Shown: positions 1 to 64,000 of the stretch, piece after piece | Layout of the letters: each line of letters begins with the position of its first letter | Numbering within the stretch: the first letter of the stretch is position 1 | From: an uncultured Pelagibacteraceae bacterium | GTDB taxonomy: Bacteria > Pseudomonadota > Alphaproteobacteria > Pelagibacterales > AG-422-B15 | Assembly: GCA_902611715.1 (NCBI GenBank) | Contig: CACMAQ010000002.1 | Coordinates: 714 to 64,713, forward strand | Reading direction: 5' to 3' | Length of the DNA stretch: 64,000 bases | Notes under the pieces: model-generated | What the model was told of the DNA's origin: nothing | Databases searched by the model: none | The model's input: the letters and a program-made list of their open reading frames with translations, nothing else | Program-made: the position numbers and the translations under genes

Positions 1-429
1 TTAATACATGAAGGTCTCAGTAAAGTTAGGTTTAAAAACGTCTTAAAGAATTTAAAAAGCGCAGATACCGCAATTAATACTGCAGTTAGTAATTACTTAG
101 AAGAACAAGTAAAACTCAATCAAAAGAAAATTATTAGTTTTAAGTCTCAGGAATTTATAAACTTACCCGAAGAAATTCAACATAGAGTACTTGTAAAACT
201 GTGCAGATTTGCTGGAAAAAGCAATAAAGTGCCTAGATCGCGATCAGTACAAGAATTGATAAATTCAATTGTGAAAGAAAAAAGCTTTAAGCGTACATTA
301 AATAGTTGCACATTTGTTGGGCAGAAGGGAGTGGTAAATATTCATTCTGAGAACAACATATCTAAACCTAATAAGACTAAAAATTTGGCCATTTCTAAAA
401 ATTGGACAAAATTTATCGAGCATTTCTAG
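1..429 (+). CDS. tilS: C-terminal part of a CDS entering from the left edge; probably tRNA(Ile)-lysidine synthase
   Basis: Frame 1 is open from nt 1 to the TAG at 427-429; the track shows it only from an internal Met at 229. The call rests mainly on the conserved alphaproteobacterial tilS-ftsH adjacency. No catalytic motif lies inside the window. Confidence 0.4.
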   Translation, partial: LIHEGLSKVRFKNVLKNLKSADTAINTAVSNYLEEQVKLNQKKIISFKSQEFINLPEEIQHRVLVKLCRFAGKSNKVPRSRSVQELINSIVKEKSFKRTLNSCTFVGQKGVVNIHSENNISKPNKTKNLAISKNWTKFIEHF

Positions 430-521
430 ACTAAGCTATTGAATATAATGTTAAATTTTATTGATATATTTTCTTGTATGCTGAAAAATAGTAATTATCT
501 AATAATATCAATATCTTTATT

Positions 522-2435
522 ATGATGAATTTGCGGAATATAGTTCTTTGGCTTCTTATTGCTTTAATCGTTTTTGGACTGTTTAATTTATTTAGTAACA
601 CTAGTGGTGACAGAAATACTGTTGATTTAACGTACTCACAATTTTTAGATGAAGTTGAAGCAGGCTCAATTAAAGATGTAATTATTCGAGGTAATAATAT
701 CAACGGAGCTTTTGAAGATGGTAGATCTTTTAAAACTTATGCCGCTAATGACCCAACACTCGTTGATAGACTTAATGATAGAGGTGTAAACATATCAGCT
801 GCACCACTAGACGACGGCTATCCGTCACTTCTTGGAGTTTTAATTTCCTGGTTCCCAATGCTCTTACTTATTGGTGTATGGATTTTTTTCATGCGTCAGA
901 TGCAAGGTGGAAGAGGAGGAGCAATGGGGTTTGGAAGATCCAAGGCCAAATTACTAACTGAAAATAAAAATAAAGTTACCTTTAATGATGTAGCTGGAAT
1001 AGATGAAGCAAAAGAAGAGCTTGTTGAAATTGTTGAGTTTTTAAAGGATCCAAGAAAATTTCAAAAACTTGGCGGTAGGATTCCAAAGGGTGCCTTACTA
1101 ATTGGCCCTCCAGGAACAGGAAAGACATTGCTTGCTAGAGCTGTAGCAGGGGAGGCCGGTGTACCTTTTTTTACAATCTCGGGTTCTGATTTTGTTGAAA
1201 TGTTTGTTGGTGTTGGAGCATCTCGAGTTAGGGATATGTTCGAGCAAGGAAGAAGAAATGCGCCATGCATAATTTTCATTGATGAAATTGATGCTGTTGG
1301 AAGAAGCCGTGGAGCAGGTCTTGGTGGTGGTAATGATGAGAGAGAACAGACACTTAATCAGATTTTAGTTGAGATGGACGGATTTGATACTCAGGAAGGT
1401 ATTATTTTGGTTGCCGCGACTAACAGACCAGATGTACTTGATCCTGCCCTATTAAGGCCAGGTCGTTTTGACAGACAGGTTGTTGTTCCTAATCCAGATA
1501 TCTTAGGCAGAGAAGCAATTCTGAAAGTTCATATTAAAAAAATCTCTGTCGCGCCTGATGTAGATATTAGAACAATAGCAAGGGGAACACCTGGTTTTTC
1601 TGGTGCTGATCTAGCTAACATTGTAAATGAAGCAGCATTGTTGGCAGCAAGAAAAAATAAGAAAATTGTTACTATGGTAGATTTTGAGGAAGCAAAAGAT
1701 AAGGTAATGATGGGGTCTGAAAGAAGATCTCTTGTTATGAGTCAAGAAGAAAAAGAACTTACCGCTTACCATGAAGGAGGTCACGCTGTTGTTGCATTAA
1801 ATCAATCTGCATCAGATCCAATACATAAAGCTACAATAATACCAAGAGGTAGAGCCCTTGGAATGGTGATGAGGCTGCCCGAAAGAGACCAATTATCTTT
1901 ACCTAGGGAAAAAATGTTAGCAGATATCACAGTTGCTATGGGCGGTAGAGTTGCTGAAGAAATAATCTTTGGTGACAAAAAAGTTACTTCTGGTGCTTCA
2001 TCAGACATCGAAATGGCAACTAAGATGGCTAGAAATATGGTTACTAAATTTGGAATGAGCGAAAAATTAGGACCATTACAATATGGTGAAAATGAGGAAG
2101 AAGTATTTTTAGGAAGATCAGTACAAAGACATCAAAATGTGTCTGAGGAAACAGCTAAACTTATAGATTCAGAGATCAGACAAATTGTTGATAGCTGTTA
2201 TGATTTAGCAAAGAAAATTTTAAATGAAAAAATAGACGATTTGCATGCTCTTGCAAAAGGTTTAATTGAATACGAAACTTTAAATGGAGATGAAATAACT
2301 ACATTATTAAAAGAGGGTAAGATCGACAGATCCAATCCTGAAGAAGAGATTAATAATGCCGGACCGTCTGTACCTAAAAGTGGTAAATCAGCTCCCGTTG
2401 GTCCTAGTTTCAAGCCAAAACCTCAAACAAGTTAA
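522..2435 (+). CDS. ftsH: ATP-dependent zinc metalloprotease FtsH
   Basis: N-terminal TM helices, Walker A GPPGTGKT, Walker [13 protein letters not shown] second region of homology, zinc motif HEGGHA. 637 aa. Confidence 0.97.
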
Positions 2436-2444
2436 CTAATTACA

Positions 2445-3500
2445 GTGTCCCTTGTGCGTAATTCGAATAGATATTACGTGCGACCAATATTTAGTAAAAT
2501 AAAAACAAAAGATTCACTTCTTCTTGGGTCCTCCAAATTATTCTTTAATGAAATTGAATTAATAACAAGAGGCAAAACCAAGACTCGATCAAAGTTTCTA
2601 AAAATTAATGAAATAAAATATTTGGAACCTGATATTCAGAGAGACATAAATAAAAGAATTTCAAATATTACAAAGAAAAGAAAAAAATTAGGAAAGTTTA
2701 ACTTTGAAAGATCACTTGTGATGGGTATTCTTAATGTAACGCCTGATAGCTTTTTTGACGGCGGAAAATATTTATTACACGATAATGCAATTGAGCAGTT
2801 TAAAAAACTAATTAAAGAAGGCGCAGATATCATTGATATTGGCGGAGAGTCAACAAGGCCTGGATCAAAAGAAATTACAGTTAATGAGGAAATTAGCCGA
2901 ATTATTCCAATAATTTCTCAAATCAGAAAAAAATATAAGAAAGAATTTATCTCGGTAGATACAAGAAAATCTCAAGTTATGAAAGAAGCATGTAAATTTA
3001 ATATAAATCTAATAAATGATGTTTCAGGACTGAGATTTGATAAAAACTCAAAAAAATTTTTAAACTCGAATAAAATTCCTTTTGTTTTAATGCATTCAAT
3101 TTCAACTCCTGAGAAGATGCAAAAAAATATAAAGTACAAAGATGTACTTCTTGATATTTATGATTTCTTTGAGAAGCAAATCAGTCTATGCGAGAAAAAT
3201 GGCATATCTAAAAGCCGAATTATAATAGACCCTGGAATTGGTTTTGGTAAAACTTTGCAACAAAATTTGAAACTAATTTCAAACATCGCATTATTTCATT
3301 CTTTGGGCCTTCCTGTGTTATTGGGAAGCTCTCGAAAAAGTTTTATTGGCAAGATTGAAAAAAATGAATTATACGAAGATCGATTAGGCGGTTCAATAGC
3401 AACGGTTATGCATGGACTAGCTGAAGGAGTTCAAATATTTAGGGTGCACGATGTTTATGCAACAAAACAATCAATTAAGGTTTATTCTAAAATAAAATGA
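2445..3500 (+). CDS. folP: Dihydropteroate synthase
   Basis: GILNVTPDSFFDGG, GADIIDIGGESTRPG and DPGIGFGK motifs. GTG start with about 90 aa preceding the pterin-binding domain, so the start is uncertain (internal ATG at 2721). Confidence 0.85.
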   Translation: MSLVRNSNRYYVRPIFSKIKTKDSLLLGSSKLFFNEIELITRGKTKTRSKFLKINEIKYLEPDIQRDINKRISNITKKRKKLGKFNFERSLVMGILNVTPDSFFDGGKYLLHDNAIEQFKKLIKEGADIIDIGGESTRPGSKEITVNEEISRIIPIISQIRKKYKKEFISVDTRKSQVMKEACKFNINLINDVSGLRFDKNSKKFLNSNKIPFVLMHSISTPEKMQKNIKYKDVLLDIYDFFEKQISLCEKNGISKSRIIIDPGIGFGKTLQQNLKLISNIALFHSLGLPVLLGSSRKSFIGKIEKNELYEDRLGGSIATVMHGLAEGVQIFRVHDVYATKQSIKVYSKIK

Positions 3501-4828
3501 AAAAGTTTTTTGGAACAGATGGAGTAAGAGCAAGTTCAAATAGTCAAAAACTTAATGGCCTGACACTTATGAAGCTCGGAATGGCACTAGGTAAACATTT
3601 TACTGTTGGAGAACATCGTCACAAAGTTGTTATTGGTAAAGATACAAGACTATCAGGTTATATGATTGAACAAGCATTAACCTCTGGATTATTATCTATG
3701 GGAATGAATGTCTTTCTTTTTGGGCCCATACCTACACCCGCAGTTGCAATGTTGACAAAATCTATGCGAGCAGACTTAGGAATAATGATAACTGCTTCAC
3801 ACAACCAATATCAAGATAATGGTATTAAAATATTTGATAAAAATGGAAATAAATTATCAGACAAAACTGAAATTGAAATAGAGCATCTTATGGAGTCTGA
3901 ATTGGAAAATTCATTAGCGGGTCCAGAAAAAATAGGCAGAGCAAAAAGACTCGAAGATGCAAATGGTAGATATATAGAATTCCTAAAAGGTACTTTTCCT
4001 AAATCACAACGGCTTGATGGTCTTAAAATTGTAATAGATTGTGCAAATGGGGCTTCTTATATTTCTGCACCTTTAATTTTATGGGAGCTTGGTGCAGAAG
4101 TTATTCAAATAGCTACTCAACCAAATGGAACTAATATAAATTTCGAATGTGGGTCTACTAATACCAATAAACTTGCTAAAAAAGTATTAGAGGAGAAGGC
4201 TGATATTGGTATTGCCTTAGATGGCGATGGCGATCGATTGGCTGTTATTGATGAAAAAGGACATTTAGTCAATGGCGACCAGATACTGGCATTACTAGCT
4301 ATTGAAATGTCAAAAGATAAAAAATTAAAAAATAATAATGTAGTTGGCACTTCAATGGCAAACATGGGCTTAGAAACTTTATTAAAGAAACATAACATTG
4401 GGTTAATCAGGGCAAAAGTTGGTGATCGATATGTAAAGGAAAAAATGATTACAGAAGATTTAAATTTAGGCGGTGAACAATCTGGACATATAATTTTACG
4501 TGATTTTACTTCATCAGGAGATGGAATAGTAGTTGCTCTTCAAGTTCTATCTATCTTAAATAGAAAAAAAGGAAAAGCCAGTGACTGCCTTCATTTATTC
4601 AGTCCTCTACCACAAAACCTGATTAATTTCCGCGTAAAAGAAAGAAATATTTTAGATCACGAGGATACGAAATTATTTATCAAATCTTGTGAAGAAAAAG
4701 TTTCAGAAGACGGAAGAATCGTAGTTAGAATGTCCGGTACTGAACCTCTTTTAAGAGTTATGATTGAAAGTGGAAATCAGCATACAATTGATGAATTAAC
4801 TGAAAGCGTAACAAAATATTTTTCATAA
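3497..4828 (+). CDS. glmM: Phosphoglucosamine mutase
   Basis: Active-site loop TASHNQYQDNGIK, metal loop DGDGDR, GEQSGH. ATGA overlap with folP. Confidence 0.95.
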   Translation: MKKFFGTDGVRASSNSQKLNGLTLMKLGMALGKHFTVGEHRHKVVIGKDTRLSGYMIEQALTSGLLSMGMNVFLFGPIPTPAVAMLTKSMRADLGIMITASHNQYQDNGIKIFDKNGNKLSDKTEIEIEHLMESELENSLAGPEKIGRAKRLEDANGRYIEFLKGTFPKSQRLDGLKIVIDCANGASYISAPLILWELGAEVIQIATQPNGTNINFECGSTNTNKLAKKVLEEKADIGIALDGDGDRLAVIDEKGHLVNGDQILALLAIEMSKDKKLKNNNVVGTSMANMGLETLLKKHNIGLIRAKVGDRYVKEKMITEDLNLGGEQSGHIILRDFTSSGDGIVVALQVLSILNRKKGKASDCLHLFSPLPQNLINFRVKERNILDHEDTKLFIKSCEEKVSEDGRIVVRMSGTEPLLRVMIESGNQHTIDELTESVTKYFS

Positions 4829-4842
4829 AATAAAGGCATTAA

Positions 4843-7019
<2,177 letters not shown>

Positions 7020-7050
7020 AATATGGTTACTTTTTTCTAGAAATCAATGT

Positions 7051-8022
7051 TCAGCTTTTAATTGAATTTACCAATTTGCTCAAGTAATCCGGCATAACAG
7101 ACTGAAAATGAAGCATTTTTTCTTTTTTAGGATGAAGAAACCCAAGAGATTGCGCATGCAGAGCCTGTCCTGGCAACATTTTAATCGATTGAACCGTGCT
7201 TTCTGAAAGTGATTTTAGTTTACTTTGAGGCGATCGCCCATAAGTACGGTCTCCTATGAGTGGATTTCCCTTTTCTGTTAGATGCACTCTTATTTGATGA
7301 GTTCTTCCGGTTTCTAAGCGACATTCTAATACTGTGGCAACAATTTGATTTTTTTTGTTCTTTAAATTTTCAAGTGTCTTGTAATGAGTGATAGCAACCT
7401 TACCTCTACTCACAGAACTCATCATTTTTGTTCTATTCCTATTACTTCTAGATAAGAGTGACTTAATTTTTCCATTTGCTGGTGAGATTTTGTTCCAGCA
7501 TACAGCAATATAAACTCTTTCGATAGAGTGAGCAGCAAATTGGTCAGATAAATGTTTATGAGTAAAATCATTTTTAGCTATTACAACCAGTCCACTCGTA
7601 TCTTTATCAATTCGATGAACTATTCCTGGCCTTTGAGCATCACCTACAAATTTTAATTCATCTCCACAATGATTGATCAAAGCATTAACAATTGTACCAG
7701 TCTTATTTCCAGCACCGGGGTGCATTACAATACCTGCAGGTTTATTGATAACTATCAAATCCTTATCTTCATAAATAATATTTAATTTTATGTTTTCACC
7801 AATTATTGGTGTCTCATTTGCTAATTTTATATTCACTGAAATATGATCGCCTAATGAGATCTTATAATCAGGATCTACAATATTATTATTTACTGTAATA
7901 TTGGAGGACTTTATTAATTGAATTATTTTAGACCTACTAAATTCTTTCAAATTTAAAGCAATATATTTGTCTATACGTTGGCCTACTTGCTTCTTATGGT
8001 TGACTTTATATTGATAGAACAT
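7051..8022 (-). CDS. rluD: 23S rRNA pseudouridine synthase, RluA/RluD family
   Basis: N-terminal S4 domain and catalytic HRIDKDTSGL motif. I start at the ATG at 8022; the track ORF starts at a TTG at 8043. Confidence 0.85.
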   Translation of the reverse strand: MFYQYKVNHKKQVGQRIDKYIALNLKEFSRSKIIQLIKSSNITVNNNIVDPDYKISLGDHISVNIKLANETPIIGENIKLNIIYEDKDLIVINKPAGIVMHPGAGNKTGTIVNALINHCGDELKFVGDAQRPGIVHRIDKDTSGLVVIAKNDFTHKHLSDQFAAHSIERVYIAVCWNKISPANGKIKSLLSRSNRNRTKMMSSVSRGKVAITHYKTLENLKNKKNQIVATVLECRLETGRTHQIRVHLTEKGNPLIGDRTYGRSPQSKLKSLSESTVQSIKMLPGQALHAQSLGFLHPKKEKMLHFQSVMPDYLSKLVNSIKS

Positions 8023-8034
8023 TATGAGATAACG

Positions 8035-8322
8035 ATGTACCAAAAAATTATGTTATTTATAGTTATATTTCTCGGAATTGTAATTTTAATTGGTACCACG
8101 ATTGTTATTACTACTATTATTGAGCGATCATACAAGATTGATTTTTTTACTTCCACTGATAATTCTGAGAAGGATATAAATATTGAAAAAAAATGTGATC
8201 TTGTGGGTGAAAAAACTAAAGTTATTTCTCTAAGTGAGGACAAATTAGCTATTATTTGTGAGGGTCGTATTGAGGTAATGAATTTATCTAATAATCAAGT
8301 AGAAAAAGTAGTTAACTACTAG
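8035..8322 (+). CDS. Hypothetical membrane-anchored protein (95 aa)
   Basis: ATG at 8035 followed by one strongly hydrophobic helix (LFIVIFLGIVILIGTTIVITTII). No recognisable family. The longer track ORF from 7978 would overlap the rluD start. Confidence 0.4.
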   Translation: MYQKIMLFIVIFLGIVILIGTTIVITTIIERSYKIDFFTSTDNSEKDINIEKKCDLVGEKTKVISLSEDKLAIICEGRIEVMNLSNNQVEKVVNY

Positions 8323-9953
8323 CTTGCTCTATAAAAACTGGTCTCTACATCAGGTAAAGTTTCTTTTTTGAGGATGAGATCAGATGCCTTTTCAGCGATC
8401 ATCACAGTTGTTGCATTGAGATTTCCTGTAATGATATTTGGCATTATTGAAGCATCTACAACTCTTAAATTTTCAATCCCATAAACTTTGAGCTCTTCAT
8501 CGACAACAGATAACTCATCTTTTCCCATCTTGCATGTACAAGAAGGATGATAAGCAGTATCACCTTTATTTTTAATGAATTCATTTAAATCACCCTCAGA
8601 GCTTGAATTTATTCCAGGGTTAATTTCTTTTCCTCGATATTTATCAAAAGCTTTTTGATGAAAAATTTCCCTTGCAATTTTAATACCATCTCTCATTTCT
8701 TTTAAATCATGCTCTGTCTGCATATAATTAAACTGTATAGCGGGTGAAGCTGAGGGATTGTTTGACTTTAATTTGACATGTCCTCTACTTGTTGGCCTCA
8801 TTGGTCCTACATGCGCTTGAAAAGAATGAGAGCTTGGAGATTGTCTTCCATGATCCAATACAAGCGATGGAAAGAAGTGATACTGAATATTAGGATAATC
8901 AACCATATCATTACTTCTCACGAAGCCGCCTGTCTCTAAGTTTGAATATGCTGCCACTCCAGATTTAAAAATAAACCACTCTATCCCTATGAATGCCATT
9001 CTTATTGGATTATATGATGTGTAAAGTGTAACGGGCTTTGTACACTCATATTGTAAATAAGTTTCAAGATGATCCTGTAAATTTTCACCTACACCTCTTA
9101 GGTCATGTTGAACAGAAATATCTAATTTTTTTAGTTCTTCAGCATTTCCTATACCTGAAAGCATTAGAAGTTGAGGTGAATTTATTGCTCCAGCTGATAA
9201 TATCACTTCATTTTCAGCATGTATTTTTTTTCTCTCTCTTCCTGTAGTACATTCAACCCCAACGGCTTTATTATTTTCAATGATAACTTTGTTTACTATT
9301 GTGTTTGTAATGACGGTAAGATTTCTTCTGTTAATAACTGGATGCAAGTAAGTTACACTCGTACTTTGTCTTCTGCCTCCATAAATAGTGGTGTCCATTA
9401 GGCCAAATCCCTCTTGCTTATATCCATTCATGTCATTATTTATCTCATAGCCGGCTTGTTCTGCCGCTTCTAGGTAGACTTTACTCAATTCATTGCCTTC
9501 CGAAGATCGAGATAGTTTTAAAGGACCGCTTTTATTCCTATAAGTTTCATCTAATCCTTCAATTGACTCTGATTTTTTAAAATACGGAAGAACATTATTA
9601 TAATTCCATGACTTAAGATCTTTTTGAGCCCAGTTTTCAAAATCCATTGGATTTCCTCTTACATGAACCATACCGTTGTGTGATGAACTTCCTCCCAACA
9701 TCTTTCCTCTTGGGCAAAACATTTTTCTATTGTTCATGAACGGTTCAGGCTCAGTTTCGTATAAATAATTATATTTTGGGTCATGCATTGTGTATAATAA
9801 AGCTGCTGGCATTGAGGTTTTCCATGTTTTATCCGATGGACCTGACTCTATTAACAATACATTTATCTCTGGATCAGCTGAAAGTCTATTTGCCAGAACA
9901 CAACCCGCACTTCCGGCACCAATAATAATATAATTATAAGAATTAAATTGCAT
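8319..9953 (-). CDS. GMC-family FAD oxidoreductase, choline dehydrogenase-like
   Basis: N-terminal [20 protein letters not shown] fold and the GMC signature region, about 545 aa. ATG at 9953 is preferred to the TTG at 9968. Context beside the betaine genes suggests a choline-type substrate. Confidence 0.85.
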   Translation of the reverse strand: MQFNSYNYIIIGAGSAGCVLANRLSADPEINVLLIESGPSDKTWKTSMPAALLYTMHDPKYNYLYETEPEPFMNNRKMFCPRGKMLGGSSSHNGMVHVRGNPMDFENWAQKDLKSWNYNNVLPYFKKSESIEGLDETYRNKSGPLKLSRSSEGNELSKVYLEAAEQAGYEINNDMNGYKQEGFGLMDTTIYGGRRQSTSVTYLHPVINRRNLTVITNTIVNKVIIENNKAVGVECTTGRERKKIHAENEVILSAGAINSPQLLMLSGIGNAEELKKLDISVQHDLRGVGENLQDHLETYLQYECTKPVTLYTSYNPIRMAFIGIEWFIFKSGVAAYSNLETGGFVRSNDMVDYPNIQYHFFPSLVLDHGRQSPSSHSFQAHVGPMRPTSRGHVKLKSNNPSASPAIQFNYMQTEHDLKEMRDGIKIAREIFHQKAFDKYRGKEINPGINSSSEGDLNEFIKNKGDTAYHPSCTCKMGKDELSVVDEELKVYGIENLRVVDASIMPNIITGNLNATTVMIAEKASDLILKKETLPDVETSFYRAS

Positions 9954-9997
9954 AACTAATTTTACCAAAGTTTGTAATTATAGTACAACATAAGCTT

Positions 9998-10876
9998 ATG
10001 TTAAAAAATTTAAACCCCAATTATGCAATTGTACTTTCAACATTATTGTGGGGTACGTGGTGGTATCCATTAAGGCTACTTAATGAATATGCGTATAATA
10101 ATGCAATTCCGCTCACTTTAAGTTTCACTATTGCTGGGTTATTTTTATTATTTTTTTCATACAAAAATATATCAAAATTAACTAATCGAAATTTAATTCT
10201 TACAATAGTCGCAGCTTCAGCAGGAGCGGCTGCAATGTGTCTTTATAATGAAGGTTTAATTAGAGGTAATGTTGCAAGAGTCTTAATCTTTTTTTATTTA
10301 ACAGCTGTATGGAGCACTTTAATTGAAATTATTTTTCTAAGAGCGGCCTTAAACATTTATAGGTTTTTTTCAATTTCTTCAGGTTTTATAGGTCTGTTTA
10401 TTATAACTGGGTTGGATCAAGGAAATTTTATGCCTAGCACACTTGCAGATCTGTTTGGAATTCTCTCAGGATTTCTCTGGTCAATCTGTGCAACACTCAT
10501 AAGAATAAATGAGGAACTTGATGTAAATTTCGGTACTTCAGTTTTTATTTTAATTGGGGGTCTTTTTGTTATTATTGCAACATTCTTACCAGATGGGCAA
10601 ATACTTTCAGGATTTAACTATGATATTTTAAAGAATACTATTTTGATAATTTTAATATTCGCATTTATCTGGTTATTGCCAGGTTACTGGCTTGTCACCT
10701 ATGGTCAGGATCAAGTTGATCCAGGACGCGCGGGGATCCTATTAATGTTCGAAGTTGTTATTGGCGTTATATCTGCCTATCTGCTTGCAAATGAAATAAT
10801 CTCGATTAGAGAGTTTATTGGTGCAATATTCGTAATGAGCGCACCATTAATCGAGATCTATTCAGTAAAAAAATAA
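9998..10876 (+). CDS. DMT/EamA-like 10-TM permease
   Basis: 292 aa, about 10 hydrophobic segments in two halves. Divergent from the GMC oxidoreductase. Substrate unknown. Confidence 0.6.
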   Translation: MLKNLNPNYAIVLSTLLWGTWWYPLRLLNEYAYNNAIPLTLSFTIAGLFLLFFSYKNISKLTNRNLILTIVAASAGAAAMCLYNEGLIRGNVARVLIFFYLTAVWSTLIEIIFLRAALNIYRFFSISSGFIGLFIITGLDQGNFMPSTLADLFGILSGFLWSICATLIRINEELDVNFGTSVFILIGGLFVIIATFLPDGQILSGFNYDILKNTILIILIFAFIWLLPGYWLVTYGQDQVDPGRAGILLMFEVVIGVISAYLLANEIISIREFIGAIFVMSAPLIEIYSVKK

Positions 10877-10960
10877 TTAAATCAGACATTTATCTAATTA
10901 ATTATGTAACATAATTTAATTTTTTTTTATGTGGAAGCACTTACATATATATGTTTCAAT

Positions 10961-10966
10961 TATAAT
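10961..10966 (+). promoter_or_regulatory. Candidate -10 hexamer (TATAAT) for proXWV
   Basis: Perfect TATAAT 26 nt upstream of the proX ATG, followed by AGGAG at 10981-10985. The -35 is poor (CTTACA with a 15-nt spacer). Confidence 0.3.
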
Positions 10967-10991
10967 GAAAGATATAAATTAGGAGATTAAA

Positions 10992-12008
10992 ATGAATAAA
11001 TTTTTTAAAAAATCTGCAATTGGAATATTTTTAGCAGGTTTTGCAGTTATTTTTGCAGTTAGTTGTGACAGGAATCAGGAAGTAGCTGATTGTGGCACAA
11101 TTACTGTCGCAGAAATGAATTGGGCATCAGCTGAAATGTTTGCTCATGTAGATAAAATAGTATTAGAAAATGGGTATGGTTGTAATGTTGAACTTGTACC
11201 CGGCGATACTATGCCAACAGCAACATCAATGATGGAAAAAGGTGAGCCGGATGTAGCTCCTGAACTCTGGATTAATTCAGTTCGTATAGCTCTAGATAAT
11301 GCAGTAGGTGAGGGTCGTTTGCATTATGCAGCTGAGGTACTGTCTGACACTGGTGAAGAAGGATGGTGGATTCCTCAGTACATGGCTGATGCAAATCCTG
11401 ATATCCAAACGGTTTATGACGTTATAGAGCGCCCTGAACTTTTCCCTCATCCGGAAGGTGGAGATGGAGCAATTTATACATGTCCATCAGGCTGGAACTG
11501 TCAAATTAGTACCGGAAATCTCTTTAAAGCGTATGATATGGAAGCAAAAGGATGGAGACTAGTTGATCCTGGATCAGGTGGTGCATTAGCTGGTTCTATC
11601 GGTGAAGCATATAATAAAGAAGAGGGATGGTTTGGATACTATTGGGCTCCCACAGCAGTTCTTGGCAAATATCCACTTAAGAAACTAAGCTTTGGTGTTG
11701 AACACAGTAAAGAAGAGTGGGACACTTGTACTTCTCAAGACGGATGTGCAGATCCAAAACCTAACGCATGGGTTGTTTCTGAAGTATACACTGTTGTAAC
11801 TGATAACTTTAAAAATAGTTCTGATCTTGGAATGGAATACATTTCAAAGAGAGCACTTCCAAACAGCACTGTTAATGCTTTATTAGCTTGGAAAGATGAC
11901 AATCAAGCATCTGGCGAAGACACAGCTATACATTTTCTGAAAAACTATACAGAATGGCACAGCTGGGTTGACGGTAATGCGAAAGCTAAAATTGAAGCAG
12001 CGTTATAA
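10992..12008 (+). CDS. proX: Glycine betaine/proline-betaine ABC transporter substrate-binding lipoprotein
   Basis: Signal peptide with lipobox AVSC and a ProX/OpuAC-like fold, sitting directly upstream of proW and proV. Confidence 0.8.
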   Translation: MNKFFKKSAIGIFLAGFAVIFAVSCDRNQEVADCGTITVAEMNWASAEMFAHVDKIVLENGYGCNVELVPGDTMPTATSMMEKGEPDVAPELWINSVRIALDNAVGEGRLHYAAEVLSDTGEEGWWIPQYMADANPDIQTVYDVIERPELFPHPEGGDGAIYTCPSGWNCQISTGNLFKAYDMEAKGWRLVDPGSGGALAGSIGEAYNKEEGWFGYYWAPTAVLGKYPLKKLSFGVEHSKEEWDTCTSQDGCADPKPNAWVVSEVYTVVTDNFKNSSDLGMEYISKRALPNSTVNALLAWKDDNQASGEDTAIHFLKNYTEWHSWVDGNAKAKIEAAL

Positions 12009-12024
12009 TTAAAAAAATAATATT

Positions 12025-12048
12025 GCGGACTATAGAAATATAGTCCGC
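12025..12048 (+). promoter_or_regulatory. Intercistronic RNA hairpin between proX and proW
   Basis: GCGGACTATA-GAAA-TATAGTCCGC: perfect 10-bp stem with a GAAA tetraloop, no following T-run, 8 nt before the proW ATG. Confidence 0.55.
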
Positions 12049-12056
12049 ATATCTAT

Positions 12057-12953
12057 ATGAATTTTACCGAATTTTTTATTTCATTTCCTGAAATGAGTAA
12101 GGAGAGTCTTCGCCTATTTAAGAAGTCTCTTGATGGCGCTTACCGAAACTTTTCACGTGAATATGGCGATACAATTGAAGCGGTTTTTGATCCAGTGCTT
12201 TATTTCTTAGTATGGTTTGAAAGAATACTACAAAATTCTCCATGGCCTGTCGTAATAATCGTTTTCTTATTATTGATCTATTATGGAAGTAGAAGCATCG
12301 CTCTAACTATTTCATCTTTAATTGCTTTTTTATTAATTGGATATTTTGGAATGTGGGATGATACGATGTCCACAGTCAGTATTATTGGTGTTTGCACACT
12401 AATGTCTATCGGCCTAGGTATACCAATTGGCATATTAATGTCAGGATCTGATAGGGCGAGAGCCGCAATTACTCCAATTTTAGATGTTATGCAAACGATG
12501 CCAAGTTTTGTGTATCTCATTCCAGTTGTTATGTTATTGGGTATTGGTAAAATTCCTGGTTTACTTGCAGTTATAATCTATGCAATCCCGCCAATAATTC
12601 GACTTACTGATCTTGGTATTAGAGAAGTTAATAAAGAAGTTTTAGAAGCCGCAGATGCATTTGGTGCAAATAGAACTCAAAAATTATTTAGAGTACAGCT
12701 TCCATTAGCTTTACCAACAATTTTCGCTGGTATTAATCAAACAATAATGATGGCACTTGCAATGGTAGTTATTGCTTCAATGATTGGGGTTAAGGGATTG
12801 GGGCAACCAGTCTTAAAAGCCATCACCAATCAATATTTTACAATGGGCCTTCTCAATGGTTTGGCTATTGTAGCTTTGGCGATCATATTTGACAGGGTTT
12901 CTCAGTCATTTGGCAAAAGAATGCAGCAATATAGGGCTGGCGCAAATGAGTGA
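12057..12953 (+). CDS. proW: Glycine betaine ABC transporter permease
   Basis: Multi-TM BPD-type permease positioned between proX and proV. Confidence 0.85.
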   Translation: MNFTEFFISFPEMSKESLRLFKKSLDGAYRNFSREYGDTIEAVFDPVLYFLVWFERILQNSPWPVVIIVFLLLIYYGSRSIALTISSLIAFLLIGYFGMWDDTMSTVSIIGVCTLMSIGLGIPIGILMSGSDRARAAITPILDVMQTMPSFVYLIPVVMLLGIGKIPGLLAVIIYAIPPIIRLTDLGIREVNKEVLEAADAFGANRTQKLFRVQLPLALPTIFAGINQTIMMALAMVVIASMIGVKGLGQPVLKAITNQYFTMGLLNGLAIVALAIIFDRVSQSFGKRMQQYRAGANE

Positions 12954-13971
12954 GATAAAGATTAAGATAGAAAATTTGTATAAAATTTTTGGATCAAGAC
13001 CAAGAGAGTACACAGACATAGTTAGAGATGGTGTTGATAAAGACGAGTTATTATCAAAATATAATCATGTTCTTGGGTTGGATAATATTTCTCTAGATAT
13101 CAAGGAGCATTCAATACAAGTTGTAATGGGATTATCAGGGTCAGGAAAATCTACTTTGATAAGACACATTAATAGATTGATTGAGCCAACCGAGGGAACG
13201 GTCACAGTTGATGGAGAGGATATTACTAAACTTAATAAAATGGATCTTCTAGAGTTTAGAAGAAATAAAACAGGGATGGTTTTTCAACGCTTTGCACTAT
13301 TTCCTCATCAAAATATATTAGACAATGTCCAGTTTGGATTGAGCATAAAAAATCTAGATAAGTCAGACTCTATAGAAAGAGCAATGTACTGGATCGAAAA
13401 AGTTGGTTTAACCGGTTTTGAAAATAAATTCCCAAATCAATTGTCAGGAGGAATGCAGCAAAGAGTAGGTTTAGCTAGGGCGTTAGCTACTGATCCAGAT
13501 ATATTGCTAATGGACGAAGCCTTTAGTGCGCTTGATCCATTAATAAGAACTGATATGCAGGACCAATTACTGGACTTACAAAAGAATTTAAATAAAACAA
13601 TTATGTTCATAACTCATGACCTCGATGAGGCACTAAAATTAGGCGACCGAATAGCTATACTCAATGGCGGAAAACTTGTTCAAGATGGAAATGCAGAGGA
13701 AATTCTTTTAAAACCCGCTGATCAATATGTGGCCAATTTTGTTAAGGATGTTAATCGTATAAAGGTTTTAAAAATCAAGACAATTCTTGACCAAGGAGGT
13801 GAACGAGCAAATTCTAATCCAACTGTAAACGTAAATGATAGTATTGAAAATTGCTTGCCGGCAATACTTGAAAGTCAATCCGGTCTTAACGTAATTGATG
13901 AGAAAAACAATTTTGTTGGCTCAGTATCAAAAAACAAAATTATAGATATTTTGCAAAAATCTAAGGATTAA
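12946..13971 (+). CDS. proV: Glycine betaine ABC transporter ATP-binding protein with C-terminal CBS-like region
   Basis: Walker A GLSGSGKST, signature LSGGMQQRV, Walker B ILLMDEA. Start placed at ATG 12946 (8-nt overlap with proW) rather than the track start at 12889. Confidence 0.9.
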   Translation: MSEIKIKIENLYKIFGSRPREYTDIVRDGVDKDELLSKYNHVLGLDNISLDIKEHSIQVVMGLSGSGKSTLIRHINRLIEPTEGTVTVDGEDITKLNKMDLLEFRRNKTGMVFQRFALFPHQNILDNVQFGLSIKNLDKSDSIERAMYWIEKVGLTGFENKFPNQLSGGMQQRVGLARALATDPDILLMDEAFSALDPLIRTDMQDQLLDLQKNLNKTIMFITHDLDEALKLGDRIAILNGGKLVQDGNAEEILLKPADQYVANFVKDVNRIKVLKIKTILDQGGERANSNPTVNVNDSIENCLPAILESQSGLNVIDEKNNFVGSVSKNKIIDILQKSKD

Positions 13972-13986
13972 TTCTACTAAATTTTT

Positions 13987-16395
13987 TTATTGCCTTAAAT
14001 TTTTACCGGTTTGGTCATAACAAGCATTATCAACAATTGAGGCATTATAAAACTCTCCATTTATTTCAACTTGCAAAACTTCTTTGGATTTTAATAAATC
14101 ATTGTTCAAGTATGCAAAAGCAATACTTTTTTGCACATAGTGGCCGAAGCCTCCAGATGTTACATATCCGATACATACTTCATTCTGCATAACAGCCTCA
14201 TTGCTAGTCACATCTATGTTGTCAGTTTCAATTACCAAGGAAAATAATCTGTGATTGCTATCATCTTTAACTGCAGCGTCTTTACCAATAAAATCTTTAT
14301 CCCAATTTATAAATGCAGAAAGGCCAGTTTCTTTTGGAGTATAGTCAGGTCTAAAATCTAGTGTCCATGCGCCCCAATTTTTTTCTAGTCTCATAGACAT
14401 CAAAGCTCTTCCGCCAAAAGGTTTAATGTTGAATTCTTCTCCTGCATCCTCAATAGCCTCATAAAGCTTGATTTGATAGTGTGGAGCTACATATATTTCA
14501 TATCCCAATTCTCCAGTAAATGACAACCGGTTGACTAATGCAGGAACACCAGCAACAAACATTTGTCTAGAATCTCTAAATTTAAATGACTCATTAGAAA
14601 CATCTTCTCTTACCAATAATTGCAGTAAATTTCTAGACTTTGGGCCAGAAATAGCAAGGCCGTGATAATCATCAGATCTGTTTTTATAAATGACCTCATA
14701 TTGATCTAGATGTTGTTCAAACCATCGTCGATGCATTTCCTGAGCGGCACCAGATCCATAAACCATAAAATGATTTTCACTAATACACGAAACTGTAAGG
14801 TCCCCATATAATTTACCTTTTTTAGATAGCATTGGACTTAGTGCTATGCGTCCAACTTTAGGTATTCTACCTGCCAAAATATAATCCAAAAATTTTCTTG
14901 AGTCTTTTCCCTTAAATTCATGTTTAGAAAAATTAGCAATTTCTGTTACTCCAACGTTTTCTCTTACATTTTTTACTTCATTTGAAACATAGTTATGGGA
15001 TCGAGAGCGCTTGATAGTTGGTTCTTCGTAAGCATCATCAGGATTATCAGCAAACCATAGAACATTTTCGAGTCCAAAGCTGTCACCCATAACTGCTCCC
15101 ATGTTAACGAAGCGATCATATAAAGCTGTAGTTTTTTGTTTCCTTCCTTTTGGCAAAGTCTCATTTGGAAATGTCATAATAAATCTTCGTTCATAATTTT
15201 CAGATGATTTAATTGTTCCATAATGTGGAGATGCATAATCACCAAACCGTGCAACATCCATCGCCCAAACATCTATGGAAGGTTCACCATCAATAATCCA
15301 TTCTGCAATACATTTGCCAACACCTCCTCCTTGACAGAACCCGGCCATAACACCGACTGCTACCCAATAATTTCTCATACCTGGAACTGGTCCAATGAGA
15401 GGATTTCCATCAGGACCAAATGTAAAAGGGCCGTTAACAATATTTTTAATTCCTGCTTTTTCCAAAGCTGGCATTCTCTCAAAACCAATGACTAATCGAT
15501 CTTGAATATTTTCTAATTTTGGTTCCAACAGTTCATGTCCAAAATCTAATGGGGTTCCCTGAACTTTCCAAGGAGTAGACTTATGTTCATATGTGCCAAG
15601 CAACATGCCTTGTCCTTCTTGTCTAAAATAGATATTACCATCAAAATCAGTTCCAACTGGTAGCCTTGTTCCCTTAGGCATCGCTGCTATTTCTGGAATT
15701 GTATCAGTGATTAAATAATGATGCTCCATTGGCTGTACAGGCAAATTTAATCCAGCAAGTTTACTGACCTCTCTCGCCCAAAGTCCTGCAGCATTAATTA
15801 CAATTTCTGTATGAATATTGCCCTTATCAGTAAACACATCCCAGGTTCCATCTTCTCTTTGCTTAGTGTCTTTAACCTCAGTATTTGTGTAATAGTTAGC
15901 GCCATGAACTTTTGCAGATTTTGCAAATGCATATGTGACACCTGATGGATCTACTTCTCCATCGATCGGATCCCACAAAGCTGAAATATATTTATTGGGA
16001 TCGATAAGAGGATTTTTTTTTGCAACCTCCTCTAATGAGATAAACTCTTGATCAAGACCCATATATCTGGCTTTTGTTCTTTCTCTTTTAAGATAATCAG
16101 ACCAAACTTCATTAGAGGCTAAATAAAACCCTCCACTTGGTTTAAAGCCAACTGAATGACCTGAAGTCTCTTCAATTTCCTTGTACAAGTTTATTGTATA
16201 TGCCATCAGTCTGGATATGTTTGGATCTGAAGAAATGACATGAACGTTTCCTGCGGCATGCCATGAGGATCCTGCTGTTAATTCTTTTCGCTCAAGGAGA
16301 ACGCAGTCCTTCACCCCAAACTTTGCTAAATGGAAAAGAATAGAGCAACCTACAACTCCCCCGCCAATAACAACAACTTTAGCATGAGTTTGCAT
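13987..16395 (-). CDS. dmgdh: Dimethylglycine (or sarcosine) dehydrogenase: FAD oxidoreductase fused to a GcvT-like folate-binding domain
   Basis: VVVIGGGVVG dinucleotide fold, SSWHAAG (covalent-FAD His region), C-terminal aminomethyltransferase-like domain. 802 aa. Confidence 0.85.
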   Translation of the reverse strand: MQTHAKVVVIGGGVVGCSILFHLAKFGVKDCVLLERKELTAGSSWHAAGNVHVISSDPNISRLMAYTINLYKEIEETSGHSVGFKPSGGFYLASNEVWSDYLKRERTKARYMGLDQEFISLEEVAKKNPLIDPNKYISALWDPIDGEVDPSGVTYAFAKSAKVHGANYYTNTEVKDTKQREDGTWDVFTDKGNIHTEIVINAAGLWAREVSKLAGLNLPVQPMEHHYLITDTIPEIAAMPKGTRLPVGTDFDGNIYFRQEGQGMLLGTYEHKSTPWKVQGTPLDFGHELLEPKLENIQDRLVIGFERMPALEKAGIKNIVNGPFTFGPDGNPLIGPVPGMRNYWVAVGVMAGFCQGGGVGKCIAEWIIDGEPSIDVWAMDVARFGDYASPHYGTIKSSENYERRFIMTFPNETLPKGRKQKTTALYDRFVNMGAVMGDSFGLENVLWFADNPDDAYEEPTIKRSRSHNYVSNEVKNVRENVGVTEIANFSKHEFKGKDSRKFLDYILAGRIPKVGRIALSPMLSKKGKLYGDLTVSCISENHFMVYGSGAAQEMHRRWFEQHLDQYEVIYKNRSDDYHGLAISGPKSRNLLQLLVREDVSNESFKFRDSRQMFVAGVPALVNRLSFTGELGYEIYVAPHYQIKLYEAIEDAGEEFNIKPFGGRALMSMRLEKNWGAWTLDFRPDYTPKETGLSAFINWDKDFIGKDAAVKDDSNHRLFSLVIETDNIDVTSNEAVMQNEVCIGYVTSGGFGHYVQKSIAFAYLNNDLLKSKEVLQVEINGEFYNASIVDNACYDQTGKNLRQ

Positions 16396-16397
16396 TC

Positions 16398-17438
16398 TTA
16401 AGGTGTGAATTCTTTATTTACCTGCTTAAGAGTTTCGTCTGTTCCATGGTGAAAATGTTTTCTCATGTCCGGCATATATTTCATCGAAATTGGTTTTTTA
16501 CCAACTGCAACTGACATTTCTCTCACGTGATGTGCTTCGGCGCCACAACAAATTCCAATAAAGTTGATATTTTTTTCCATACAGTCTGCAGCAAATTTAG
16601 CCATTTCAAAACGATTACAAAAAAGATTATCCAAGGCTACAGGAAATGCATTATTTCCAGGAATACAATCACATCCATCATCAGAAATATTTAAAAAACC
16701 AGGTTCCTTTTCTGTTGTTCGATAAGGCACTGGCAATCCAGCAACATGGCAAGATACTTTATCTCTTACTTTTTCTAGAAGTTTCATAGTCATATCTGGC
16801 CCTCTATAACAGTTTAAACCAACGACATTTGCACCCAAGTCTTCCATCATTTTACATGCATCTTCAGGTGTATGTCCTTCTCTTGTCTTATCTCCCCTGG
16901 GTATCGCAAAATTTGTAACTGCAATCATGCCTTCATCTTTGATTGCTTTTAGAGCAATTTTCATTTCCTCAGTCCAATTAATTGTCTCAGCGACAATAAA
17001 ATCAACTCCCGCTTCCTTTGCCCACGCCACTTGTTCCTCATACATTTTCTGACATTGAATAAGAGATTGTTTATCATTTGGATCATAAATATTTGTATTT
17101 GCTACATCTCCACAAACCATAAGATCTAAATCTTTATATTCATTAGCTGCATCTTTTGCAATTTGAAGAGCATTTTTCTGTAAAGACTCTAATAAATGCT
17201 CTTTCCCAATTATTCTTAATTTTTCTCTATGGCCATAATAAGTGAAAGCTTGGACAACATCAGATCCTGCTCTTATAAATTCTCTATGTAATTGAGTAAC
17301 AACTTCTGGGTGCTCTAAAACAACTTCAGGAACAAATCCTCCTGCGGATAAGTAACCTCTTCGTTCCATGGCGAATAAATAACCTTCAGCACAAATGATT
17401 GGTCCCTCATTTAATCTCGTTATCAGATCTTTTTTCAT
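16398..17438 (-). CDS. bhmT: Betaine-homocysteine S-methyltransferase (homocysteine S-methyltransferase domain)
   Basis: Pfam02574-like TIM barrel with zinc Cys residues (GLNC ... GICCG). Lies 2 nt upstream of dmgdh. AGGAG 8 nt upstream of the ATG. Confidence 0.8.
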   Translation of the reverse strand: MKKDLITRLNEGPIICAEGYLFAMERRGYLSAGGFVPEVVLEHPEVVTQLHREFIRAGSDVVQAFTYYGHREKLRIIGKEHLLESLQKNALQIAKDAANEYKDLDLMVCGDVANTNIYDPNDKQSLIQCQKMYEEQVAWAKEAGVDFIVAETINWTEEMKIALKAIKDEGMIAVTNFAIPRGDKTREGHTPEDACKMMEDLGANVVGLNCYRGPDMTMKLLEKVRDKVSCHVAGLPVPYRTTEKEPGFLNISDDGCDCIPGNNAFPVALDNLFCNRFEMAKFAADCMEKNINFIGICCGAEAHHVREMSVAVGKKPISMKYMPDMRKHFHHGTDETLKQVNKEFTP

Positions 17439-17549
17439 GAATGCACTCCTAATTTATTCAAACAATAAATAAAAAATTATACCTAATTTAATATTCTGTC
17501 GAATTAAAAAAATGACAAGGCTATTCTTTTTTGGAATGAAAAAGCATTT

Positions 17550-18920
17550 CTAATTTGAAAACAAGCGCTCATCAAGCGGATAAGTAGAAATCGTTTCGTA
17601 ACCATTATTTGTTACGACACCCTGATCCTCAAGCTTGACCATGTGGTCCCCATTAACTTCACCCACCAAAGCCTCGACACAAAGAGTCAGTCCTGGTTCC
17701 AGAACAGCGTCAAAGGCATTTTTAACCAAACGGTCTGGGTAGGCGATCAATGGCCATTCGTCACACATCCCGACACCATGCATAGGTGATGAATACTTGA
17801 GCGCCTGATACTTGTCCTGCAACACGTGCAAAGAATGAGTTAAGTCTTCCATGTGGAGGCCGGGCTTGAGAAGCCTTGTGTTATAGCGAATGTGTTCTAC
17901 TGCCTCTGCATAACTCTCGCGCATATTAGCTGGCGCTAAACTATCTCCAATCCACCAGGTACGACTGAGATCTGCACAAATCCCATAGGGGCCGATCAAA
18001 TCAGTATCAAAAGCAAGAATTTCGTTCTCAGATATGATCCTTGGCCCACATTCTTGAAACCATGGGTTGGTGCGTGGCCCTGAAGTAAGAAGTCTTGTCT
18101 CAATCCACTCGCCACCTCTTTTAATATTTTCTGCATGAAGTACCGCCCAAACATCATCCTCTGTCACACCACCTTTTGGAATTTCTTCGCGTGCAAACTC
18201 CTCCATAACTGCCATCGAGCGTTCACAAGAATAAATAGAACAGCGCATTGCTCGTAATTCGTGCTCGGTTTTGATAGCTCGTGCACGTTCTGTCACTTCC
18301 TCACCGTCACAGTACTCAAGCCCTGCTCGACGGACCGCATCTAAACCTGCAGGCTGAATTTTGTCTATACCGACTTGTGTACAACCTGGAGCGTGAGTGG
18401 CAATTAAGTCTAGTACCTCAGCTGCGAAAGCGTCAGCTGCTGGCCCAATCCGGTCACCACGGGCGAAGTAAAACATGTCCGCACCTGAGCGGCTCTCCCG
18501 AACAAGTGGATTGTATTGGGCGAGGAATGGTGCGTTTTTATAATCCCAGAGTACCATATACCCATCAGCACAAAGCAAGCACGCCCGGAACGGATTGTGG
18601 GTGTTCCACAACTGCATATTTGTCGTGTCAGTTGCATAACGAATATTAAGGGGATCAAACATCAATAAGCCCCCATAACCCCTGGCTACAATTGCATCAG
18701 TCAAGCGTTTGTGTCTGGCTTTGCGCATCTCAGTCAGATCTGGCAATATAAGCCCTGCATCTTGCCATTCAGCATAGGCTAATGCGGTTGGGCCAATTTC
18801 GACACGATCGCCATCATTGATTGTTCCATCGCCCAGATGCACCCCCTGGCTTGGGTCTATCTTATGATTATCGCTGTAGTAATTATTTATATTTGGTAAT
18901 ATTTTACGATTTATCTTCAT
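17550..18920 (-). CDS. dddP: M24-family (creatinase/prolidase fold) protein, DddP-like DMSP lyase
   Basis: 456 aa. D305/D307/D317/H381/E416/E431 and D387 are spaced like the DddP metal ligands and catalytic Asp as I recall them. Much higher G+C than all neighbours. Confidence 0.65.
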   Translation of the reverse strand: MKINRKILPNINNYYSDNHKIDPSQGVHLGDGTINDGDRVEIGPTALAYAEWQDAGLILPDLTEMRKARHKRLTDAIVARGYGGLLMFDPLNIRYATDTTNMQLWNTHNPFRACLLCADGYMVLWDYKNAPFLAQYNPLVRESRSGADMFYFARGDRIGPAADAFAAEVLDLIATHAPGCTQVGIDKIQPAGLDAVRRAGLEYCDGEEVTERARAIKTEHELRAMRCSIYSCERSMAVMEEFAREEIPKGGVTEDDVWAVLHAENIKRGGEWIETRLLTSGPRTNPWFQECGPRIISENEILAFDTDLIGPYGICADLSRTWWIGDSLAPANMRESYAEAVEHIRYNTRLLKPGLHMEDLTHSLHVLQDKYQALKYSSPMHGVGMCDEWPLIAYPDRLVKNAFDAVLEPGLTLCVEALVGEVNGDHMVKLEDQGVVTNNGYETISTYPLDERLFSN

Positions 18921-18928
18921 TTTATTAA

Positions 18929-20071
18929 TTAAGGATTAATTCTATTCAAATAATTTAATCTACCTACGATCTCATCCCTATCAATATAATATCCTTGGAG
19001 GTGTCTATTACCTGAATTGGTATCGTATTCTTTTCTGCCATGCAAGACTCTTCTGTTATTAAAGCTAAAAATATCTCCAGCTTCTAATCTGAAATTGATT
19101 TCAAACATAGGGTCATGTAGCAATGAAAGAAGTTTACGATATGCTTCATAGAAGCTATCCATAACTTCAGGACTGCAATCCATTATTCCCATATAAGCAA
19201 CGCTGAACCGTATATCATTAAAATCATTGTTGTGATCTAGAGTAAATATGGGTTTATGCATTACTCTAATTGTGTTTGCGGTGTAATCTCTATTTACAAA
19301 TTTTACAGGTGTATCAAGAAGAATCTTGAAATATTCAGTAAAATTTTCTTTCATATAGCTTGCAACTTTAAATCCATCTAACGCAACTGATTCACCACCG
19401 GTTGCATCGTTTATTAAACAATGAAGGAACTGGTAGCCAGGAGCAATTTCATAATATGGTAAGTCGATGTGATTTCTTAGAGCTGCAGCTGTATATGCTG
19501 AATTATTTGGATTAGGAATGTCGATTACTTCAAATGGTGTTTTAAAAAAAGTTTCTCTATGATGACTTATATTAGATAGAACATCAAAACCTGACTCTTT
19601 TTCAGTGGGTGCATTTTTTACAATTGAAATGCCCTTATAGTGAAGTTGTTCTAACCATTTTTTTATTCCTTCATCTCCACTAATAATTTCTTGATAATCT
19701 ATTTGAATATCTTCAAAATTTGATTGCATACTATTATCCCACAAAAAATAAGGTGAACTATATTTTTTCTTACTTTTCATCGTGTAACAGTTATGTCGAA
19801 GCCATTCGACGTCATAGTGACTTATATGGCCTCCTTCACTCCACTCAATCTCCAACTGCCCTTTATCATTTATTGTAAACGCTTTTGGGTAAATATTTTC
19901 TGAAACATTTAGCAAGTTAAAGGTTCTCTCCCTTGCAGTAGGGTGAACTTCTGATGGACAATTATCCCTTAACCATAAAAAATTAAATTTACTCTGCTCA
20001 CCATCACTCCAATCAATTAGAATCGATTTACCATTCTTTTTTAATGATGATATTGATGGATTCTCATTCAT
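18929..20071 (-). CDS. Gamma-butyrobetaine dioxygenase-like Fe(II)/2-oxoglutarate oxygenase
   Basis: N-terminal DUF971-like domain (IDWSDGEQSKFNFLWLRDNC), HxD facial triad (NHID), distal His (RRVLHGR). 380 aa. Confidence 0.7.
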   Translation of the reverse strand: MNENPSISSLKKNGKSILIDWSDGEQSKFNFLWLRDNCPSEVHPTARERTFNLLNVSENIYPKAFTINDKGQLEIEWSEGGHISHYDVEWLRHNCYTMKSKKKYSSPYFLWDNSMQSNFEDIQIDYQEIISGDEGIKKWLEQLHYKGISIVKNAPTEKESGFDVLSNISHHRETFFKTPFEVIDIPNPNNSAYTAAALRNHIDLPYYEIAPGYQFLHCLINDATGGESVALDGFKVASYMKENFTEYFKILLDTPVKFVNRDYTANTIRVMHKPIFTLDHNNDFNDIRFSVAYMGIMDCSPEVMDSFYEAYRKLLSLLHDPMFEINFRLEAGDIFSFNNRRVLHGRKEYDTNSGNRHLQGYYIDRDEIVGRLNYLNRINP

Positions 20072-20074
20072 ATC

Positions 20075-21049
20075 TTATTTAAATGTATTATATTTTCTGT
20101 CCCAATTCGGAAACTTACCTTTTTGATTCTTATTTAAAGTTTTCATAATTTCAATCAAAAACAAATCTCTTTGTTTTTCTAATTCTTTAATATTGAATTT
20201 TCCTGCTTGTTTTTTTGTTCCTGAAACCATTGCTTTTTTAAGTTTGTTGGTTAATTCAGGTGCTTTCAATTTTGTCCAAGGGAGTTTTAGTGCAGGACCA
20301 AATTGTTCCAGCATGTGTTTCATGCCAGTTTCTCCACCAGCTAAATGGAACGTTAAACAAACCCCCATAAAAGCCCATCTCAATCCAGGACCATAAACAA
20401 TTGCATCATCAACTTCATCCGTTGATGCTACCCCGTCATTTATAATATGCAAGGCTTCACGCCATAACGCTTCTTGTAGTCTGTCTGAAATATATCCTTC
20501 TATTTCTTTTTGAACAATAAGTGGTCGCATTCCAATATGTTCATATAATTTTTTTAATTTTTTAACACTTATATGACTAGTTTTCTTGCCAGCTACAATC
20601 TCTACTAGAGGTAATAAGTATACAGGATTAAATGGATGACCTATTAAAACTCTCTCAGGAAACTTGCAAGCCGATTGAATTTTTGATGGTAATAAGCCTG
20701 ACGAACTAGATGCGATTATAACTCTCTTATCAACTAAATTATCAATTTGTTTGAGTATATTTTTTTTAATCTTTTCGTTTTCTGGTGCATTCTCTTGAAC
20801 AAAAGTTGTATCCTTCAATGCACTAGGTAATTTTGAATAGACCTTAAGATTTCTTAATGAGGCATTTCTATTCAAACCGATTTTCTTTAAGCTTTTAAAA
20901 GCAGTTCGAACATTTATTTTTAGCTGCTCACGTGAAACACTATTAGGGTCATATGCTTTTACAGTATAACCTTTAGCTAGAAATCTTGCAGCCCAGCCTG
21001 CGCCAATTACTCCAGTACCCACAATAGTGATGACTTTATTTTGTTTCAA
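20075..21049 (-). CDS. 3-hydroxyacyl-CoA dehydrogenase family protein, L-carnitine dehydrogenase-like
   Basis: Rossmann [26 protein letters not shown] plus a 3HCDH C-terminal domain. ATGA overlap with the upstream BKACE gene. No fused thioesterase domain (324 aa). Confidence 0.65.
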
Positions 21050-21930
21050 ACTTTAAGCCCAAGTTTTTTTCTGGCTTCATCTGGCCCCATCACATTTGCA
21101 CCAAGATTATTAATTATTGTCGTCGCTTTTTCAACAAGTTGACCGTTTGAAGCGTATACACCTTTTTCAAGATATAGGTTGTCTTCAAGACCAACTCTAA
21201 CATTGCCCCCCAAAAGAACCGCTTGAGCAACCATCGGCATTTGATGAACCCCAATTCCAAAAGCTGCCCAGTTACTGCCCGATGGTAGCATGTCTACCAT
21301 GTTTTTCATTGAACTGGTATTAGCCGGTGCCCCATAGGGAATGCCAAGACAAATTTGAAATAGAGGAGGGCTGTCAAGCAATCCCTCATCGTACATTTGA
21401 TTTGCAAACCACATATGCCCTGTATCAAAAACTTCTAACTCCGGTTTTACGCCTAATTCTTGTATTCTTTTTGCACCAATTCTTAATTGTTCAGGAGTAC
21501 TAACATAAATCATGTTGCCATCACCAAAATTAAGAGTTCCACAATCAAGGGAACATATATCTGGTAATATTTCTTCAACGTGACTTAGTCGTTCAATCGC
21601 ATTAACAAAATCAGTATTAGGTCCGAACTTTAATAGATCATCCTCAGGTCCAATTTCTATATCACCGCCCATACCACTGGTAAGATTTATTATGACATTT
21701 GTGCCACTATCTTTTATGCGGCTCACAACCTCTTTATAAAGCTCATCGTCTCTTGATCCCTTTCCTGTATTTAAATCTCTGACATGGATATGCGCTATAG
21801 CAGCTCCAGCTGACGCTGCTTCAATTGCTGCATTAGCAATTTGCTCTGGCGTCACCGGTATGTTTGGATGTTTGTTGACTGTATCTCCTGATCCAGTAAC
21901 AGCACATGAAATAATGACGTCTCTGTTCAT
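21046..21930 (-). CDS. BKACE-family (DUF849) beta-keto acid cleavage enzyme, dehydrocarnitine cleavage candidate
   Basis: [12 protein letters not shown] ... AIAHIHVRD motif pattern typical of 3-keto-5-aminohexanoate cleavage enzyme relatives. 294 aa. Confidence 0.75.
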
Positions 21931-21968
21931 ATTCCTTTACTAGTGAAAAAAAATTAATTTACAATTAC

Positions 21969-21982
21969 CATACTATAGTATG
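21969..21982. promoter_or_regulatory. Perfect 14-bp palindrome in a divergent promoter region (operator and/or overlapping -10 elements)
   Basis: CATACTATAGTATG is its own reverse complement. It lies in the 67-bp gap between the BKACE start (21930) and the aldehyde dehydrogenase start (21998) and contains TATAGT on both strands. Confidence 0.3.
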
Positions 21983-21997
21983 TAATCATCATCTGAA

Positions 21998-23422
21998 ATG
22001 CAAAATCTACAAAAATTTTATATTGATGGTCAATGGGTAGCGCCACAATCTAGTAAAAAAATGCCTGTCGTAAATCCAGCCACAGAGGAAGTTATCGGTG
22101 AAGTCATATTAGGTAATGAAGAAGATGTAAATATCGCAGTAAAAGCCGCTAAAAATGCATTTATGAGTTTTTCAAAAACTTCTAAAGAAGAGAGAATGAA
22201 TATTTTGAAAAATATACGAAAAATTTCAGAAGAAAGATTTGATGACTTAGCTGATGCTATGACAATGGAGATGGGTGCACCAAGAAAAATGTCACGTGAA
22301 GCCCAAGCTGATGCAGCTATAGGTCATTTGGATGGTTTTATTAGTGCATTAGAAAAACATGAAGAAAAAATTGAGTTATCCAATACAGATATTTTATTAA
22401 AAGAACCAATTGGAGTATGTGGTCTAATCACTCCATGGAATTGGCCAATAAACCAAATCACATTAAAAGTTTTGCCAGTCATTGCAACCGGCTGTACTTG
22501 TATTTTAAAACCATCAGAACATACGCCATTATCAGCAATGGTTTATGCCGAAATACTAGATAAAGCTGGTGTCCCTGCAGGTGTTTTCAATTTAGTTCAT
22601 GGTGATGGCGAGGGTGTGGGCATAGCCATGTCAAGACATCCAGATATTGAGATGATGTCGTTTACCGGCTCTAAAAGAGGCGGAAAGTCGGTTACAATAG
22701 AGTCAGCTGAAACTGTCAAAAAAGTTACACTTGAGCTTGGAGGCAAGTCACCAAATTTAGTTTTTGCAGATTGTGATCTTGAGGAAAAAGTAACCGCATC
22801 TGTAAATGAATGTATGTTTAACACCGGACAATCATGTGACGCTCCTACCAGATTACTGGTTGAAAAAAAATGCTACGATGAAGTCGTTACAATTGCAAAA
22901 AAGGCGGCTGAAGAAATAAAAGTTGGAGACCCACAAGAGGATGGAGATCATCTAGGACCTTTATTTGATAAAATCCAATTTGATAGAGTCCAAAACATGA
23001 TTCAGGTAGGAATAGATGAAGGTGCCGAGCTGCTTGTTGGTGGACTGGGTAAACCTGAGGGGTTAGAAAAAGGTTGGTTTACTAAACCAACTATATTCAT
23101 AAATGTTAATAACAGCATGCGAGTAGCTCAAGAAGAGATTTTTGGCCCCGTACTTGTAATAATTCCATTTGAAGATGAAAAAGAAGCTATTGAAATAGCT
23201 AATGACACACCTTACGGACTTGCCGCATATTTACAAACAGGCGACACCGAAAGGGCAGAAAGAGTTTCAAGACAACTTAGAGCTGGCGGTGTACATGTAA
23301 ACGGAGGCGGTTATAACTATGGCTCTCCTTTTGGCGGTTATAAAGAGTCTGGAAACGGCCGCGAAGGCGGTGATATGGGGCTTGAAGACTATCTTGAAAC
23401 AAAAGCATTACATATTGCTTAA
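21998..23422 (+). CDS. NAD(P)-dependent aldehyde dehydrogenase (betaine aldehyde or trimethylaminobutyraldehyde dehydrogenase candidate)
   Basis: ELGGKSP and catalytic FNTGQSC motifs, ITPWNWP. 474 aa. The substrate is inferred from context only. Confidence 0.9.
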   Translation: MQNLQKFYIDGQWVAPQSSKKMPVVNPATEEVIGEVILGNEEDVNIAVKAAKNAFMSFSKTSKEERMNILKNIRKISEERFDDLADAMTMEMGAPRKMSREAQADAAIGHLDGFISALEKHEEKIELSNTDILLKEPIGVCGLITPWNWPINQITLKVLPVIATGCTCILKPSEHTPLSAMVYAEILDKAGVPAGVFNLVHGDGEGVGIAMSRHPDIEMMSFTGSKRGGKSVTIESAETVKKVTLELGGKSPNLVFADCDLEEKVTASVNECMFNTGQSCDAPTRLLVEKKCYDEVVTIAKKAAEEIKVGDPQEDGDHLGPLFDKIQFDRVQNMIQVGIDEGAELLVGGLGKPEGLEKGWFTKPTIFINVNNSMRVAQEEIFGPVLVIIPFEDEKEAIEIANDTPYGLAAYLQTGDTERAERVSRQLRAGGVHVNGGGYNYGSPFGGYKESGNGREGGDMGLEDYLETKALHIA

Positions 23423-23447
23423 AATTTAATTCAAAGCAGTAAAATTT

Positions 23448-25388
23448 ATGGAAAAATTACTGTGGCAAGCCTCCGAAAAAAGAAGAAAACAATCTAATTT
23501 AATAAAATACCATCGTTATCTTAAAAAAAACTATTCGATAAATTTTGATTATGAATATGACTCCTTATTCAACTGGAGTATAGCAAAGCCTAACTTATTT
23601 TGGACAAGTCTTTTGAGTTATTTAGATATAAACTATAGCGGCAATGAAAACCCTGCTATTAGTGAAAGTGAAAATATTTATGACAAGAAATTTTTTCCAA
23701 ACTTAAAGCTTAGCTATAGTGAAAATATCATTAATAATTTAAATTCTATTCCTATACTCTATGTAAATGAAATTGGATTTAAAAAATATTACAGCAAAGA
23801 AGAAGTTATTCATAAAGTAAATTTAGTTGCTAAATATTTGAAATCTATTGGTATTAAAAAGGGCGATAGAGTTGTAGGCATTGTAACTAATAATGCAGAA
23901 ACATTGATTTCATTTCTTGCAGTAAATTCAATTGGTGCGGTATGGTCTTCTTGTTCACCGGATTTTGGTGAACAGGCTATATTAGATAGGTTTAGTCAAA
24001 TAGAGCCCAAAATTTTATTTTATTCCAGCAACTATATGTATGGAGGAAAGAAATTTAAAATTTTAGAAAAAATAAAAAATGTTGAGAGTAAGCTTAATAC
24101 ATTGGAAGTGTCCATATGCATTGATTATTCTCAAAAAGACAAAAGTTTTATCGATGAAAAATTAAATTTTTTTGAAGAAAACAATAGAGAATTGAGTGCG
24201 CTCTCTTTTGAAAGATGTCAGTTTAATGACCCAATGTATATATTGTATTCCAGCGGTACAACTGGAAAACCAAAATGTATTGTACATAATACTGGAGGTC
24301 CATTAATCCAACATTTAAAAGAACAGCAACTTCACTGTGAAATTTGTGAAGACGATAAGCTTTTCTATTTTACTACTTGTGGATGGATGATGTGGAATTG
24401 GCTTATTTCTGGTCTTGCTTCTAAGGCAACAGTTGTTCTTTATGAGGGGTCTCCTTTTTTTCCACATCAGGACTCACTTTTTAAAGTGGCGGAAGAAGAG
24501 GAAATTACTTGTTTTGGTACAAGCGCAAAGTTTATTGATGCGCTAAGAAATAGCCAAATTCAAATTTCAAATAAATATAAACTATCAAAATTAAAAACAA
24601 TTTTAAGCACTGGATCAACACTAGTTAGTGAGAGTTTTAATTATGTTTATAGCAATATTAAGCAAGACGTACATTTAGCCTCTATTAGTGGCGGTACTGA
24701 TATTGTTTCATGTTTTGTTGGAGGAGATCCAACCGGTGCAGTATTTTCAGGAGAAATTCAATGTGAATGTTTAGGAGTCGATGTTGATATATTTAATGAA
24801 GATGGGGTTAGCACTCAGCAAAAAGGAGAACTCGTTTGCAAATCAGCAATTCCTTCAATGCCAATTGGGTTCTGGGATGATGTTAATAAAGAAAAATATA
24901 TAAAATCATATTTTTCAAAATTTTCCAATATTTGGACACAAGGTGACTATGCAATCAAAACAGCAAATAAGGGTTTCATAATCTTTGGGCGCTCCGACTC
25001 AACTCTCAATCCTGGAGGCATTAGAATTGGTACTGCAGAAATATATAGGTCTGTTGAAAAACTAGAAGATATCAATGAATCGATTGTGGTTGGGCAAGAA
25101 TGGAATGATGATGTCAGAATTATTTTATTTATAACCCTTAAAGCCAAAAGTCATCTAAATGATAAATTAGTTGCTGATATCAAGGAAAATATTAAAAATT
25201 CAACCTCCATCAGACATGTGCCCGCAAAGATTATTCAAGTTACTGATATTCCAAGAACTCGGAGCGGTAAGATAGCTGAATTGACTGTAAGAGATATTAT
25301 AAACGGTAAAAAAGTTAAAAATTTGGAGGCTCTTGCAAATCCAGAATGTCTTACAGAATATGAAAATATTGAAGAATTAGACTATTAA
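23448..25388 (+). CDS. Acetoacetyl-CoA synthetase (AMP-forming)
   Basis: 646 aa, AMP-binding YSSGTTGKPK, and a long N-terminal region typical of acetoacetate-CoA ligases (NWSIAKPNLFW). Confidence 0.8.
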   Translation: MEKLLWQASEKRRKQSNLIKYHRYLKKNYSINFDYEYDSLFNWSIAKPNLFWTSLLSYLDINYSGNENPAISESENIYDKKFFPNLKLSYSENIINNLNSIPILYVNEIGFKKYYSKEEVIHKVNLVAKYLKSIGIKKGDRVVGIVTNNAETLISFLAVNSIGAVWSSCSPDFGEQAILDRFSQIEPKILFYSSNYMYGGKKFKILEKIKNVESKLNTLEVSICIDYSQKDKSFIDEKLNFFEENNRELSALSFERCQFNDPMYILYSSGTTGKPKCIVHNTGGPLIQHLKEQQLHCEICEDDKLFYFTTCGWMMWNWLISGLASKATVVLYEGSPFFPHQDSLFKVAEEEEITCFGTSAKFIDALRNSQIQISNKYKLSKLKTILSTGSTLVSESFNYVYSNIKQDVHLASISGGTDIVSCFVGGDPTGAVFSGEIQCECLGVDVDIFNEDGVSTQQKGELVCKSAIPSMPIGFWDDVNKEKYIKSYFSKFSNIWTQGDYAIKTANKGFIIFGRSDSTLNPGGIRIGTAEIYRSVEKLEDINESIVVGQEWNDDVRIILFITLKAKSHLNDKLVADIKENIKNSTSIRHVPAKIIQVTDIPRTRSGKIAELTVRDIINGKKVKNLEALANPECLTEYENIEELDY

Positions 25389-25404
25389 TCATATATTTTC
25401 AAAT

Positions 25405-26499
25405 ATGAAGCTAGATTTTGACTCAAAAGAATTAAGAGTATTTGATAAAGAGGAAATTTTTAAAATACATCCCTTGTGGATACGGGAACGATCAACTGAA
25501 AAAGGGGAAGTTGATCAAAATTCTTTTCAAAGATTATATGATCCTGAAAAGATTGAGCCAGATTTGCAAATAAAGAATGCTCAGCTACTAGCAGACAACA
25601 AAATGCATGTAGAATTTTCTGATAACCATAGTGCAACTTATTGTTTAGATAAATTAATAACAGAAATTACAAGATCAAATGTCCTACCACCAAAGATTTA
25701 CTGGGATAAAAATGATGCTGAGTTAAAAAAATTTAGTTTTGCCTATGGAGCAAACGAAAGTCAGCAATTGTTAGAAATTTTAAAATTTTATCATCAGTAT
25801 GGTTACGTTGTAGTCGAAGATTTGCCAGCTAAGGATGGAGAAGTTATAAAATTTGCTGAAAAAATTGGATTTATTCGAGAAACTAATTTTGGCAAGCTAT
25901 TTAATGTGAGGTCACAAAAACAACCTAATGACTTGGCTTATACATCCATAGAATTAGAGTCGCATACTGATAATCCCTACAGAAAACCAGTACCATCAAT
26001 TCAATTTTTATTTTGTATTGAAAACAGTTGTAAAGGCGGAGACTCCACAGTTGTAGATGGTTTCAAAGTTGCAGAGGATCTAAAAAAAGAAAATCCACAA
26101 GCTTTTAATATTCTAGTAAACACTCTAATAAATTATAAATTTGAAGATAATGATGCTATTTTAGAAAAAACTGGAAAAATTATAAAATTAAGTGCTAGAG
26201 GAGAACTCAAACAAATAAAATATAGTAATAGATTAGACTTTGTATTTTACGATGAGCCAAAGGTTTTGGAAGAATTTTATGCTGCTAAAAGAGTTATGCA
26301 TCAAATGATCAATTCAGATAAATATATATTACAATTTCATTTAGAGCCTGGTAACTTATTAATTATGAATAATTACAGAACTTTACATGGAAGACGAAGC
26401 TACAATACATCTGAAGGAAGTCGGTGGCTTCAAGGGCTGTATATTGACCATGACTCTGCCGAAAGTAAATATAAACTCCTCTCCAAGGAAGTAGAATGA
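25405..26499 (+). CDS. Second BBOX/TauD-like Fe(II)/2-oxoglutarate dioxygenase, TmpA-like candidate
   Basis: HxD triad (SHTD) and distal His (YRTLHGR). 364 aa. ATGA overlap with the downstream HD-domain gene. Confidence 0.6.
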   Translation: MKLDFDSKELRVFDKEEIFKIHPLWIRERSTEKGEVDQNSFQRLYDPEKIEPDLQIKNAQLLADNKMHVEFSDNHSATYCLDKLITEITRSNVLPPKIYWDKNDAELKKFSFAYGANESQQLLEILKFYHQYGYVVVEDLPAKDGEVIKFAEKIGFIRETNFGKLFNVRSQKQPNDLAYTSIELESHTDNPYRKPVPSIQFLFCIENSCKGGDSTVVDGFKVAEDLKKENPQAFNILVNTLINYKFEDNDAILEKTGKIIKLSARGELKQIKYSNRLDFVFYDEPKVLEEFYAAKRVMHQMINSDKYILQFHLEPGNLLIMNNYRTLHGRRSYNTSEGSRWLQGLYIDHDSAESKYKLLSKEVE

Positions 26500-27047
26500 A
26501 GACAGTCAAGTTTACCGAAATGAAAAAAGGATCAAAAGAAGATTATGAACTTTTGGCTGAATATGAAAAAAACTACGTAAATGAACTTCCTGATCGAATA
26601 TTAGAATCATTAAAAAACTTAGATAATTCAGTGGACGGGTACCAAGTAACAAGACTTGAGCATTCTTTGCAATCAGCAACCAGAGCTGAAAAAGATGGGG
26701 CAGATGAAGAAATGATTGTTGCTACATTGTTGCATGATATAGGAGACAGTCTTGCTCCATACAATCACAGTCAGCTCATAGCTGCTGTTTTAAGACCGTA
26801 TGTTTCTGAAAAGGTTCATTGGATTATGTTGCATCATGGGCTTTTTCAAGAATATTATTATGCTCATCATTTAGGTAAAGATAGAAATTCACGAGATAAA
26901 TTTAAGGATCACCCATACTATCAAGATGCGGTCGACTTTTGTGAAAAGTGGGATCAAAAATCTTTTGATCCTAATTATGAGTCCTTCCCGTTAGATCATT
27001 TTGAACCAATGGTGAGAAGATTATTTTCTAAAGAGCCAAATTTTTAA
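26496..27047 (+). CDS. Small HD-domain protein, PhnZ/TmpB-like mixed-valent diiron oxygenase candidate
   Basis: 183 aa. H56 (LEHSLQ) and H80-D81 (LLHDIGD) lie 24 residues apart, followed by several His (H108, H113/114, H124/125) and D153. Translationally coupled to the dioxygenase. Confidence 0.6.
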   Translation: MKTVKFTEMKKGSKEDYELLAEYEKNYVNELPDRILESLKNLDNSVDGYQVTRLEHSLQSATRAEKDGADEEMIVATLLHDIGDSLAPYNHSQLIAAVLRPYVSEKVHWIMLHHGLFQEYYYAHHLGKDRNSRDKFKDHPYYQDAVDFCEKWDQKSFDPNYESFPLDHFEPMVRRLFSKEPNF

Positions 27048-28171
27048 GCTATCTTTTTCACAATTACATTTCCAACTGAATAACCAGCTCCAAATGAACA
27101 TATAATTGCTAAATCATTTTTATTTAATGATTTATTGTATTTATGAAAGGCAATAATTGAACCAGCTGAACTTGTATTTGCATATTCATCCAAAACTACA
27201 GGTGCTAACTCTTTTGGGGCATCTTTTCCCAATACATACTTTGAAATTAAAACGTTCATATTCTCGTTGGCTTGATGAAGATACATGCCTTTGAGATCAT
27301 TGGCCGATAGGTTATTTTCTTCTAAATGAGATTTAATCAAGTTAGAAACTTCTGGAACAACTTCCTTAAATACTTTTCGTCCATTTTGATGAAATAATTT
27401 ATCTGACTGACCAACGCCATCAGGCGACGAATTATTTAAAAAGCCATAATTATTTCTTATATTGTTTGAAAACTTAGTTAATAATCTAGTGCCAATTATT
27501 TCATAGGAGTTTTCTCTAATATTTTCTTCATTAAGACGTTCTAAAATAACTGCAGTCGCAACGTCTCCAAAAATAAAATGACAGTCTCGATCTCTGAAAT
27601 TTAAATGTCCGGTACAAATTTCAGGATTAATCATGATAGCAGACTTTATACTTCCAGACTTTACCATGTCGAAGATAGTTTGAATTCCAAAAGTTGCTGA
27701 TGAACACGCAACATTCATATCAAAAGCAAAACCTTTGATACCCAAAGCATTTTGTATTTCAATTGCAATTGCTGGATAGGCACGCTCAAGATTTGAACAA
27801 GCTACAATTACTGCATCAATATCATCTACATCTATATTTGAGTTTTTAATCGCATCTTTAGCTGCAATGACCCCCATTTCAGCTAAATTAGATAATTCTT
27901 CTTCTGACCTTTCTCTCAATTTAGGCCTCATAAAAGAAGTATCTAGAATTCCTGTTTTATTTTGTACATATCTTGATTTAACGCCTGATGCTTTTTCTAT
28001 GAATTCAGCGCTGGATTTTTCCAAAGGTTGGGTTTTTCCATTTTTAATATCTTCTGAATTTATTTCATTAAATTCATCAACATATTTATTGAATGATTGT
28101 ACCAATTCCTCATTAGAGATTTTTTCCTTAGGAGTGTAAAGGCCGGTCCCAGAAATTTGAACTTTATACAT
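27044..28171 (-). CDS. 3-oxoacyl-ACP synthase III-like condensing enzyme
   Basis: Thiolase fold with active-site Cys (NVACSSATF) and the C-terminal His/Asn region (YLHQAN ... GAGY). 375 aa. Confidence 0.8.
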   Translation of the reverse strand: MYKVQISGTGLYTPKEKISNEELVQSFNKYVDEFNEINSEDIKNGKTQPLEKSSAEFIEKASGVKSRYVQNKTGILDTSFMRPKLRERSEEELSNLAEMGVIAAKDAIKNSNIDVDDIDAVIVACSNLERAYPAIAIEIQNALGIKGFAFDMNVACSSATFGIQTIFDMVKSGSIKSAIMINPEICTGHLNFRDRDCHFIFGDVATAVILERLNEENIRENSYEIIGTRLLTKFSNNIRNNYGFLNNSSPDGVGQSDKLFHQNGRKVFKEVVPEVSNLIKSHLEENNLSANDLKGMYLHQANENMNVLISKYVLGKDAPKELAPVVLDEYANTSSAGSIIAFHKYNKSLNKNDLAIICSFGAGYSVGNVIVKKIA

Positions 28172-28232
28172 ATTGGAAACTATAAAATTTAAGTAGGCGC
28201 TTTGACTAATTAACTTTTTTTTCTAATTATTA

Positions 28233-28266
28233 CAAAAAAAGAAAACTGACCCTAAAAAAGGGCCAG
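28233..28266 (-). terminator. Rho-independent terminator of the small lipoprotein gene
   Basis: On the minus strand: CTGGCCC-TTTTTTA-GGGTCAG (7-bp stem, one G-U) followed by TTTTCTTTTTTTG. Confidence 0.5.
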
Positions 28267-28276
28267 CTTCTAATAT

Positions 28277-28393
28277 TTATATTCCTGGAATATAAGGAAC
28301 GCCATCACCTTTAATGGTTTCATTTATGCTTTGTAATGTAGTACAAGCTGAAATCATAAAACTGAAAGCTAAAACTGTAAGAGTAGTACGCAT
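28277..28393 (-). CDS. 38-aa small lipoprotein (not in the ORF track)
   Basis: MRTTLTVLAFSFMISACTTLQSINETIKGDGVPYIPGI. Lipobox ISAC, GGAGAAAAAGC spacing before the ATG, own terminator downstream. Confidence 0.5.
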   Translation of the reverse strand: MRTTLTVLAFSFMISACTTLQSINETIKGDGVPYIPGI

Positions 28394-28452
28394 GCTTTTT
28401 CTCCTATTTATTTAAAGATACTATATTTAATTAAGTACTAATTACAATTATT

Positions 28453-28713
28453 ATGTTTAGAATCATGAAATTCTATGTGTATATCATTGGCACAACCAAT
28501 CCTAAGCCCAGAACATATGTTGGTTGGACCAATAATATTGATAAAAGAATAAGTGCTCATAACGTCTCAAAAGGTGCAAAATACACTAGAGGTAGCAAAT
28601 GGAAACTTTTGTATAAAGAGATATTTGAGTCTAAATCAGATGCAATGAAAAGGGAAATTGTTTTAAAAAAAGATCGTAAACTCAGAACGCAACTTAGAAA
28701 AAAATTATTTTAA
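28453..28713 (+). CDS. GIY-YIG domain protein (UPF0213-like)
   Basis: YVYIIG ... YVGWTNNIDKRISAHN ... GAKYTR matches the GIY-YIG core. The start could instead be the ATG at 28465. Confidence 0.75.
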   Translation: MFRIMKFYVYIIGTTNPKPRTYVGWTNNIDKRISAHNVSKGAKYTRGSKWKLLYKEIFESKSDAMKREIVLKKDRKLRTQLRKKLF

Positions 28714-29127
28714 AGTTCCGTATTCACTTCTTCCTTTTTTTCTTAGTCCGTAAGGACCAGCAATATAAATTGTAATTGGCTTAATGCCCGGCTCTAAGTC
28801 AACCCGGTGCAAATTATCAGCACTTCTAAAGCCTATATAAAATTTTCCACGCCATTTTCTTTCTTCTTTGATGTTTGTCTCCCAGTAACCACCACTTAAA
28901 ATAATTGTAATATATGGAAAGGGATGATTGTGTAGCCCAATTCCATGATCATTATCTAAAATATGATGAATAAGTATATTGAAAGGAAACCATTTTGGTC
29001 TTTTTCTAAATAGCAAATAATACCTGGCGGTCCATGGTTTTGCTAAATGATATTCTGGGTGTGAAGGGCCTCTGTCCATCACAACTTTTTTTCGTCCTAA
29101 TTTCTCTAGTATCTTAAGAAAAAGCAT
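28705..29127 (-). CDS. Hypothetical protein with a His-rich cupin-like motif (140 aa)
   Basis: Trimmed to ATG 29127 because the longer track ORF runs through the tRNA. Motif HHILDNDHGIGLHNHPFP ... GGYWE. Family not recognised. Confidence 0.45.
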   Translation of the reverse strand: MLFLKILEKLGRKKVVMDRGPSHPEYHLAKPWTARYYLLFRKRPKWFPFNILIHHILDNDHGIGLHNHPFPYITIILSGGYWETNIKEERKWRGKFYIGFRSADNLHRVDLEPGIKPITIYIAGPYGLRKKGRSEYGTLK

Positions 29128-29150
29128 GGTACGTGAAATATAATATAGAT

Positions 29151-29227
29151 GCGTCCGTAGCTCAACTGGATAGAGCATCAGACTTCGGATCTGAGGGTTG
29201 AGGGTTCGAATCCTTCCGGGCGCACCA
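29151..29227 (+). tRNA. tRNA-Arg (anticodon TCG)
   Basis: Full cloverleaf folded by hand: acceptor GCGTCCG/CGGGCGC, D stem GCTC/GAGC, anticodon stem TCAGA/TCTGA with loop CTTCGGA, T loop TTCGAAT, encoded CCA. Confidence 0.93.
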
Positions 29228-29236
29228 GAAAAAATT

Positions 29237-29836
29237 ATGAAGATATATAAACCATTTGGACCAACAATAGGCAAAACAAAGCTCTCATCGAGAACAGTTA
29301 CAAACTTAAACAAGTTTTCAGATCAAGTATCAAAAAATAAGTCCTTATCTAAAAAGTATGATTATGATCATAGGCTCATAGGAAGTATGAAACAGCAGTT
29401 TAAAATACCAAATAAAATTTTAAAAGCAGGAATAGAAAAACAGATAATTAATTCAATAAAAGATTATTATAAGCAAACATTAAATATAAAAGTTAAGAAA
29501 ATTAAAATTGAAAGAGCTTGGATAGTAAGTCAGTATGCTGGGGATTTTAATCCACCTCATTTACACAGAGGCAACATCAGCGGTGTGGGTTATTTAAAAA
29601 TTCCCTCGTCTATACGATTAAATAAAGAAAAAGATTTAGCAGGTTTAATATCATTTTTTGATGGTCGTGTTTCTATGCCCAGGAACAGCCCTCCGCTAGT
29701 TAAGCACCGTGAAACATTTAAGCCTAAGGTAGGAGATTTGTATATTTTCCCTTCTTTTTTAATGCATGATGTCCACCCTTTTAGAGGAGATGGTGAGAGA
29801 CGGTGTTTTTCTTTTAATGCATTCGTAGACGCTTAA
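29237..29836 (+). CDS. Putative 2OG-Fe(II) oxygenase (PF13759/TIGR02466-like)
   Basis: PPHLHRGNISGVGYL ... GDLYIFPSFLMHDVHPF ... RRCFSFN fits the family pattern as I remember it. Start trimmed to ATG 29237, 9 nt after the tRNA. Confidence 0.6.
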   Translation: MKIYKPFGPTIGKTKLSSRTVTNLNKFSDQVSKNKSLSKKYDYDHRLIGSMKQQFKIPNKILKAGIEKQIINSIKDYYKQTLNIKVKKIKIERAWIVSQYAGDFNPPHLHRGNISGVGYLKIPSSIRLNKEKDLAGLISFFDGRVSMPRNSPPLVKHRETFKPKVGDLYIFPSFLMHDVHPFRGDGERRCFSFNAFVDA

Positions 29837-30472
29837 TTAATGTTTCTTGTTAAAATTTTTAAATTCTTTATTAATTAATTTTTTAGACAAAGAACCTTCG
29901 CGTATAATGTTTATTTGATTATTTTTAGTTTCAACTAAAGTTGACTCTTTAAAGCTCATTTTACCTTTTTTTTCGATTGCATAAGCAACATCTTTTGATT
30001 TTATTATTCCTAATTGATTTAAAGATTTTATATTTATTTCTCCATGAATATTAGCGCTTGTAGTTGCGAGTGGCTTCTGAACGTACTCGAGAATTTTTAT
30101 GACGTCTTTATTTTTTGGAATGCGTATACCTACCTTAGACAATCTTTTATCCCCATTGTAAAACTTTTTTCCTTTCTTTTTTAATATCAAAGTAAGTGGT
30201 CCAGGCCAATATTTTGATGCCAAATATTCTTCAAAAGGTGAAAATATTGCAAGCTTTTTAGCTTCAGCAATTGAATGAGTAAACAGAATAAGAGGAAATC
30301 TTTTGGGTCTTTTTTTAATCTTAAATATATTTTCAACGCCTTGAAAACTCTTTGCATCGGCTGCAATACCATAAACGGTATCTGTTGGGATTACTATAGT
30401 TTTTCCTATGAGTAGACTTCTAGTTATAATTTTAATATTATTTGAATTTAGATTTATTATTTTAGATTTCAT
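29837..30472 (-). CDS. tsaC: L-threonylcarbamoyladenylate synthase (YrdC/TsaC family)
   Basis: PTDTVYGIAADA, KKRPKRFPLIL and TSANIHG motifs. Start at ATG 30472; the longer track ORF would overlap the neighbouring gene. Confidence 0.8.
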   Translation of the reverse strand: MKSKIINLNSNNIKIITRSLLIGKTIVIPTDTVYGIAADAKSFQGVENIFKIKKRPKRFPLILFTHSIAEAKKLAIFSPFEEYLASKYWPGPLTLILKKKGKKFYNGDKRLSKVGIRIPKNKDVIKILEYVQKPLATTSANIHGEINIKSLNQLGIIKSKDVAYAIEKKGKMSFKESTLVETKNNQINIIREGSLSKKLINKEFKNFNKKH

Positions 30473-30475
30473 TAA

Positions 30476-31411
30476 ATGACTCAAACACAAATATATTTCG
30501 ATGATAGTTTTAAAGATCATGTATCTTCTCTCGATTATCCAGAGAGAACTGATCGGGTAAAAAATATCATCGATTTAATAAATAATGAAGAATTTAAAAA
30601 TATATCAATAATTAAACCGAATAAGGTAGATTACTCTCATATTTATGAAGCACATGATAAAAGATTTGTAGATGAAACTCTTGATCGTTTTCCAAAAGAT
30701 GAACAGATAGTTTTTCTGGATCAAGAAACACCTGTTTCTCGTGGTTCTTTTGAGGCAACATTAAAAGCTGCAGGCGCTGGCATAGACGCAGCAGATAACG
30801 TTATAAATAAAAAATGTATGAATGCGTTCTGTATTGTAAGGCCGCCAGGCCATCATGCATGTTATGACCGTTCAATGGGTTTTTGTGTATTTAATAATGT
30901 AGCTATATCTGCAAAGTACTTGATTAATAGGTATGGTTTAGAAAATATTGCCATTATTGACTTTGATGTTCATCATGGAAACGGAACGCAAGATATATTC
31001 TATGAAAATTCTAAGGTGCATTACTATTCAACTCATCAATATCCATTGTATCCTGGAACAGGCGATACAAATGAAAAGGGAGTAGGCAATATTGTTAATG
31101 TACCTCTTCAAGCGGGAACAAATTCATCTCAATATCAATCGGCATTTGATGAGATAATTATAAAAAAATTACATGATCAAAAACCAGATTTTTTAATTTT
31201 ATCAGCGGGTTTCGATGCTCACGAAAAAGACCCATTGGCATCGTTAGAACTTTTAGAAAATGATTTTAAATTGATTACACAAAAGTTGATGAGTATTGCA
31301 GATAAATATTGTGATAATCGAATTATTTCTATGCTTGAAGGTGGATATGATATACAAGCTTTAGAAAATTCAATAATCACCCATATAAGAGAGTTACAAA
31401 GTAATGACTAA
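30476..31411 (+). CDS. Histone deacetylase-family amidohydrolase (AcuC/acetylpolyamine deacetylase-like)
   Basis: RPPGHHA, DFDVHHGNGTQ and EGGY motifs. 311 aa. Confidence 0.85.
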   Translation: MTQTQIYFDDSFKDHVSSLDYPERTDRVKNIIDLINNEEFKNISIIKPNKVDYSHIYEAHDKRFVDETLDRFPKDEQIVFLDQETPVSRGSFEATLKAAGAGIDAADNVINKKCMNAFCIVRPPGHHACYDRSMGFCVFNNVAISAKYLINRYGLENIAIIDFDVHHGNGTQDIFYENSKVHYYSTHQYPLYPGTGDTNEKGVGNIVNVPLQAGTNSSQYQSAFDEIIIKKLHDQKPDFLILSAGFDAHEKDPLASLELLENDFKLITQKLMSIADKYCDNRIISMLEGGYDIQALENSIITHIRELQSND

Positions 31412-31637
31412 AATACCTGATGACATAAAAAAACTTACTTTTGAAAAAGCTATGGAAGAACTATCTGAGATTGTAGAAAATTTAGAGAGCGGAAACATTG
31501 ATCTTGAAAAGTCTATTGAGTATTATACGCGTGGATCGCAATTAAGAGCCCATTGCCAACAAAAATTAGACGATGCAGTTTTAAAACTTGAGGAAATCAA
31601 AGTGCTGCCAGATGGTAAAATATCTAAAAAAAAGTAA
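31404..31637 (+). CDS. xseB: Exodeoxyribonuclease VII small subunit
   Basis: 77 aa helical protein (FEKAMEELSEIVENLESG ... LEKSIEYYTRG) upstream of ispA, as in many bacteria. Confidence 0.85.
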   Translation: MTKIPDDIKKLTFEKAMEELSEIVENLESGNIDLEKSIEYYTRGSQLRAHCQQKLDDAVLKLEEIKVLPDGKISKKK

Positions 31638-32456
31638 ATGAAACATCAAATCATAAATAACGATTTGAAAAAATTTACCATTAAATTCAATAAATTTTTA
31701 AAAAAAAAACTTAGTAAAGATAAAAATCTATTAAATCAAGCTATCCTGTATTCAATTAATACAGGAGGTAAAAGATTTAGACCATACCTAGTATATATTT
31801 TTGGTAAAGAATTGAATTTATCAAACAGTGTTATTTTTAATTTAGCTACAGCAATTGAGATGTTACATAATTATTCTCTTGTGCATGATGATTTACCTTC
31901 TATGGACAACGATCAATTTAGAAGAGGAAAAAAAACAACACACTATAAATTCAATGAATATACTGCAATTCTCGCGGGATGCGCTTTATTGACAAAAGCA
32001 TATCAAATTTTATCTAGTAGTTCTTTTAAAATATCAGATAAGAAAAAAACAAAGTTGATTGAAGTAATGAGCAAAGTTTCAGGTGAAAAAGGACTTCTTT
32101 TAGGGCAATACTATGATTTGAGTTTAAAATCACCTACTGTAAGTGGGAGATTAGAATTAAACAAATTAAAAACTGCAAAATTAATGTCTTATTGCTGTCA
32201 AGCAGTTGCAATTTGTGCAAATAAAAATAAGAGTGTCGAAGATAGTATGAAAAAAATTGGAGAGTACATCGGAGAAATTTTTCAAATCAATGATGACATT
32301 GCAGATTTTCCAAGAATGTCAAAGGCAAATACTGAGATTTTACTAAATTACAAAAAAAAACTAGCTGAAAAGACGTTAAAGAATTTGAAGAAAATTAAAT
32401 TAAAGAAAAAAAAGACTTTGTTGCTTATTGATTTTTTAGTTGATCTAAAAGTTTAG
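31638..32456 (+). CDS. ispA: Farnesyl diphosphate synthase (short-chain polyprenyl synthase)
   Basis: First Asp-rich motif [18 protein letters not shown] and second motif FQINDDIAD. xseB-ispA synteny. Confidence 0.85.
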
Positions 32457-33538
32457 CCACATTGCGCTCTATTGCGCAATATATGATCTGCTAAAACACA
32501 CGCCATCATAGCCTCAGCAATTGGGACAGCTCTCAAACCTACACATGGATCGTGACGACCTTTTGTTGAAATTGATGTATTTTGAAATTTATTATTAATT
32601 GTTTTTTTTGCCTTCAAAATTGACGACGTTGGTTTAATCGTTATTGATAAATTTAAATCCTGACCACTTGATATACCACCTAAGATTCCGCCAGAGTTAT
32701 TAGAAGAAAAGATAATTTTTTTATTTTTATTAGCTCTTATTTCGTCGGAGTTTTCATCTCCTGATAATTCAACAGCCTCATTACCAGCTCCTATTTCAAC
32801 ACCTTTAACAGCGTTGATGCTCATCATTGCACCTGCAAGGTCAGCATCTAATTTACCATATACTGGTTCTCCAAGTCCGGCGGGAACATTTTTTGCATTT
32901 ACTAATAATTTTGCACCCAATGATGATCCTTTTTTTCTAGTTTCATCTAGGTACTCTTCCCAAACTTTAACTATTTTTTTATCAGGACAGAAAAATGAAT
33001 TTTTCTTTACGTCATTCCAATTGAAATTTCTTTGATTAATTGTGAGCTTTCCAACTTGTGTAACTGCACCTTGAATTAAAATATCTTTTTTTAATATATG
33101 TCCAATTACTTTTCTTGCGACAGCTCCAGCAGCTACTCTACTCGCAGTTTCTCTTGCGGAAGAACGACCTCCACCTCTATAATCTCTTATTCCATATTTC
33201 AAAAAATATGTTAGGTCAGCATGTCCAGGTCTAAATTTATTTTTTATATCGCTGTAGTCTTTTGATTTCTGATCTTTGTTCCAAATTAACAGCATTATCG
33301 GAGTTCCAGTTGTTTTTCCCTCAAAGACACCAGATAAAATTGAAACTTCATCATCTTCTCTTCTTTGAGTAACAAATCGATTTTTTCCTGGCTTTCTCAT
33401 ATCCAAGTATTTCTGAATATCCTTTTCCTTAAGAGGTATAAGAGGAGGACAACCGTCAATTACACATCCAATAGCTTCCCCATGAGACTCACCCCATGTT
33501 GTAAATCGAAAATTTTTTCCAAAAGTATTAAATGACAT
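32453..33538 (-). CDS. aroC: Chorismate synthase
   Basis: TWGESHG, RPGHADL and [10 protein letters not shown] signatures. 361 aa. Confidence 0.95.
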
Positions 33539-33540
33539 GT

Positions 33541-34521
33541 TTATTTGTCTCTTATTATTAAATGATCCACCAGTTCGACAAGATACACTTTATATTTATT
33601 TCCTTCAAATTTATTAACATTAGTTTTAGCTTTTTCTGCGTATTTTCTAATAAATTCGATTGAACTCTTATAAGTATTTGTTTTCTTCATCAGATCCAGA
33701 ATTAGTGCCAGATCTTTTTTACTTCTTTTTCTCTTAAAAAATAGCTTGGCTATAATTTTTTTTGACTTTTTATCAGATTTTTTGAAACAATGAATTGCAG
33801 GATATGTTACCTTTCCCTCAAAAAAATCTTTTCCGACACTTTTACCCATTTTGCTCGAGTCACCAAAATAATCTAATACGTCATCAGATAATTGAAAGGC
33901 CATGCCAAAATTAAATCCAAAATTATTAAATATTTTTTGAGTTCTTTTATCTTGGTCAGTAATGATGGTTGGTAAGAAACAAGATATCCTAAAAAGCTCA
34001 GCAGTTTTAGCATCTATGATAGATAAATAATTTTTTTCTGTTAAGTTAATATTTTGATTATTGCCTACGTCTTGTATTTGTCCTCTTGCTAAAATGAGTG
34101 ATGTTTGGGATAATATCTCTAGTAATTTTAATGATTTATTTTTTACCATTAGCTTAAAAGCTCTACTTAACAGGTAATCTCCAACTAAAACACTTACTTT
34201 ATTTCCCCATATTTGATTTGCGCTTAATTTTCCTCTTCTGATCTTTCCTGTATCAATTACATCATCATGCAACAAAGTGGCGTTATGAATAAACTCAATG
34301 CAGACAGCAAGTGTTACATCCGCGTTACCTTTGTAATTCAGCATTTTTGATACAAGTAAAGTAAGAAGGGGCCTTATTTTTTTTCCTTTAGCTTTAATGA
34401 GATGGCCTGCTGTTAATGTAATTAATTTTTCTTCATCCTTGATGTTCTTACTGATTTCTCTTTCAACTCTCTTCAGAGAGCTTTTAAGTAAATTCGATAA
34501 TGATTTTACTGGTGTATTCAC
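33541..34521 (-). CDS. ispB: Long-chain (octaprenyl-type) polyprenyl diphosphate synthase
   Basis: [16 protein letters not shown] and [10 protein letters not shown] motifs. 326 aa. Confidence 0.85.
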
Positions 34522-34613
34522 TTATTAATTATGATTTTGTTTTATATTTAGATGTACTTATAATATAGTCTCATATAATTAAAAGTTATTGATTTCAGGC
34601 AAAAATTAAAAAA

Positions 34614-35420
34614 ATGAGCTTTATATCCTCTAAAAAAAGAATAAATATAGTTGGCTTGCGAGGTGTTATTGGAGATCTCGGCAGATTTCAAAAGGGACTG
34701 ACACTTGAGAATTGTGCAGCTGTTCTAGATAAAGCTTTTAGCTTTAAAAAGCCATCTATAGTAGTCATTAAGATCAACTCTCCAGGTGGTTCACCGGTTC
34801 AATCCGAGCTTATACACAATCGTATAAGAAATTTATCGAAGAAAAACAATGTGAAAGTGATTACAATCGCGGAGGATGTTGCTGCCTCAGGAGGTTATAT
34901 GCTGATGTGTGCAGGAGATACCTTAATCGCCAATAAAAGTTCTATAGTCGGATCAATAGGTGTGATCAGTGCCTCTTTTGGATTTAAAAAATTAATAGAT
35001 AAAATAGGCATTAAAAGGAGAGTTTTTACAAAAGGAGATAGAAAATCGTTTCTCGATCCATTTGAAGAAGTTTCTAAAAAAGACATAGATAAGCTGATCA
35101 AAGTTCAGGATAGTATATTTGAAAATTTCAAAGATTTAGTATCAAAAAATAGAAAAAAGAAAATAGACCCAAAAAAAGTTTTTAATGGGGAGTTTTGGAC
35201 AGGCGAACAAGCAAAAAAACTCGGTTTAGTAGACTCTAATGAAGAACTAAACTCATACATTGAAAAACATTATGGAAAAAAATTAAAGATTAGGAACATA
35301 GAAGAAAAAAAATCATTCATTAAAAATATTTTAAATAATCAGATTTCAAATAACGATATTGTTGACCGGCTTACAGAAGCTCTAAGGGAAAATTCTTTCT
35401 GGAGTCGATATGGCCTCTAA
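34614..35420 (+). CDS. sppA: Signal peptide peptidase SppA, 36K type (S49)
   Basis: INSPGGS and AASGGYM motifs of S49 peptidases. 268 aa. Confidence 0.75.
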
Positions 35421-36768
35421 AAACATGGAAGACCTCGTTTCATTATGTAAAAGACGGGGGTTTATTTTTCAATCAAGTGAAATTTATGGTGGCTTGCAAG
35501 GAATATATGACTATGGTCCACTCGGAGTAGAATTAAAAAATAACCTTAAATCTTCGTGGTGGAAATCAATGATCTATGATCGAGATGACGTTGAAGGACT
35601 TGATGCATCAATTTTAACAAGTAGGCATGTATTAAAATATTCAGGCCATGAAGATACTTTCTCTGATCCTTTAGTCGACTGTAGAAATTGCAAAAATAGA
35701 TTTAGATCTGACCAGGCCACGGATGGAAAATGTCCAGCATGTGGGTCTAGCGATCTAACTGAACCTCGACCATTTAATCTTATGTTTAAAACCACAGTTG
35801 GTCCTGTAGATGATGGTAGTAATTATGCTTACCTAAGACCTGAAACCGCACAGCAAATTTTTACAAATTTTAAAAATATATTGGATTCAACAAGTAAGAC
35901 CATTCCTTTTGGAATTGCGCAAATAGGTAAAGCTTTTAGAAATGAAGTCACTCCAGGCAAATTCATATTCAGAGTTAGAGAGTTTGAACAAATGGAATTA
36001 GAATTTTTCGTTGAACCAGGTAAAGATGACGAGTGGCATAAATATTGGGTAGACAAGAGGTATTCATGGTGGATTGATCAAGGCATATCTGAAAAAAGAT
36101 TAAAAAAGCTAGATGTTGAAGATGCTGACCTATCTCACTACTCAAAAGCTACTGTAGATCTTATGTATGAATTTCCACATGGACTTGAAGAATTAGAAGG
36201 TATAGCAAACAGAACTGATTTCGATCTTGGCTCTCACACTAAAAATCAAAATGACTTTAAAATATCCGCAGATGTAATGAAAAATAACCAATCAACAACA
36301 AAATTGAGTATTCAAAATCTAGAAAGTAAAGAATGGTATATCCCGTATGTTATAGAACCCTCCGCTGGTGTTGATCGAGGCGTATTTGCGCTACTCAATG
36401 AAGCTTACAAGGAGGAGGATTTAGAAAACGGAAATAAAAGAGTTGTATTAAGCTTGAAACCACATTTGTCTCCAATTAAAGCGGCCGTAATTCCTCTAAA
36501 AAGAAATAATGAGGATTTAGTCAATAAAGCAAGCAAGATTAAGAATGATCTTCAAGCACTAGGTATGGGAAGGGTCATTTTAGAAAACTCTGGTAATATT
36601 GGAAAAGGTTATAGACGTCATGATGAGATTGGCACACCTATTTGCATAACAGTTGACTTTGAAACAATCGAAAATGATACAGTGACTATAAGAGATAGAG
36701 ATACTATGTCACAAAAAAGAGTTTCATCTCAAGACTTAAACCTTGAATATAAAAAAGTTTTTAATTAA
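35410..36768 (+). CDS. glyQS: Glycine-tRNA ligase, single-chain alpha2 type
   Basis: Class II motifs FNLMF, RPETAQ, GKAFRNE and [11 protein letters not shown], plus a CxxC-x14-CxxC insertion. 452 aa. Confidence 0.92.
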
Positions 36769-37230
36769 CTATATATCTCTTCTCGGAAATTCTATTTTGC
36801 TAAATGGCCAAGATTTTTCTAACCATTCCTTAAATGTTTTTCCTAATTCATCCTCTAAGCCGCTATCAAGTAAATCCTGCCTTATCCAATAGTATGCTTG
36901 TATCTCGTACTCAGGGTTATCGGAGGGATAAATATAGCAACAACCGATTACATCATTCTCTTCTTTTGTTGATAGAACTGTGTAAGCGAAAGAATGTCTA
37001 AGAGAAAATTCCACCTCATGCCATCCCAGATCGGCAAGATTTTCATCTAATGTCATTTCTTTTGGCCATTCACTATCGTCCATTAGTTTATATAGATGGT
37101 CTATACTTTTCATTACTGCCTCATAGTCTTTATCGACATATTTTATTGTTAGTGGTTTTAGGATAAAATTTTCAGTTACCAATTCTGCAGGAACTTTAAA
37201 ACTATTTTTAACTATTGGACGGCTGTACAC
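36769..37230 (-). CDS. Hypothetical protein, possible GNAT-fold acetyltransferase
   Basis: 153 aa ORF abutting glyQS and nadC. Pattern LKPLT ... DYEAVM ... WP ... GCCYIYP resembles a GNAT subfamily, but I cannot verify this. Confidence 0.4.
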   Translation of the reverse strand: MYSRPIVKNSFKVPAELVTENFILKPLTIKYVDKDYEAVMKSIDHLYKLMDDSEWPKEMTLDENLADLGWHEVEFSLRHSFAYTVLSTKEENDVIGCCYIYPSDNPEYEIQAYYWIRQDLLDSGLEDELGKTFKEWLEKSWPFSKIEFPRRDI

Positions 37231-38070
37231 TTAAATTTCAAGTCCAAAATCAATGTTTTCAATACTATGAGTAAGTTGTCCGATTGAAATTCTATCAATT
37301 TTTGTTTTTGCATAAGACTTAATATTTTTTAAATTAATATTTCCAGATGCCTCACAAAGAAACCTTTTTTTAACAATTTTTAAGCACTGAGAAATTTGTT
37401 TCTCAGACATATTATCGAGAAGTACAATATCTATTTTCTGATTTAAAATTTTTTTCAGTTGTTTAATTGTATCAATTTCTACTGTAATTTTTCTTTTTAA
37501 TTTTGATTTTTTAATTTTTTTTATATTCTCAACAATTCCCTCTTTATTTACAAGATGGTTATCTTTTATGAAATAAAAATCTGATAAAGAGGCCCTGTTT
37601 ACATGCGCACCACCAATTGTAAGAGCATATTTTTGTATCTGTCTCACCCCAGCAATTGTTTTTCTTGTTGAATAAATTTTAACACCGTAAGGTGCTGCAA
37701 TATCAACGAATTTTCTTGTTTTTGTCGCAATACCAGACATGAACCCTAAAAAGTTTAGAGCTGTTCTCTCGGCAATTAATATACTTTGTGCATCACCATC
37801 AACTTCAATAATTTTATTTCCTTTAACCACTTTACTTCCATCTTTTTTTAAAACTATTATTTTAATTTTACTATTGAGTTCTTTAAATGTTTGAACAACA
37901 AACTCAGTTCCACAGACAATTGCACTCTCTTTTGCGACTATAGATGCTTTGAGCCTTGTTTTTTTAGAAATTAAAACTTTTGAGGTTATATCACCATATC
38001 TATCAAAATCTTCTTTCAAAGCAATTTTGATTTTTTCCTTAATATCTTTTTTAGCTAACAAGTTTTTCAT
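37231..38070 (-). CDS. nadC: Nicotinate-nucleotide pyrophosphorylase (quinolinate phosphoribosyltransferase)
   Basis: ALKEDFDRYGDITS N-terminal motif and a QPRTase barrel. Downstream of nadA-nadB. Start placed at ATG 38070 (alternative 38115). Confidence 0.85.
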   Translation of the reverse strand: MKNLLAKKDIKEKIKIALKEDFDRYGDITSKVLISKKTRLKASIVAKESAIVCGTEFVVQTFKELNSKIKIIVLKKDGSKVVKGNKIIEVDGDAQSILIAERTALNFLGFMSGIATKTRKFVDIAAPYGVKIYSTRKTIAGVRQIQKYALTIGGAHVNRASLSDFYFIKDNHLVNKEGIVENIKKIKKSKLKRKITVEIDTIKQLKKILNQKIDIVLLDNMSEKQISQCLKIVKKRFLCEASGNINLKNIKSYAKTKIDRISIGQLTHSIENIDFGLEI

Positions 38071-39664
38071 CAAATTCTGATATAGTAGAATCCAAGATAG
38101 TTTTGATATAACCATCTATTTCTGAATATTTAATATCAAAATGCTTAATAAAATCTTTATCAGTATCTTGGTAATCAGATCTTAAATGACAACCTCGACT
38201 TTCTGTTCTTAAATAAGCGCCTATGATAATAAATTTGCTAACCAAAATCATATCATTAAGTTTAGCCGAAAGGCCTTTTGACTCTCTCTCAATTTTAATT
38301 ACATCAGTTAGACCTCTGATAATAGAGTCTTTATTTCTAACTATTCCTAAATTTCTCATCATAGAAGACCTTAATTGCCATATATATTTTTTTGCTCTTA
38401 TTTTATTTTTAGTTTTCTCTTTAAAAATCTTTATAAATTTAGAGCTAATATGAATATCCTTTTTTATATTCTTTTTATTTATTTCGCTTGCAACAATCTT
38501 AGCAAATACAAGAGACTCTAATAGTGAATTTGACGCAAGGCGGTTTGCTCCATGAATACCAGTTGCAGCAACCTCTCCACAGCACCATAGTCCTTCAACA
38601 GAAGTCTGTCCTTTCAAATCAGTTTTTACGCCACCTATATGATAATGAGCGACAGGAATTATTGGCAGCAGGTCTTTTTCAGGATCTAAATCTGCATTTT
38701 CACAGTAGGATGAAACTTGAGGAAATCGAGTATTAAAATTACTGCCCATGTGTCTACAATCTAAAAATACTGAATTTCCTTTTTCGGTTTGTTTAAATAT
38801 ATTTTGAGCAATAAGATCTCGTGGTGCTAACTCGTGATCTGGATGAATACCCAACATAAATCTCTCTTCATCTTGGTTTACAAGGTAAGCCCCCTCACCT
38901 CTAATTGCCTCAGTAGCCAAAGGAGTAGGGTCTAAGCCAAAGTCAAGACCTGTCGGATGAAATTGAACAAACTCCATATCTGTAAGTGTTGCGCCTGCAT
39001 GTGATGCTAACGCTACGCCCTCACCATAAGAACTTCGTGGATTGGTTGTATTTGCAAAAATACCTCCTAAACCACCTGTCGCTAAAACTACGTGAGAACT
39101 TTGGATAACTACATTATTGTCAGGAACATTATTGTCAGTAAATCTTCCAATTACTCCGTAAATAGTATTTTTTTCTGTCATAATTCGATCAATTGAAACA
39201 TTTTCTAAAACTGTGATGTGATCACTTTTTTTTACTCTTCCAATTAAGCCGCGCATAATTTCAAGACCAGAACTATCACCTCTTGACCTTATGATTCTAT
39301 TGAAGCTGTGGGCACCTTCTAGCCCTAAATTAAAAGTACCATCTTCATTTTTATCAAAATTAACTCCGTATCCCTCTAAATCATCAATGATCCCTTTTGC
39401 ATTATTTACAACTTCTTTTATCGCATCGACATTGGCTAAGCCTTTTGCTGTCGTTAAAGTATCATTAATATGACTTTCAATACTGTCATCTTTTGAAACT
39501 GCCGCGGCAATCCCTCCTTGAGCCCAACTGCTTGAAGTATTTATTCCAAGTGAACTTTTAGTAATTACGCAAACTTTTCTTGGCGCTAAGTTAAGTGCAA
39601 CAGTTAATCCTGCTACCCCTCCACCCACTATTACAACATCAGGGCTATAAATAGCATCTGACAT
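38051..39664 (-). CDS. nadB: L-aspartate oxidase
   Basis: VVIVGGGVAGL FAD fold, succinate dehydrogenase/fumarate reductase flavoprotein-like core (FVQFHPTG, RGEG). 537 aa. Confidence 0.93.
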   Translation of the reverse strand: MSDAIYSPDVVIVGGGVAGLTVALNLAPRKVCVITKSSLGINTSSSWAQGGIAAAVSKDDSIESHINDTLTTAKGLANVDAIKEVVNNAKGIIDDLEGYGVNFDKNEDGTFNLGLEGAHSFNRIIRSRGDSSGLEIMRGLIGRVKKSDHITVLENVSIDRIMTEKNTIYGVIGRFTDNNVPDNNVVIQSSHVVLATGGLGGIFANTTNPRSSYGEGVALASHAGATLTDMEFVQFHPTGLDFGLDPTPLATEAIRGEGAYLVNQDEERFMLGIHPDHELAPRDLIAQNIFKQTEKGNSVFLDCRHMGSNFNTRFPQVSSYCENADLDPEKDLLPIIPVAHYHIGGVKTDLKGQTSVEGLWCCGEVAATGIHGANRLASNSLLESLVFAKIVASEINKKNIKKDIHISSKFIKIFKEKTKNKIRAKKYIWQLRSSMMRNLGIVRNKDSIIRGLTDVIKIERESKGLSAKLNDMILVSKFIIIGAYLRTESRGCHLRSDYQDTDKDFIKHFDIKYSEIDGYIKTILDSTISEFDEKLVS

Positions 39665-40686
39665 TAGCTGCTTCTGCCAATTTCAAGCATACGATCAATT
39701 GAAAGACGAGCTTTATCAATAATTGCCTTATCAACTTGAATTTGATACTGGTTAAATCGTATTGCGTCATAAATTTTCTTTAGAGAAATTCTTTTCATAT
39801 GAGGGCATAGATTACAAGGTCTGATAAATTCGACATTAGGATTCTCTATGGCAACATTGTCACTCATTGAGCATTCCGTAACCATTATTACCTTTCCAGG
39901 TTGATTATCTTTTACGTAATTACTCATGCCAGCTGTTGAGCCTGCAAAGTCACTTACTGCAATTACTTCAGGTGAACATTCGGGATGCGCTAATACAACA
40001 ATATCTTTATGCTGTTTTTTGTATGCCATTATTTCGTCTGCAGTAAATCTTTCATGCACTTCACAGCGACCTTTCCAAGAAATAATTTTCACATCTGTTT
40101 GGGCTGCAATATTTTTTGCAAGGTATTCATCAGGTAGAAATATAACCTTATCAACACCTAGAGATTCTACTACATGTTTCGCATTTCCTGATGTGCAGCA
40201 TACATCTGTTTCTGCCTTTACATCGGCAGACGTGTTTACATATGTTACAACTGGCACGCCAGGATATTTTTGCTTTAATAATCTTATGTCCTCTGCAGTT
40301 ATAGATTCAGACAAAGAACATCCTGCACGAGTATCTGGAATTAAAACATTTTTGTTTGGGCTAAGTATTTTTGCTGTTTCAGCCATAAAATGTACGCCAC
40401 ATACAATTATTGTATCTGCATCAGAGTCTCTTGCCTCGTAAGCCAACTTTAATGAGTCGCCAACAATGTCAGATACACAGTGGAAGATTTCAGGTGTCTG
40501 GTAATTGTGAGTTAATATTGCAATATTTTTTTCTTTTTTTAGCTTATTTATTTCATGAATAAGTGGAGCATGAAATGGCCATTCAACTTCAGGTATAATT
40601 TTCTCCACACCTTTATAAAGATGAGCTGTTGCATCTTTCACTTCAGTATTAAAATCTGATGGATATTGCAAATTATCATTCAACAT
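39664..40686 (-). CDS. nadA: Quinolinate synthase
   Basis: 340 aa with conserved Cys ligands and the [10 protein letters not shown] region. First gene of nadABC. Confidence 0.93.
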
Positions 40687-40778
40687 TATTATTTTTTAAT
40701 ATAGTTTAATATTACAATTATAGTTAAATGTATATATTTCAACATATCAACAATTATAAAAAAAAAAGGGTAAAAGCT

Positions 40779-40864
40779 GCCGTCGTGCTGGAATTGGTAG
40801 ACAGGCTGGTTTGAGGGATCAGTGAACATGGTTCGTGAGAGTTCGAGTCTCTCCGACGGCACCA
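40779..40864 (+). tRNA. tRNA-Leu (anticodon GAG)
   Basis: Acceptor GCCGTCG/CGACGGC, anticodon loop TTGAGGG, long variable arm, T arm GAGAG-TTCGAGT-CTCTC, encoded CCA. Confidence 0.93.
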
Positions 40865-40891
40865 AAAAGTCAATCTAATGGTTAATATTTA

Positions 40892-41776
40892 ATGAAAATT
40901 CTATTTATTGGCCCTACAAGAATAGGTGACACAATACTATCTACCTCAATATTAAACTTTTATATTAAAAAGTTTGATCAATGCAGCATCTCAGTTGTAA
41001 CAAGTTCATTTGCAAAAGATTTATACAAATTTATGCCTCACCTTCAGGAAATAATTGTAGTTGATAAAAAAAGATTTGGCCTTCATTGGTTGAATATAAT
41101 GAAATTTTCAATTTTTAAGAAATGGGATTTAGTAATTGATTTAAGATCATCAGTAACATCTTATTTTTTGAATACAAAAAAAAGAATGATATTTAGAGGA
41201 AACGAACTATCACATAAAGTTATGCAATTTAGTAAATTTATAGACACAAAAGAAGCTCTCATTCCAGAAATATGGTATAGCCAAGAAGATGCGGATATAA
41301 GTTATAAAAAAATAAAAAATGATGATAATTTAATTGCTGTTGCACCCTATTCTAATTGGCCAAAGAAGGATTGGTCATTGAAAAAATATAAAAATCTTTT
41401 TCAAAATGAATTTTTTAAAAATCACACAATAATACTAACAGGCGTTTCAAGGGATATTCTTAATAAAAGGGAAATAGAGGAATTTATTAAGACGTCAGAA
41501 TTAGAAATAATTAATTTGTTTGATTGGGGAAATTTGAGAAATATGGTTCCCATATTTAAGAAATGCCGTTTTTTTATTGGAAGCGACAGCGGTCTGATGC
41601 ATCTTGCGGCATCTTCAGGGTGTAAGACATTTGCTCTTTTTGGACCTACGAATGATTTGGTATATGGACCATGGGGAAATCACAAAGTAATTAAATCAGA
41701 TAAAGACCGAGATTATGGTCTTGAAAATTTATCTGTTGAAAAAGTATTAAATAGCATAAAAGAATATGTAAGATGA
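40892..41776 (+). CDS. Glycosyltransferase family 9 (heptosyltransferase-like)
   Basis: C-terminal GSDSGLMHLAA motif typical of GT9. 294 aa. Confidence 0.75.
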   Translation: MKILFIGPTRIGDTILSTSILNFYIKKFDQCSISVVTSSFAKDLYKFMPHLQEIIVVDKKRFGLHWLNIMKFSIFKKWDLVIDLRSSVTSYFLNTKKRMIFRGNELSHKVMQFSKFIDTKEALIPEIWYSQEDADISYKKIKNDDNLIAVAPYSNWPKKDWSLKKYKNLFQNEFFKNHTIILTGVSRDILNKREIEEFIKTSELEIINLFDWGNLRNMVPIFKKCRFFIGSDSGLMHLAASSGCKTFALFGPTNDLVYGPWGNHKVIKSDKDRDYGLENLSVEKVLNSIKEYVR

Positions 41777-43083
41777 TTGATCTCATTATTAAAAATGGAA
41801 AAATTGTAACTCACAATCAAGAAAAAATAGCGGATATTGCCGTAAAAAATGGAAAAATATTCAAAATAGGTAATCTAGTTAATTCAAAGTCAAAAAAAAC
41901 CATTGATGCAATGGGTTTGCATGTTTTACCGGGCGCTTTTGATACACAAGTGCATTTTAGAGAACCGGGTAATACAAAAAAAGAAAATCTTAAAACAGGA
42001 AGTTTAGCGGCTGTTGCAGGAGGGATCACCTCAGTTTTTGATATGCCTAATAACAAGCCGAGCATTACAACAAGAAAGCTTTTTATGAAGAAACTACAGA
42101 CTGCAAAAAACAGAATGCATTGCAACTACGCTTTTTATTTTGGAGCTGAGAAAGATAACATAAAAGAAATTAAAAAAGTTGAAAAAGTAAAAGGTTGTTG
42201 TGGTGTAAAAGTTTTTGTTGGCTCTTCAACTGGTACATTACTCGTTTCAAACCATAATGATATTGAAAAAATAATGAGAGCAACGAAGAAAATGATTTCA
42301 TTTCATTCTGAAAATGAAGATATGCTTATTAATAGAAAAAAATATGCTAAAAAAGGAAAGCCATTAAGCCATCAAGTGTGGCGAAATGTAGATACAGCCT
42401 TAAGTTCTACTAGAAAGCTGATCAGATCAGCTAATAGAAGTAAGAAAAAAATACATGTACTCCATATAACAACTGCAGAAGAAATAAAATTGCTTTTAAA
42501 AAATAGGAAATATGTTTCGTTTGAAGTAACCCCTCAACATTTAATATTGGCATCACCTGATTGTTATAAAAAACTGGGCGCCTACGCTCAGATGAATCCA
42601 CCTATTAGAGGAACTAGACACAGAAATGTTCTCAGAAAAACATTACAAAAAGGGCAAATTGATATTATTGGGTCAGATCACGCCCCTCATTTAAAATCCG
42701 AAAAAAATCAAATTTATCCAAATAGCCCATCAGGAATGCCTGGTGTTCAAACGCTACTTCCAATTCTTTTAAATGAGGTTACAAAAAAGACAATTTCACT
42801 CAATGAAGTAGTAAAGCTAACAAGCTTTAATCCTAAAAAAATTTTTAAGATTAAAAATAAGGGGTTAATTAAAGTTGGTTACGACGCAGATCTTACAATT
42901 GTTGATATGAATAAAACTAAAAAAGTTATGAATAAAGATATGAAAACAAAGTGTGGATGGACACCTTTCAATGGCATGAAGCTTACAGGTTGGCCTGTTG
43001 GAACAATAATAAATGGTAAAGCAGTATTCTGGAAAAATAAAATCAATAAGTCAGTATTTGGTAACCCAATAAGCTTTAATTAG
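41773..43083 (+). CDS. pyrC: Dihydroorotase (amidohydrolase superfamily, long type)
   Basis: DTQVHFREPG, HVLHITT and GSDHAPH metal-binding motifs. 436 aa. Confidence 0.8.
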   Translation: MIDLIIKNGKIVTHNQEKIADIAVKNGKIFKIGNLVNSKSKKTIDAMGLHVLPGAFDTQVHFREPGNTKKENLKTGSLAAVAGGITSVFDMPNNKPSITTRKLFMKKLQTAKNRMHCNYAFYFGAEKDNIKEIKKVEKVKGCCGVKVFVGSSTGTLLVSNHNDIEKIMRATKKMISFHSENEDMLINRKKYAKKGKPLSHQVWRNVDTALSSTRKLIRSANRSKKKIHVLHITTAEEIKLLLKNRKYVSFEVTPQHLILASPDCYKKLGAYAQMNPPIRGTRHRNVLRKTLQKGQIDIIGSDHAPHLKSEKNQIYPNSPSGMPGVQTLLPILLNEVTKKTISLNEVVKLTSFNPKKIFKIKNKGLIKVGYDADLTIVDMNKTKKVMNKDMKTKCGWTPFNGMKLTGWPVGTIINGKAVFWKNKINKSVFGNPISFN

Positions 43084-43853
43084 CTGCGAGCAATAAAAGA
43101 AGCATTTTTAAAATTCCTCTTACCATAACGCAGAATTTTGCGATCTAAAGTTCTTATTTTTCCTCCTGCAAATCTCAATATAGCATCTCCAGCTGCGGTA
43201 TCCCATTCCATTGTAGTCCCAAACCGAGGGTATACATTTGCTATACCATGTGCGATGTAACATAATTTTATTGAACTTCCTGAACGGATTATTTTGTTAG
43301 CATTGAATCTCTGAAAAATCATTTTTTTTGCCTTTTCTATTTCACTCTTAGCAAGTGAGTGAGATCTACTTAAAATAACAATATTTTTATTTCTTTTTTT
43401 AACTTTAATTTTTCTTATATTTGAAAGCTGTCCTTTTTTACTTAATTTTGAGAAATAAGATTTTTTATCTTTTGTAAAATAAAGCTTATTTTTAGTAGGC
43501 ATATAAATAATCCCAAAAACCGGTTTTTTATTTTCAATAAGTCCAATATTTATGGTAAATTCACCATTACCTTTTAAAAATTCTTTTGTCCCATCTAATG
43601 GGTCTACCAACCAAAATTTTTTTGCAGCTTTACCTTTTTTAACCTGTTCTTCAGAAACAATAGAAATTTCAGGAAAATGAAGCTTCAAGCCCTTACAAAT
43701 TATATCATTCGCCCTGATATCTGCATTTGTAACAGGTGTATTATCAGACTTGTATTTTTTAGTTACCTTTTTTTTATAGATTTTGATGATTTCAATGCCA
43801 GCAAGATGAACGATTTTAATTAATTCATCTAGTTTTTCAGGTGATATCTTCAT
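43080..43853 (-). CDS. cysQ: 3'(2'),5'-bisphosphate nucleotidase (inositol monophosphatase family)
   Basis: SEE, WLVDPLDGTKEF and WDTAAG motifs. 257 aa. Confidence 0.75.
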   Translation of the reverse strand: MKISPEKLDELIKIVHLAGIEIIKIYKKKVTKKYKSDNTPVTNADIRANDIICKGLKLHFPEISIVSEEQVKKGKAAKKFWLVDPLDGTKEFLKGNGEFTINIGLIENKKPVFGIIYMPTKNKLYFTKDKKSYFSKLSKKGQLSNIRKIKVKKRNKNIVILSRSHSLAKSEIEKAKKMIFQRFNANKIIRSGSSIKLCYIAHGIANVYPRFGTTMEWDTAAGDAILRFAGGKIRTLDRKILRYGKRNFKNASFIARS

Positions 43854-43927
43854 ATAAGGAGTAAAGCTTGTAAAATAGACAATAAGACAAATATATTATA
43901 CATACCAGAGCAAAATTAATAAATCAT

Positions 43928-45022
43928 ATGAAAAACAATGTTAATTACATTAAAGGAAATAATCCTATTGTAGTCGCTATGTCAGGAGGCGTTGACTCTT
44001 CAGTAGCTGCGGCACTCATGAACAAGGATTATGATGATGTGATAGGTGTCACTTTAAGACTGTATGATGAAAAAAAAGTTGCAAACTCAAAAACATGTTG
44101 TTCTGGTGCAGATATTATGGATGCTAAGAAAATAGCAAATACTATAACTATTCCACATTATGTTTTTGATTATGAAGAAATATTTAAAAAAAATGTTATA
44201 GAGCCTTTTATTAAAGAATACAAATCAGGGAGAACCCCAATACCTTGTATTAACTGTAATGAAAAAGTAAAGTTTCTAGACCTTCTGTCTTTTGCAAGAG
44301 AAATTAATGCGAAGTCATTAGTAACAGGACATTATATAAAAAAAGTAAAAATAGATAATGAGTGGAGATTGTACGTTCCTCAGGATAGAGACCGAGATCA
44401 GTCCTATTTTCTTTTTACAATGAAAAAAGACGACCTGGATCTCATCGAATTTCCTTTAGGTGATTACAAAAAAGAGGAGATCAGAGATTTAGCTTTTAAA
44501 TTAAATTTACACGTATTTGATAAAAGCGATAGTCAAGATATTTGTTTTATACCTGATGGAGACTATAAAAAGTTTATAAATAAGAATACTGAGGGTAATG
44601 AAGGTGAAGTTGTAGATATCGACGGAAATGTACTTAATAAACATCAAGGTATACAAAACTTTACAATCGGACAAAGAAGAGGTTTAGGAGTTTCACAGGA
44701 TGAGCCTCTTTATGTAAAAAAAATTGATAAAGATAAAAATAGAGTCATTGTAGCAAGTAAAGACAATATTAGTTCTTCAACTATATATGTTCAAAACGTA
44801 AACTTAATTACAAATAATTTACCAAACAACCTATATGTAAGAGTTAGGTCAACTGGAAAATTATTGAACGCAAAAATTAAAATTAACGAAGAGAATGAGG
44901 CAACAATTTCTCTAGAATCTCCTGAAACTGCTGTATCACCTGGCCAGGCTTGTGTTTTTTACTGTAAAGATAAAATAGGCACACGGCTCTTAGGAGGTGG
45001 CTGGATCCATTCGACAAATTAG
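43928..45022 (+). CDS. mnmA: tRNA-specific 2-thiouridylase
   Basis: PP-loop VAMSGGVDSSV, the catalytic Cys region and DQSYFL. 364 aa. Confidence 0.93.
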   Translation: MKNNVNYIKGNNPIVVAMSGGVDSSVAAALMNKDYDDVIGVTLRLYDEKKVANSKTCCSGADIMDAKKIANTITIPHYVFDYEEIFKKNVIEPFIKEYKSGRTPIPCINCNEKVKFLDLLSFAREINAKSLVTGHYIKKVKIDNEWRLYVPQDRDRDQSYFLFTMKKDDLDLIEFPLGDYKKEEIRDLAFKLNLHVFDKSDSQDICFIPDGDYKKFINKNTEGNEGEVVDIDGNVLNKHQGIQNFTIGQRRGLGVSQDEPLYVKKIDKDKNRVIVASKDNISSSTIYVQNVNLITNNLPNNLYVRVRSTGKLLNAKIKINEENEATISLESPETAVSPGQACVFYCKDKIGTRLLGGGWIHSTN

Positions 45023-45049
45023 TAATATTGTATATTATGGCTCATCTTT

Positions 45050-45126
45050 GGCGGGGTAGCTCAGTTGGTTAGAGCGGAGGAATCATAATCCTTAGGTCGG
45101 GGGTTCAAATCCCTCTCCCGCTACCA
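45050..45126 (+). tRNA. tRNA with CAT anticodon (elongator Met or lysidine-modified Ile2)
   Basis: Cloverleaf: acceptor GGCGGGG/TCCCGCT, D stem GCTC/GAGC, anticodon stem GAGGA/TCCTT with loop ATCATAA, T loop TTCAAAT, encoded CCA. Not initiator-like. Confidence 0.85.
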
Positions 45127-45137
45127 TTAAATTTCCT

Positions 45138-46301
45138 TTAATTTACGTAGTTAGATGCATTAAGATATTCAATAATCTTTTTATCCCATGCATAGTTTTC
45201 ATTAGCTCTTAACTTTCCATTTTCTCCCATACTTTCTCTCAGCTTTTTATTTTCAAGTAAGAGTAATATTTTTTCCGTTATCATTCTCTGATTACCAGAC
45301 TCACAAATTATTCCTGTCTCATTGTCTAAAATTGCGTCGCCTACGCCACCGCTATCACTTCCAACAGAAGCAACACCATGAAATGAAGCATCAATGTAAG
45401 CCATGCCAAAACCTTCAACTGACTCTCCCACAGTTGTCGGCGTCATAACAAATAAATCAGATCGTTTTAGAATTAATGATTTTTCTGGTTCAGTTATCCA
45501 TCCTAGAAACTTTACATTACTCTCTAAATTCATTTTTTTAGTTATTTGTCTAATATTTTCGAGATATGGACCTTTACCTGCTATCAAATATAATACTTTT
45601 GGAAATCTTTGTTTTATCTCAGGTAAGGCGTTTAATATAAACTTATGACCTTTTCTCTCTTCAACTCTGGCCAGAGTTGTTATCACAGGAGTGTTATTAC
45701 CAATAATATCGGCTACATTTTTTTTATCTTCCTCTGTTATAAAATCATCATAAACATCTATGCCTGGATGTATGATTTTTATGAGGTCTGTATCTATTCT
45801 AAGAGAGGCTTGCATTAAATCCTTCGTGTAAGAGGAATTTGCTAAAATCTTATAGACATTTTTATAGGAATTTACAATTCTATTCTTTTTAAATCTCATT
45901 AAATCAAGCATCATAGTCCAATACTGCTTTGGGATTTCAGTACCATGCGCAAGTACCAAAATTTTTTTCTTGTATTTTTTTAAATATTCAATGCTTTTCC
46001 AAGAGTCAGCATATATTGCTTTTACGTTTTTACTACTGCATATTTTTTCTAAGTACTTTGCTTTAGCTAATCTTCTGAGAGGTTTCCATCCTGTGAATCT
46101 TTTAATTTTATATTTTTGTTTATGATCAGAATCATGAGTTTTCCCGTCAGCTAAAACGAGAACCTCTATACCACGCTTTGCCATAGCTTCAGCCATTCCA
46201 GTCATTAAGGACTCAATGCCTCCAATTTTTGGCGCAAAGCATTGAGTTGTGATTATTATCACTATAATTTCTTTAATCTTTCCACTTAATTGAACATCCA
46301 A
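45138..46301 (-). CDS. Glycosyltransferase family 4 (GT-B, RfaG-like)
   Basis: N-terminal FAPKIGGIE and a C-terminal E-x7-E-type region (ESVEGFGMAYIDA). The track start is a TTG at 46301; a GTG at 46262 is an alternative start. Confidence 0.75.
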   Translation of the reverse strand: MDVQLSGKIKEIIVIIITTQCFAPKIGGIESLMTGMAEAMAKRGIEVLVLADGKTHDSDHKQKYKIKRFTGWKPLRRLAKAKYLEKICSSKNVKAIYADSWKSIEYLKKYKKKILVLAHGTEIPKQYWTMMLDLMRFKKNRIVNSYKNVYKILANSSYTKDLMQASLRIDTDLIKIIHPGIDVYDDFITEEDKKNVADIIGNNTPVITTLARVEERKGHKFILNALPEIKQRFPKVLYLIAGKGPYLENIRQITKKMNLESNVKFLGWITEPEKSLILKRSDLFVMTPTTVGESVEGFGMAYIDASFHGVASVGSDSGGVGDAILDNETGIICESGNQRMITEKILLLLENKKLRESMGENGKLRANENYAWDKKIIEYLNASNYVN

Positions 46302-46833
46302 TACTTGGTATTTGGTCTTCTGGACCTGACCCTGTCTCTGAAACTTGTATCATTGCTTCCAAAAGTTCTTTTCTAGCATTTGGAACTATTTCCATTTTAG
46401 ACTCTTCAAGCCTTCCTCTGTACTGAAGCTCATTATCTTGATTAAAGCCAAAAAAATCAGGAGTACACACAGCATTATATTCTTTACCGACACTTTGTGT
46501 CTCATCATAGACGTAAGGGAATACGAAATTATTTTTCCTAGAAAACAACTTCATGTTATCAAATGAGTCTTCTTCACCATATTTTGGATCATTTACATCA
46601 TTAGACATTATTGCGATTACACCAATACCTTTTTCTTTTAGTAATGTTACATCTTCTACAATTCGATGCATTACCGATTTCACGTATGGACAATGATTAC
46701 ATATGAACATCACTAGCGTTCCTTTAGGACCTTTAACATCTTGAAATGAATAGTATTTGTTATCGATGCCAATAAGGTTAAATTCTGGAGCCTTCCATCC
46801 AAAATCACAAATCGGGGTTTCTAGTGCAACCAT
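46273..46833 (-). CDS. Thioredoxin-fold protein (AhpC/TSA-like)
   Basis: CNHCPYV redox motif in a thioredoxin-like fold. 186 aa. Confidence 0.7.
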   Translation of the reverse strand: MVALETPICDFGWKAPEFNLIGIDNKYYSFQDVKGPKGTLVMFICNHCPYVKSVMHRIVEDVTLLKEKGIGVIAIMSNDVNDPKYGEEDSFDNMKLFSRKNNFVFPYVYDETQSVGKEYNAVCTPDFFGFNQDNELQYRGRLEESKMEIVPNARKELLEAMIQVSETGSGPEDQIPSIGCSIKWKD

Positions 46834-46902
46834 AATTTTCTTTCTATTGTCTAAATATCTAATTATCTTTACTATATTTCTTACTTAACTAAATAACAAG
46901 AT

Positions 46903-47433
46903 ATGATCTACTCACTCGGAGATAAAAAAATAAATCGAGATAACGCAGACTTCTGGGTCGCACCAAGTGCCTCTGTGATAGGAGATATTACGTTGAAAAA
47001 AAATGCAAGTGTATGGTTTGGAGCTGTTTTAAGGGGTGACAATGACCCAATAATTGTTGGTGAAAATTCTAATATTCAAGATAATTCCGTTTGTCATACG
47101 GATGACGGAATGCCATTAATGATAGGGGACAATGTCACAGTGGGTCATAAAGTTATCTTACATAGCTGTTCAGTAGGAAATAATTCTCTCATAGGAATGG
47201 GCTCAACTGTTCTAAATAAGGCAAAAATAGGAAATAATTGTTTGGTTGGCGCTAATTCGCTAATTACTGAGGGGAAAGAATTTCCTGACAATAGCCTCAT
47301 AGTGGGATCTCCTGGAACTGTTAAAAGAGAATTGACAGATATGGAAAAAAAGATAATTGAACTTAGTGCTTTTCACTATGTTGAAAATATGAAAAAATTT
47401 AGAGATAATTTAAAAGAAGACAATATTTTATGA
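46903..47433 (+). CDS. Gamma-carbonic-anhydrase-like hexapeptide-repeat protein (YrdA/PaaY family)
   Basis: Left-handed beta-helix hexapeptide repeats with the conserved His region (VCHTD ... VGHKVILHS). 176 aa. Confidence 0.8.
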
Positions 47434-49091
47434 TTACCTTTGATTACATAATTGCAGGAGCTGGTTCAGCTGGCTGTGTTCTTGCGAATAGACTCTCCAA
47501 AGATGCAAATATAAAAGTCCTTTTAATTGAAGCGGGCGGAACCACATGGCATCCGTTTGTTAAAATGCCAGCAGGTGTGCTTGAACTAATTTCTGGCGAA
47601 GGCGCTGGTAAATTTTATAATTATGGCTATTGGACAGAGGGTCAACCACATTTAAACAATAGAAAACTTTTCTTCCCTCGAGGTAAGGGCTTGGGTGGTT
47701 CAAGTAATATTAATGGAATGCTCTACGTGAGAGGTCATTCACGTGATTATGATATATGGAGACAGCTTGGCAATGAAGGATGGTCTTATGAGGAAGTGTT
47801 GCCTTATTTTAAAAGAGCTGAAAAAAATGAAAACGGTTCATCGGAATTTCATGGAAGTGATGGAGAGTTAAGTGTTCAAAACCCAGTGTTTACAAATAAC
47901 CCTCTACATCGATGTTTTTTAAATGCCGGTAAAGAGGCAGGCTATAAATACATTGAAGACATCAATCAATACGATAATGAGGGTTTTGGACCATGTCCTC
48001 AAACGATTTCAAAAGGCTATCGAGCGAGTACAAGTTTTTCATTTTTAAATCCCATTAAAGACAGAAAAAATTTAACGATTGCAACTAATTCAACCACTAA
48101 TAAACTTTTATTTGAGGGTACAAAATGCGTTGGGCTTGAGTATTTAAAAGGAAAAGAAGTTATAAAAGCTTACGCTGAAAGGGAAGTAATTGTATGTGGA
48201 GGTGCTATTAACTCACCTCAGATATTGCAACTTTCAGGAATAGGCAAAGGAGATTACATAAAAAAATGGGGATTAAAGGTTGTAGCCGATCTTCCAGGAG
48301 TAGGTGAAAATTTACAAGACCACTTAGATGTATTATCTCACTACGAGTGTACACAGCCAGTAACGGAAGCAAAATATACAGCGGGTGGACTTGCAGTATT
48401 CAGGATGGCGGCTATCTTGGCTCAATGGATGATAACAAAAAAAGGCCCTGGAAATGATATCGGTTTGTCTGGTGTATCATTTTTAAAGACAGATGACACA
48501 CTTGACCTACCTGACATACAAATGCATTTTGTTGGTTCACTTTTAAAAGATCATGGAAAAACAAGACCTGACTCTCATGCGTTTAGTAATCATGTTTGTC
48601 AGCTCAGACCTGAGAGTAGAGGCTATATTGCAATAAAATCATTGGACCCTTCAGTGCCTCCAATTATACAACCAAACTATTTCGCAACTCAAAAAGATAG
48701 AGATACTCTTATTAAAGGTGTGAAAATGTCGCGAGAAATCGTGAACCAGTCTGCTTTTGATGAATACCGAGGTAAAGAAATAACTCCAGGTATTCATGTT
48801 CAAACAGATGATGAAATAGAGGAATTTATTAGAAACGCTGCTGAAACTATTTATCATCCAGTTGGCACTTGTAAAATGGGAAGTGATGAATTTGCAGTTG
48901 TAGATGATAAATTAAGAGTAAAAGGTGTTGAAAATTTAAGAGTGGTTGATGCTTCTGTAATGCCAACTTTAATTGGTGGAAACACCAATGCACCTACAAT
49001 TATGATAGCTGACAAAATTTCAGATCATATTCTTGGCAATGAATTCCTTCCATCTCAGCATGTTAGTTACAAAGATAAAAACGCTGCATAA
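47430..49091 (+). CDS. GMC-family FAD oxidoreductase (second paralogue)
   Basis: [18 protein letters not shown], a GMC signature and C-terminal [13 protein letters not shown] overlap with the preceding gene. Confidence 0.85.
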
Positions 49092-49093
49092 TT

Positions 49094-51271
49094 TTGAACA
49101 AATTATTATTTTCAATTCTTGGAGTAGCCCTAGTTTTTGTCACAGCACTGATAATAGTTAATCAATATAATACTAAAAATTTTGCACAAACTAGTTTTTT
49201 AGAAATAGAAAAAAAATACTCTTACAAGATTGAACGAGACCAGTTCGGAGTACCACATGTATATGGAGATACTGATAAAGATGCAGCATTCGGGTTCGCT
49301 TATGTACAAGCAGAGGATGATTTAAAACACATCGAGATGATGATTAAAATGTCTCGTGGTGAGCTTTCAAGTTTAAATTTTAATTCGAAAACAATCGCAG
49401 CTATTTATTCACTGATTACTGGTGATGGTGATATAATGAAAAACATAGATGCAATTGAAGGAGTAGAGTTAGATTTTTTATTTAAGTTTTTTAATGTTAA
49501 TGAAACTGTTAATAAAAAAATTTCAGAAATTCCTAAGGAGACAATTAATTATATACAAGGTTATGCAGATGGACTTAATTATTATGCTGCAAAAAATCCG
49601 CACTTAGTTGATCAATCTTTATATCCAGCTACTGCATACGATTTGGTTGCTGGGATGACATTTCGGATGCCGTTATTTTATGGTATCGATCATTCAATTG
49701 CTGAACTCATCAATTTAATGGATGATCAAGAAGAGAAAGTTACAATGAACATGAACGCTCTATCTGATAATCCAATAGTTGCAAGCATAAATACTTACTT
49801 CAAACCATCAGGTTCAAACGCATTTGCTGTTTCCAAAAGTAGATCACAAGACAATGAGACAATGCTTGTCATTAATTCACACCAGCCATTAACGGGTCCA
49901 GTTGCTTGGTATGAAATTCATATAAAAAGTGGAGAGGGCTTAAATATCATGGGTGGTACTTTTCCAGGGTCGCCATTTGTGCATGTTGGCTTTAATGAAA
50001 ATCTCGGGTGGGGAGCTACAGTTAATCAGCCAGATTTATCCGATATTTACGAATTAAAACTTAACCCAGAGAATAATGATCAGTATGAACTAGATGGTGC
50101 ATGGGTTAATTTCACCGAAACGGATCAAGAATTTAAAGTTAAACTGTTTGGCCCTTTCAGTATTACATATCCTATACAAATGTACCATTCAGCACATGGG
50201 CCTGTTCTGAAAGATGACAATAAAGCCTATGCTCTGAGGTTTGTAGGAATGAATGATGTCAATCACTCAACCGCATGGCTCAAAATGAATAAATCAAAAA
50301 ATATTGGTGAATGGCTTGATGCCTTAAGAATGGAACAGTTAGCTAGTTTAAATTTAGTTTATGCCGATAAAGAAGATAATATCTTTTTTGTTCATAATGT
50401 TAAATCGCCAGTAAGGGACTCAAAATATGATTGGAAGCAAGTGGTACCTGGAAATAAAAGTGATTTAATTTGGAACAATTTTCATCCTTTTGAAAGCGTG
50501 CCTCAGATCTTAAACCCAAGCTCTGGATATATATTTAGTACTAATCAAAATCCTTTTTTTGTTACAGCTAAGGAAGATAACTTATCTTTATCTAACTTTA
50601 ATCCAACTGTGGGTTTTCAAACACGAACAACGAATAGAGCATATAGAGCTTACGAACTTCTTGATCCTGATAAATCAATATCATTTGGTGAACTTGATAA
50701 ATACAAACACGATAATAAGTTTTCTTACAACTCAAGACAATACAAGTTTATGATAGAAATTTTCAATCATGAATTTTCAGAAAATAAATTAAAAAATGCC
50801 CAAGAATTTTTGAGAGATTGGGATCTAGGAACTGACTCTAATAATTTACATGCTGCTTTTGGAGTTTGTATCTTGTCTCCTGAATGGTTGGCAAAAATAA
50901 CAAGAAAGCCACGCCCAGATCCAATCGACATTTTCATAAATTGTGTTGATGAGTTTGAGAAAAACTTTGGGACATTAAGTGTAAAATGGAGTGATGTTAA
51001 TTTCTTGGAGAGAGGATCAAATTTAGTGCACATTCAAGGAGGGCCCGATGTTTTAAGGGCAATTTACGCCCCGCGAAGCAATGATGGTATACTCAAAGCT
51101 GTTGCTGGAGACGGCCTTTATATATATGTAAAATGGGATGAAAATAAAAAACAGGTATCAAAAAGCATTCACCAATTTGGAAGCGCTACAATGAACATGG
51201 GTTCTCCGCACTATGATGATCAAATTAATTTATTTGCGAGTGAAAAACTCAAAGATACATTCTTTAATTGA
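49094..51271 (+). CDS. Penicillin-acylase-family (S45 Ntn hydrolase) amidase, AHL/N-acyl amide acylase-like
   Basis: 725 aa with an N-terminal membrane anchor or signal and a candidate autoprocessing nucleophile in PSGSNAFAV. TTG start 2 nt after the GMC stop. Confidence 0.75.
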   Translation: MNKLLFSILGVALVFVTALIIVNQYNTKNFAQTSFLEIEKKYSYKIERDQFGVPHVYGDTDKDAAFGFAYVQAEDDLKHIEMMIKMSRGELSSLNFNSKTIAAIYSLITGDGDIMKNIDAIEGVELDFLFKFFNVNETVNKKISEIPKETINYIQGYADGLNYYAAKNPHLVDQSLYPATAYDLVAGMTFRMPLFYGIDHSIAELINLMDDQEEKVTMNMNALSDNPIVASINTYFKPSGSNAFAVSKSRSQDNETMLVINSHQPLTGPVAWYEIHIKSGEGLNIMGGTFPGSPFVHVGFNENLGWGATVNQPDLSDIYELKLNPENNDQYELDGAWVNFTETDQEFKVKLFGPFSITYPIQMYHSAHGPVLKDDNKAYALRFVGMNDVNHSTAWLKMNKSKNIGEWLDALRMEQLASLNLVYADKEDNIFFVHNVKSPVRDSKYDWKQVVPGNKSDLIWNNFHPFESVPQILNPSSGYIFSTNQNPFFVTAKEDNLSLSNFNPTVGFQTRTTNRAYRAYELLDPDKSISFGELDKYKHDNKFSYNSRQYKFMIEIFNHEFSENKLKNAQEFLRDWDLGTDSNNLHAAFGVCILSPEWLAKITRKPRPDPIDIFINCVDEFEKNFGTLSVKWSDVNFLERGSNLVHIQGGPDVLRAIYAPRSNDGILKAVAGDGLYIYVKWDENKKQVSKSIHQFGSATMNMGSPHYDDQINLFASEKLKDTFFN

Positions 51272-51307
51272 GCTTGTAGAAAAAAAATAATTATATAAAA
51301 TTTTCTC

Positions 51308-52873
51308 ATGTTATTACACGAGTATTTAGAAAATGGAGCAGATAAAAATCCTAATTTCCCCTTTTCTGAATTTGAAGGAAATTCGCTTTCTTATCAAGAA
51401 GCAAATTTATTAAGCAATCAATTGGCTAACAAACTTGTTTCTGAGGGTTTAGAAGTTGGAGATAGATTTGCATTTCTTGCAAAAAATTGTACTGAAATGG
51501 CAATTATGTATTACGCGGCATCAAAAGTTGGTGCTGTACCTGTTCCATTAAATTATCGTTTAGCGGACCAAGAGTGGGCATACATAATAAATGACTCTGA
51601 AGCCAAACTTATAATAGTCAAAGGGAATGAATATTCGGATAGAATAAATCAGATTTCATCAGAGTTAAAAAATGTAAAAAAATATATTTCTATATCGCTT
51701 GATAATAGCATCGAAAAATTTCAGGATTTTTATGATTGGCTTTCAGATAGTTCGAATGAAAAACCAACTTTAAAAATCTATGAAAATGATGACGTATATC
51801 AAATGTACACAAGTGGTACTACAGGCCATCCAAAAGGTGCAGTTCTTTTACAAAGAAATGTTGCTGCTAATATTAGACAGTATTTAAATAGTTTAACTTT
51901 ACCTAGGCCTTCAAGAACTCTTTTGGTGGCCCCAATGTATCATGCTGCAGCAATGATTAATATGTGCGGATGCATTGCAATAGGTGGAACAATAGTTATT
52001 CAAGAGGATTTTATTCCGCAAGATGTAGTAGACTGTCTAGCAAATGAAAAAATTACGCATACAGTATTAGTCCCTGCGATGATTCAAGCATGCTTAGTAT
52101 CAGTGCCAAATGTTGCAAACAATGAATACAATGATTTAGATCAGATTCATTATGGAGCCTCACCGATTGCCCCGGAAACACTCAAAAAAGCAATGGACGT
52201 TTTTAAGTGTAAATTTGGACAAGGTTTTGGAATGACAGAAACGGTAGCTGTTATTTGTTTAATGACCCCAGAAGAACATATTCGTGCACTTAATGAAAAA
52301 CCTGAATTATTAAAGTCATGTGGCAGACCTGCAATCGATACACAAGTTGAAATTAGAGATGAAAATGATAACCCTCTTCCCATTGGAGAAATAGGTCAGA
52401 TCTGTGCAAAGGGACCTCAAATCATGAAGGGTTATTGGAATAAAAAAGAGGAAAGTGAGAAAGCGCTTAAAGGTGGGTGGATGCATACAGGTGATGCAGG
52501 TAGAATGGATGAAGAAGGATTTGTATTTATACAAGATAGAATAAAAGACATGATTGTGTCTGGAGGCGAGAATATTTACTCAACCGAAGTTGAAGCCGCT
52601 TTATTTGCACATCCTGATGTTGTTGATGCCGCAGTCATTGGCGTTCCAGACGAAAAATATGGTGAAGTAGTTAAAGCTTGTATCGTGAAAAAGGAGGGGT
52701 CAAATGTAACTGAAGCTGATTTGATTAGCTTTTGTAAAGACAGAATTGCAAGTTATAAAAAGCCCCAATCAGTCGATTTTATTGATGAAGTTCCAAGAAA
52801 TGCTAGTGGAAAAGTTCTAAAAAAAGTATTAAGAGAACCGTATTGGAAGGATCAAGAGAGACAAGTAAGCTAA
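51308..52873 (+). CDS. Acyl-CoA synthetase (AMP-forming, FadD-like)
   Basis: YTSGTTGHPKG AMP-binding motif, GWMHTGD, SGGENIYS, and C-terminal ASGKVLK. Confidence 0.85.
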   Translation: MLLHEYLENGADKNPNFPFSEFEGNSLSYQEANLLSNQLANKLVSEGLEVGDRFAFLAKNCTEMAIMYYAASKVGAVPVPLNYRLADQEWAYIINDSEAKLIIVKGNEYSDRINQISSELKNVKKYISISLDNSIEKFQDFYDWLSDSSNEKPTLKIYENDDVYQMYTSGTTGHPKGAVLLQRNVAANIRQYLNSLTLPRPSRTLLVAPMYHAAAMINMCGCIAIGGTIVIQEDFIPQDVVDCLANEKITHTVLVPAMIQACLVSVPNVANNEYNDLDQIHYGASPIAPETLKKAMDVFKCKFGQGFGMTETVAVICLMTPEEHIRALNEKPELLKSCGRPAIDTQVEIRDENDNPLPIGEIGQICAKGPQIMKGYWNKKEESEKALKGGWMHTGDAGRMDEEGFVFIQDRIKDMIVSGGENIYSTEVEAALFAHPDVVDAAVIGVPDEKYGEVVKACIVKKEGSNVTEADLISFCKDRIASYKKPQSVDFIDEVPRNASGKVLKKVLREPYWKDQERQVS

Positions 52874-54318
52874 GCTGTCGCCGTGCCTCCAACAGTAAGA
52901 TTTTCTATCAACATAGTGGGCTGACCTACTCCAACCGGAACGCTTTGACCGTCTTTACCGCACGTTCCAATACCTGTATCCATTTTTGAGTCATTGCCAA
53001 CCATCTTAACTCTTTTTAACACATCAGGACCGTTACCAATAAGCGTTGCACCTTTTACAGGGTTTGTAACTTTACCATTTTCAATTTTGTAAGCTTCAGT
53101 ACAAGTGAATACAAACTTACCACTTGTTATGTCAACCTGGCCACCGCCGAAATCCACAGCGTACAGACCATTCTTAACTGATTTTAGAATTTCTTCCGGA
53201 TGGCGATTACCCGACAACATATATGTATTTGTCATACGAGGCATGGGTAAGTGAGCATAACTTTCTCTTCTGCCATTTCCTGTAGGATTAACGCCCATCA
53301 GTTTTGAGTTTAATCTGTCCTGCATGTACCCAGTTAAAATTCCATTTTCAATTAACGTTGTACAATTAGTTGGTGTACCCTCATCATCAACGCTCAAAGA
53401 ACCTCTACGAGAATCAATTGTTCCATCGTCAACAACCGTCACTGACTCGTCTGCAATTTTTTCTCCCATAAGGTTAGAGAATGCAGAAGTTTTTTTTCTA
53501 TTAAAATCACCCTCAAGCCCATGTCCTATTGCTTCATGTAGCAGTACACCCGGGTAACCTGGTCCAAGAACTACATCCATTTCACCTGCAGGTGTGTCAA
53601 CAGAAGTAAGATTTATTTCAGCCTGATTGATTGCTTCATCTACCTGATTTTGCCAATGTGAGGAATTTAAGAAAGTTGAGTAATCTAATCTACCGCCTGA
53701 ACCTCTGCTGCCATTTTCCTGACGTCCATCCTTTTCGAGAACGATTGAAACATAAAGTCTTACAAGAGGGCGAAGATCTTCAATCATAATTCCACCAGGT
53801 CTATAAATTCTCACGGCCTGCCATTCACCGTTTAGTGATGCTGAGACTTGCTTAACATTTGGATTTTTTGATCTCGCGTAATCATCAATTTTTTTTAGAG
53901 TTTCAACTTTTTCTAAGAATTCAGTTTCATTAATTGGATTGTTTTCATTATAAAGTTTTCTGTTTGTTTTTGAAAAATTAGCGTTGAAATTTGCATTATG
54001 GCCTCTTGTGATAAAATTTACTGTTTCACTAGCTTTTTTTAGAGCGTTCTCATCAATATCGGATGAATGAGCGTAACCTGAACTTTCGCCAGCTATAGCT
54101 CTTAATCCAAAACCCTTTGATGTATCAAATGAAGCACTCTTTAACCTTTGATCATCGTATACAAAGCTCTCACTTTCACAGAATTCCATAAAAAGTTCTC
54201 CATCGTCTGCTTTGTACAAAGCATCTGATACAATTTTATCAACTTTTGTGTTATCTAAATTGCTTCTGGTGAAAAAGAGGCTGTCATTGGACTGATTCTC
54301 TGTTTTTTTGTTAATCAT
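52870..54318 (-). CDS. tldD: Metalloprotease TldD
   Basis: HEAIGHGLEGD zinc motif. 482 aa. Confidence 0.9.
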   Translation of the reverse strand: MINKKTENQSNDSLFFTRSNLDNTKVDKIVSDALYKADDGELFMEFCESESFVYDDQRLKSASFDTSKGFGLRAIAGESSGYAHSSDIDENALKKASETVNFITRGHNANFNANFSKTNRKLYNENNPINETEFLEKVETLKKIDDYARSKNPNVKQVSASLNGEWQAVRIYRPGGIMIEDLRPLVRLYVSIVLEKDGRQENGSRGSGGRLDYSTFLNSSHWQNQVDEAINQAEINLTSVDTPAGEMDVVLGPGYPGVLLHEAIGHGLEGDFNRKKTSAFSNLMGEKIADESVTVVDDGTIDSRRGSLSVDDEGTPTNCTTLIENGILTGYMQDRLNSKLMGVNPTGNGRRESYAHLPMPRMTNTYMLSGNRHPEEILKSVKNGLYAVDFGGGQVDITSGKFVFTCTEAYKIENGKVTNPVKGATLIGNGPDVLKRVKMVGNDSKMDTGIGTCGKDGQSVPVGVGQPTMLIENLTVGGTATA

Positions 54319-54388
54319 CTCTAATTGTTCTGAATAAAAAGTATCGTTATAAAATATATTAAAAAAACCCTAAAAACTAGCAAAAATT

Positions 54389-54403
54389 GCGTCAAACTGT
54401 CGC
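54389..54403. promoter_or_regulatory. Candidate RegA/PrrA-type box (GCGNC-N5-GNCGC)
   Basis: GCGTCAAACTGTCGC, extendable to TTGCG-N9-CGCAA at 54387-54405, lies in the 163-bp tldD/coxB divergent gap 79 nt upstream of the coxB ATG. The consensus is recalled from memory. Confidence 0.3.
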
Positions 54404-54481
54404 AAAATAATGAGTAGTTTAATGCAAATTAAGCAGTATATATTACGTAATAGCTCAATACATTAAATCAATAATTTCTCT

Positions 54482-55309
54482 ATGAAAAATATTATTAAGA
54501 TATTATTTTTTCTTCTAATACCGTCTTTTTCTCTAGCAAATGAAGGCATTTCTGAAAATTGGCAGCTGAGCTTTCAACAGCCTGCAACTGATTTAATGTC
54601 TGACATTATATCATTTCATAGTTATATTTTAATGCCTATCATTACAGGCATATCACTTTTAGTACTTGGTCTTCTGCTATATATCATGTTCAGATTCAAT
54701 AGCAGCCGCAATCATGTTGCTTCCACGACAACACATAATACAACAATTGAAATATTATGGACTGTAATACCAGTAATATTGTTAATTATCATTGCTATTC
54801 CATCTTTTAGATTACTTTATGTTTCTGAAACAATACCAAAGGCAGATATAACTATTAAGGCTATCGGCAATCAATGGTATTGGACATACGAGTACCCTGA
54901 TTTTGATGATATCTCTTTTGATGCCAACATGCTTGCTGATCATGAGTTATCAGATCCAAAGTTAAGATTGTTAGAGACTGATACTCAAATTGTTGTACCA
55001 GTAGATAAAGTAGTCAAGCTTCAGTTAACTTCAGCAGATGTACTTCACGCTTGGACAATTCCAGCATTTGGTGTCAAGATGGATGCTGTACCGGGAAGAT
55101 TAAATGAAACATGGTTTAAGGCTAATAAAGAAGGAATTTATTATGGCCAATGCTCAGAGCTTTGTGGTCCAAAACATGCATTTATGCCCATTAATGTAAA
55201 AGTTGTTTCAAATAAAGAATTTGAAGATTGGATCGTATTTGCTAAATCTGAGTATGCATCTTTAGAGATTAATTACAGTGATGATACATTTGAAATGGCT
55301 AAAAAATAA
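54482..55309 (+). CDS. coxB: Cytochrome c oxidase subunit II (aa3 type)
   Basis: Two TM helices and the CuA site HAWTIP ... CSELCGPKHAFM. Confidence 0.93.
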   Translation: MKNIIKILFFLLIPSFSLANEGISENWQLSFQQPATDLMSDIISFHSYILMPIITGISLLVLGLLLYIMFRFNSSRNHVASTTTHNTTIEILWTVIPVILLIIIAIPSFRLLYVSETIPKADITIKAIGNQWYWTYEYPDFDDISFDANMLADHELSDPKLRLLETDTQIVVPVDKVVKLQLTSADVLHAWTIPAFGVKMDAVPGRLNETWFKANKEGIYYGQCSELCGPKHAFMPINVKVVSNKEFEDWIVFAKSEYASLEINYSDDTFEMAKK

Positions 55310-55338
55310 AATATTTTATTTAGAGGAGATATATATAA

Positions 55339-56949
<1,611 letters not shown>

Positions 56950-56957
56950 AAATTAAA

Positions 56958-57887
56958 ATGGCAAATATTACCTCAGTTTCTAACAAACAGGAATTTGGGC
57001 TATGTTCTATTGCGACAAAGCTAGTTCTCTATACCTCCTTGCTTAAACCAAGGGTCATGTCACTTTCTATATTTACAAGCTTTGTAGGAATGATAATCGC
57101 ACCTGGAAGTTTAAGTTTTACAACGGGTTTGCTTGCAATTCTTGCTATCTCAATTGGTTCAGGCGCGTCAGGAGCACTAAACATGTGGTATGAGAGAGAT
57201 ACTGACAAATTAATGAATAGAACAAAAGATCGAGCTTTGCCAACAAACCAAATAAGTGCTAATGGGGCACTCATCTATGGCATAGCACTCTCAATAATTG
57301 CTGTATCAATGCTTTACTTGGTTTCAAATTTAGCAGCTGCAGGATTACTTTTATTGACAATTTGCTTTTATATATTTGTTTACACTATATGGCTTAAAAA
57401 GAGGACACCTCAAAATATTGTGATAGGAGGCGCAGCGGGAGCCTTTCCTCCGATGATCGGTTGGGCAGTTGTGACAGGAGGAGTTTCAACTGAGATTTGC
57501 CTTCTTTTCATGTTAATTTTTCTATGGACTCCTCCTCATTTCTGGGCTCTTGCGCTTTATAAATCTGATGATTACAAAAAGGCTGGAATTCCAATGATGC
57601 CACTGATTGTTGGTGAGCGTAAAACGATAAATTTAATTATCGCATATTCGATTACCTTATTGCCACTTACTTTAATTATGAGTACATACTATTCTTTGTT
57701 CTTTGGAGTTTCGTCAACATCTCTAAGTATTTTTTTCATTTATTTGGCATTTGATCTCAAAAGATCGTGGTTGAAAGATGGCTTACTTGAGCGAAAAGCT
57801 CAAATGCTGTTTTATTTTTCAATTATTTATCTGTTTAATATTTTCTCAATTCTATTAATCGATAATTTACTATGGAATATTTACTGA
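56958..57887 (+). CDS. ctaB: Protoheme IX farnesyltransferase (heme O synthase)
   Basis: UbiA-family prenyltransferase (NMWYERDTD, DKLMNRT) inside the cox operon. Confidence 0.9.
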   Translation: MANITSVSNKQEFGLCSIATKLVLYTSLLKPRVMSLSIFTSFVGMIIAPGSLSFTTGLLAILAISIGSGASGALNMWYERDTDKLMNRTKDRALPTNQISANGALIYGIALSIIAVSMLYLVSNLAAAGLLLLTICFYIFVYTIWLKKRTPQNIVIGGAAGAFPPMIGWAVVTGGVSTEICLLFMLIFLWTPPHFWALALYKSDDYKKAGIPMMPLIVGERKTINLIIAYSITLLPLTLIMSTYYSLFFGVSSTSLSIFFIYLAFDLKRSWLKDGLLERKAQMLFYFSIIYLFNIFSILLIDNLLWNIY

Positions 57888-57991
57888 TGGATAAAAAAAT
57901 AAAAAAAAGAAATATTATAACTGCCCTCGTACTAGTTTTCTTTGTGGCTTTATTTTTCTCTTACACTGTTTATAAGTTGGGAACTATTTAA
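57887..57991 (+). CDS. 34-aa single-TM protein, CoxF-like (not in the ORF track)
   Basis: MDKKIKKRNIITALVLVFFVALFFSYTVYKLGTI. Its ATG overlaps the ctaB TGA (ATGA-style) and its TAA directly abuts the ctaG ATG. The position matches the small coxF of coxBAEFGC operons. Confidence 0.5.
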   Translation: MDKKIKKRNIITALVLVFFVALFFSYTVYKLGTI

Positions 57992-58528
57992 ATGAATTTT
58001 ATCAGGTCAAATAACAGCATCACTGCGATTGGACTAATAGGAATAGTTATAACTATGATCGCTTTAGCTTATGCGTCAGTGCCTCTATACAACTATTTTT
58101 GTAAAGTTACAGGATTTGGAGGCACTCCAAATGTATATTCATCTGAAAGTATTTATTCTATCGATAAAACTATCAATGTTAGACTAGACTCCAATGTTGG
58201 TTCTACCCTTGATTGGGAATTCTATCCTGAGCAAAGAATTCATCAATTAAAGATAGGTGAAAATAAACTGATTAATTATGTGATAGAGAATAATACAGAC
58301 CAAACTCTAAGCGGTACAGCTGTTTATAATGTATCACCAACTGAGGCAGGAAAGTACTTTAACAAAATTGAATGCTTTTGTTTTCAAGAAACGGAGCTCA
58401 TGGCTAACGAAACTAAAATTATGCCAGTTTCATTTTTTATAGATCCTGAAATTGAAAATGATAAATACATTTCTGATTTATCAGAAGTTACTTTGTCCTA
58501 TACCTTTTATGAAAACAGTGATACATAA
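57992..58528 (+). CDS. ctaG: Cytochrome c oxidase assembly protein CtaG/Cox11
   Basis: N-terminal TM anchor and the copper-binding CFCF motif. 178 aa. Confidence 0.9.
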   Translation: MNFIRSNNSITAIGLIGIVITMIALAYASVPLYNYFCKVTGFGGTPNVYSSESIYSIDKTINVRLDSNVGSTLDWEFYPEQRIHQLKIGENKLINYVIENNTDQTLSGTAVYNVSPTEAGKYFNKIECFCFQETELMANETKIMPVSFFIDPEIENDKYISDLSEVTLSYTFYENSDT

Positions 58529-58534
58529 TTAGGT

Positions 58535-59335
58535 ATGAGTTCAGAAAATACAAAAAGAACGCATGAATACCATTTAGTTGATCCAAGTCCTTGGCCCCTA
58601 CTTGCATCTATTGGAGCTTTAATCGCATGCGTTGGTGCGGTTGTTTATTTTAGGACCGATGATATGTGGACAATGATAATTGGTTTAGCAATTGTTATCT
58701 ATGTTTCATACATGTGGTTTAGGGATGTGATTATAGAAGGCGAACATCAAGGTCATCACACTCCAGTTGTTCAAATTGGCCTTAGATACGGCATGACTTT
58801 ATTTATTGCATCAGAAGTTATGTTCTTTGTTGCTTGGTTTTGGGCATATTTCAACGCAAGTTTATTCCCTACAGAACAAATAGGGGCTATGTGGCCTCCA
58901 CCAGATATTCATCTAATGGATCCGTGGCATATACCTCTAATCAACACGTTAATCTTGCTTTTATCAGGAACAACAGTTACCTGGGCTCATCATGCATTGC
59001 TAGAAGGCAATAGAAAAGAGCTAATACAGGGACTATGGTGCACGGTAGGACTTGGTGTTGTGTTCACTGGTTTTCAGGTTTATGAATACATGCATGCTGA
59101 TTTTTCATTTTCTGGGCACATCTATGGAGCAACTTTTTATATGGCGACTGGCTTTCATGGCTTTCATGTTCTAATTGGAACAATATTCTTAATTGTTTGC
59201 CTTGGAAGATCGATTGCTGGCCATTTTAAATCTGACCATCATTTTGGTTTTGAGGCTGCTGCTTGGTATTGGCATTTTGTTGATGTTGTTTGGCTATTTT
59301 TATTTGCAGCAATTTATGTTTGGGGCTCATATTAA
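58535..59335 (+). CDS. coxC: Cytochrome c oxidase subunit III
   Basis: 7-TM protein with the conserved HFGFEAAAWYWHFVDVVW C-terminus. Confidence 0.93.
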   Translation: MSSENTKRTHEYHLVDPSPWPLLASIGALIACVGAVVYFRTDDMWTMIIGLAIVIYVSYMWFRDVIIEGEHQGHHTPVVQIGLRYGMTLFIASEVMFFVAWFWAYFNASLFPTEQIGAMWPPPDIHLMDPWHIPLINTLILLLSGTTVTWAHHALLEGNRKELIQGLWCTVGLGVVFTGFQVYEYMHADFSFSGHIYGATFYMATGFHGFHVLIGTIFLIVCLGRSIAGHFKSDHHFGFEAAAWYWHFVDVVWLFLFAAIYVWGSY

Positions 59336-59347
59336 TAAATACTTTAA

Positions 59348-60043
59348 TTGATTAAAAATCTTCTTTTCCACTTAATATTTATTTCAACAATTGTTCTACT
59401 TCTTTTGCTTTGTTTTTGGCAAACACAAAGGCTCGAATGGAAAAATAATTTAATAGATTCAATTAATTCTAATTATAATTCTGCGCTAGATGAATTTCCG
59501 TCAAACGACGAGAACTCTCAATATGAATTCATGAATACTTCGGTAAAAGGACAACTATTAACTGGTAAAAAAATGTTTTTTTATAAATTTAATCTTAAAG
59601 GAGAGTCTGGTTATGAAATTGTCTTACCAATGCAAATGATTAGCAAAAAATTTATTTATGTAATACTTGGCTGGATACCGTTTGATTCTAAAGATAATTT
59701 TGAATTAGACGAAGTTTTCAAAAATAGTGAGATAGAAATAAGAGGAGCTTTAATCTATTCGAAGGATCGAAAGCCGCTTATTCCAGAAAATGATACAATT
59801 GCAAATACCTGGTATTTGCTCAATACAAGTGAAATGGATAAATATCATAAATTAAATTCTAGTAAGTATATGATTAAATTATTAGACCAAAGCTATACTG
59901 ATAATGTTCTGATTGAATTTGAGCCATCTAATATAACAAATAATCATCTCCAGTACGCTGTCACCTGGTTTTTGTTGTCTTTTGTAATTATGATAATGTA
60001 TATCTACTATATTAGACAAAAGGTGCAAAAAAATGAGGTATAG
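59348..60043 (+). CDS. surf1: SURF1-family cytochrome oxidase biogenesis protein
   Basis: N-terminal TM with CFWQTQRLEWK, C-terminal NHLQYAVTWF plus a TM helix. TTG start. Confidence 0.75.
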   Translation: MIKNLLFHLIFISTIVLLLLLCFWQTQRLEWKNNLIDSINSNYNSALDEFPSNDENSQYEFMNTSVKGQLLTGKKMFFYKFNLKGESGYEIVLPMQMISKKFIYVILGWIPFDSKDNFELDEVFKNSEIEIRGALIYSKDRKPLIPENDTIANTWYLLNTSEMDKYHKLNSSKYMIKLLDQSYTDNVLIEFEPSNITNNHLQYAVTWFLLSFVIMIMYIYYIRQKVQKNEV

Positions 60044-61418
60044 AAGTACAAGGGGCAGCGATTACTTTGGGTTTAGAGAAGTTTTATTTGCTGGTTTAGC
60101 AAATGATGGAGGCCTATTTATTCCTGAAAATTGGCCAAATATAAATCATAAAGATATTAATCGAAATGTAAGTTATGAAGATTTAACAGAAATTATTTTA
60201 TCTCCATTTATTGGTGACGAAATAGAATCCGATCAATTGAAGAGGATTATTAAAGAAGCGTATTCAAATAACTTTACAGAAAGTAGCTGTGTATCATTCA
60301 AGGAGCTTAATAAAAATGAAATAATAGTGGAGCTATTCAATGGCCCAACTTTAGCCTTCAAAGACTTCGCAATGCAATTACTTATCCCTCTTTTTGATCA
60401 TTTTTTAGAAAAAGAAAAGAAAAGAATAAATCTTATAGTAGCAACATCAGGTGACACAGGATCAGCTGCTATCAACGCTGTAAAAAAAAGCAAAAACATA
60501 AATATTTTCTGTTTATATCCTAAGGGTAGGATTTCAGAATTTCAGAGAAGGCAGATGTCTACTGTTAATCAGGAAAATATTTTTCTTTGTGAAGTAGAAG
60601 GAACTTTTGATGATTGCCAAAAAATTGTTAAAGATATTTTGAAAGATACAGATTATAGTATGCATAATAATATATCAGCAGTTAATTCAATTAATTGGGC
60701 AAGAATTATCATTCAATCAGTATATTACTTTTATACACTTATTAATTTTACTGAAAGAGCTTCCAATAAAGTTAATTTTTCTGTCCCAACTGGTAACTTC
60801 GGAGATATTTATGCTGGTTATGTTTCATATAAAATGGGATTACCTATCAATAAATTAATAGTGGCTACTAACGAAAACGATATTCTAAATAGATTTATGA
60901 AGTCAGGAGTATATGAGTCTAAAACAGTCATAAAAACATCAAGCCCAAGTATGGATATTCAGGTAGCAAGTAATTTTGAAAGATTACTTTTTGATATACT
61001 TAATCAATCAAATACTGAAACAAAAGTATCAATGGAAAATTTTGAAGAAAGTGGAAAAATATCAATATCTGAGGAAAATTTAGAAAAAGTTCGAGAGATA
61101 TTTAGCTCGAATAGTTCTTCGATGGATATCGTTCAAAACACAATCAAATCCGTGAAAGATAATTTTTCATATGTTATTGACCCACACACTGCTACAGGAC
61201 TGGATGCATCAAGATTTGAAAAAGATATGGATAGGCTTAATTTTGTTTTGGCTACAGCTCACCCTGTAAAATTTTCTGAGGTTGTTGAAAAATCAATAGG
61301 TGAAGGTTTAAATTTAATGAGTAAATACAATTACTTATTTGATGCTGAAGAAAAAATGTATAAAATGGAAAATAACACAATTCAAATTAAAGAATTCATT
61401 AGGGAGCAGATAAGCTAG
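60033..61418 (+). CDS. thrC: Threonine synthase (long form)
   Basis: PLP-Lys region PTLAFKDFAMQ, ATSGDTGSAA, NSINWARI. 461 aa. Confidence 0.9.
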   Translation: MRYRSTRGSDYFGFREVLFAGLANDGGLFIPENWPNINHKDINRNVSYEDLTEIILSPFIGDEIESDQLKRIIKEAYSNNFTESSCVSFKELNKNEIIVELFNGPTLAFKDFAMQLLIPLFDHFLEKEKKRINLIVATSGDTGSAAINAVKKSKNINIFCLYPKGRISEFQRRQMSTVNQENIFLCEVEGTFDDCQKIVKDILKDTDYSMHNNISAVNSINWARIIIQSVYYFYTLINFTERASNKVNFSVPTGNFGDIYAGYVSYKMGLPINKLIVATNENDILNRFMKSGVYESKTVIKTSSPSMDIQVASNFERLLFDILNQSNTETKVSMENFEESGKISISEENLEKVREIFSSNSSSMDIVQNTIKSVKDNFSYVIDPHTATGLDASRFEKDMDRLNFVLATAHPVKFSEVVEKSIGEGLNLMSKYNYLFDAEEKMYKMENNTIQIKEFIREQIS

Positions 61419-61993
61419 TGTCATTTTTAACAACTTATTATCCAAAAAAGATAACATTTGAGAGGAAAGGTGAAAACGTCATCCTAAGACCTCCTGATTA
61501 TAAAGATTGGAAATCATGGTCTTCATTAAAAGATAAAAACAAAAAATATTTAAAACCGTGGGAACCTACTTGGTCACCAAATGAACTTGAAAGAAGTTCA
61601 TTTGTAAAAAGAGTAAGATATTTTGAAAAACTTGCATTAGATGATAATGCATATTCCTTTCTGATATTTGAAAAAAATAATAATAATTTGATTGGCGAAA
61701 TTAATATAAATAATGTTCAAAGAGGTGTAGTTCAATCTTGCTCAATTGGGTATTGGATTTGTGAAACTAAGATGGGTAAAGGTTTAATGAGTGAGTCAAT
61801 AAAACTTATCAAAGAATTTATTTTTGATGAATTGAATTTACATAGAGTAGAGGCAGCGTGCTTACCAAGGAATGAGCGTTCTTTAAAGACACTTGAAAAA
61901 AATAATTTTTGCATTGAAGGATTAGTAAGACAGTATTTGAAAATCAATGGCAAGTGGGAGGACCACTTACTTTTATCTTGTATTAAGGAATAA
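61418..61993 (+). CDS. GNAT N-acetyltransferase (RimJ/RimL-like)
   Basis: GNAT core (IGYWICETKMGKGLMSE ... HRVEAACLPRNERSLKTLEKNNF). GTG start sharing one nucleotide with the thrC TAG. Confidence 0.7.
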   Translation: MSFLTTYYPKKITFERKGENVILRPPDYKDWKSWSSLKDKNKKYLKPWEPTWSPNELERSSFVKRVRYFEKLALDDNAYSFLIFEKNNNNLIGEININNVQRGVVQSCSIGYWICETKMGKGLMSESIKLIKEFIFDELNLHRVEAACLPRNERSLKTLEKNNFCIEGLVRQYLKINGKWEDHLLLSCIKE

Positions 61994-62011
61994 ATTTAGT
62001 ATGGTCGTCAA

Positions 62012-62497
62012 ATGTCCGATTTAATTGGAAATGAATTACCAAATGAAACTTTAGTTTTTATGGATAAGGACAAAGGTCCACAACCATTAAAGATATTGGA
62101 CTTCTGCAAAGGAAGAAAAATAGTAATCTTTGGTGTACCAGGTGCATTCACACCAACATGTGCTCGAAATCATTTACCTGGCTTTATAGAGAATGCCGAC
62201 AAAATTAAAGAAAAAGCTGTTGATGAAATTGTATGTTTTGCAACTAACGACATATTTACTATGTCGGCATGGGAGGAAATGTCTGGATCAAATGGAAAAA
62301 TAAAATTTTTATCAGATAGTAAGGCTGAGTTTGCAAAATCATTAGGTACAGACTATCCCGATACATTTGGAACATCGATCAAGACAAAAAGATGCTCACT
62401 ACTTATCAATGATGGAATTATTGAAAAGTTTTTTGTCGAAGTTGATGGTGGTAAAGTTGATGTAAGTGGAGCAAATAAAATGATGGATTTACTATAA
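62012..62497 (+). CDS. Peroxiredoxin, Prx5-like
   Basis: GVPGAFTPTC peroxidatic Cys motif. 161 aa. Confidence 0.85.
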   Translation: MSDLIGNELPNETLVFMDKDKGPQPLKILDFCKGRKIVIFGVPGAFTPTCARNHLPGFIENADKIKEKAVDEIVCFATNDIFTMSAWEEMSGSNGKIKFLSDSKAEFAKSLGTDYPDTFGTSIKTKRCSLLINDGIIEKFFVEVDGGKVDVSGANKMMDLL

Positions 62498-62498
62498 T

Positions 62499-62933
62499 TT
62501 ATCTTTTTATCTGAGCGACCGCTAGTTTATCAGCAATTTCATTTCCGTAATCACCTGAATGACCTTTCACCCACTCCCATTTTATCGAGTGTTTATCGGT
62601 CAGATTGTCTAATTCAACCCAAAGATCTTTATTTTTTACGTCTTTTTTTTGTGCAGTCTTCCAATGATTGGTTTTCCATTTTTTTATCCACTCCTGAATT
62701 CCTTGCATGACATACTTTGAGTCAGTGAAAATTATTATGTCTCTTTTTTCATTAAGATAATCTAGAGCATTAATAACTGCTCTTAATTCCATTCTGTTGT
62801 TTGTGGTGTTATTTTCAGATCCACTTAACTCAATTTTCTTATCATCAATTTCAATGTAAGCTCCCCAACCTCCATTGCCCGGATTGCCTGAGCAAGCTCC
62901 ATCGGTGTACATAACAACCTTTTTAGAGGCCAT
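62499..62933 (-). CDS. rnhA: Ribonuclease HI
   Basis: YTDGACSGNPGNGGWG, TNNRMEL, TDSKYV and GHSG ... NE.AD motifs. 144 aa. Confidence 0.93.
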   Translation of the reverse strand: MASKKVVMYTDGACSGNPGNGGWGAYIEIDDKKIELSGSENNTTNNRMELRAVINALDYLNEKRDIIIFTDSKYVMQGIQEWIKKWKTNHWKTAQKKDVKNKDLWVELDNLTDKHSIKWEWVKGHSGDYGNEIADKLAVAQIKR

Positions 62934-63885
62934 ATTCGCCTACTTTTTTAACGGATTGGTGAAATTGGAGTTTAGTGAGATACTCATTAGGGTCCTTTTT
63001 AAGGATCAGTTCATTATCATCATGCGAATAGTAGTCGATTAAACGAGTTAGTAGATACCTAAGAGATGATGCTCTTGTAAGAAGAGGTATAGCTTTTTTT
63101 TCTTCTTCTGAAAATTCTCGCAACTGATTGTAACTACCCAATAAATGTTTTGCTTTTGTTGGATTGAATTCGTTATTATTTGGCTCAAAACACCATGCAT
63201 TTAGACAGATAGCAATTTCGTAAGCATAATAATCGGTGCATGCAAAATAAAAATCTATTATACCTGTAACCTCATTACCTTCAAAAAAAATATTATCTGG
63301 AAAAAGATCTGCATGAATTATACCTGAAGGTAAACTATGACCAAGGTTTCCAGATAGGAAAGTATATTCTTCATTGATTAAATCAATGACTTGCGCGTCT
63401 ATATTATCGTCAAAATTTTTTAAAGTTTGAATTAAGCTGTTGAGGTTTACAAATCCAAGCTCATTTTCTCTAGTCATTTCAAGTCTAGCTGATTCTTTAT
63501 GCATTCTTGCGATAGTGGAGCCTAAAGATGCACAGTGTATTGGTTTAATTTGATCTATTGACCTACCTTTTAAGAACGATGTGATTACAGCTTTCTTATT
63601 TTGAATTGAGTTTGAATAATTTCCTTTTTTATCTTGTATTACCTCAGGGCACTTTACATTGTTTTTATTCAAATGATTCATTAGATCAAAAAAGAATTGA
63701 AGATTATCCTGATTTGTTCTTTCTTCAAAAATAGTAAGTATGTAATTTTTTTCTAGAGTCTTTAGTAAATAATTTGAATTAGAAGTTCCACCTTTTATAC
63801 CTGAAAATTCAAGAACATTTTCAATACTATAGTGATCAGTAAAAAGATCCAGTTCTTCTCTAGATATGTGCGTATAGACTGCCAT
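62923..63885 (-). CDS. thrB: Homoserine kinase, type II (APH-fold ThrB)
   Basis: IKGGTSNSNYLL nucleotide loop and IIHADLFPDNIFF catalytic loop. thrB-rnhA synteny typical of alphaproteobacteria. Confidence 0.8.
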   Translation of the reverse strand: MAVYTHISREELDLFTDHYSIENVLEFSGIKGGTSNSNYLLKTLEKNYILTIFEERTNQDNLQFFFDLMNHLNKNNVKCPEVIQDKKGNYSNSIQNKKAVITSFLKGRSIDQIKPIHCASLGSTIARMHKESARLEMTRENELGFVNLNSLIQTLKNFDDNIDAQVIDLINEEYTFLSGNLGHSLPSGIIHADLFPDNIFFEGNEVTGIIDFYFACTDYYAYEIAICLNAWCFEPNNNEFNPTKAKHLLGSYNQLREFSEEEKKAIPLLTRASSLRYLLTRLIDYYSHDDNELILKKDPNEYLTKLQFHQSVKKVGEYGL

Positions 63886-63925
63886 AATTTATTTATAGCT
63901 TAGAAAGAGAGATATAAATAATAAA

Positions 63926-64000
63926 TTATACCTTAAGTTTACTAATTTGATCGATTGATTGTTTTACAAGCTTATCTGCACTTTGGTCGTTGATGTTTTC
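63926..64000 (-). CDS. 3' end of an unidentified CDS continuing beyond the right edge
   Basis: Minus-strand frame open from the window edge to a TAA at 63926-63928 (…ENINDQSADKLVKQSIDQISKLKV*). By synteny it could be ispH, but the 24 residues visible are not diagnostic. Confidence 0.3.
   Translation of the reverse strand, partial: ENINDQSADKLVKQSIDQISKLKV

What the first reader, a model, noticed from the sequence alone, without database searches (positions are those of the whole stretch)
17550..18920. GC-rich, apparently horizontally acquired DddP-like DMSP lyase inserted gene-precisely into the betaine/carnitine operon
Hand counts of G+C per 60-nt line show the contrast. Inside this gene: 36/60 at 18421-18480, 31/60 at 18781-18840, 29/60 at 17701-17760. 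Outside it: 20/60 in the adjacent BBOX-like gene (19021-19080) and 11/60 in the downstream spacer (17461-17520). This is the only place in the window where the ORF track throws long shadow ORFs on both strands (18281-18649 +, 18410-18658 -), which is typical of GC-rich DNA. The gene is nonetheless integrated at operon precision. Its ATG is 8 nt after the stop of the upstream BBOX-like gene, and its stop precedes a normal AT-rich bhmT promoter gap. The protein is an M24 creatinase/prolidase-fold enzyme. Residues D305, D307, D317, H381, E416, E431 and D387 sit at a constant +10 offset from the DddP metal ligands and catalytic Asp as I recall them from the roseobacter structures (D295/D297/D307/H371/E406/E421, D377). 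A foreign DMSP lyase wired into a streamlined genome's onium-compound operon would link DMS production to betaine and carnitine catabolism.
Basis: partly seen in the sequence, partly recalled or inferred. Interest (0 to 1): 0.8.

Follow-up and report, generated by a model that had tools for sequence, protein, structure and literature searches.

The report
Roseobacter-type DMSP lyase gene in SAR11
A SAR11 (Pelagibacter) ocean bacterium carries a DMSP lyase gene (dddP, whose product should release the climate-active gas dimethyl sulfide) that it acquired from roseobacter-like bacteria and slotted exactly in front of its betaine-breakdown genes; the finding is real, but DddP in SAR11 has already been reported in surveys.

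Summary
ORF 17550-18920 (-) has GC 0.472 and GC3 0.427, against a window gene mean GC3 of 0.241 ± 0.039. It is the strongest outlier of 55 ORFs, and all five hand counts are exact.

The protein is a DddP by every sequence test available:
- NCBIfam equivalog score is 787.7 against a cutoff of 600.
- It is 64.5% identical, without gaps, to crystallised DddP.
- All six metal ligands plus the Tyr366 and Asp377 equivalents are present at the +10 offset.

The host is SAR11: eight Pelagibacteraceae single-cell genomes and five metagenome contigs share the same junctions, so this is not a chimera. Horizontal acquisition rests on four results:
- SAR11 DddP is monophyletic (199/200) and nested in a Rhodobacterales/SAR116 subclade.
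- Synonymous changes run GC→AT 109 to 12.
- Natural empty sites lack exactly the gene.
- No mobile-element marks are present.

The acquisition is old. Synonymous divergence matches that of native bhmT and dmgdh, and dN/dS is 0.05-0.08. A ~7-kb block carrying dddP is 99% identical across SAR11 species whose flanks are 74-90% identical.

Two further points emerged. The donor subclade sits in an MttB-DMGDH betaine cluster. SAR11 also has a native, unannotated DddP-like paralogue next to bhmT-dmgdh.

DddP in Pelagibacter is already reported, and enzyme activity is untested.

The parts
17550..18920 (-). dddP: a 456-aa DddP-family M24 enzyme (predicted DMSP lyase), foreign in origin and partly ameliorated
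   Evidence: NCBIfam NF043017 scores 787.7 bits against a cutoff of 600. PDB 4RZY matches at E 5e-201, 64.5% identical and ungapped. GC3 is 0.427 against a host mean of 0.241. dN/dS is 0.05-0.08.
18888..18890 (-). Codon 11 (ATA), at the position of the ancestral ATG start used in L008, L161, HIMB11, SAR116 and RlDddP. Its loss moved the start to 18918-18920 and added a 10-aa extension (MKINRKILPN).
   Evidence: Alignment of the 5' ends. This explains the constant +10 residue offset.
18921..18928 (-). 8-nt gap (TTAATAAA) between the GBBH-like stop and the dddP ATG. Co-transcription is implied but not shown.
17439..17549 (-). 111-nt AT-rich spacer (22.5% GC) between dddP and bhmT. The first ~45 nt is the tail that accompanies dddP; the rest is native bhmT upstream sequence.
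   Evidence: The spacer is 98-99% identical across L001-L007.
17476..17503 (-). Conserved bhmT promoter-like box TTCGACAG-N13-GGTATAAT, also present (TTGACAG-N13-GGTAAT) in dddP-less empty sites
   Evidence: Junction comparison of the window, L008, L087, L088, L089 and L090. Promoter function is inferred.
16398..17438 (-). bhmT-like homocysteine S-methyltransferase. It is native and is the constant downstream neighbour of dddP in SAR11.
   Evidence: PF02574. GC3 0.219. Adjacent to dddP in L001-L008 and L081-L085.
13987..16395 (-). Dimethylglycine-dehydrogenase-like gene (DAO + FAO_M + GcvT domains), native
   Evidence: 78% identical to other SAR11 copies and 63-64% to the DMGDH-like gene next to dddP in donors.
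18929..20071 (-). Gamma-butyrobetaine-hydroxylase-like TauD-family dioxygenase, native. It is the upstream neighbour in the window lineage only.
   Evidence: PF02668 + PF06155. It scores below the cutoffs of the specific NCBIfam equivalogs. L008 has a Rieske oxygenase here instead.
20075..21930 (-). Carnitine-dehydrogenase-like gene (20075-21049) and BKACE (21046-21930), the upstream part of the same-strand gene string
13987..21049 (-). A ~7-kb block (CarnDH-GBBH-dddP-bhmT-dmgdh) that is 99.1-99.8% identical in nucleotides between SAR11 species whose flanks are 74-90% identical (L006). This indicates recent recombinational spread.
   Evidence: Per-gene identity table
10992..13971 (+). OpuA-type glycine-betaine ABC transporter (OpuAC binding protein, permease, ATPase), divergently adjacent. 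It is allelically variable among the SAR11 genomes.
   Evidence: Identity is 74-93% in L001, L004, L006 and L007 against 99% in L002, L003 and L005.

Best explanation
This is a true DddP-family enzyme gene sitting in the core chromosome of a SAR11 (Pelagibacteraceae) bacterium. An ancestor of several SAR11 lineages acquired it once from a higher-GC alphaproteobacterium of a Rhodobacterales-dominated DddP subclade.

Only the ORF was retained, plus about 45 nt of 3' tail. It lies between the stop of an upstream onium-compound oxygenase gene and the native bhmT promoter region. No mobile-element signature remains.

Since arrival the gene has drifted towards SAR11's AT-rich codon usage without reaching it. 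It has stayed under strong purifying selection. In the window lineage it lost its original ATG and now starts 10 codons upstream, 8 nt after the GBBH-like gene.

Homologous recombination of a ~7-kb block of flanking native genes now carries it between SAR11 species.

Inferred function: a binuclear-metal M24 active site binds the DMSP carboxylate, the Asp377 equivalent (D387) abstracts the C-alpha proton, and DMS plus acrylate are released. The gene is probably transcribed with the upstream carnitine/gamma-butyrobetaine genes, next to a betaine transporter and the bhmT-dmgdh demethylation genes.

Shown here: family membership, host, foreign origin, insertion anatomy, selection and mosaicism. 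Inferred: catalytic activity, substrate and co-transcription.
For: Family:
- NCBIfam DddP equivalog scores 787.7 bits against a cutoff of 600; the next model scores 35 bits.
- The protein is 64.5% identical, without gaps, to RlDddP structures 4RZY/4S00/4S01. The D377N mutant position aligns with D387.
- The ligands D295, D297, D307, H371, E406 and E421, plus Y366 and D377 named in PMC4108388, are all conserved.

Host and authenticity:
- Eight Pelagibacteraceae SAG species representatives are 94-100% identical.
- Five metagenome contigs, including a GOS contig, have identical gene order.
- The window is core chromosome: ftsH, purA, aroC, nadA/B, coxA.

HGT:
- GC3 is 0.427 against 0.241 ± 0.039.
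- SAR11 is monophyletic in 199/200 bootstraps, groups with P0004-6 in 200/200, and is nested among Rhodobacterales and SAR116.
- Polarised synonymous changes run 109 S→W against 12 W→S.
- GC3 falls in steps: donors 0.58-0.76, L161 0.52, L165 0.49, SAR11 0.43.
- Empty sites L088, L089 and L090 share about 93% identical flanks with L008 but lack 1474 nt, which is dddP plus its spacer.

Age and selection:
- dS between the window and L008 is 0.54 for dddP, against 0.64 for bhmT and dmgdh. dN/dS is 0.05-0.08.

Spread: block identity of 99.1-99.8% against flanks of 74-90% in L006.

No flanking repeats, tRNA or integrase were found.
Against: - No biochemical or expression data exist for this protein or, as far as I could find, for any member of its 82-100% subclade. 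The nearest characterised or crystallised DddPs are about 64% identical.
- Reported DddP kinetics for DMSP are poor (Km 13.8 mM for RnDddP, quoted in PMC4108388), so DMSP as the physiological substrate is not beyond doubt.
- The subclade's conserved neighbours in donors are betaine-demethylation genes, not sulfur or acrylate genes.
- I found no empty site for the window's own GBBH|bhmT junction. Gain versus precise loss in L088-L090 cannot be resolved.
- The tree is neighbour-joining on corrected p-distances, not maximum likelihood.
- The sister position of P0004/5 is weak (50/200).
Confidence: 0.75

Rival explanations
1. The enzyme's main physiological job is in catabolism of N-methylated onium compounds (betaines), and DMSP cleavage is a side activity. 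On this view the DddP-family M24 enzymes belong functionally to glycine-betaine, dimethylglycine or sarcosine pathways, as creatinase does.
For: - In 9 of 13 non-SAR11 subclade loci, dddP lies in an MttB-family → DMGDH-like → (GbdR-like AraC/DJ-1 regulator) → dddP string. This is seen in 0 of 59 canonical DddP loci.
- In SAR11 it always abuts bhmT-dmgdh.
- SAR11 also has a native DddP-like paralogue (35% identical, all catalytic residues kept) just downstream of bhmT-dmgdh, and a third type (48%) upstream of it.
- A parallel context argument was published for DddQ (bioRxiv 10.1101/161257).
- DddP has a high Km for DMSP (PMC4108388).
Against: - It passes the curated DddP equivalog model, and every residue proposed to bind and cleave DMSP is conserved.
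- Characterised DddPs from several species do make DMS in vivo (Todd 2009 as cited in PMC4108388).
- A SAR116 strain up-regulates its dddP on DMSP (PMC4304780), although that protein may not belong to this subclade.
- Co-location could simply reflect shared regulation or transport of osmolytes.
Confidence: 0.15
2. The direction of transfer is the reverse: the subclade arose in low-GC bacteria such as SAR11 and spread to roseobacters and SAR116.
For: The low-GC clade (SAR11, P0004-6) is a well-supported group (200/200). In an unrooted view it could be taken as sister to the rest of the subclade.
Against: - With the canonical DddP clade as outgroup, the low-GC group is nested several nodes inside Rhodobacterales-rich branches.
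- GC3 of the SAR11 gene is far above host equilibrium, and synonymous changes are 9:1 towards AT. This is what a gene arriving from higher GC would show, not a native gene.
- Distribution in SAR11 is patchy, with empty sites.
Confidence: 0.03
3. It is a native SAR11 gene whose high GC reflects amino-acid composition or expression level, not foreign origin.
For: GC1 and GC2 are also somewhat high (0.573 and 0.416). The highly expressed coxA has the second-highest GC3 in the window, 0.328.
Against: - The excess is largest at synonymous third positions (0.427 against 0.241, z about 4.7).
- The protein is 88-90% identical to Rhodobacterales proteins, whereas neighbouring native enzymes are about 64%.
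- SAR11's own DddP-like paralogues have GC3 0.18-0.21.
- Closely related SAR11 loci lack the gene.
Confidence: 0.02
4. It is an assembly chimera or contamination that joined roseobacter DNA to a SAR11 contig.
For: None beyond the GC step itself.
Against: The same junctions appear in eight independent single-cell genomes and five metagenome contigs from different projects. Both junction sequences are conserved at 98-99%. The gene is AT-shifted relative to every roseobacter copy.
Confidence: 0.01

Closest known systems
DddP DMSP lyases of the Roseobacter group with solved structures (Ruegeria lacuscaerulensis RlDddP, PDB 4RZY/4S00/4S01; Roseobacter denitrificans RdDddP, PDB 4B28)
   Same: Same M24 fold family and the same length apart from the N-terminal extension. 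The alignment is ungapped at 64.5% identity. The six metal ligands, Tyr366, Asp377 and Trp95 equivalents are identical.
   Different: - It belongs to a separate subclade. Members of that subclade are 82-100% identical to each other but only 61-65% identical to the canonical group.
- The host is SAR11, not a roseobacter.
- It has a 10-aa N-terminal extension created by loss of the ancestral ATG.
- Its codon usage is AT-shifted.
- Activity is untested.
DddP of HIMB11, Ruegeria sp. MALMAid1280, Cognatiyoonia, Tropicibacter, Amaricoccus and SAR116 single-cell genomes (the donor-like subclade)
   Same: 88-90% amino-acid identity, and the same subclade in the tree. Also adjacent to a DMGDH-like gene.
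   Different: - There, dddP lies downstream of MttB-DMGDH-(AraC regulator) and upstream of threonine-synthase-like, aminotransferase and Zn-ADH genes, with a long conserved 5' leader.
- SAR11 kept none of that. The gene sits upstream of the host's own bhmT-dmgdh.
- GC3 there is 0.58-0.76, against 0.43 in SAR11.
DddK, the cupin DMSP lyase known from Pelagibacter HTCC1062 (Sun et al. 2016, as cited in PMC10686828 and PMC8520302)
   Same: Same predicted reaction (DMSP to DMS plus acrylate) in the same bacterial clade.
   Different: Unrelated fold (cupin versus M24). DddK is regarded as the typical SAR11 lyase; 99% of polar-ocean DddK sequences were from Pelagibacterales (PMC8520302). No dddK is seen in this window.
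Native SAR11 'DddP-like' M24 protein (411 aa; e.g. L093:6141-7376; annotated 'M24 family metallopeptidase', Ca. Pelagibacter sp. FZCC0015)
   Same: Its best family match is DddP. All DddP metal ligands and the Tyr and Asp residues are invariant. It is also linked to bhmT-dmgdh.
   Different: - Only 35% identical.
- Scores 347 bits, below the 600-bit DddP cutoff.
- Lacks about 30 N-terminal residues.
- Has host-like GC3 of 0.18-0.19.
- Lies downstream rather than upstream of the operon.
- Is absent from this window.
Creatinase / Xaa-Pro peptidase / ectoine hydrolase (other M24 'pita-bread' enzymes)
   Same: Shared Pfam Peptidase_M24 domain and a Creatinase_N-like N-domain.
   Different: Specific models score 35 bits or less against cutoffs of 575 or more. 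PDB prolidases match only at E about 3e-07.

Membership tests
DddP (dimethylsulfoniopropionate lyase, M24 family) | Full-length match to the curated equivalog model above its trusted cutoff | tested here: met
   NF043017 scores 787.7 bits against a cutoff of 600, covering residues 12-453 and model positions 1-442 of 443.
DddP (dimethylsulfoniopropionate lyase, M24 family) | Six binuclear-metal ligands (Asp295, Asp297, Asp307, His371, Glu406, Glu421 in RdDddP/RlDddP numbering) | tested here: met
   D305, D307, D317, H381, E416 and E431 line up in an ungapped alignment. Residue roles are taken from PMC4108388.
DddP (dimethylsulfoniopropionate lyase, M24 family) | Proposed catalytic base Asp377 and Tyr366 lining the substrate tunnel | tested here: met
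   D387 and Y376. The 4S01 D377N mutant residue aligns with D387. Both are invariant in alignment A1.
DddP (dimethylsulfoniopropionate lyase, M24 family) | Phylogenetic placement inside the DddP clade rather than with creatinases or prolidases | tested here: met
   All 120 listed best database hits are DddP-length M24 proteins, and where a specific name is given it is DddP. The NJ tree places it in a subclade of the Rhodobacterales DddP radiation. No characterised enzyme lies inside the subclade itself.
DddP (dimethylsulfoniopropionate lyase, M24 family) | Cleaves DMSP to DMS plus acrylate | not testable with these tools
   This needs heterologous expression and a GC or NMR assay. No paper I found reports activity for this subclade.
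Creatinase / Xaa-Pro peptidase (other M24) | Match to family-specific models at or above cutoff | tested here: not met
   The only other NCBIfam hit is ectoine hydrolase at 35 bits against a cutoff of 575. Pfam Creatinase_N scores 21.4 against a cutoff of 22. PDB prolidases match at E 3e-07.
Horizontally acquired gene | Compositional deviation at synonymous sites | tested here: met
   GC3 is 0.427 against 0.241 ± 0.039, the top of 55 ORFs. S→W changes outnumber W→S 109 to 12.
Horizontally acquired gene | Gene tree conflicts with organismal relationships | tested here: met
   SAR11 sequences are nested in a Rhodobacterales/SAR116 subclade, with SAR11 monophyly in 199/200 bootstraps. The protein is 88-90% identical to roseobacter copies, against about 64% for the neighbouring DMGDH.
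Horizontally acquired gene | Presence/absence polymorphism with an identifiable empty site | tested here: met
   L088, L089 and L090 compared with L008 show 1474 nt replaced by 62-84 nt between flanks about 93% identical. None was found for the window's own GBBH|bhmT junction among 80 loci.
Mobile genetic element / genomic island | Integrase or transposase, flanking direct or inverted repeats, or tRNA target | tested here: not met
   Only short, chance-level repeats were found. The nearest tRNA is at 29151. The neighbours are metabolic genes.

The most novel reading that the evidence does not exclude
DddP-family M24 enzymes are a regular, previously unrecognised component of glycine-betaine demethylation modules in marine Alphaproteobacteria. 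Three forms support this: the foreign dddP upstream of bhmT-dmgdh in some SAR11, a native low-GC DddP-like paralogue downstream of the same operon in many SAR11, and dddP inside a mobile MttB-DMGDH-GbdR-like cassette in roseobacters and SAR116.

This would mean one of two things. Either the family's primary substrate is a nitrogen onium compound, with DMSP lysis a side reaction. Or SAR11 holds a second, unannotated family of DMSP lyases. Either way, gene-based estimates of which bacteria make DMS would change.
Probability: 0.15. Interest if true: 0.7.

Novelty: new member of a known kind. Interest (0 to 1): 0.4.

Why it matters
SAR11 is the most abundant bacterial group in the surface ocean, and DMS from DMSP cleavage is the main natural sulfur flux to the atmosphere. 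Which SAR11 cells cleave DMSP, and with which enzyme, therefore feeds directly into gene-based DMS budgets.

This locus shows that a roseobacter-type DddP has been stably domesticated in several SAR11 species. It is under purifying selection and is being passed between species on a recombining block of native genes.

The locus is also a clean natural example of how a streamlined genome takes up a single foreign ORF with almost no extra DNA.

The main fact, that some Pelagibacter carry DddP, is already published at survey level. The added value lies in the origin, the anatomy, and the link to betaine genes.

Tried and rejected
- **Mobile-element search.** I looked for flanking repeats, tRNAs and integrases around dddP and found nothing meaningful.
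- **Consensus promoter and terminator scan.** It gave fewer promoter-like hits than shuffles, and one terminator-like hairpin inside the dddP 3' coding end. It was not informative. The conserved bhmT box was found by cross-locus comparison instead.
- **Microhomology at the insertion boundaries.** A TAAT occurs on both sides in L008, but in such AT-rich sequence this is not distinguishable from chance.
- **Empty site for the window's own junction.** I looked for GBBH-like directly followed by bhmT and found none in 80 metagenome loci.
- **Shared 5' leader between SAR11 and donors.** None exists, so the upstream boundary of the transferred DNA is at the start codon.
- **Sun et al. 2016.** I tried to read it for any mention of SAR11 DddP, but the paper is not held.
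- **Structure prediction.** I considered it and judged it unnecessary at 64.5% ungapped identity to crystal structures.
- **Rejected explanations.** Assembly chimera and native gene with odd composition are both rejected (see rivals).
Full report
**1. Observation**

The ORF at 17550-18920 on the minus strand encodes 456 aa. All five 60-nt G+C counts are exact.

- Per-gene statistics over 55 ORFs give this gene GC 0.472 and GC3 0.427. The window mean GC3 is 0.241 with sd 0.039, and the next highest value is 0.328.
- The highest-GC gene-length sliding window in the whole 64 kb coincides with the ORF: 0.476 against 0.412 for the next best.
- The ATG lies 8 nt after the TAA of the upstream GBBH-like gene. 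A 111-nt spacer at 22.5% GC separates the stop from bhmT.
- The statement that this is the only place with long shadow ORFs needs narrowing. It is the only gene with one on each strand. Nine other shadow ORFs of at least 80 aa exist elsewhere, one of them longer.

**2. What the protein is**

- Pfam sees Peptidase_M24 plus a near-threshold Creatinase_N domain.
- NCBIfam's curated equivalog for DddP matches end to end at 787.7 bits against a cutoff of 600. The only other hit scores 35 bits.
- Against the PDB, the best matches are the Ruegeria lacuscaerulensis DddP entries (E 5e-201) and the Roseobacter denitrificans DddP. The alignment is ungapped over 442 residues at 64.5% identity with a constant +10 offset.
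- The RdDddP structure paper names Asp295, Asp297, Asp307, His371, Glu406 and Glu421 as the ligands of a binuclear metal site. It names Tyr366 and Asp377 as the candidate catalytic residues (PMC4108388). All map to identical residues here.
- The D377N mutant entry 4S01 differs from wild type exactly opposite D387.

Family membership is therefore met on every sequence criterion. Activity cannot be tested here.

**3. Host and authenticity**

A scan of one genome per species found the gene at 94-100% identity in eight Pelagibacteraceae single-cell genomes.

- Seven of them (L001-L007) have the window's exact gene order: BKACE, carnitine-DH-like, GBBH-like, dddP, bhmT, dmgdh. In each, dddP GC3 is 0.42-0.44 amid neighbours at 0.20-0.28.
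- Five metagenome contigs from several projects repeat the arrangement.
- The rest of the window is core chromosome: ftsH, folP, glmM, purA, aroC, nadA/B, mnmA, coxA, ctaB, thrC.

A chimeric assembly is excluded.

**4. Foreign origin**

Outside SAR11, the nearest proteins (82-90%) are from Rhodobacterales (Ruegeria sp. MALMAid1280, HIMB11, Tropicibacter, Cognatiyoonia, Cognatishimia, Marinovum), Amaricoccus and SAR116 cells. The familiar roseobacter DddPs are only 61-65% identical.

- In a neighbour-joining tree rooted on canonical DddPs, the SAR11 sequences are monophyletic (199/200). They join three metagenome proteins from other low-GC contexts (200/200). That group is nested inside the Rhodobacterales-rich subclade.
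- I polarised synonymous third positions with five donor-like sequences at codons whose amino acid is conserved. This gives 109 GC→AT against 12 AT→GC changes in the window gene.
- GC3 falls stepwise: 0.58-0.76 in donors, 0.52 in L161, 0.49 in L165, 0.43 in SAR11, against a host background of 0.24.

**5. Insertion anatomy**

A second SAR11 lineage (L008, DddP 94% identical) keeps dddP-bhmT-dmgdh. Upstream it has an OpuA-like transporter and a Rieske oxygenase instead of the carnitine genes.

- Metagenome loci L088, L089 and L090 share L008's flanks at about 93% identity but lack dddP. In them, 1474 nt are replaced by 62-84 nt.
- At base level, filled and empty sites share the Rieske 3' end. 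They also share a conserved box upstream of bhmT (TTGACAG-N13-GGTAAT; in the window at 17476-17503).
- Upstream of the ancestral ATG the low-GC hosts share nothing with each other or with donors. HIMB11, SAR116 and L015, by contrast, share a long leader.
- The retained foreign DNA is thus the ORF plus roughly 45 nt of tail.
- In the window lineage the ancestral ATG is now ATA (18888-18890), and the only usable start is 10 codons upstream.
- No repeats, tRNA or integrase mark the site.
- I found no empty version of the window's own GBBH|bhmT junction. Gain versus precise loss in L088-L090 stays open.

**6. Age, selection and spread**

- Between the window and L008, dS is 0.54 for dddP and 0.64 for both bhmT and dmgdh. 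dN/dS is 0.05, 0.03 and 0.05 respectively. The gene has therefore been beside bhmT since before these lineages split, and it is maintained by selection.
- Among the seven window-type genomes, per-gene nucleotide identity reveals a mosaic. In L006 the flanks are 74-90% identical to the window, but carnitine-DH-like through dmgdh (13987-21049) is 99.1-99.8% identical.
- That pattern fits recent homologous recombination, or a gene-specific sweep, carrying the block between species.

**7. Likely mechanism**

By analogy with the crystallised enzymes, the binuclear metal site binds the DMSP carboxylate, D387 abstracts the C-alpha proton, and DMS and acrylate are released (PMC4108388). This step is inferred.

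The 8-nt gap suggests transcription with the upstream genes. bhmT keeps its own upstream box. The surrounding 20 kb is an onium-compound region. It holds:
- a choline-dehydrogenase-like GMC oxidoreductase and an OpuA-type betaine transporter;
- bhmT and dmgdh;
- two TauD/GBBH-like dioxygenases, a carnitine-DH-like gene and BKACE;
- an aldehyde dehydrogenase and an acyl-CoA ligase.

**8. A wider pattern**

In nine of thirteen non-SAR11 subclade loci, and in the abundant metagenome cluster P0007, dddP lies in an MttB-family methyltransferase, DMGDH-like, (AraC/DJ-1 regulator), dddP string. None of 59 canonical DddP loci shows this.

- The cassette's DMGDH is 89-96% identical across Rhodobacterales, Amaricoccus and SAR116, so the cassette itself appears to move.
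- Many SAR11 loci carry a native 411-aa M24 gene just downstream of bhmT-dmgdh (GC3 0.18-0.19). Its best family match is DddP (347 bits, below cutoff). It keeps every DddP ligand plus the Tyr and Asp residues. It is annotated only as an M24 peptidase.
- A third type (48% identical) sits upstream of bhmT in L152.
- A similar context argument led others to propose a betaine-related primary role for DddQ (bioRxiv 10.1101/161257).

This supports a minority reading in which DddP-family enzymes belong to betaine catabolism. Shared regulation or transport of osmolytes is a simpler alternative.

**9. Novelty**

DddP in Pelagibacterales is already reported:
- 27 of 135 complete Pelagibacter genomes, by KEGG K16953 (bioRxiv 10.64898/2026.04.03.716430);
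- Pelagibacterales dddP in Southern Ocean data, with HGT inferred for DddP generally (PMC13280387);
- Pelagibacterales listed among DddP carriers in polar oceans (PMC8520302).

In the papers I could search, I found no description of the following:
- the roseobacter-subclade origin;
- the bhmT-proximal insertion with empty sites;
- the start-codon shift;
- the inter-species block;
- the betaine-cassette synteny;
- the native DddP-like paralogue.

The finding is a well-supported new member of a known kind, of moderate interest.

Noticed in passing
L093:6141-7376 (+), L119:11258-12493 (+), and equivalents in L092, L094, L095, L100, L104, L106, L120, L122, L127, L132, L145: A native low-GC SAR11 'DddP-like' M24 gene (411 aa, GC3 0.18-0.19) lies downstream of bhmT-dmgdh. 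Its best family hit is DddP at 347 bits, below the 600 cutoff. It is 35% identical to the window protein and lacks about 30 N-terminal residues, yet all DddP metal ligands and the Tyr366/Asp377 equivalents are invariant. It is widespread and annotated only as an M24 peptidase. It is absent from the window. Published KEGG-based counts of 'DddP in SAR11' may or may not include it.
   Followed up: partly
L009, L010, L012-L017, L019, L166 (about 5 kb upstream to 4 kb downstream of dddP): Subclade-specific cassette: MttB-family methyltransferase, DMGDH-like, (AraC/DJ-1-PfpI regulator), dddP, threonine-synthase-like, aminotransferase, Zn-ADH. The cassette DMGDH is 89-96% identical between Rhodobacterales, Amaricoccus and SAR116, so the whole cassette appears horizontally mobile. 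It is absent from all 59 canonical DddP loci.
   Followed up: partly
window 13987-21049 compared with L006 (and L001, L004, L007): Mosaic identity: the carnitine-DH-like to dmgdh block is 99.1-99.8% identical between SAR11 species whose adjacent genes are 74-90% identical. This indicates recent recombination or a gene-specific sweep.
   Followed up: yes
window 10992-13971 (+): The OpuA-type betaine ABC transporter next to the block is an allelic hot spot. The permease and binding protein are only 76-86% identical in L001, L004 and L007, while genes on both sides are 97-100% identical.
   Followed up: no
L161:1601-3378: A sister dddP (92% identical, GC3 0.52) sits in a different low-GC host context, between a GST gene and a glyoxalase-family gene. 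The glyoxalase gene (GC3 0.36) overlaps the dddP stop. Flanking genes have GC3 0.20-0.24. This is a separate insertion site, possibly in another lineage; the host was not identified.
   Followed up: partly
L152:72-650 (+): A partial DddP-family gene, 48% identical to the window protein and with host-like GC3 of 0.21, lies directly upstream of a bhmT-dmgdh pair (81% and 71%). This is a third DddP-family type in the same position.
   Followed up: no
window 25405-26499 (+) and 18929-20071 (-): There are two paralogous TauD/GBBH-like dioxygenases. The second scores best to the 2-trimethylaminoethylphosphonate dioxygenase TmpA model (348 bits against a cutoff of 400) and is followed by an HD-domain gene (26496-27047). 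This resembles a TmpA/TmpB-like pair for trimethyl-AEP breakdown.
   Followed up: no
L020:690-2024: The dddP of a Pseudomonadota MAG (83-85% identical) is split into two ORFs by an in-frame stop. It is either a pseudogene or a sequencing error.
   Followed up: no

Follow-up and report, generated by a model that had tools for sequence, protein, structure and literature searches.

A predicted carnitine-to-betaine module without a dedicated betainyl-CoA thioesterase in a SAR11 family

One family of SAR11 bacteria (Pelagibacterales) carries, as a core feature, a gene module that probably serves quaternary-amine catabolism, converting gamma-butyrobetaine and carnitine to glycine betaine without a dedicated CdhB thioesterase. 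We analysed a 64,000-nt stretch of DNA (hereafter, the window) from an uncultured Pelagibacteraceae bacterium (GCA_902611715.1, contig CACMAQ010000002.1, positions 714 to 64,713) and compared it with related genomes and with carnitine operons from other bacteria. The underlying pathway is already known; the variant seen here has no dedicated thioesterase and is paired with an acetoacetate-CoA ligase.

Organization and conservation of the locus

Three genes on the minus strand encode an Fe(II)/2-oxoglutarate dioxygenase that is a probable gamma-butyrobetaine hydroxylase (BBOX1; 18929..20071, 380 aa, TauD and GBBH-like_N domains), a short-form L-carnitine dehydrogenase-like enzyme (CDH; 20075..21049, 324 aa) and a CdhC-like BKACE (21046..21930, 294 aa). 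By ORF coordinates, BBOX1 starts 3 bp past the CDH stop, and CDH and BKACE overlap by 4 bp. Diverging from them on the plus strand are genes for an aldehyde dehydrogenase (ALDH; 21998..23422, 474 aa; PF00171, 532 bits) and an AMP-forming acetoacetate-CoA ligase (23448..25388, 646 aa). An earlier, sequence-only reading had described these five ORFs; its coordinates and strands agree exactly with the ORF listing of the window, and Pfam and NCBIfam profiles uphold all five family assignments. The 67-bp divergent intergenic region common to both operons (21931..21997), read directly from the sequence, contains the palindrome CATACTATAGTATG at 21969-21982, which recurs in imperfect form at the same place in genus g2. 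A promoter scan of this region gave matches no more numerous than in shuffled sequence, and ORF and profile searches found no regulator ORF in 8319-28171 of the window.

Both operons extend beyond the five genes of that reading. The ALDH-ligase operon runs on unbroken, by ORF coordinates, into a TmpA-like dioxygenase (25405-26499, plus strand; TmpA model 348 bits, cut-off 400), which follows the ligase after a 16-bp gap and overlaps by 4 bp a gene for an HD-domain PhnZ/TmpB-like protein (26496-27047, plus strand; weak PhnZ/TmpB matches). The BKACE strand runs on into genes identified by profile matches as encoding DddP (17550-18920), a BHMT-like methyltransferase (16398-17438) and a DMGDH-like dehydrogenase (13987-16395), all on the minus strand. 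The last two are predicted to carry glycine betaine onward through demethylation, and DddP is a predicted DMSP lyase. Beyond these genes, and likewise outside that reading of the locus, lies an OpuAC-type ABC transporter comprising binding protein, permease and ATPase (10992..13971, plus strand; PF04069 178 bits, ProW and ProV models), a probable importer for the substrates of the module.

Of 19 family genomes at least 85% complete, 18 have BKACE, as do 12 of 12 high-quality ones. Three genera keep the same arrangement: BKACE-CDH-BBOX1 in that order, the ligase diverging from them and the ABC transporter converging on them. In genera g2 and g3 the convergent transporter directly adjoins BBOX1; the DddP/BHMT-like/DMGDH-like block stands between the two in genus g1 only.

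BKACE and CDH cluster with enzymes of carnitine operons

The BKACE matches PF05853 at 326 bits (cut-off 24.8) over positions 5-292. Its residues H47, H49, E249 and D250, which we take to be the zinc ligands from the Kce structure, are invariant in an alignment with nine operon-defined homologues. Within its SAR11 family the protein is 86-100% identical. Outside SAR11 its closest homologues, at 68-71% identity, come from Burkholderia, Caballeronia and Pseudomonas, where they are encoded in caiX-cdhC-cdhA-cdhB operons that also have a CdhR-type regulator. It belongs to a clade with a CDH adjacent at 65 of 80 loci, and it shares its NCBIfam score pattern with P. canadensis CdhC. Dehydrocarnitine cleavage enzymes (CdhC) are reportedly group G5 of an ASMC classification. 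The sequence-only reading held that its carnitine assignment would fall if BKACE and the dehydrogenase clustered with lysine-fermentation or other non-carnitine subfamilies. The assignment survives, as both proteins group with carnitine-operon enzymes; the lysine-fermentation Kce subfamily was rejected as distant (BKACE scores 130 bits against the Kce structure 2Y7D and 341 bits against 3C6C).

The best model for CDH is NF005471 (L-carnitine dehydrogenase), at 372 bits against 230 bits for the next unrelated model; this is short of the equivalog cut-off of 414 bits, as is the score of the CDH from a Pelagibacter genomic island (355), whereas P. canadensis CdhA reaches 663. An alignment of CDH with operon-encoded CdhA proteins from four phyla has 60 invariant columns, among them a CDH-specific C-terminal block, and the window's CDH both carries this block and adjoins a CdhC-type BKACE in one operon. 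It aligns to positions 4-313 only of the 495-position fused model NF005716 and has no C-terminal PF13279 domain, confirming that it is the short form without a fused thioesterase.

BBOX1 is a gamma-butyrobetaine hydroxylase candidate

For BBOX1 the best NCBIfam model is TIGR02409, gamma-butyrobetaine dioxygenase (312 bits, with TmpA at 268 and TMLD at 206), again below the equivalog cut-off (414.75 bits), whereas the GBBH closing the P. canadensis cdh operon passes it (446 against 415). In alignment with human BBOX1, the protein has the HxD...H iron ligands (HIDLPY and the distal His of RVLHGR) and the 2OG arginine (in RHLQGYY), and it keeps the equivalents of N191 and Y194, which we take to bind substrate in the human enzyme. 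Asn292 of the human enzyme, which we take to be a carboxylate ligand, is replaced by Ser in the window's BBOX1 and is Asn in TmpA. The protein is equally close to TmpA and human BBOX1 (177 and 170 bits), and shares 58-60% identity with the Pelagibacter island BBOX proteins and 35-37% with the GBBH closing the Pseudomonas cdh operon. Because CDH and BBOX1 are both below equivalog cut-offs, substrate identity is not secured by sequence.

No CdhB-type thioesterase is found in complete relatives

No hotdog thioesterase is encoded within the gene cluster. Because the host assembly is only 60% complete, we tested absence in complete relatives, where it was upheld: searches with CdhB from Caballeronia and from Pelagibacter, and with the C-terminal portion of NF005716, gave no CdhB-type thioesterase at E ≤ 10 in the window's genome or in any of six relatives of 90-100% completeness. 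As a positive control, the CdhB query matched all three Pelagibacter genomes that carry an island published in 2025, and NF005716 gives free-standing CdhB proteins 60-138 bits. The remark in the sequence-only reading that no separate betainyl-CoA thioesterase was visible thus extends to the whole genomes of these relatives. Outside the family, by contrast, a CdhB-type thioesterase lies within about 2 kb in 57 of 65 BKACE-CDH loci.

The only PF13279 proteins in the family are of the generic YbgC/FadM type, scoring 39-51 bits against 91-109 for CdhB. Generic hotdog proteins number two in the host assembly and six or seven in the complete relatives; a genome-wide hotdog search, which the earlier reading had suggested, found six in the 100%-complete genome G051. 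A thiolase is encoded in the genome with a divergent PaaI-like thioesterase alongside, and no candidate thioesterase is genomically linked to the module. The dedicated CdhB is probably missing through loss during genome streamlining, and either a generic hotdog thioesterase or spontaneous hydrolysis probably frees the glycine betaine, the latter suggested by the lability of betaine esters.

A divergent ligase could recapture acetoacetate

The ligase passes both curated cut-offs over its full length (NF002937, 833 bits against 639; TIGR01217, 735 against 521). Its gene has a single copy, and in 17 of 18 family genomes no more than about 3 kb separates it from BKACE (in G008 the distance is 14.5 kb), whereas outside the family an acetoacetate-CoA ligase is near BKACE at only 1 of 80 loci. 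No class I CoA-transferase (PF01144) was found in the family genomes searched, leaving the ligase as the only visible route for acetoacetate. The proposal that it recaptures the acetoacetate released by BKACE is therefore plausible, but the enzyme is not dedicated to the module, because it occurs in 10 of 10 SAR11 genera sampled, including those without BKACE.

ALDH passes no NCBIfam equivalog (437 bits on the BADH model, cut-off 669), and its best PDB matches are uncharacterized ALDHs followed by aminoaldehyde and betaine-aldehyde dehydrogenases; betaine aldehyde and 4-trimethylaminobutyraldehyde are candidate substrates. Its gene is absent from the cluster in one genus (genome G002) and is paired with an Fe-alcohol dehydrogenase in another (genome G010). 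Of 19 family genomes, 17 have the HD gene; the 98%-complete G010 does without it and keeps the ligase, BKACE, CDH and BBOX. In unrelated marine bacteria, too, HD-protein orthologues are encoded beside thioesterase-BKACE-CDH genes.

Comparison with known carnitine systems

The Pseudomonas/Burkholderia carnitine operon is reportedly organized as caiX-cdhCAB. Our reference loci for it, from Caballeronia sp. M1242 and P. canadensis, share with the SAR11 module three chemical steps and an adjacent betaine-type binding protein or transporter. The homology check against Pseudomonas cdhCAB suggested by the sequence-only reading bears out the kinship, with 66-71% identity for BKACE and 46-50% for the short-form dehydrogenase. 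The P. canadensis operon closes, after caiX-cdhC-cdhA-cdhB, with a GBBH gene, for which BBOX1 would be the counterpart in the SAR11 module. The systems differ in that CdhB is found nowhere in the SAR11 family genomes, the CdhR (GlxA/AraC-type) regulator of the reference loci has no counterpart beside the SAR11 module, an acetoacetate-CoA ligase is divergently paired with BKACE in SAR11 and near it in just 1 of 80 other loci, and the SAR11 BBOX1 and CDH stay below NCBI equivalog cut-offs that P. canadensis GBBH and CdhA pass. In gene content, the SAR11 module thus appears to be a stripped-down version of the carnitine pathway known from Pseudomonas. Fitness data for P. putida PP_0301-0303 are cited in a preprint (bioRxiv 10.1101/2021.12.09.472016).

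Within the same bacterial order, a genomic island of Arctic Pelagibacter (SAR11 Ia.1) encodes CDH, BKACE, a class II aldolase, an acyl-CoA thioesterase, two 'BBOX' proteins, CHDH and ALDH (mBio 2025, PMC12421898). The island resembles the window in having the enzyme trio beside an OpuAC-type ABC transporter, and it has ALDH and GMC choline dehydrogenase genes nearby, the former also present in the window's module. It is accessory, with 90 of the 231 genomes sampled from genus g6 carrying it, whereas the window's module is core in its family. The island has the class II aldolase and a CdhB-type thioesterase (PF13279, 91 bits), both missing from the window's module, and no acetoacetate-CoA ligase adjoins it. 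Identity between island and window proteins is just 51-62% (BKACE 60%, CDH 51%, BBOX 58-60%), and the island BKACE is a more distant match to the window's BKACE than is Burkholderia CdhC.

A third arrangement, the Sinorhizobium/Paracoccus/Agrobacterium type, has a long carnitine 3-dehydrogenase that has reportedly been characterized. Here too a BKACE is paired with a carnitine dehydrogenase, and the suggested check against these genes gave 56-58% identity for BKACE; the dehydrogenase (about 485 aa) is fused to a PF13279 thioesterase domain, whereas the window's CDH is unfused. In such systems gamma-butyrobetaine enters by a CoA-dependent, beta-oxidation-like route, not through a dioxygenase.

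Proposed pathway and alternatives

From homology and gene context, we infer the following sequence of steps. The OpuAC-type transporter would take up gamma-butyrobetaine and/or L-carnitine, BBOX1 would hydroxylate gamma-butyrobetaine to L-carnitine, and the short-form CDH would oxidize this to 3-dehydrocarnitine. The CdhC-type BKACE would then combine 3-dehydrocarnitine with acetyl-CoA, yielding betainyl-CoA and acetoacetate. The divergent ligase, the only acetoacetate-activating enzyme seen in these genomes, would use ATP and CoA to convert acetoacetate to acetoacetyl-CoA, which a thiolase encoded elsewhere would split into two acetyl-CoA, returning the co-substrate with a net gain of one. 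Betainyl-CoA would be hydrolysed without CdhB, likely by a generic hotdog thioesterase, of which these genomes have six or seven, and/or spontaneously, and the adjacent BHMT-like and DMGDH-like enzymes would demethylate the glycine betaine.

Betainyl-CoA might instead escape hydrolysis altogether if a lineage-specific family III (CaiB/Frc-type) CoA-transferase handed its CoA to acetate, acetoacetate or succinate, a route that would save the thioester bond and leave no need for a thioesterase. CaiB acts on trimethylammonium acyl-CoAs, and exactly one PF02515 protein occurs in each near-complete family genome and in the window's genome. Its orthologues share 65-97% identity across the family, whereas the other SAR11 family offers nothing closer than paralogues at ≤ 36% identity, in 27 of 116 genomes. 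This protein matches the formyl-CoA transferase model (130 bits) about as well as the L-carnitine CoA-transferase model (124 bits) but passes no equivalog cut-off. All three genera keep its gene in a housekeeping block, recG-mfd-CoAT-yajQ, and no conserved linkage ties it to genes for quaternary amines. Common descent could by itself account for its presence alongside the thioesterase-less module, and acetoacetate as the acceptor would make the conserved ATP-dependent ligase redundant. We regard this route as unlikely. Somewhat more doubtful still is that the triad acts on a compound other than carnitine, namely another trimethylammonium or polar 3-hydroxy acid made by BBOX1, so that the CoA product would not be betainyl-CoA and no betainyl-CoA thioesterase would be expected. 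The sub-cut-off scores of CDH and BBOX1, the Ser at the Asn292 position where TmpA retains Asn, and the second, uncharacterized hydroxylase/HD pair at the locus are consistent with such a substrate; against it, BKACE lies inside the CdhC clade at 68-71% identity to operon-defined CdhC, CDH retains the motifs of operon-encoded CdhA proteins, and the Pelagibacter homologues are accompanied by a CdhB-type thioesterase.

It is highly improbable that the CDH/BKACE pair runs in reverse, from glycine betaine to carnitine. Boysen et al. 2022 (PMC9321204) found that ocean communities given labelled glycine betaine formed a fully labelled carnitine isotopologue, and suggested such a reversal. The labelling fits, and the absence of a thioesterase, which would be counter-productive in this direction, agrees. 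However, the co-transcribed BBOX1 makes carnitine irreversibly, which fits gamma-butyrobetaine catabolism; no enzyme for converting betaine to betainyl-CoA is evident; the ligase removes the acetoacetate that the reverse reaction needs; and betaine-demethylating genes come next on the same strand. Scarcely credible, finally, is a thioesterase hidden in the unassembled 40% of the host genome: the assembly does contain only two hotdog proteins where relatives have six or seven, but the six 90-100% complete relatives also have no CdhB-type match, with the positive control working.

Implications

Catabolism of gamma-butyrobetaine and carnitine, with betainyl-CoA hydrolysed by generic means, thus remains the probable function of this module. 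It is conceivable, though we think it unlikely, that the family has replaced hydrolytic betaine release with a thioester-saving route, through either the CaiB-family CoA-transferase or the hydroxylase/HD-oxygenase pair. If true, aerobic carnitine catabolism would have a final step not described before, in a lineage, SAR11, that is among the ocean's most abundant bacteria.

Gene content and packing of the module

Profile searches over the window assigned five genes in two divergent operons, with the coordinates and strands proposed in the sequence-only reading. Three are on the minus strand: a TauD/GBBH-like dioxygenase (BBOX1, 18929-20071; best model TIGR02409, gamma-butyrobetaine dioxygenase, 312 bits versus a cut-off of 415), a 324-aa 3-hydroxyacyl-CoA-dehydrogenase-fold protein (CDH, 20075-21049; best model NF005471, L-carnitine dehydrogenase, 372 bits versus 414) and BKACE (21046-21930; PF05853, 326 bits). 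They are tightly packed, with a 4-bp overlap between BKACE and CDH and 3 bp between CDH and BBOX1. The plus strand carries an aldehyde dehydrogenase (ALDH, 21998-23422), which passed no equivalog model, and an acetoacetate-CoA ligase (23448-25388; 833 bits versus 639). The five-gene cluster stands as described, but its frame was too narrow, as both operons extend beyond it. The ALDH–ligase operon continues on the plus strand with a TmpA-like dioxygenase and an HD-domain protein (25405-27047), and the BKACE strand continues with DddP, a BHMT-like methyltransferase and a DMGDH-like dehydrogenase (13987-18920, minus strand). Beyond this block lies an OpuAC-type ABC transporter (10992-13971), followed farther out on the same side by an EamA transporter (9998-10876) and a GMC choline-dehydrogenase-like gene (8319-9968).

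A PRK07515-type KAS III (27044-28171; 599 bits versus a cut-off of 304) is convergent to the HD gene, a position kept in the window's own genus (g1) and in a second genus of its family (g2). The 67-bp divergent promoter gap contains a perfect palindrome, CATACTATAGTATG, at 21969-21982; because the g2 gap (L075:13478-13496) has only an imperfect palindrome, around TATAGTA, it could be a −10 element and not a conserved operator. A promoter and terminator scan gave sites no more numerous than in shuffled sequence.

Conservation across the family

The host assembly (897 kb in 53 contigs, GC around 33%) is 60% complete, and BKACE homologues of 86% identity carry the label Candidatus Pelagibacterales. 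The window's SAR11 family, f1, is small (59 species in four genera) and separate from the large family f2 with Pelagibacter-type genomes. BKACE occurs in 43 of the 59 f1 genomes, including all 12 of high quality and 18 of the 19 that are at least 85% complete, with identities of 86–100% across the family and 99–100% between different species of the window's genus. Metagenome-derived protein catalogues hold more than 8,000 close homologues.

Gene order was compared in a 100%-complete congener (G051) and in one genome from each of two other genera (G002 of g2 and G010 of g3). The invariant core consists of the ligase divergent from BKACE–CDH–BBOX1, with the BBOX1 end convergent with the ABC transporter. 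Only in the window's genus is BBOX1 separated from the transporter by the DddP/BHMT/DMGDH block; in the two other genera (stretches L075 and L074), the two adjoin directly. ALDH is absent from the cluster in G002. In G010, an Fe-dependent alcohol dehydrogenase (L074:11866-13065) lies between ALDH and BKACE, and the resulting alcohol-to-aldehyde-to-acid pair, by analogy with GbsB/GbsA-type choline oxidation, hints that the ALDH substrate may be an amino-alcohol-derived aldehyde.

Probable assignment to carnitine catabolism

Grouping of BKACE and the dehydrogenase with lysine-fermentation or other non-carnitine subfamilies, the outcome that would have spoken against the carnitine assignment, was not seen. 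Among solved structures, the window's BKACE matches the lysine-fermentation enzyme Kce (2Y7D) with 130 bits and 3C6C with 341 bits. As the homologue search was dominated by SAR11 sequences from metagenomes, with identities of 85% or more, and returned no distant named references, these were taken from plasmid records and GTDB contigs. The nearest homologues outside SAR11, 68–71% identical, are from Burkholderia, Caballeronia, Paraburkholderia and Pseudomonas, in loci with the order binding protein, BKACE, L-carnitine dehydrogenase and thioesterase, alongside a GlxA/CdhR-type regulator. The triad, with a thioesterase that is free-standing or fused to the dehydrogenase, is also found in Paracoccus, Agrobacterium, Citricoccus (Actinomycetota) and Bacillus cereus. 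The Pseudomonas canadensis operon caiX-cdhC-cdhA-cdhB is followed by a dioxygenase that scores above the GBBH equivalog cut-off (446 versus 415), and is therefore a bona fide precedent for a dioxygenase co-transcribed with CDH and BKACE. The BKACE of this operon, CdhC, and that of the window score almost equally against the Kce model (248 versus 249 bits) with an identical pattern of NCBIfam scores; NCBIfam has no model for the carnitine subgroup. The window's CDH has 60 invariant columns in common with operon-encoded carnitine dehydrogenases.

The best reading of these similarities is that the module would convert gamma-butyrobetaine to carnitine, then to 3-dehydrocarnitine, and finally to betainyl-CoA and acetoacetate, with the caveat that divergence puts CDH and BBOX1 under the curated cut-offs and that BBOX1 resembles TmpA (177 bits) as closely as human BBOX1 (170 bits).

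Predicted fate of acetoacetate

Acetoacetate would be activated by the ligase, and thiolase, whose gene is present, would complete the loop. No class I (SCOT/AtoDA) CoA-transferase that could provide a route for acetoacetate or betainyl-CoA was found in the f1 genomes searched, and the ligase is therefore the only visible acetoacetate-activating route in the family. It is single-copy and shares a contig with BKACE in all 18 f1 genomes in which both genes were found, at a distance of about 3 kb or less in 17 and of 14.5 kb in one (G008). The ligase is not dedicated to the module, being present in 183 of 300 Pelagibacterales genomes and in each of the ten genera sampled, even genera that lack BKACE; two of the genomes counted, G114 and G314, are flagged as unpublished, and no conclusion here depends on them. 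The proposed recapture of acetoacetate thus remains reasonable as a functional coupling, but not as the work of a dedicated enzyme. Within the window's genus, BKACE is 88–100% identical, whereas the adjacent ligase is of two types (96–98% versus 64–65% identical to the window's), so the two neighbours differ in evolutionary history or rate.

Absence of a CdhB-type thioesterase

The sequence-only reading described a short dehydrogenase with no fused thioesterase domain and no separate betainyl-CoA thioesterase, and both statements are borne out. Against the fused dehydrogenase–thioesterase model NF005716 (495 positions), CDH covers positions 4–313 only, and in alignment it stops at a 12-residue tail, lacking any thioesterase domain. 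Because 40% of the host genome is unassembled, absence of a free-standing enzyme needed real testing. As queries we used a Caballeronia protein and a more closely related Pelagibacter protein of the CdhB type, the betainyl-CoA thioesterase of carnitine operons, and the profile NF005716, in which the C-terminal part recognises free-standing CdhB proteins with 60–138 bits; PF13279 strongly matches (91–109 bits) both the reference CdhB proteins and the domain at the C-terminus of the long dehydrogenases. With queries that differed by genome, no CdhB-type match at E ≤ 10 was obtained in the host genome or in six relatives: G051 (100% complete), G056 (99%), G010 (98%), G002 (96%), G040 (94%) and G054 (90%). 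As a positive control, the Caballeronia query matched three of the three Pelagibacter island genomes searched, with E values of 1e-16 to 1e-19. Given this control and relatives that are negative at 90–100% completeness, an assembly gap is ruled out as the cause.

The HD-domain protein (26496-27047) was rejected as an obligatory replacement, as G010 keeps BKACE, CDH, BBOX and the ligase without an HD gene; no TmpA-like gene was seen at its module locus. Elsewhere among marine genomes, its orthologue is found together with a CdhB-type thioesterase. Orthologues are found no more than about 2.3 kb from BKACE in four stretches of other DNA (L089:6919-7488, L090:6919-7461, L120:6942-7475 and L117:232-771); over their full length they are 62% identical in three marine alphaproteobacterial SAGs, in which the HD gene directly adjoins thioesterase–BKACE–CDH, and 55% identical in a Comamonadaceae MAG. 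As they occur near BKACE in other lineages, and no TmpA-like partner was detected in the stretches examined, the family may be linked with the metabolism of carnitine or butyrobetaine, and not of phosphonates. A Caballeronia 'HD domain-containing protein' near cdhB proved unrelated.

Comparison with other BKACE loci

We compared 80 loci of species-representative genomes with BKACE 58–71% identical to the window's. A CDH homologue adjoins BKACE in 65, and 57 of these (88%) have a CdhB-type thioesterase within about 2.1 kb; an acetoacetate-CoA ligase lies within 8 kb of BKACE in only one of the 80. Among the eight thioesterase-less exceptions, judged at the locus only, are Paraglaciecola arctica, a Microbulbifer and several MAGs, of which some are marine, so such clusters are not unique to SAR11. 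In an uncultured alphaproteobacterium (L147:183-1945), CDH is preceded by a tandem pair of BKACE genes (65% and 60% identity with the window's copy), and the contig encodes no thioesterase.

For one genus of family f2, 231 genomes were sampled and 90 have BKACE (60–62% identical to the window's), within an island that corresponds to the Arctic SAR11 island of mBio 2025 (PMC12421898). Its order is choline dehydrogenase, TauD-type oxygenase, SMR pump, CdhB-type thioesterase, class II aldolase, BKACE, CDH, SDR, ABC transporter, BBOX, GDPD, glyoxalase and ALDH. The two families are reciprocal: in the island of f2 the thioesterase is present without a neighbouring ligase, and in f1 the ligase without the thioesterase. 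In a BKACE tree, f1 forms a well-supported clade (0.999); as support for its sister relation to a clade of Pelagibacteraceae and marine SAGs is weak (0.43), we claim no direction of thioesterase loss or gain.

Possible routes for the release of glycine betaine

Two routes from betainyl-CoA to glycine betaine are favoured: a generic hotdog-fold thioesterase and spontaneous hydrolysis. Each complete relative encodes six or seven generic hotdog proteins, none near the module: two YbgC/FadM-type (one beside hslU and one beside ispH), three PaaI-type (one divergent from a thiolase; own-genome copy L001:1299-1736) and one YciA-type. Betaine esters are unusually labile owing to the adjacent quaternary nitrogen, from which we infer that the thioester could hydrolyse spontaneously. 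That CoA is instead passed on from betainyl-CoA seems unlikely. The only candidate for such a transfer, a family III (CaiB/Frc-type) CoA-transferase (G000:C4:36884-38014; stretch L165:5885-7018), is single and 65–97% identical within f1, and f2 has only paralogues of at most 36% identity; however, it passed no equivalog model and belongs to a conserved recG-mfd-CoAT-yajQ block, a housekeeping context uninformative about its role. Another 1.5–2 kb along, the host genome and G002 each encode a choline dehydrogenase of the BetA type (PRK02106, 734 bits versus a cut-off of 605). Hydrolysis, whether by a generic hotdog enzyme or spontaneous, remains the favoured outcome.

Discussion

An Arctic SAR11 island with carnitine-type genes (PMC12421898) and 'carnitine metabolism' genes of offshore SAR11 genera (PMC12636525) have already been reported. 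Within the literature searched, we found no description of a family-wide, genome-wide absence of CdhB in SAR11, of the reciprocal ligase/thioesterase arrangement between two SAR11 families, or, for this family, of the absence of class I CoA-transferases or the lineage-specific family III CoA-transferase.

Judged by its genes, the f1 module is a variant of the known carnitine pathway, ecologically relevant and with one small biochemical puzzle. SAR11 dominates surface bacterioplankton, and carnitine and gamma-butyrobetaine are measurable seawater osmolytes. If the module is a core trait throughout one SAR11 family, its members would routinely draw glycine betaine, methyl groups and acetyl-CoA from these compounds. 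The variant also shows that a streamlined genome can dispense with the CdhB thioesterase, which 88% of comparable loci carry, and so raises a concrete question of how betainyl-CoA is turned over. Annotation pipelines leave the module's genes unnamed, with BKACE labelled '3-keto-5-aminohexanoate cleavage protein' and CDH and BBOX under cut-offs; carnitine catabolism is therefore probably undercounted in ocean gene surveys.
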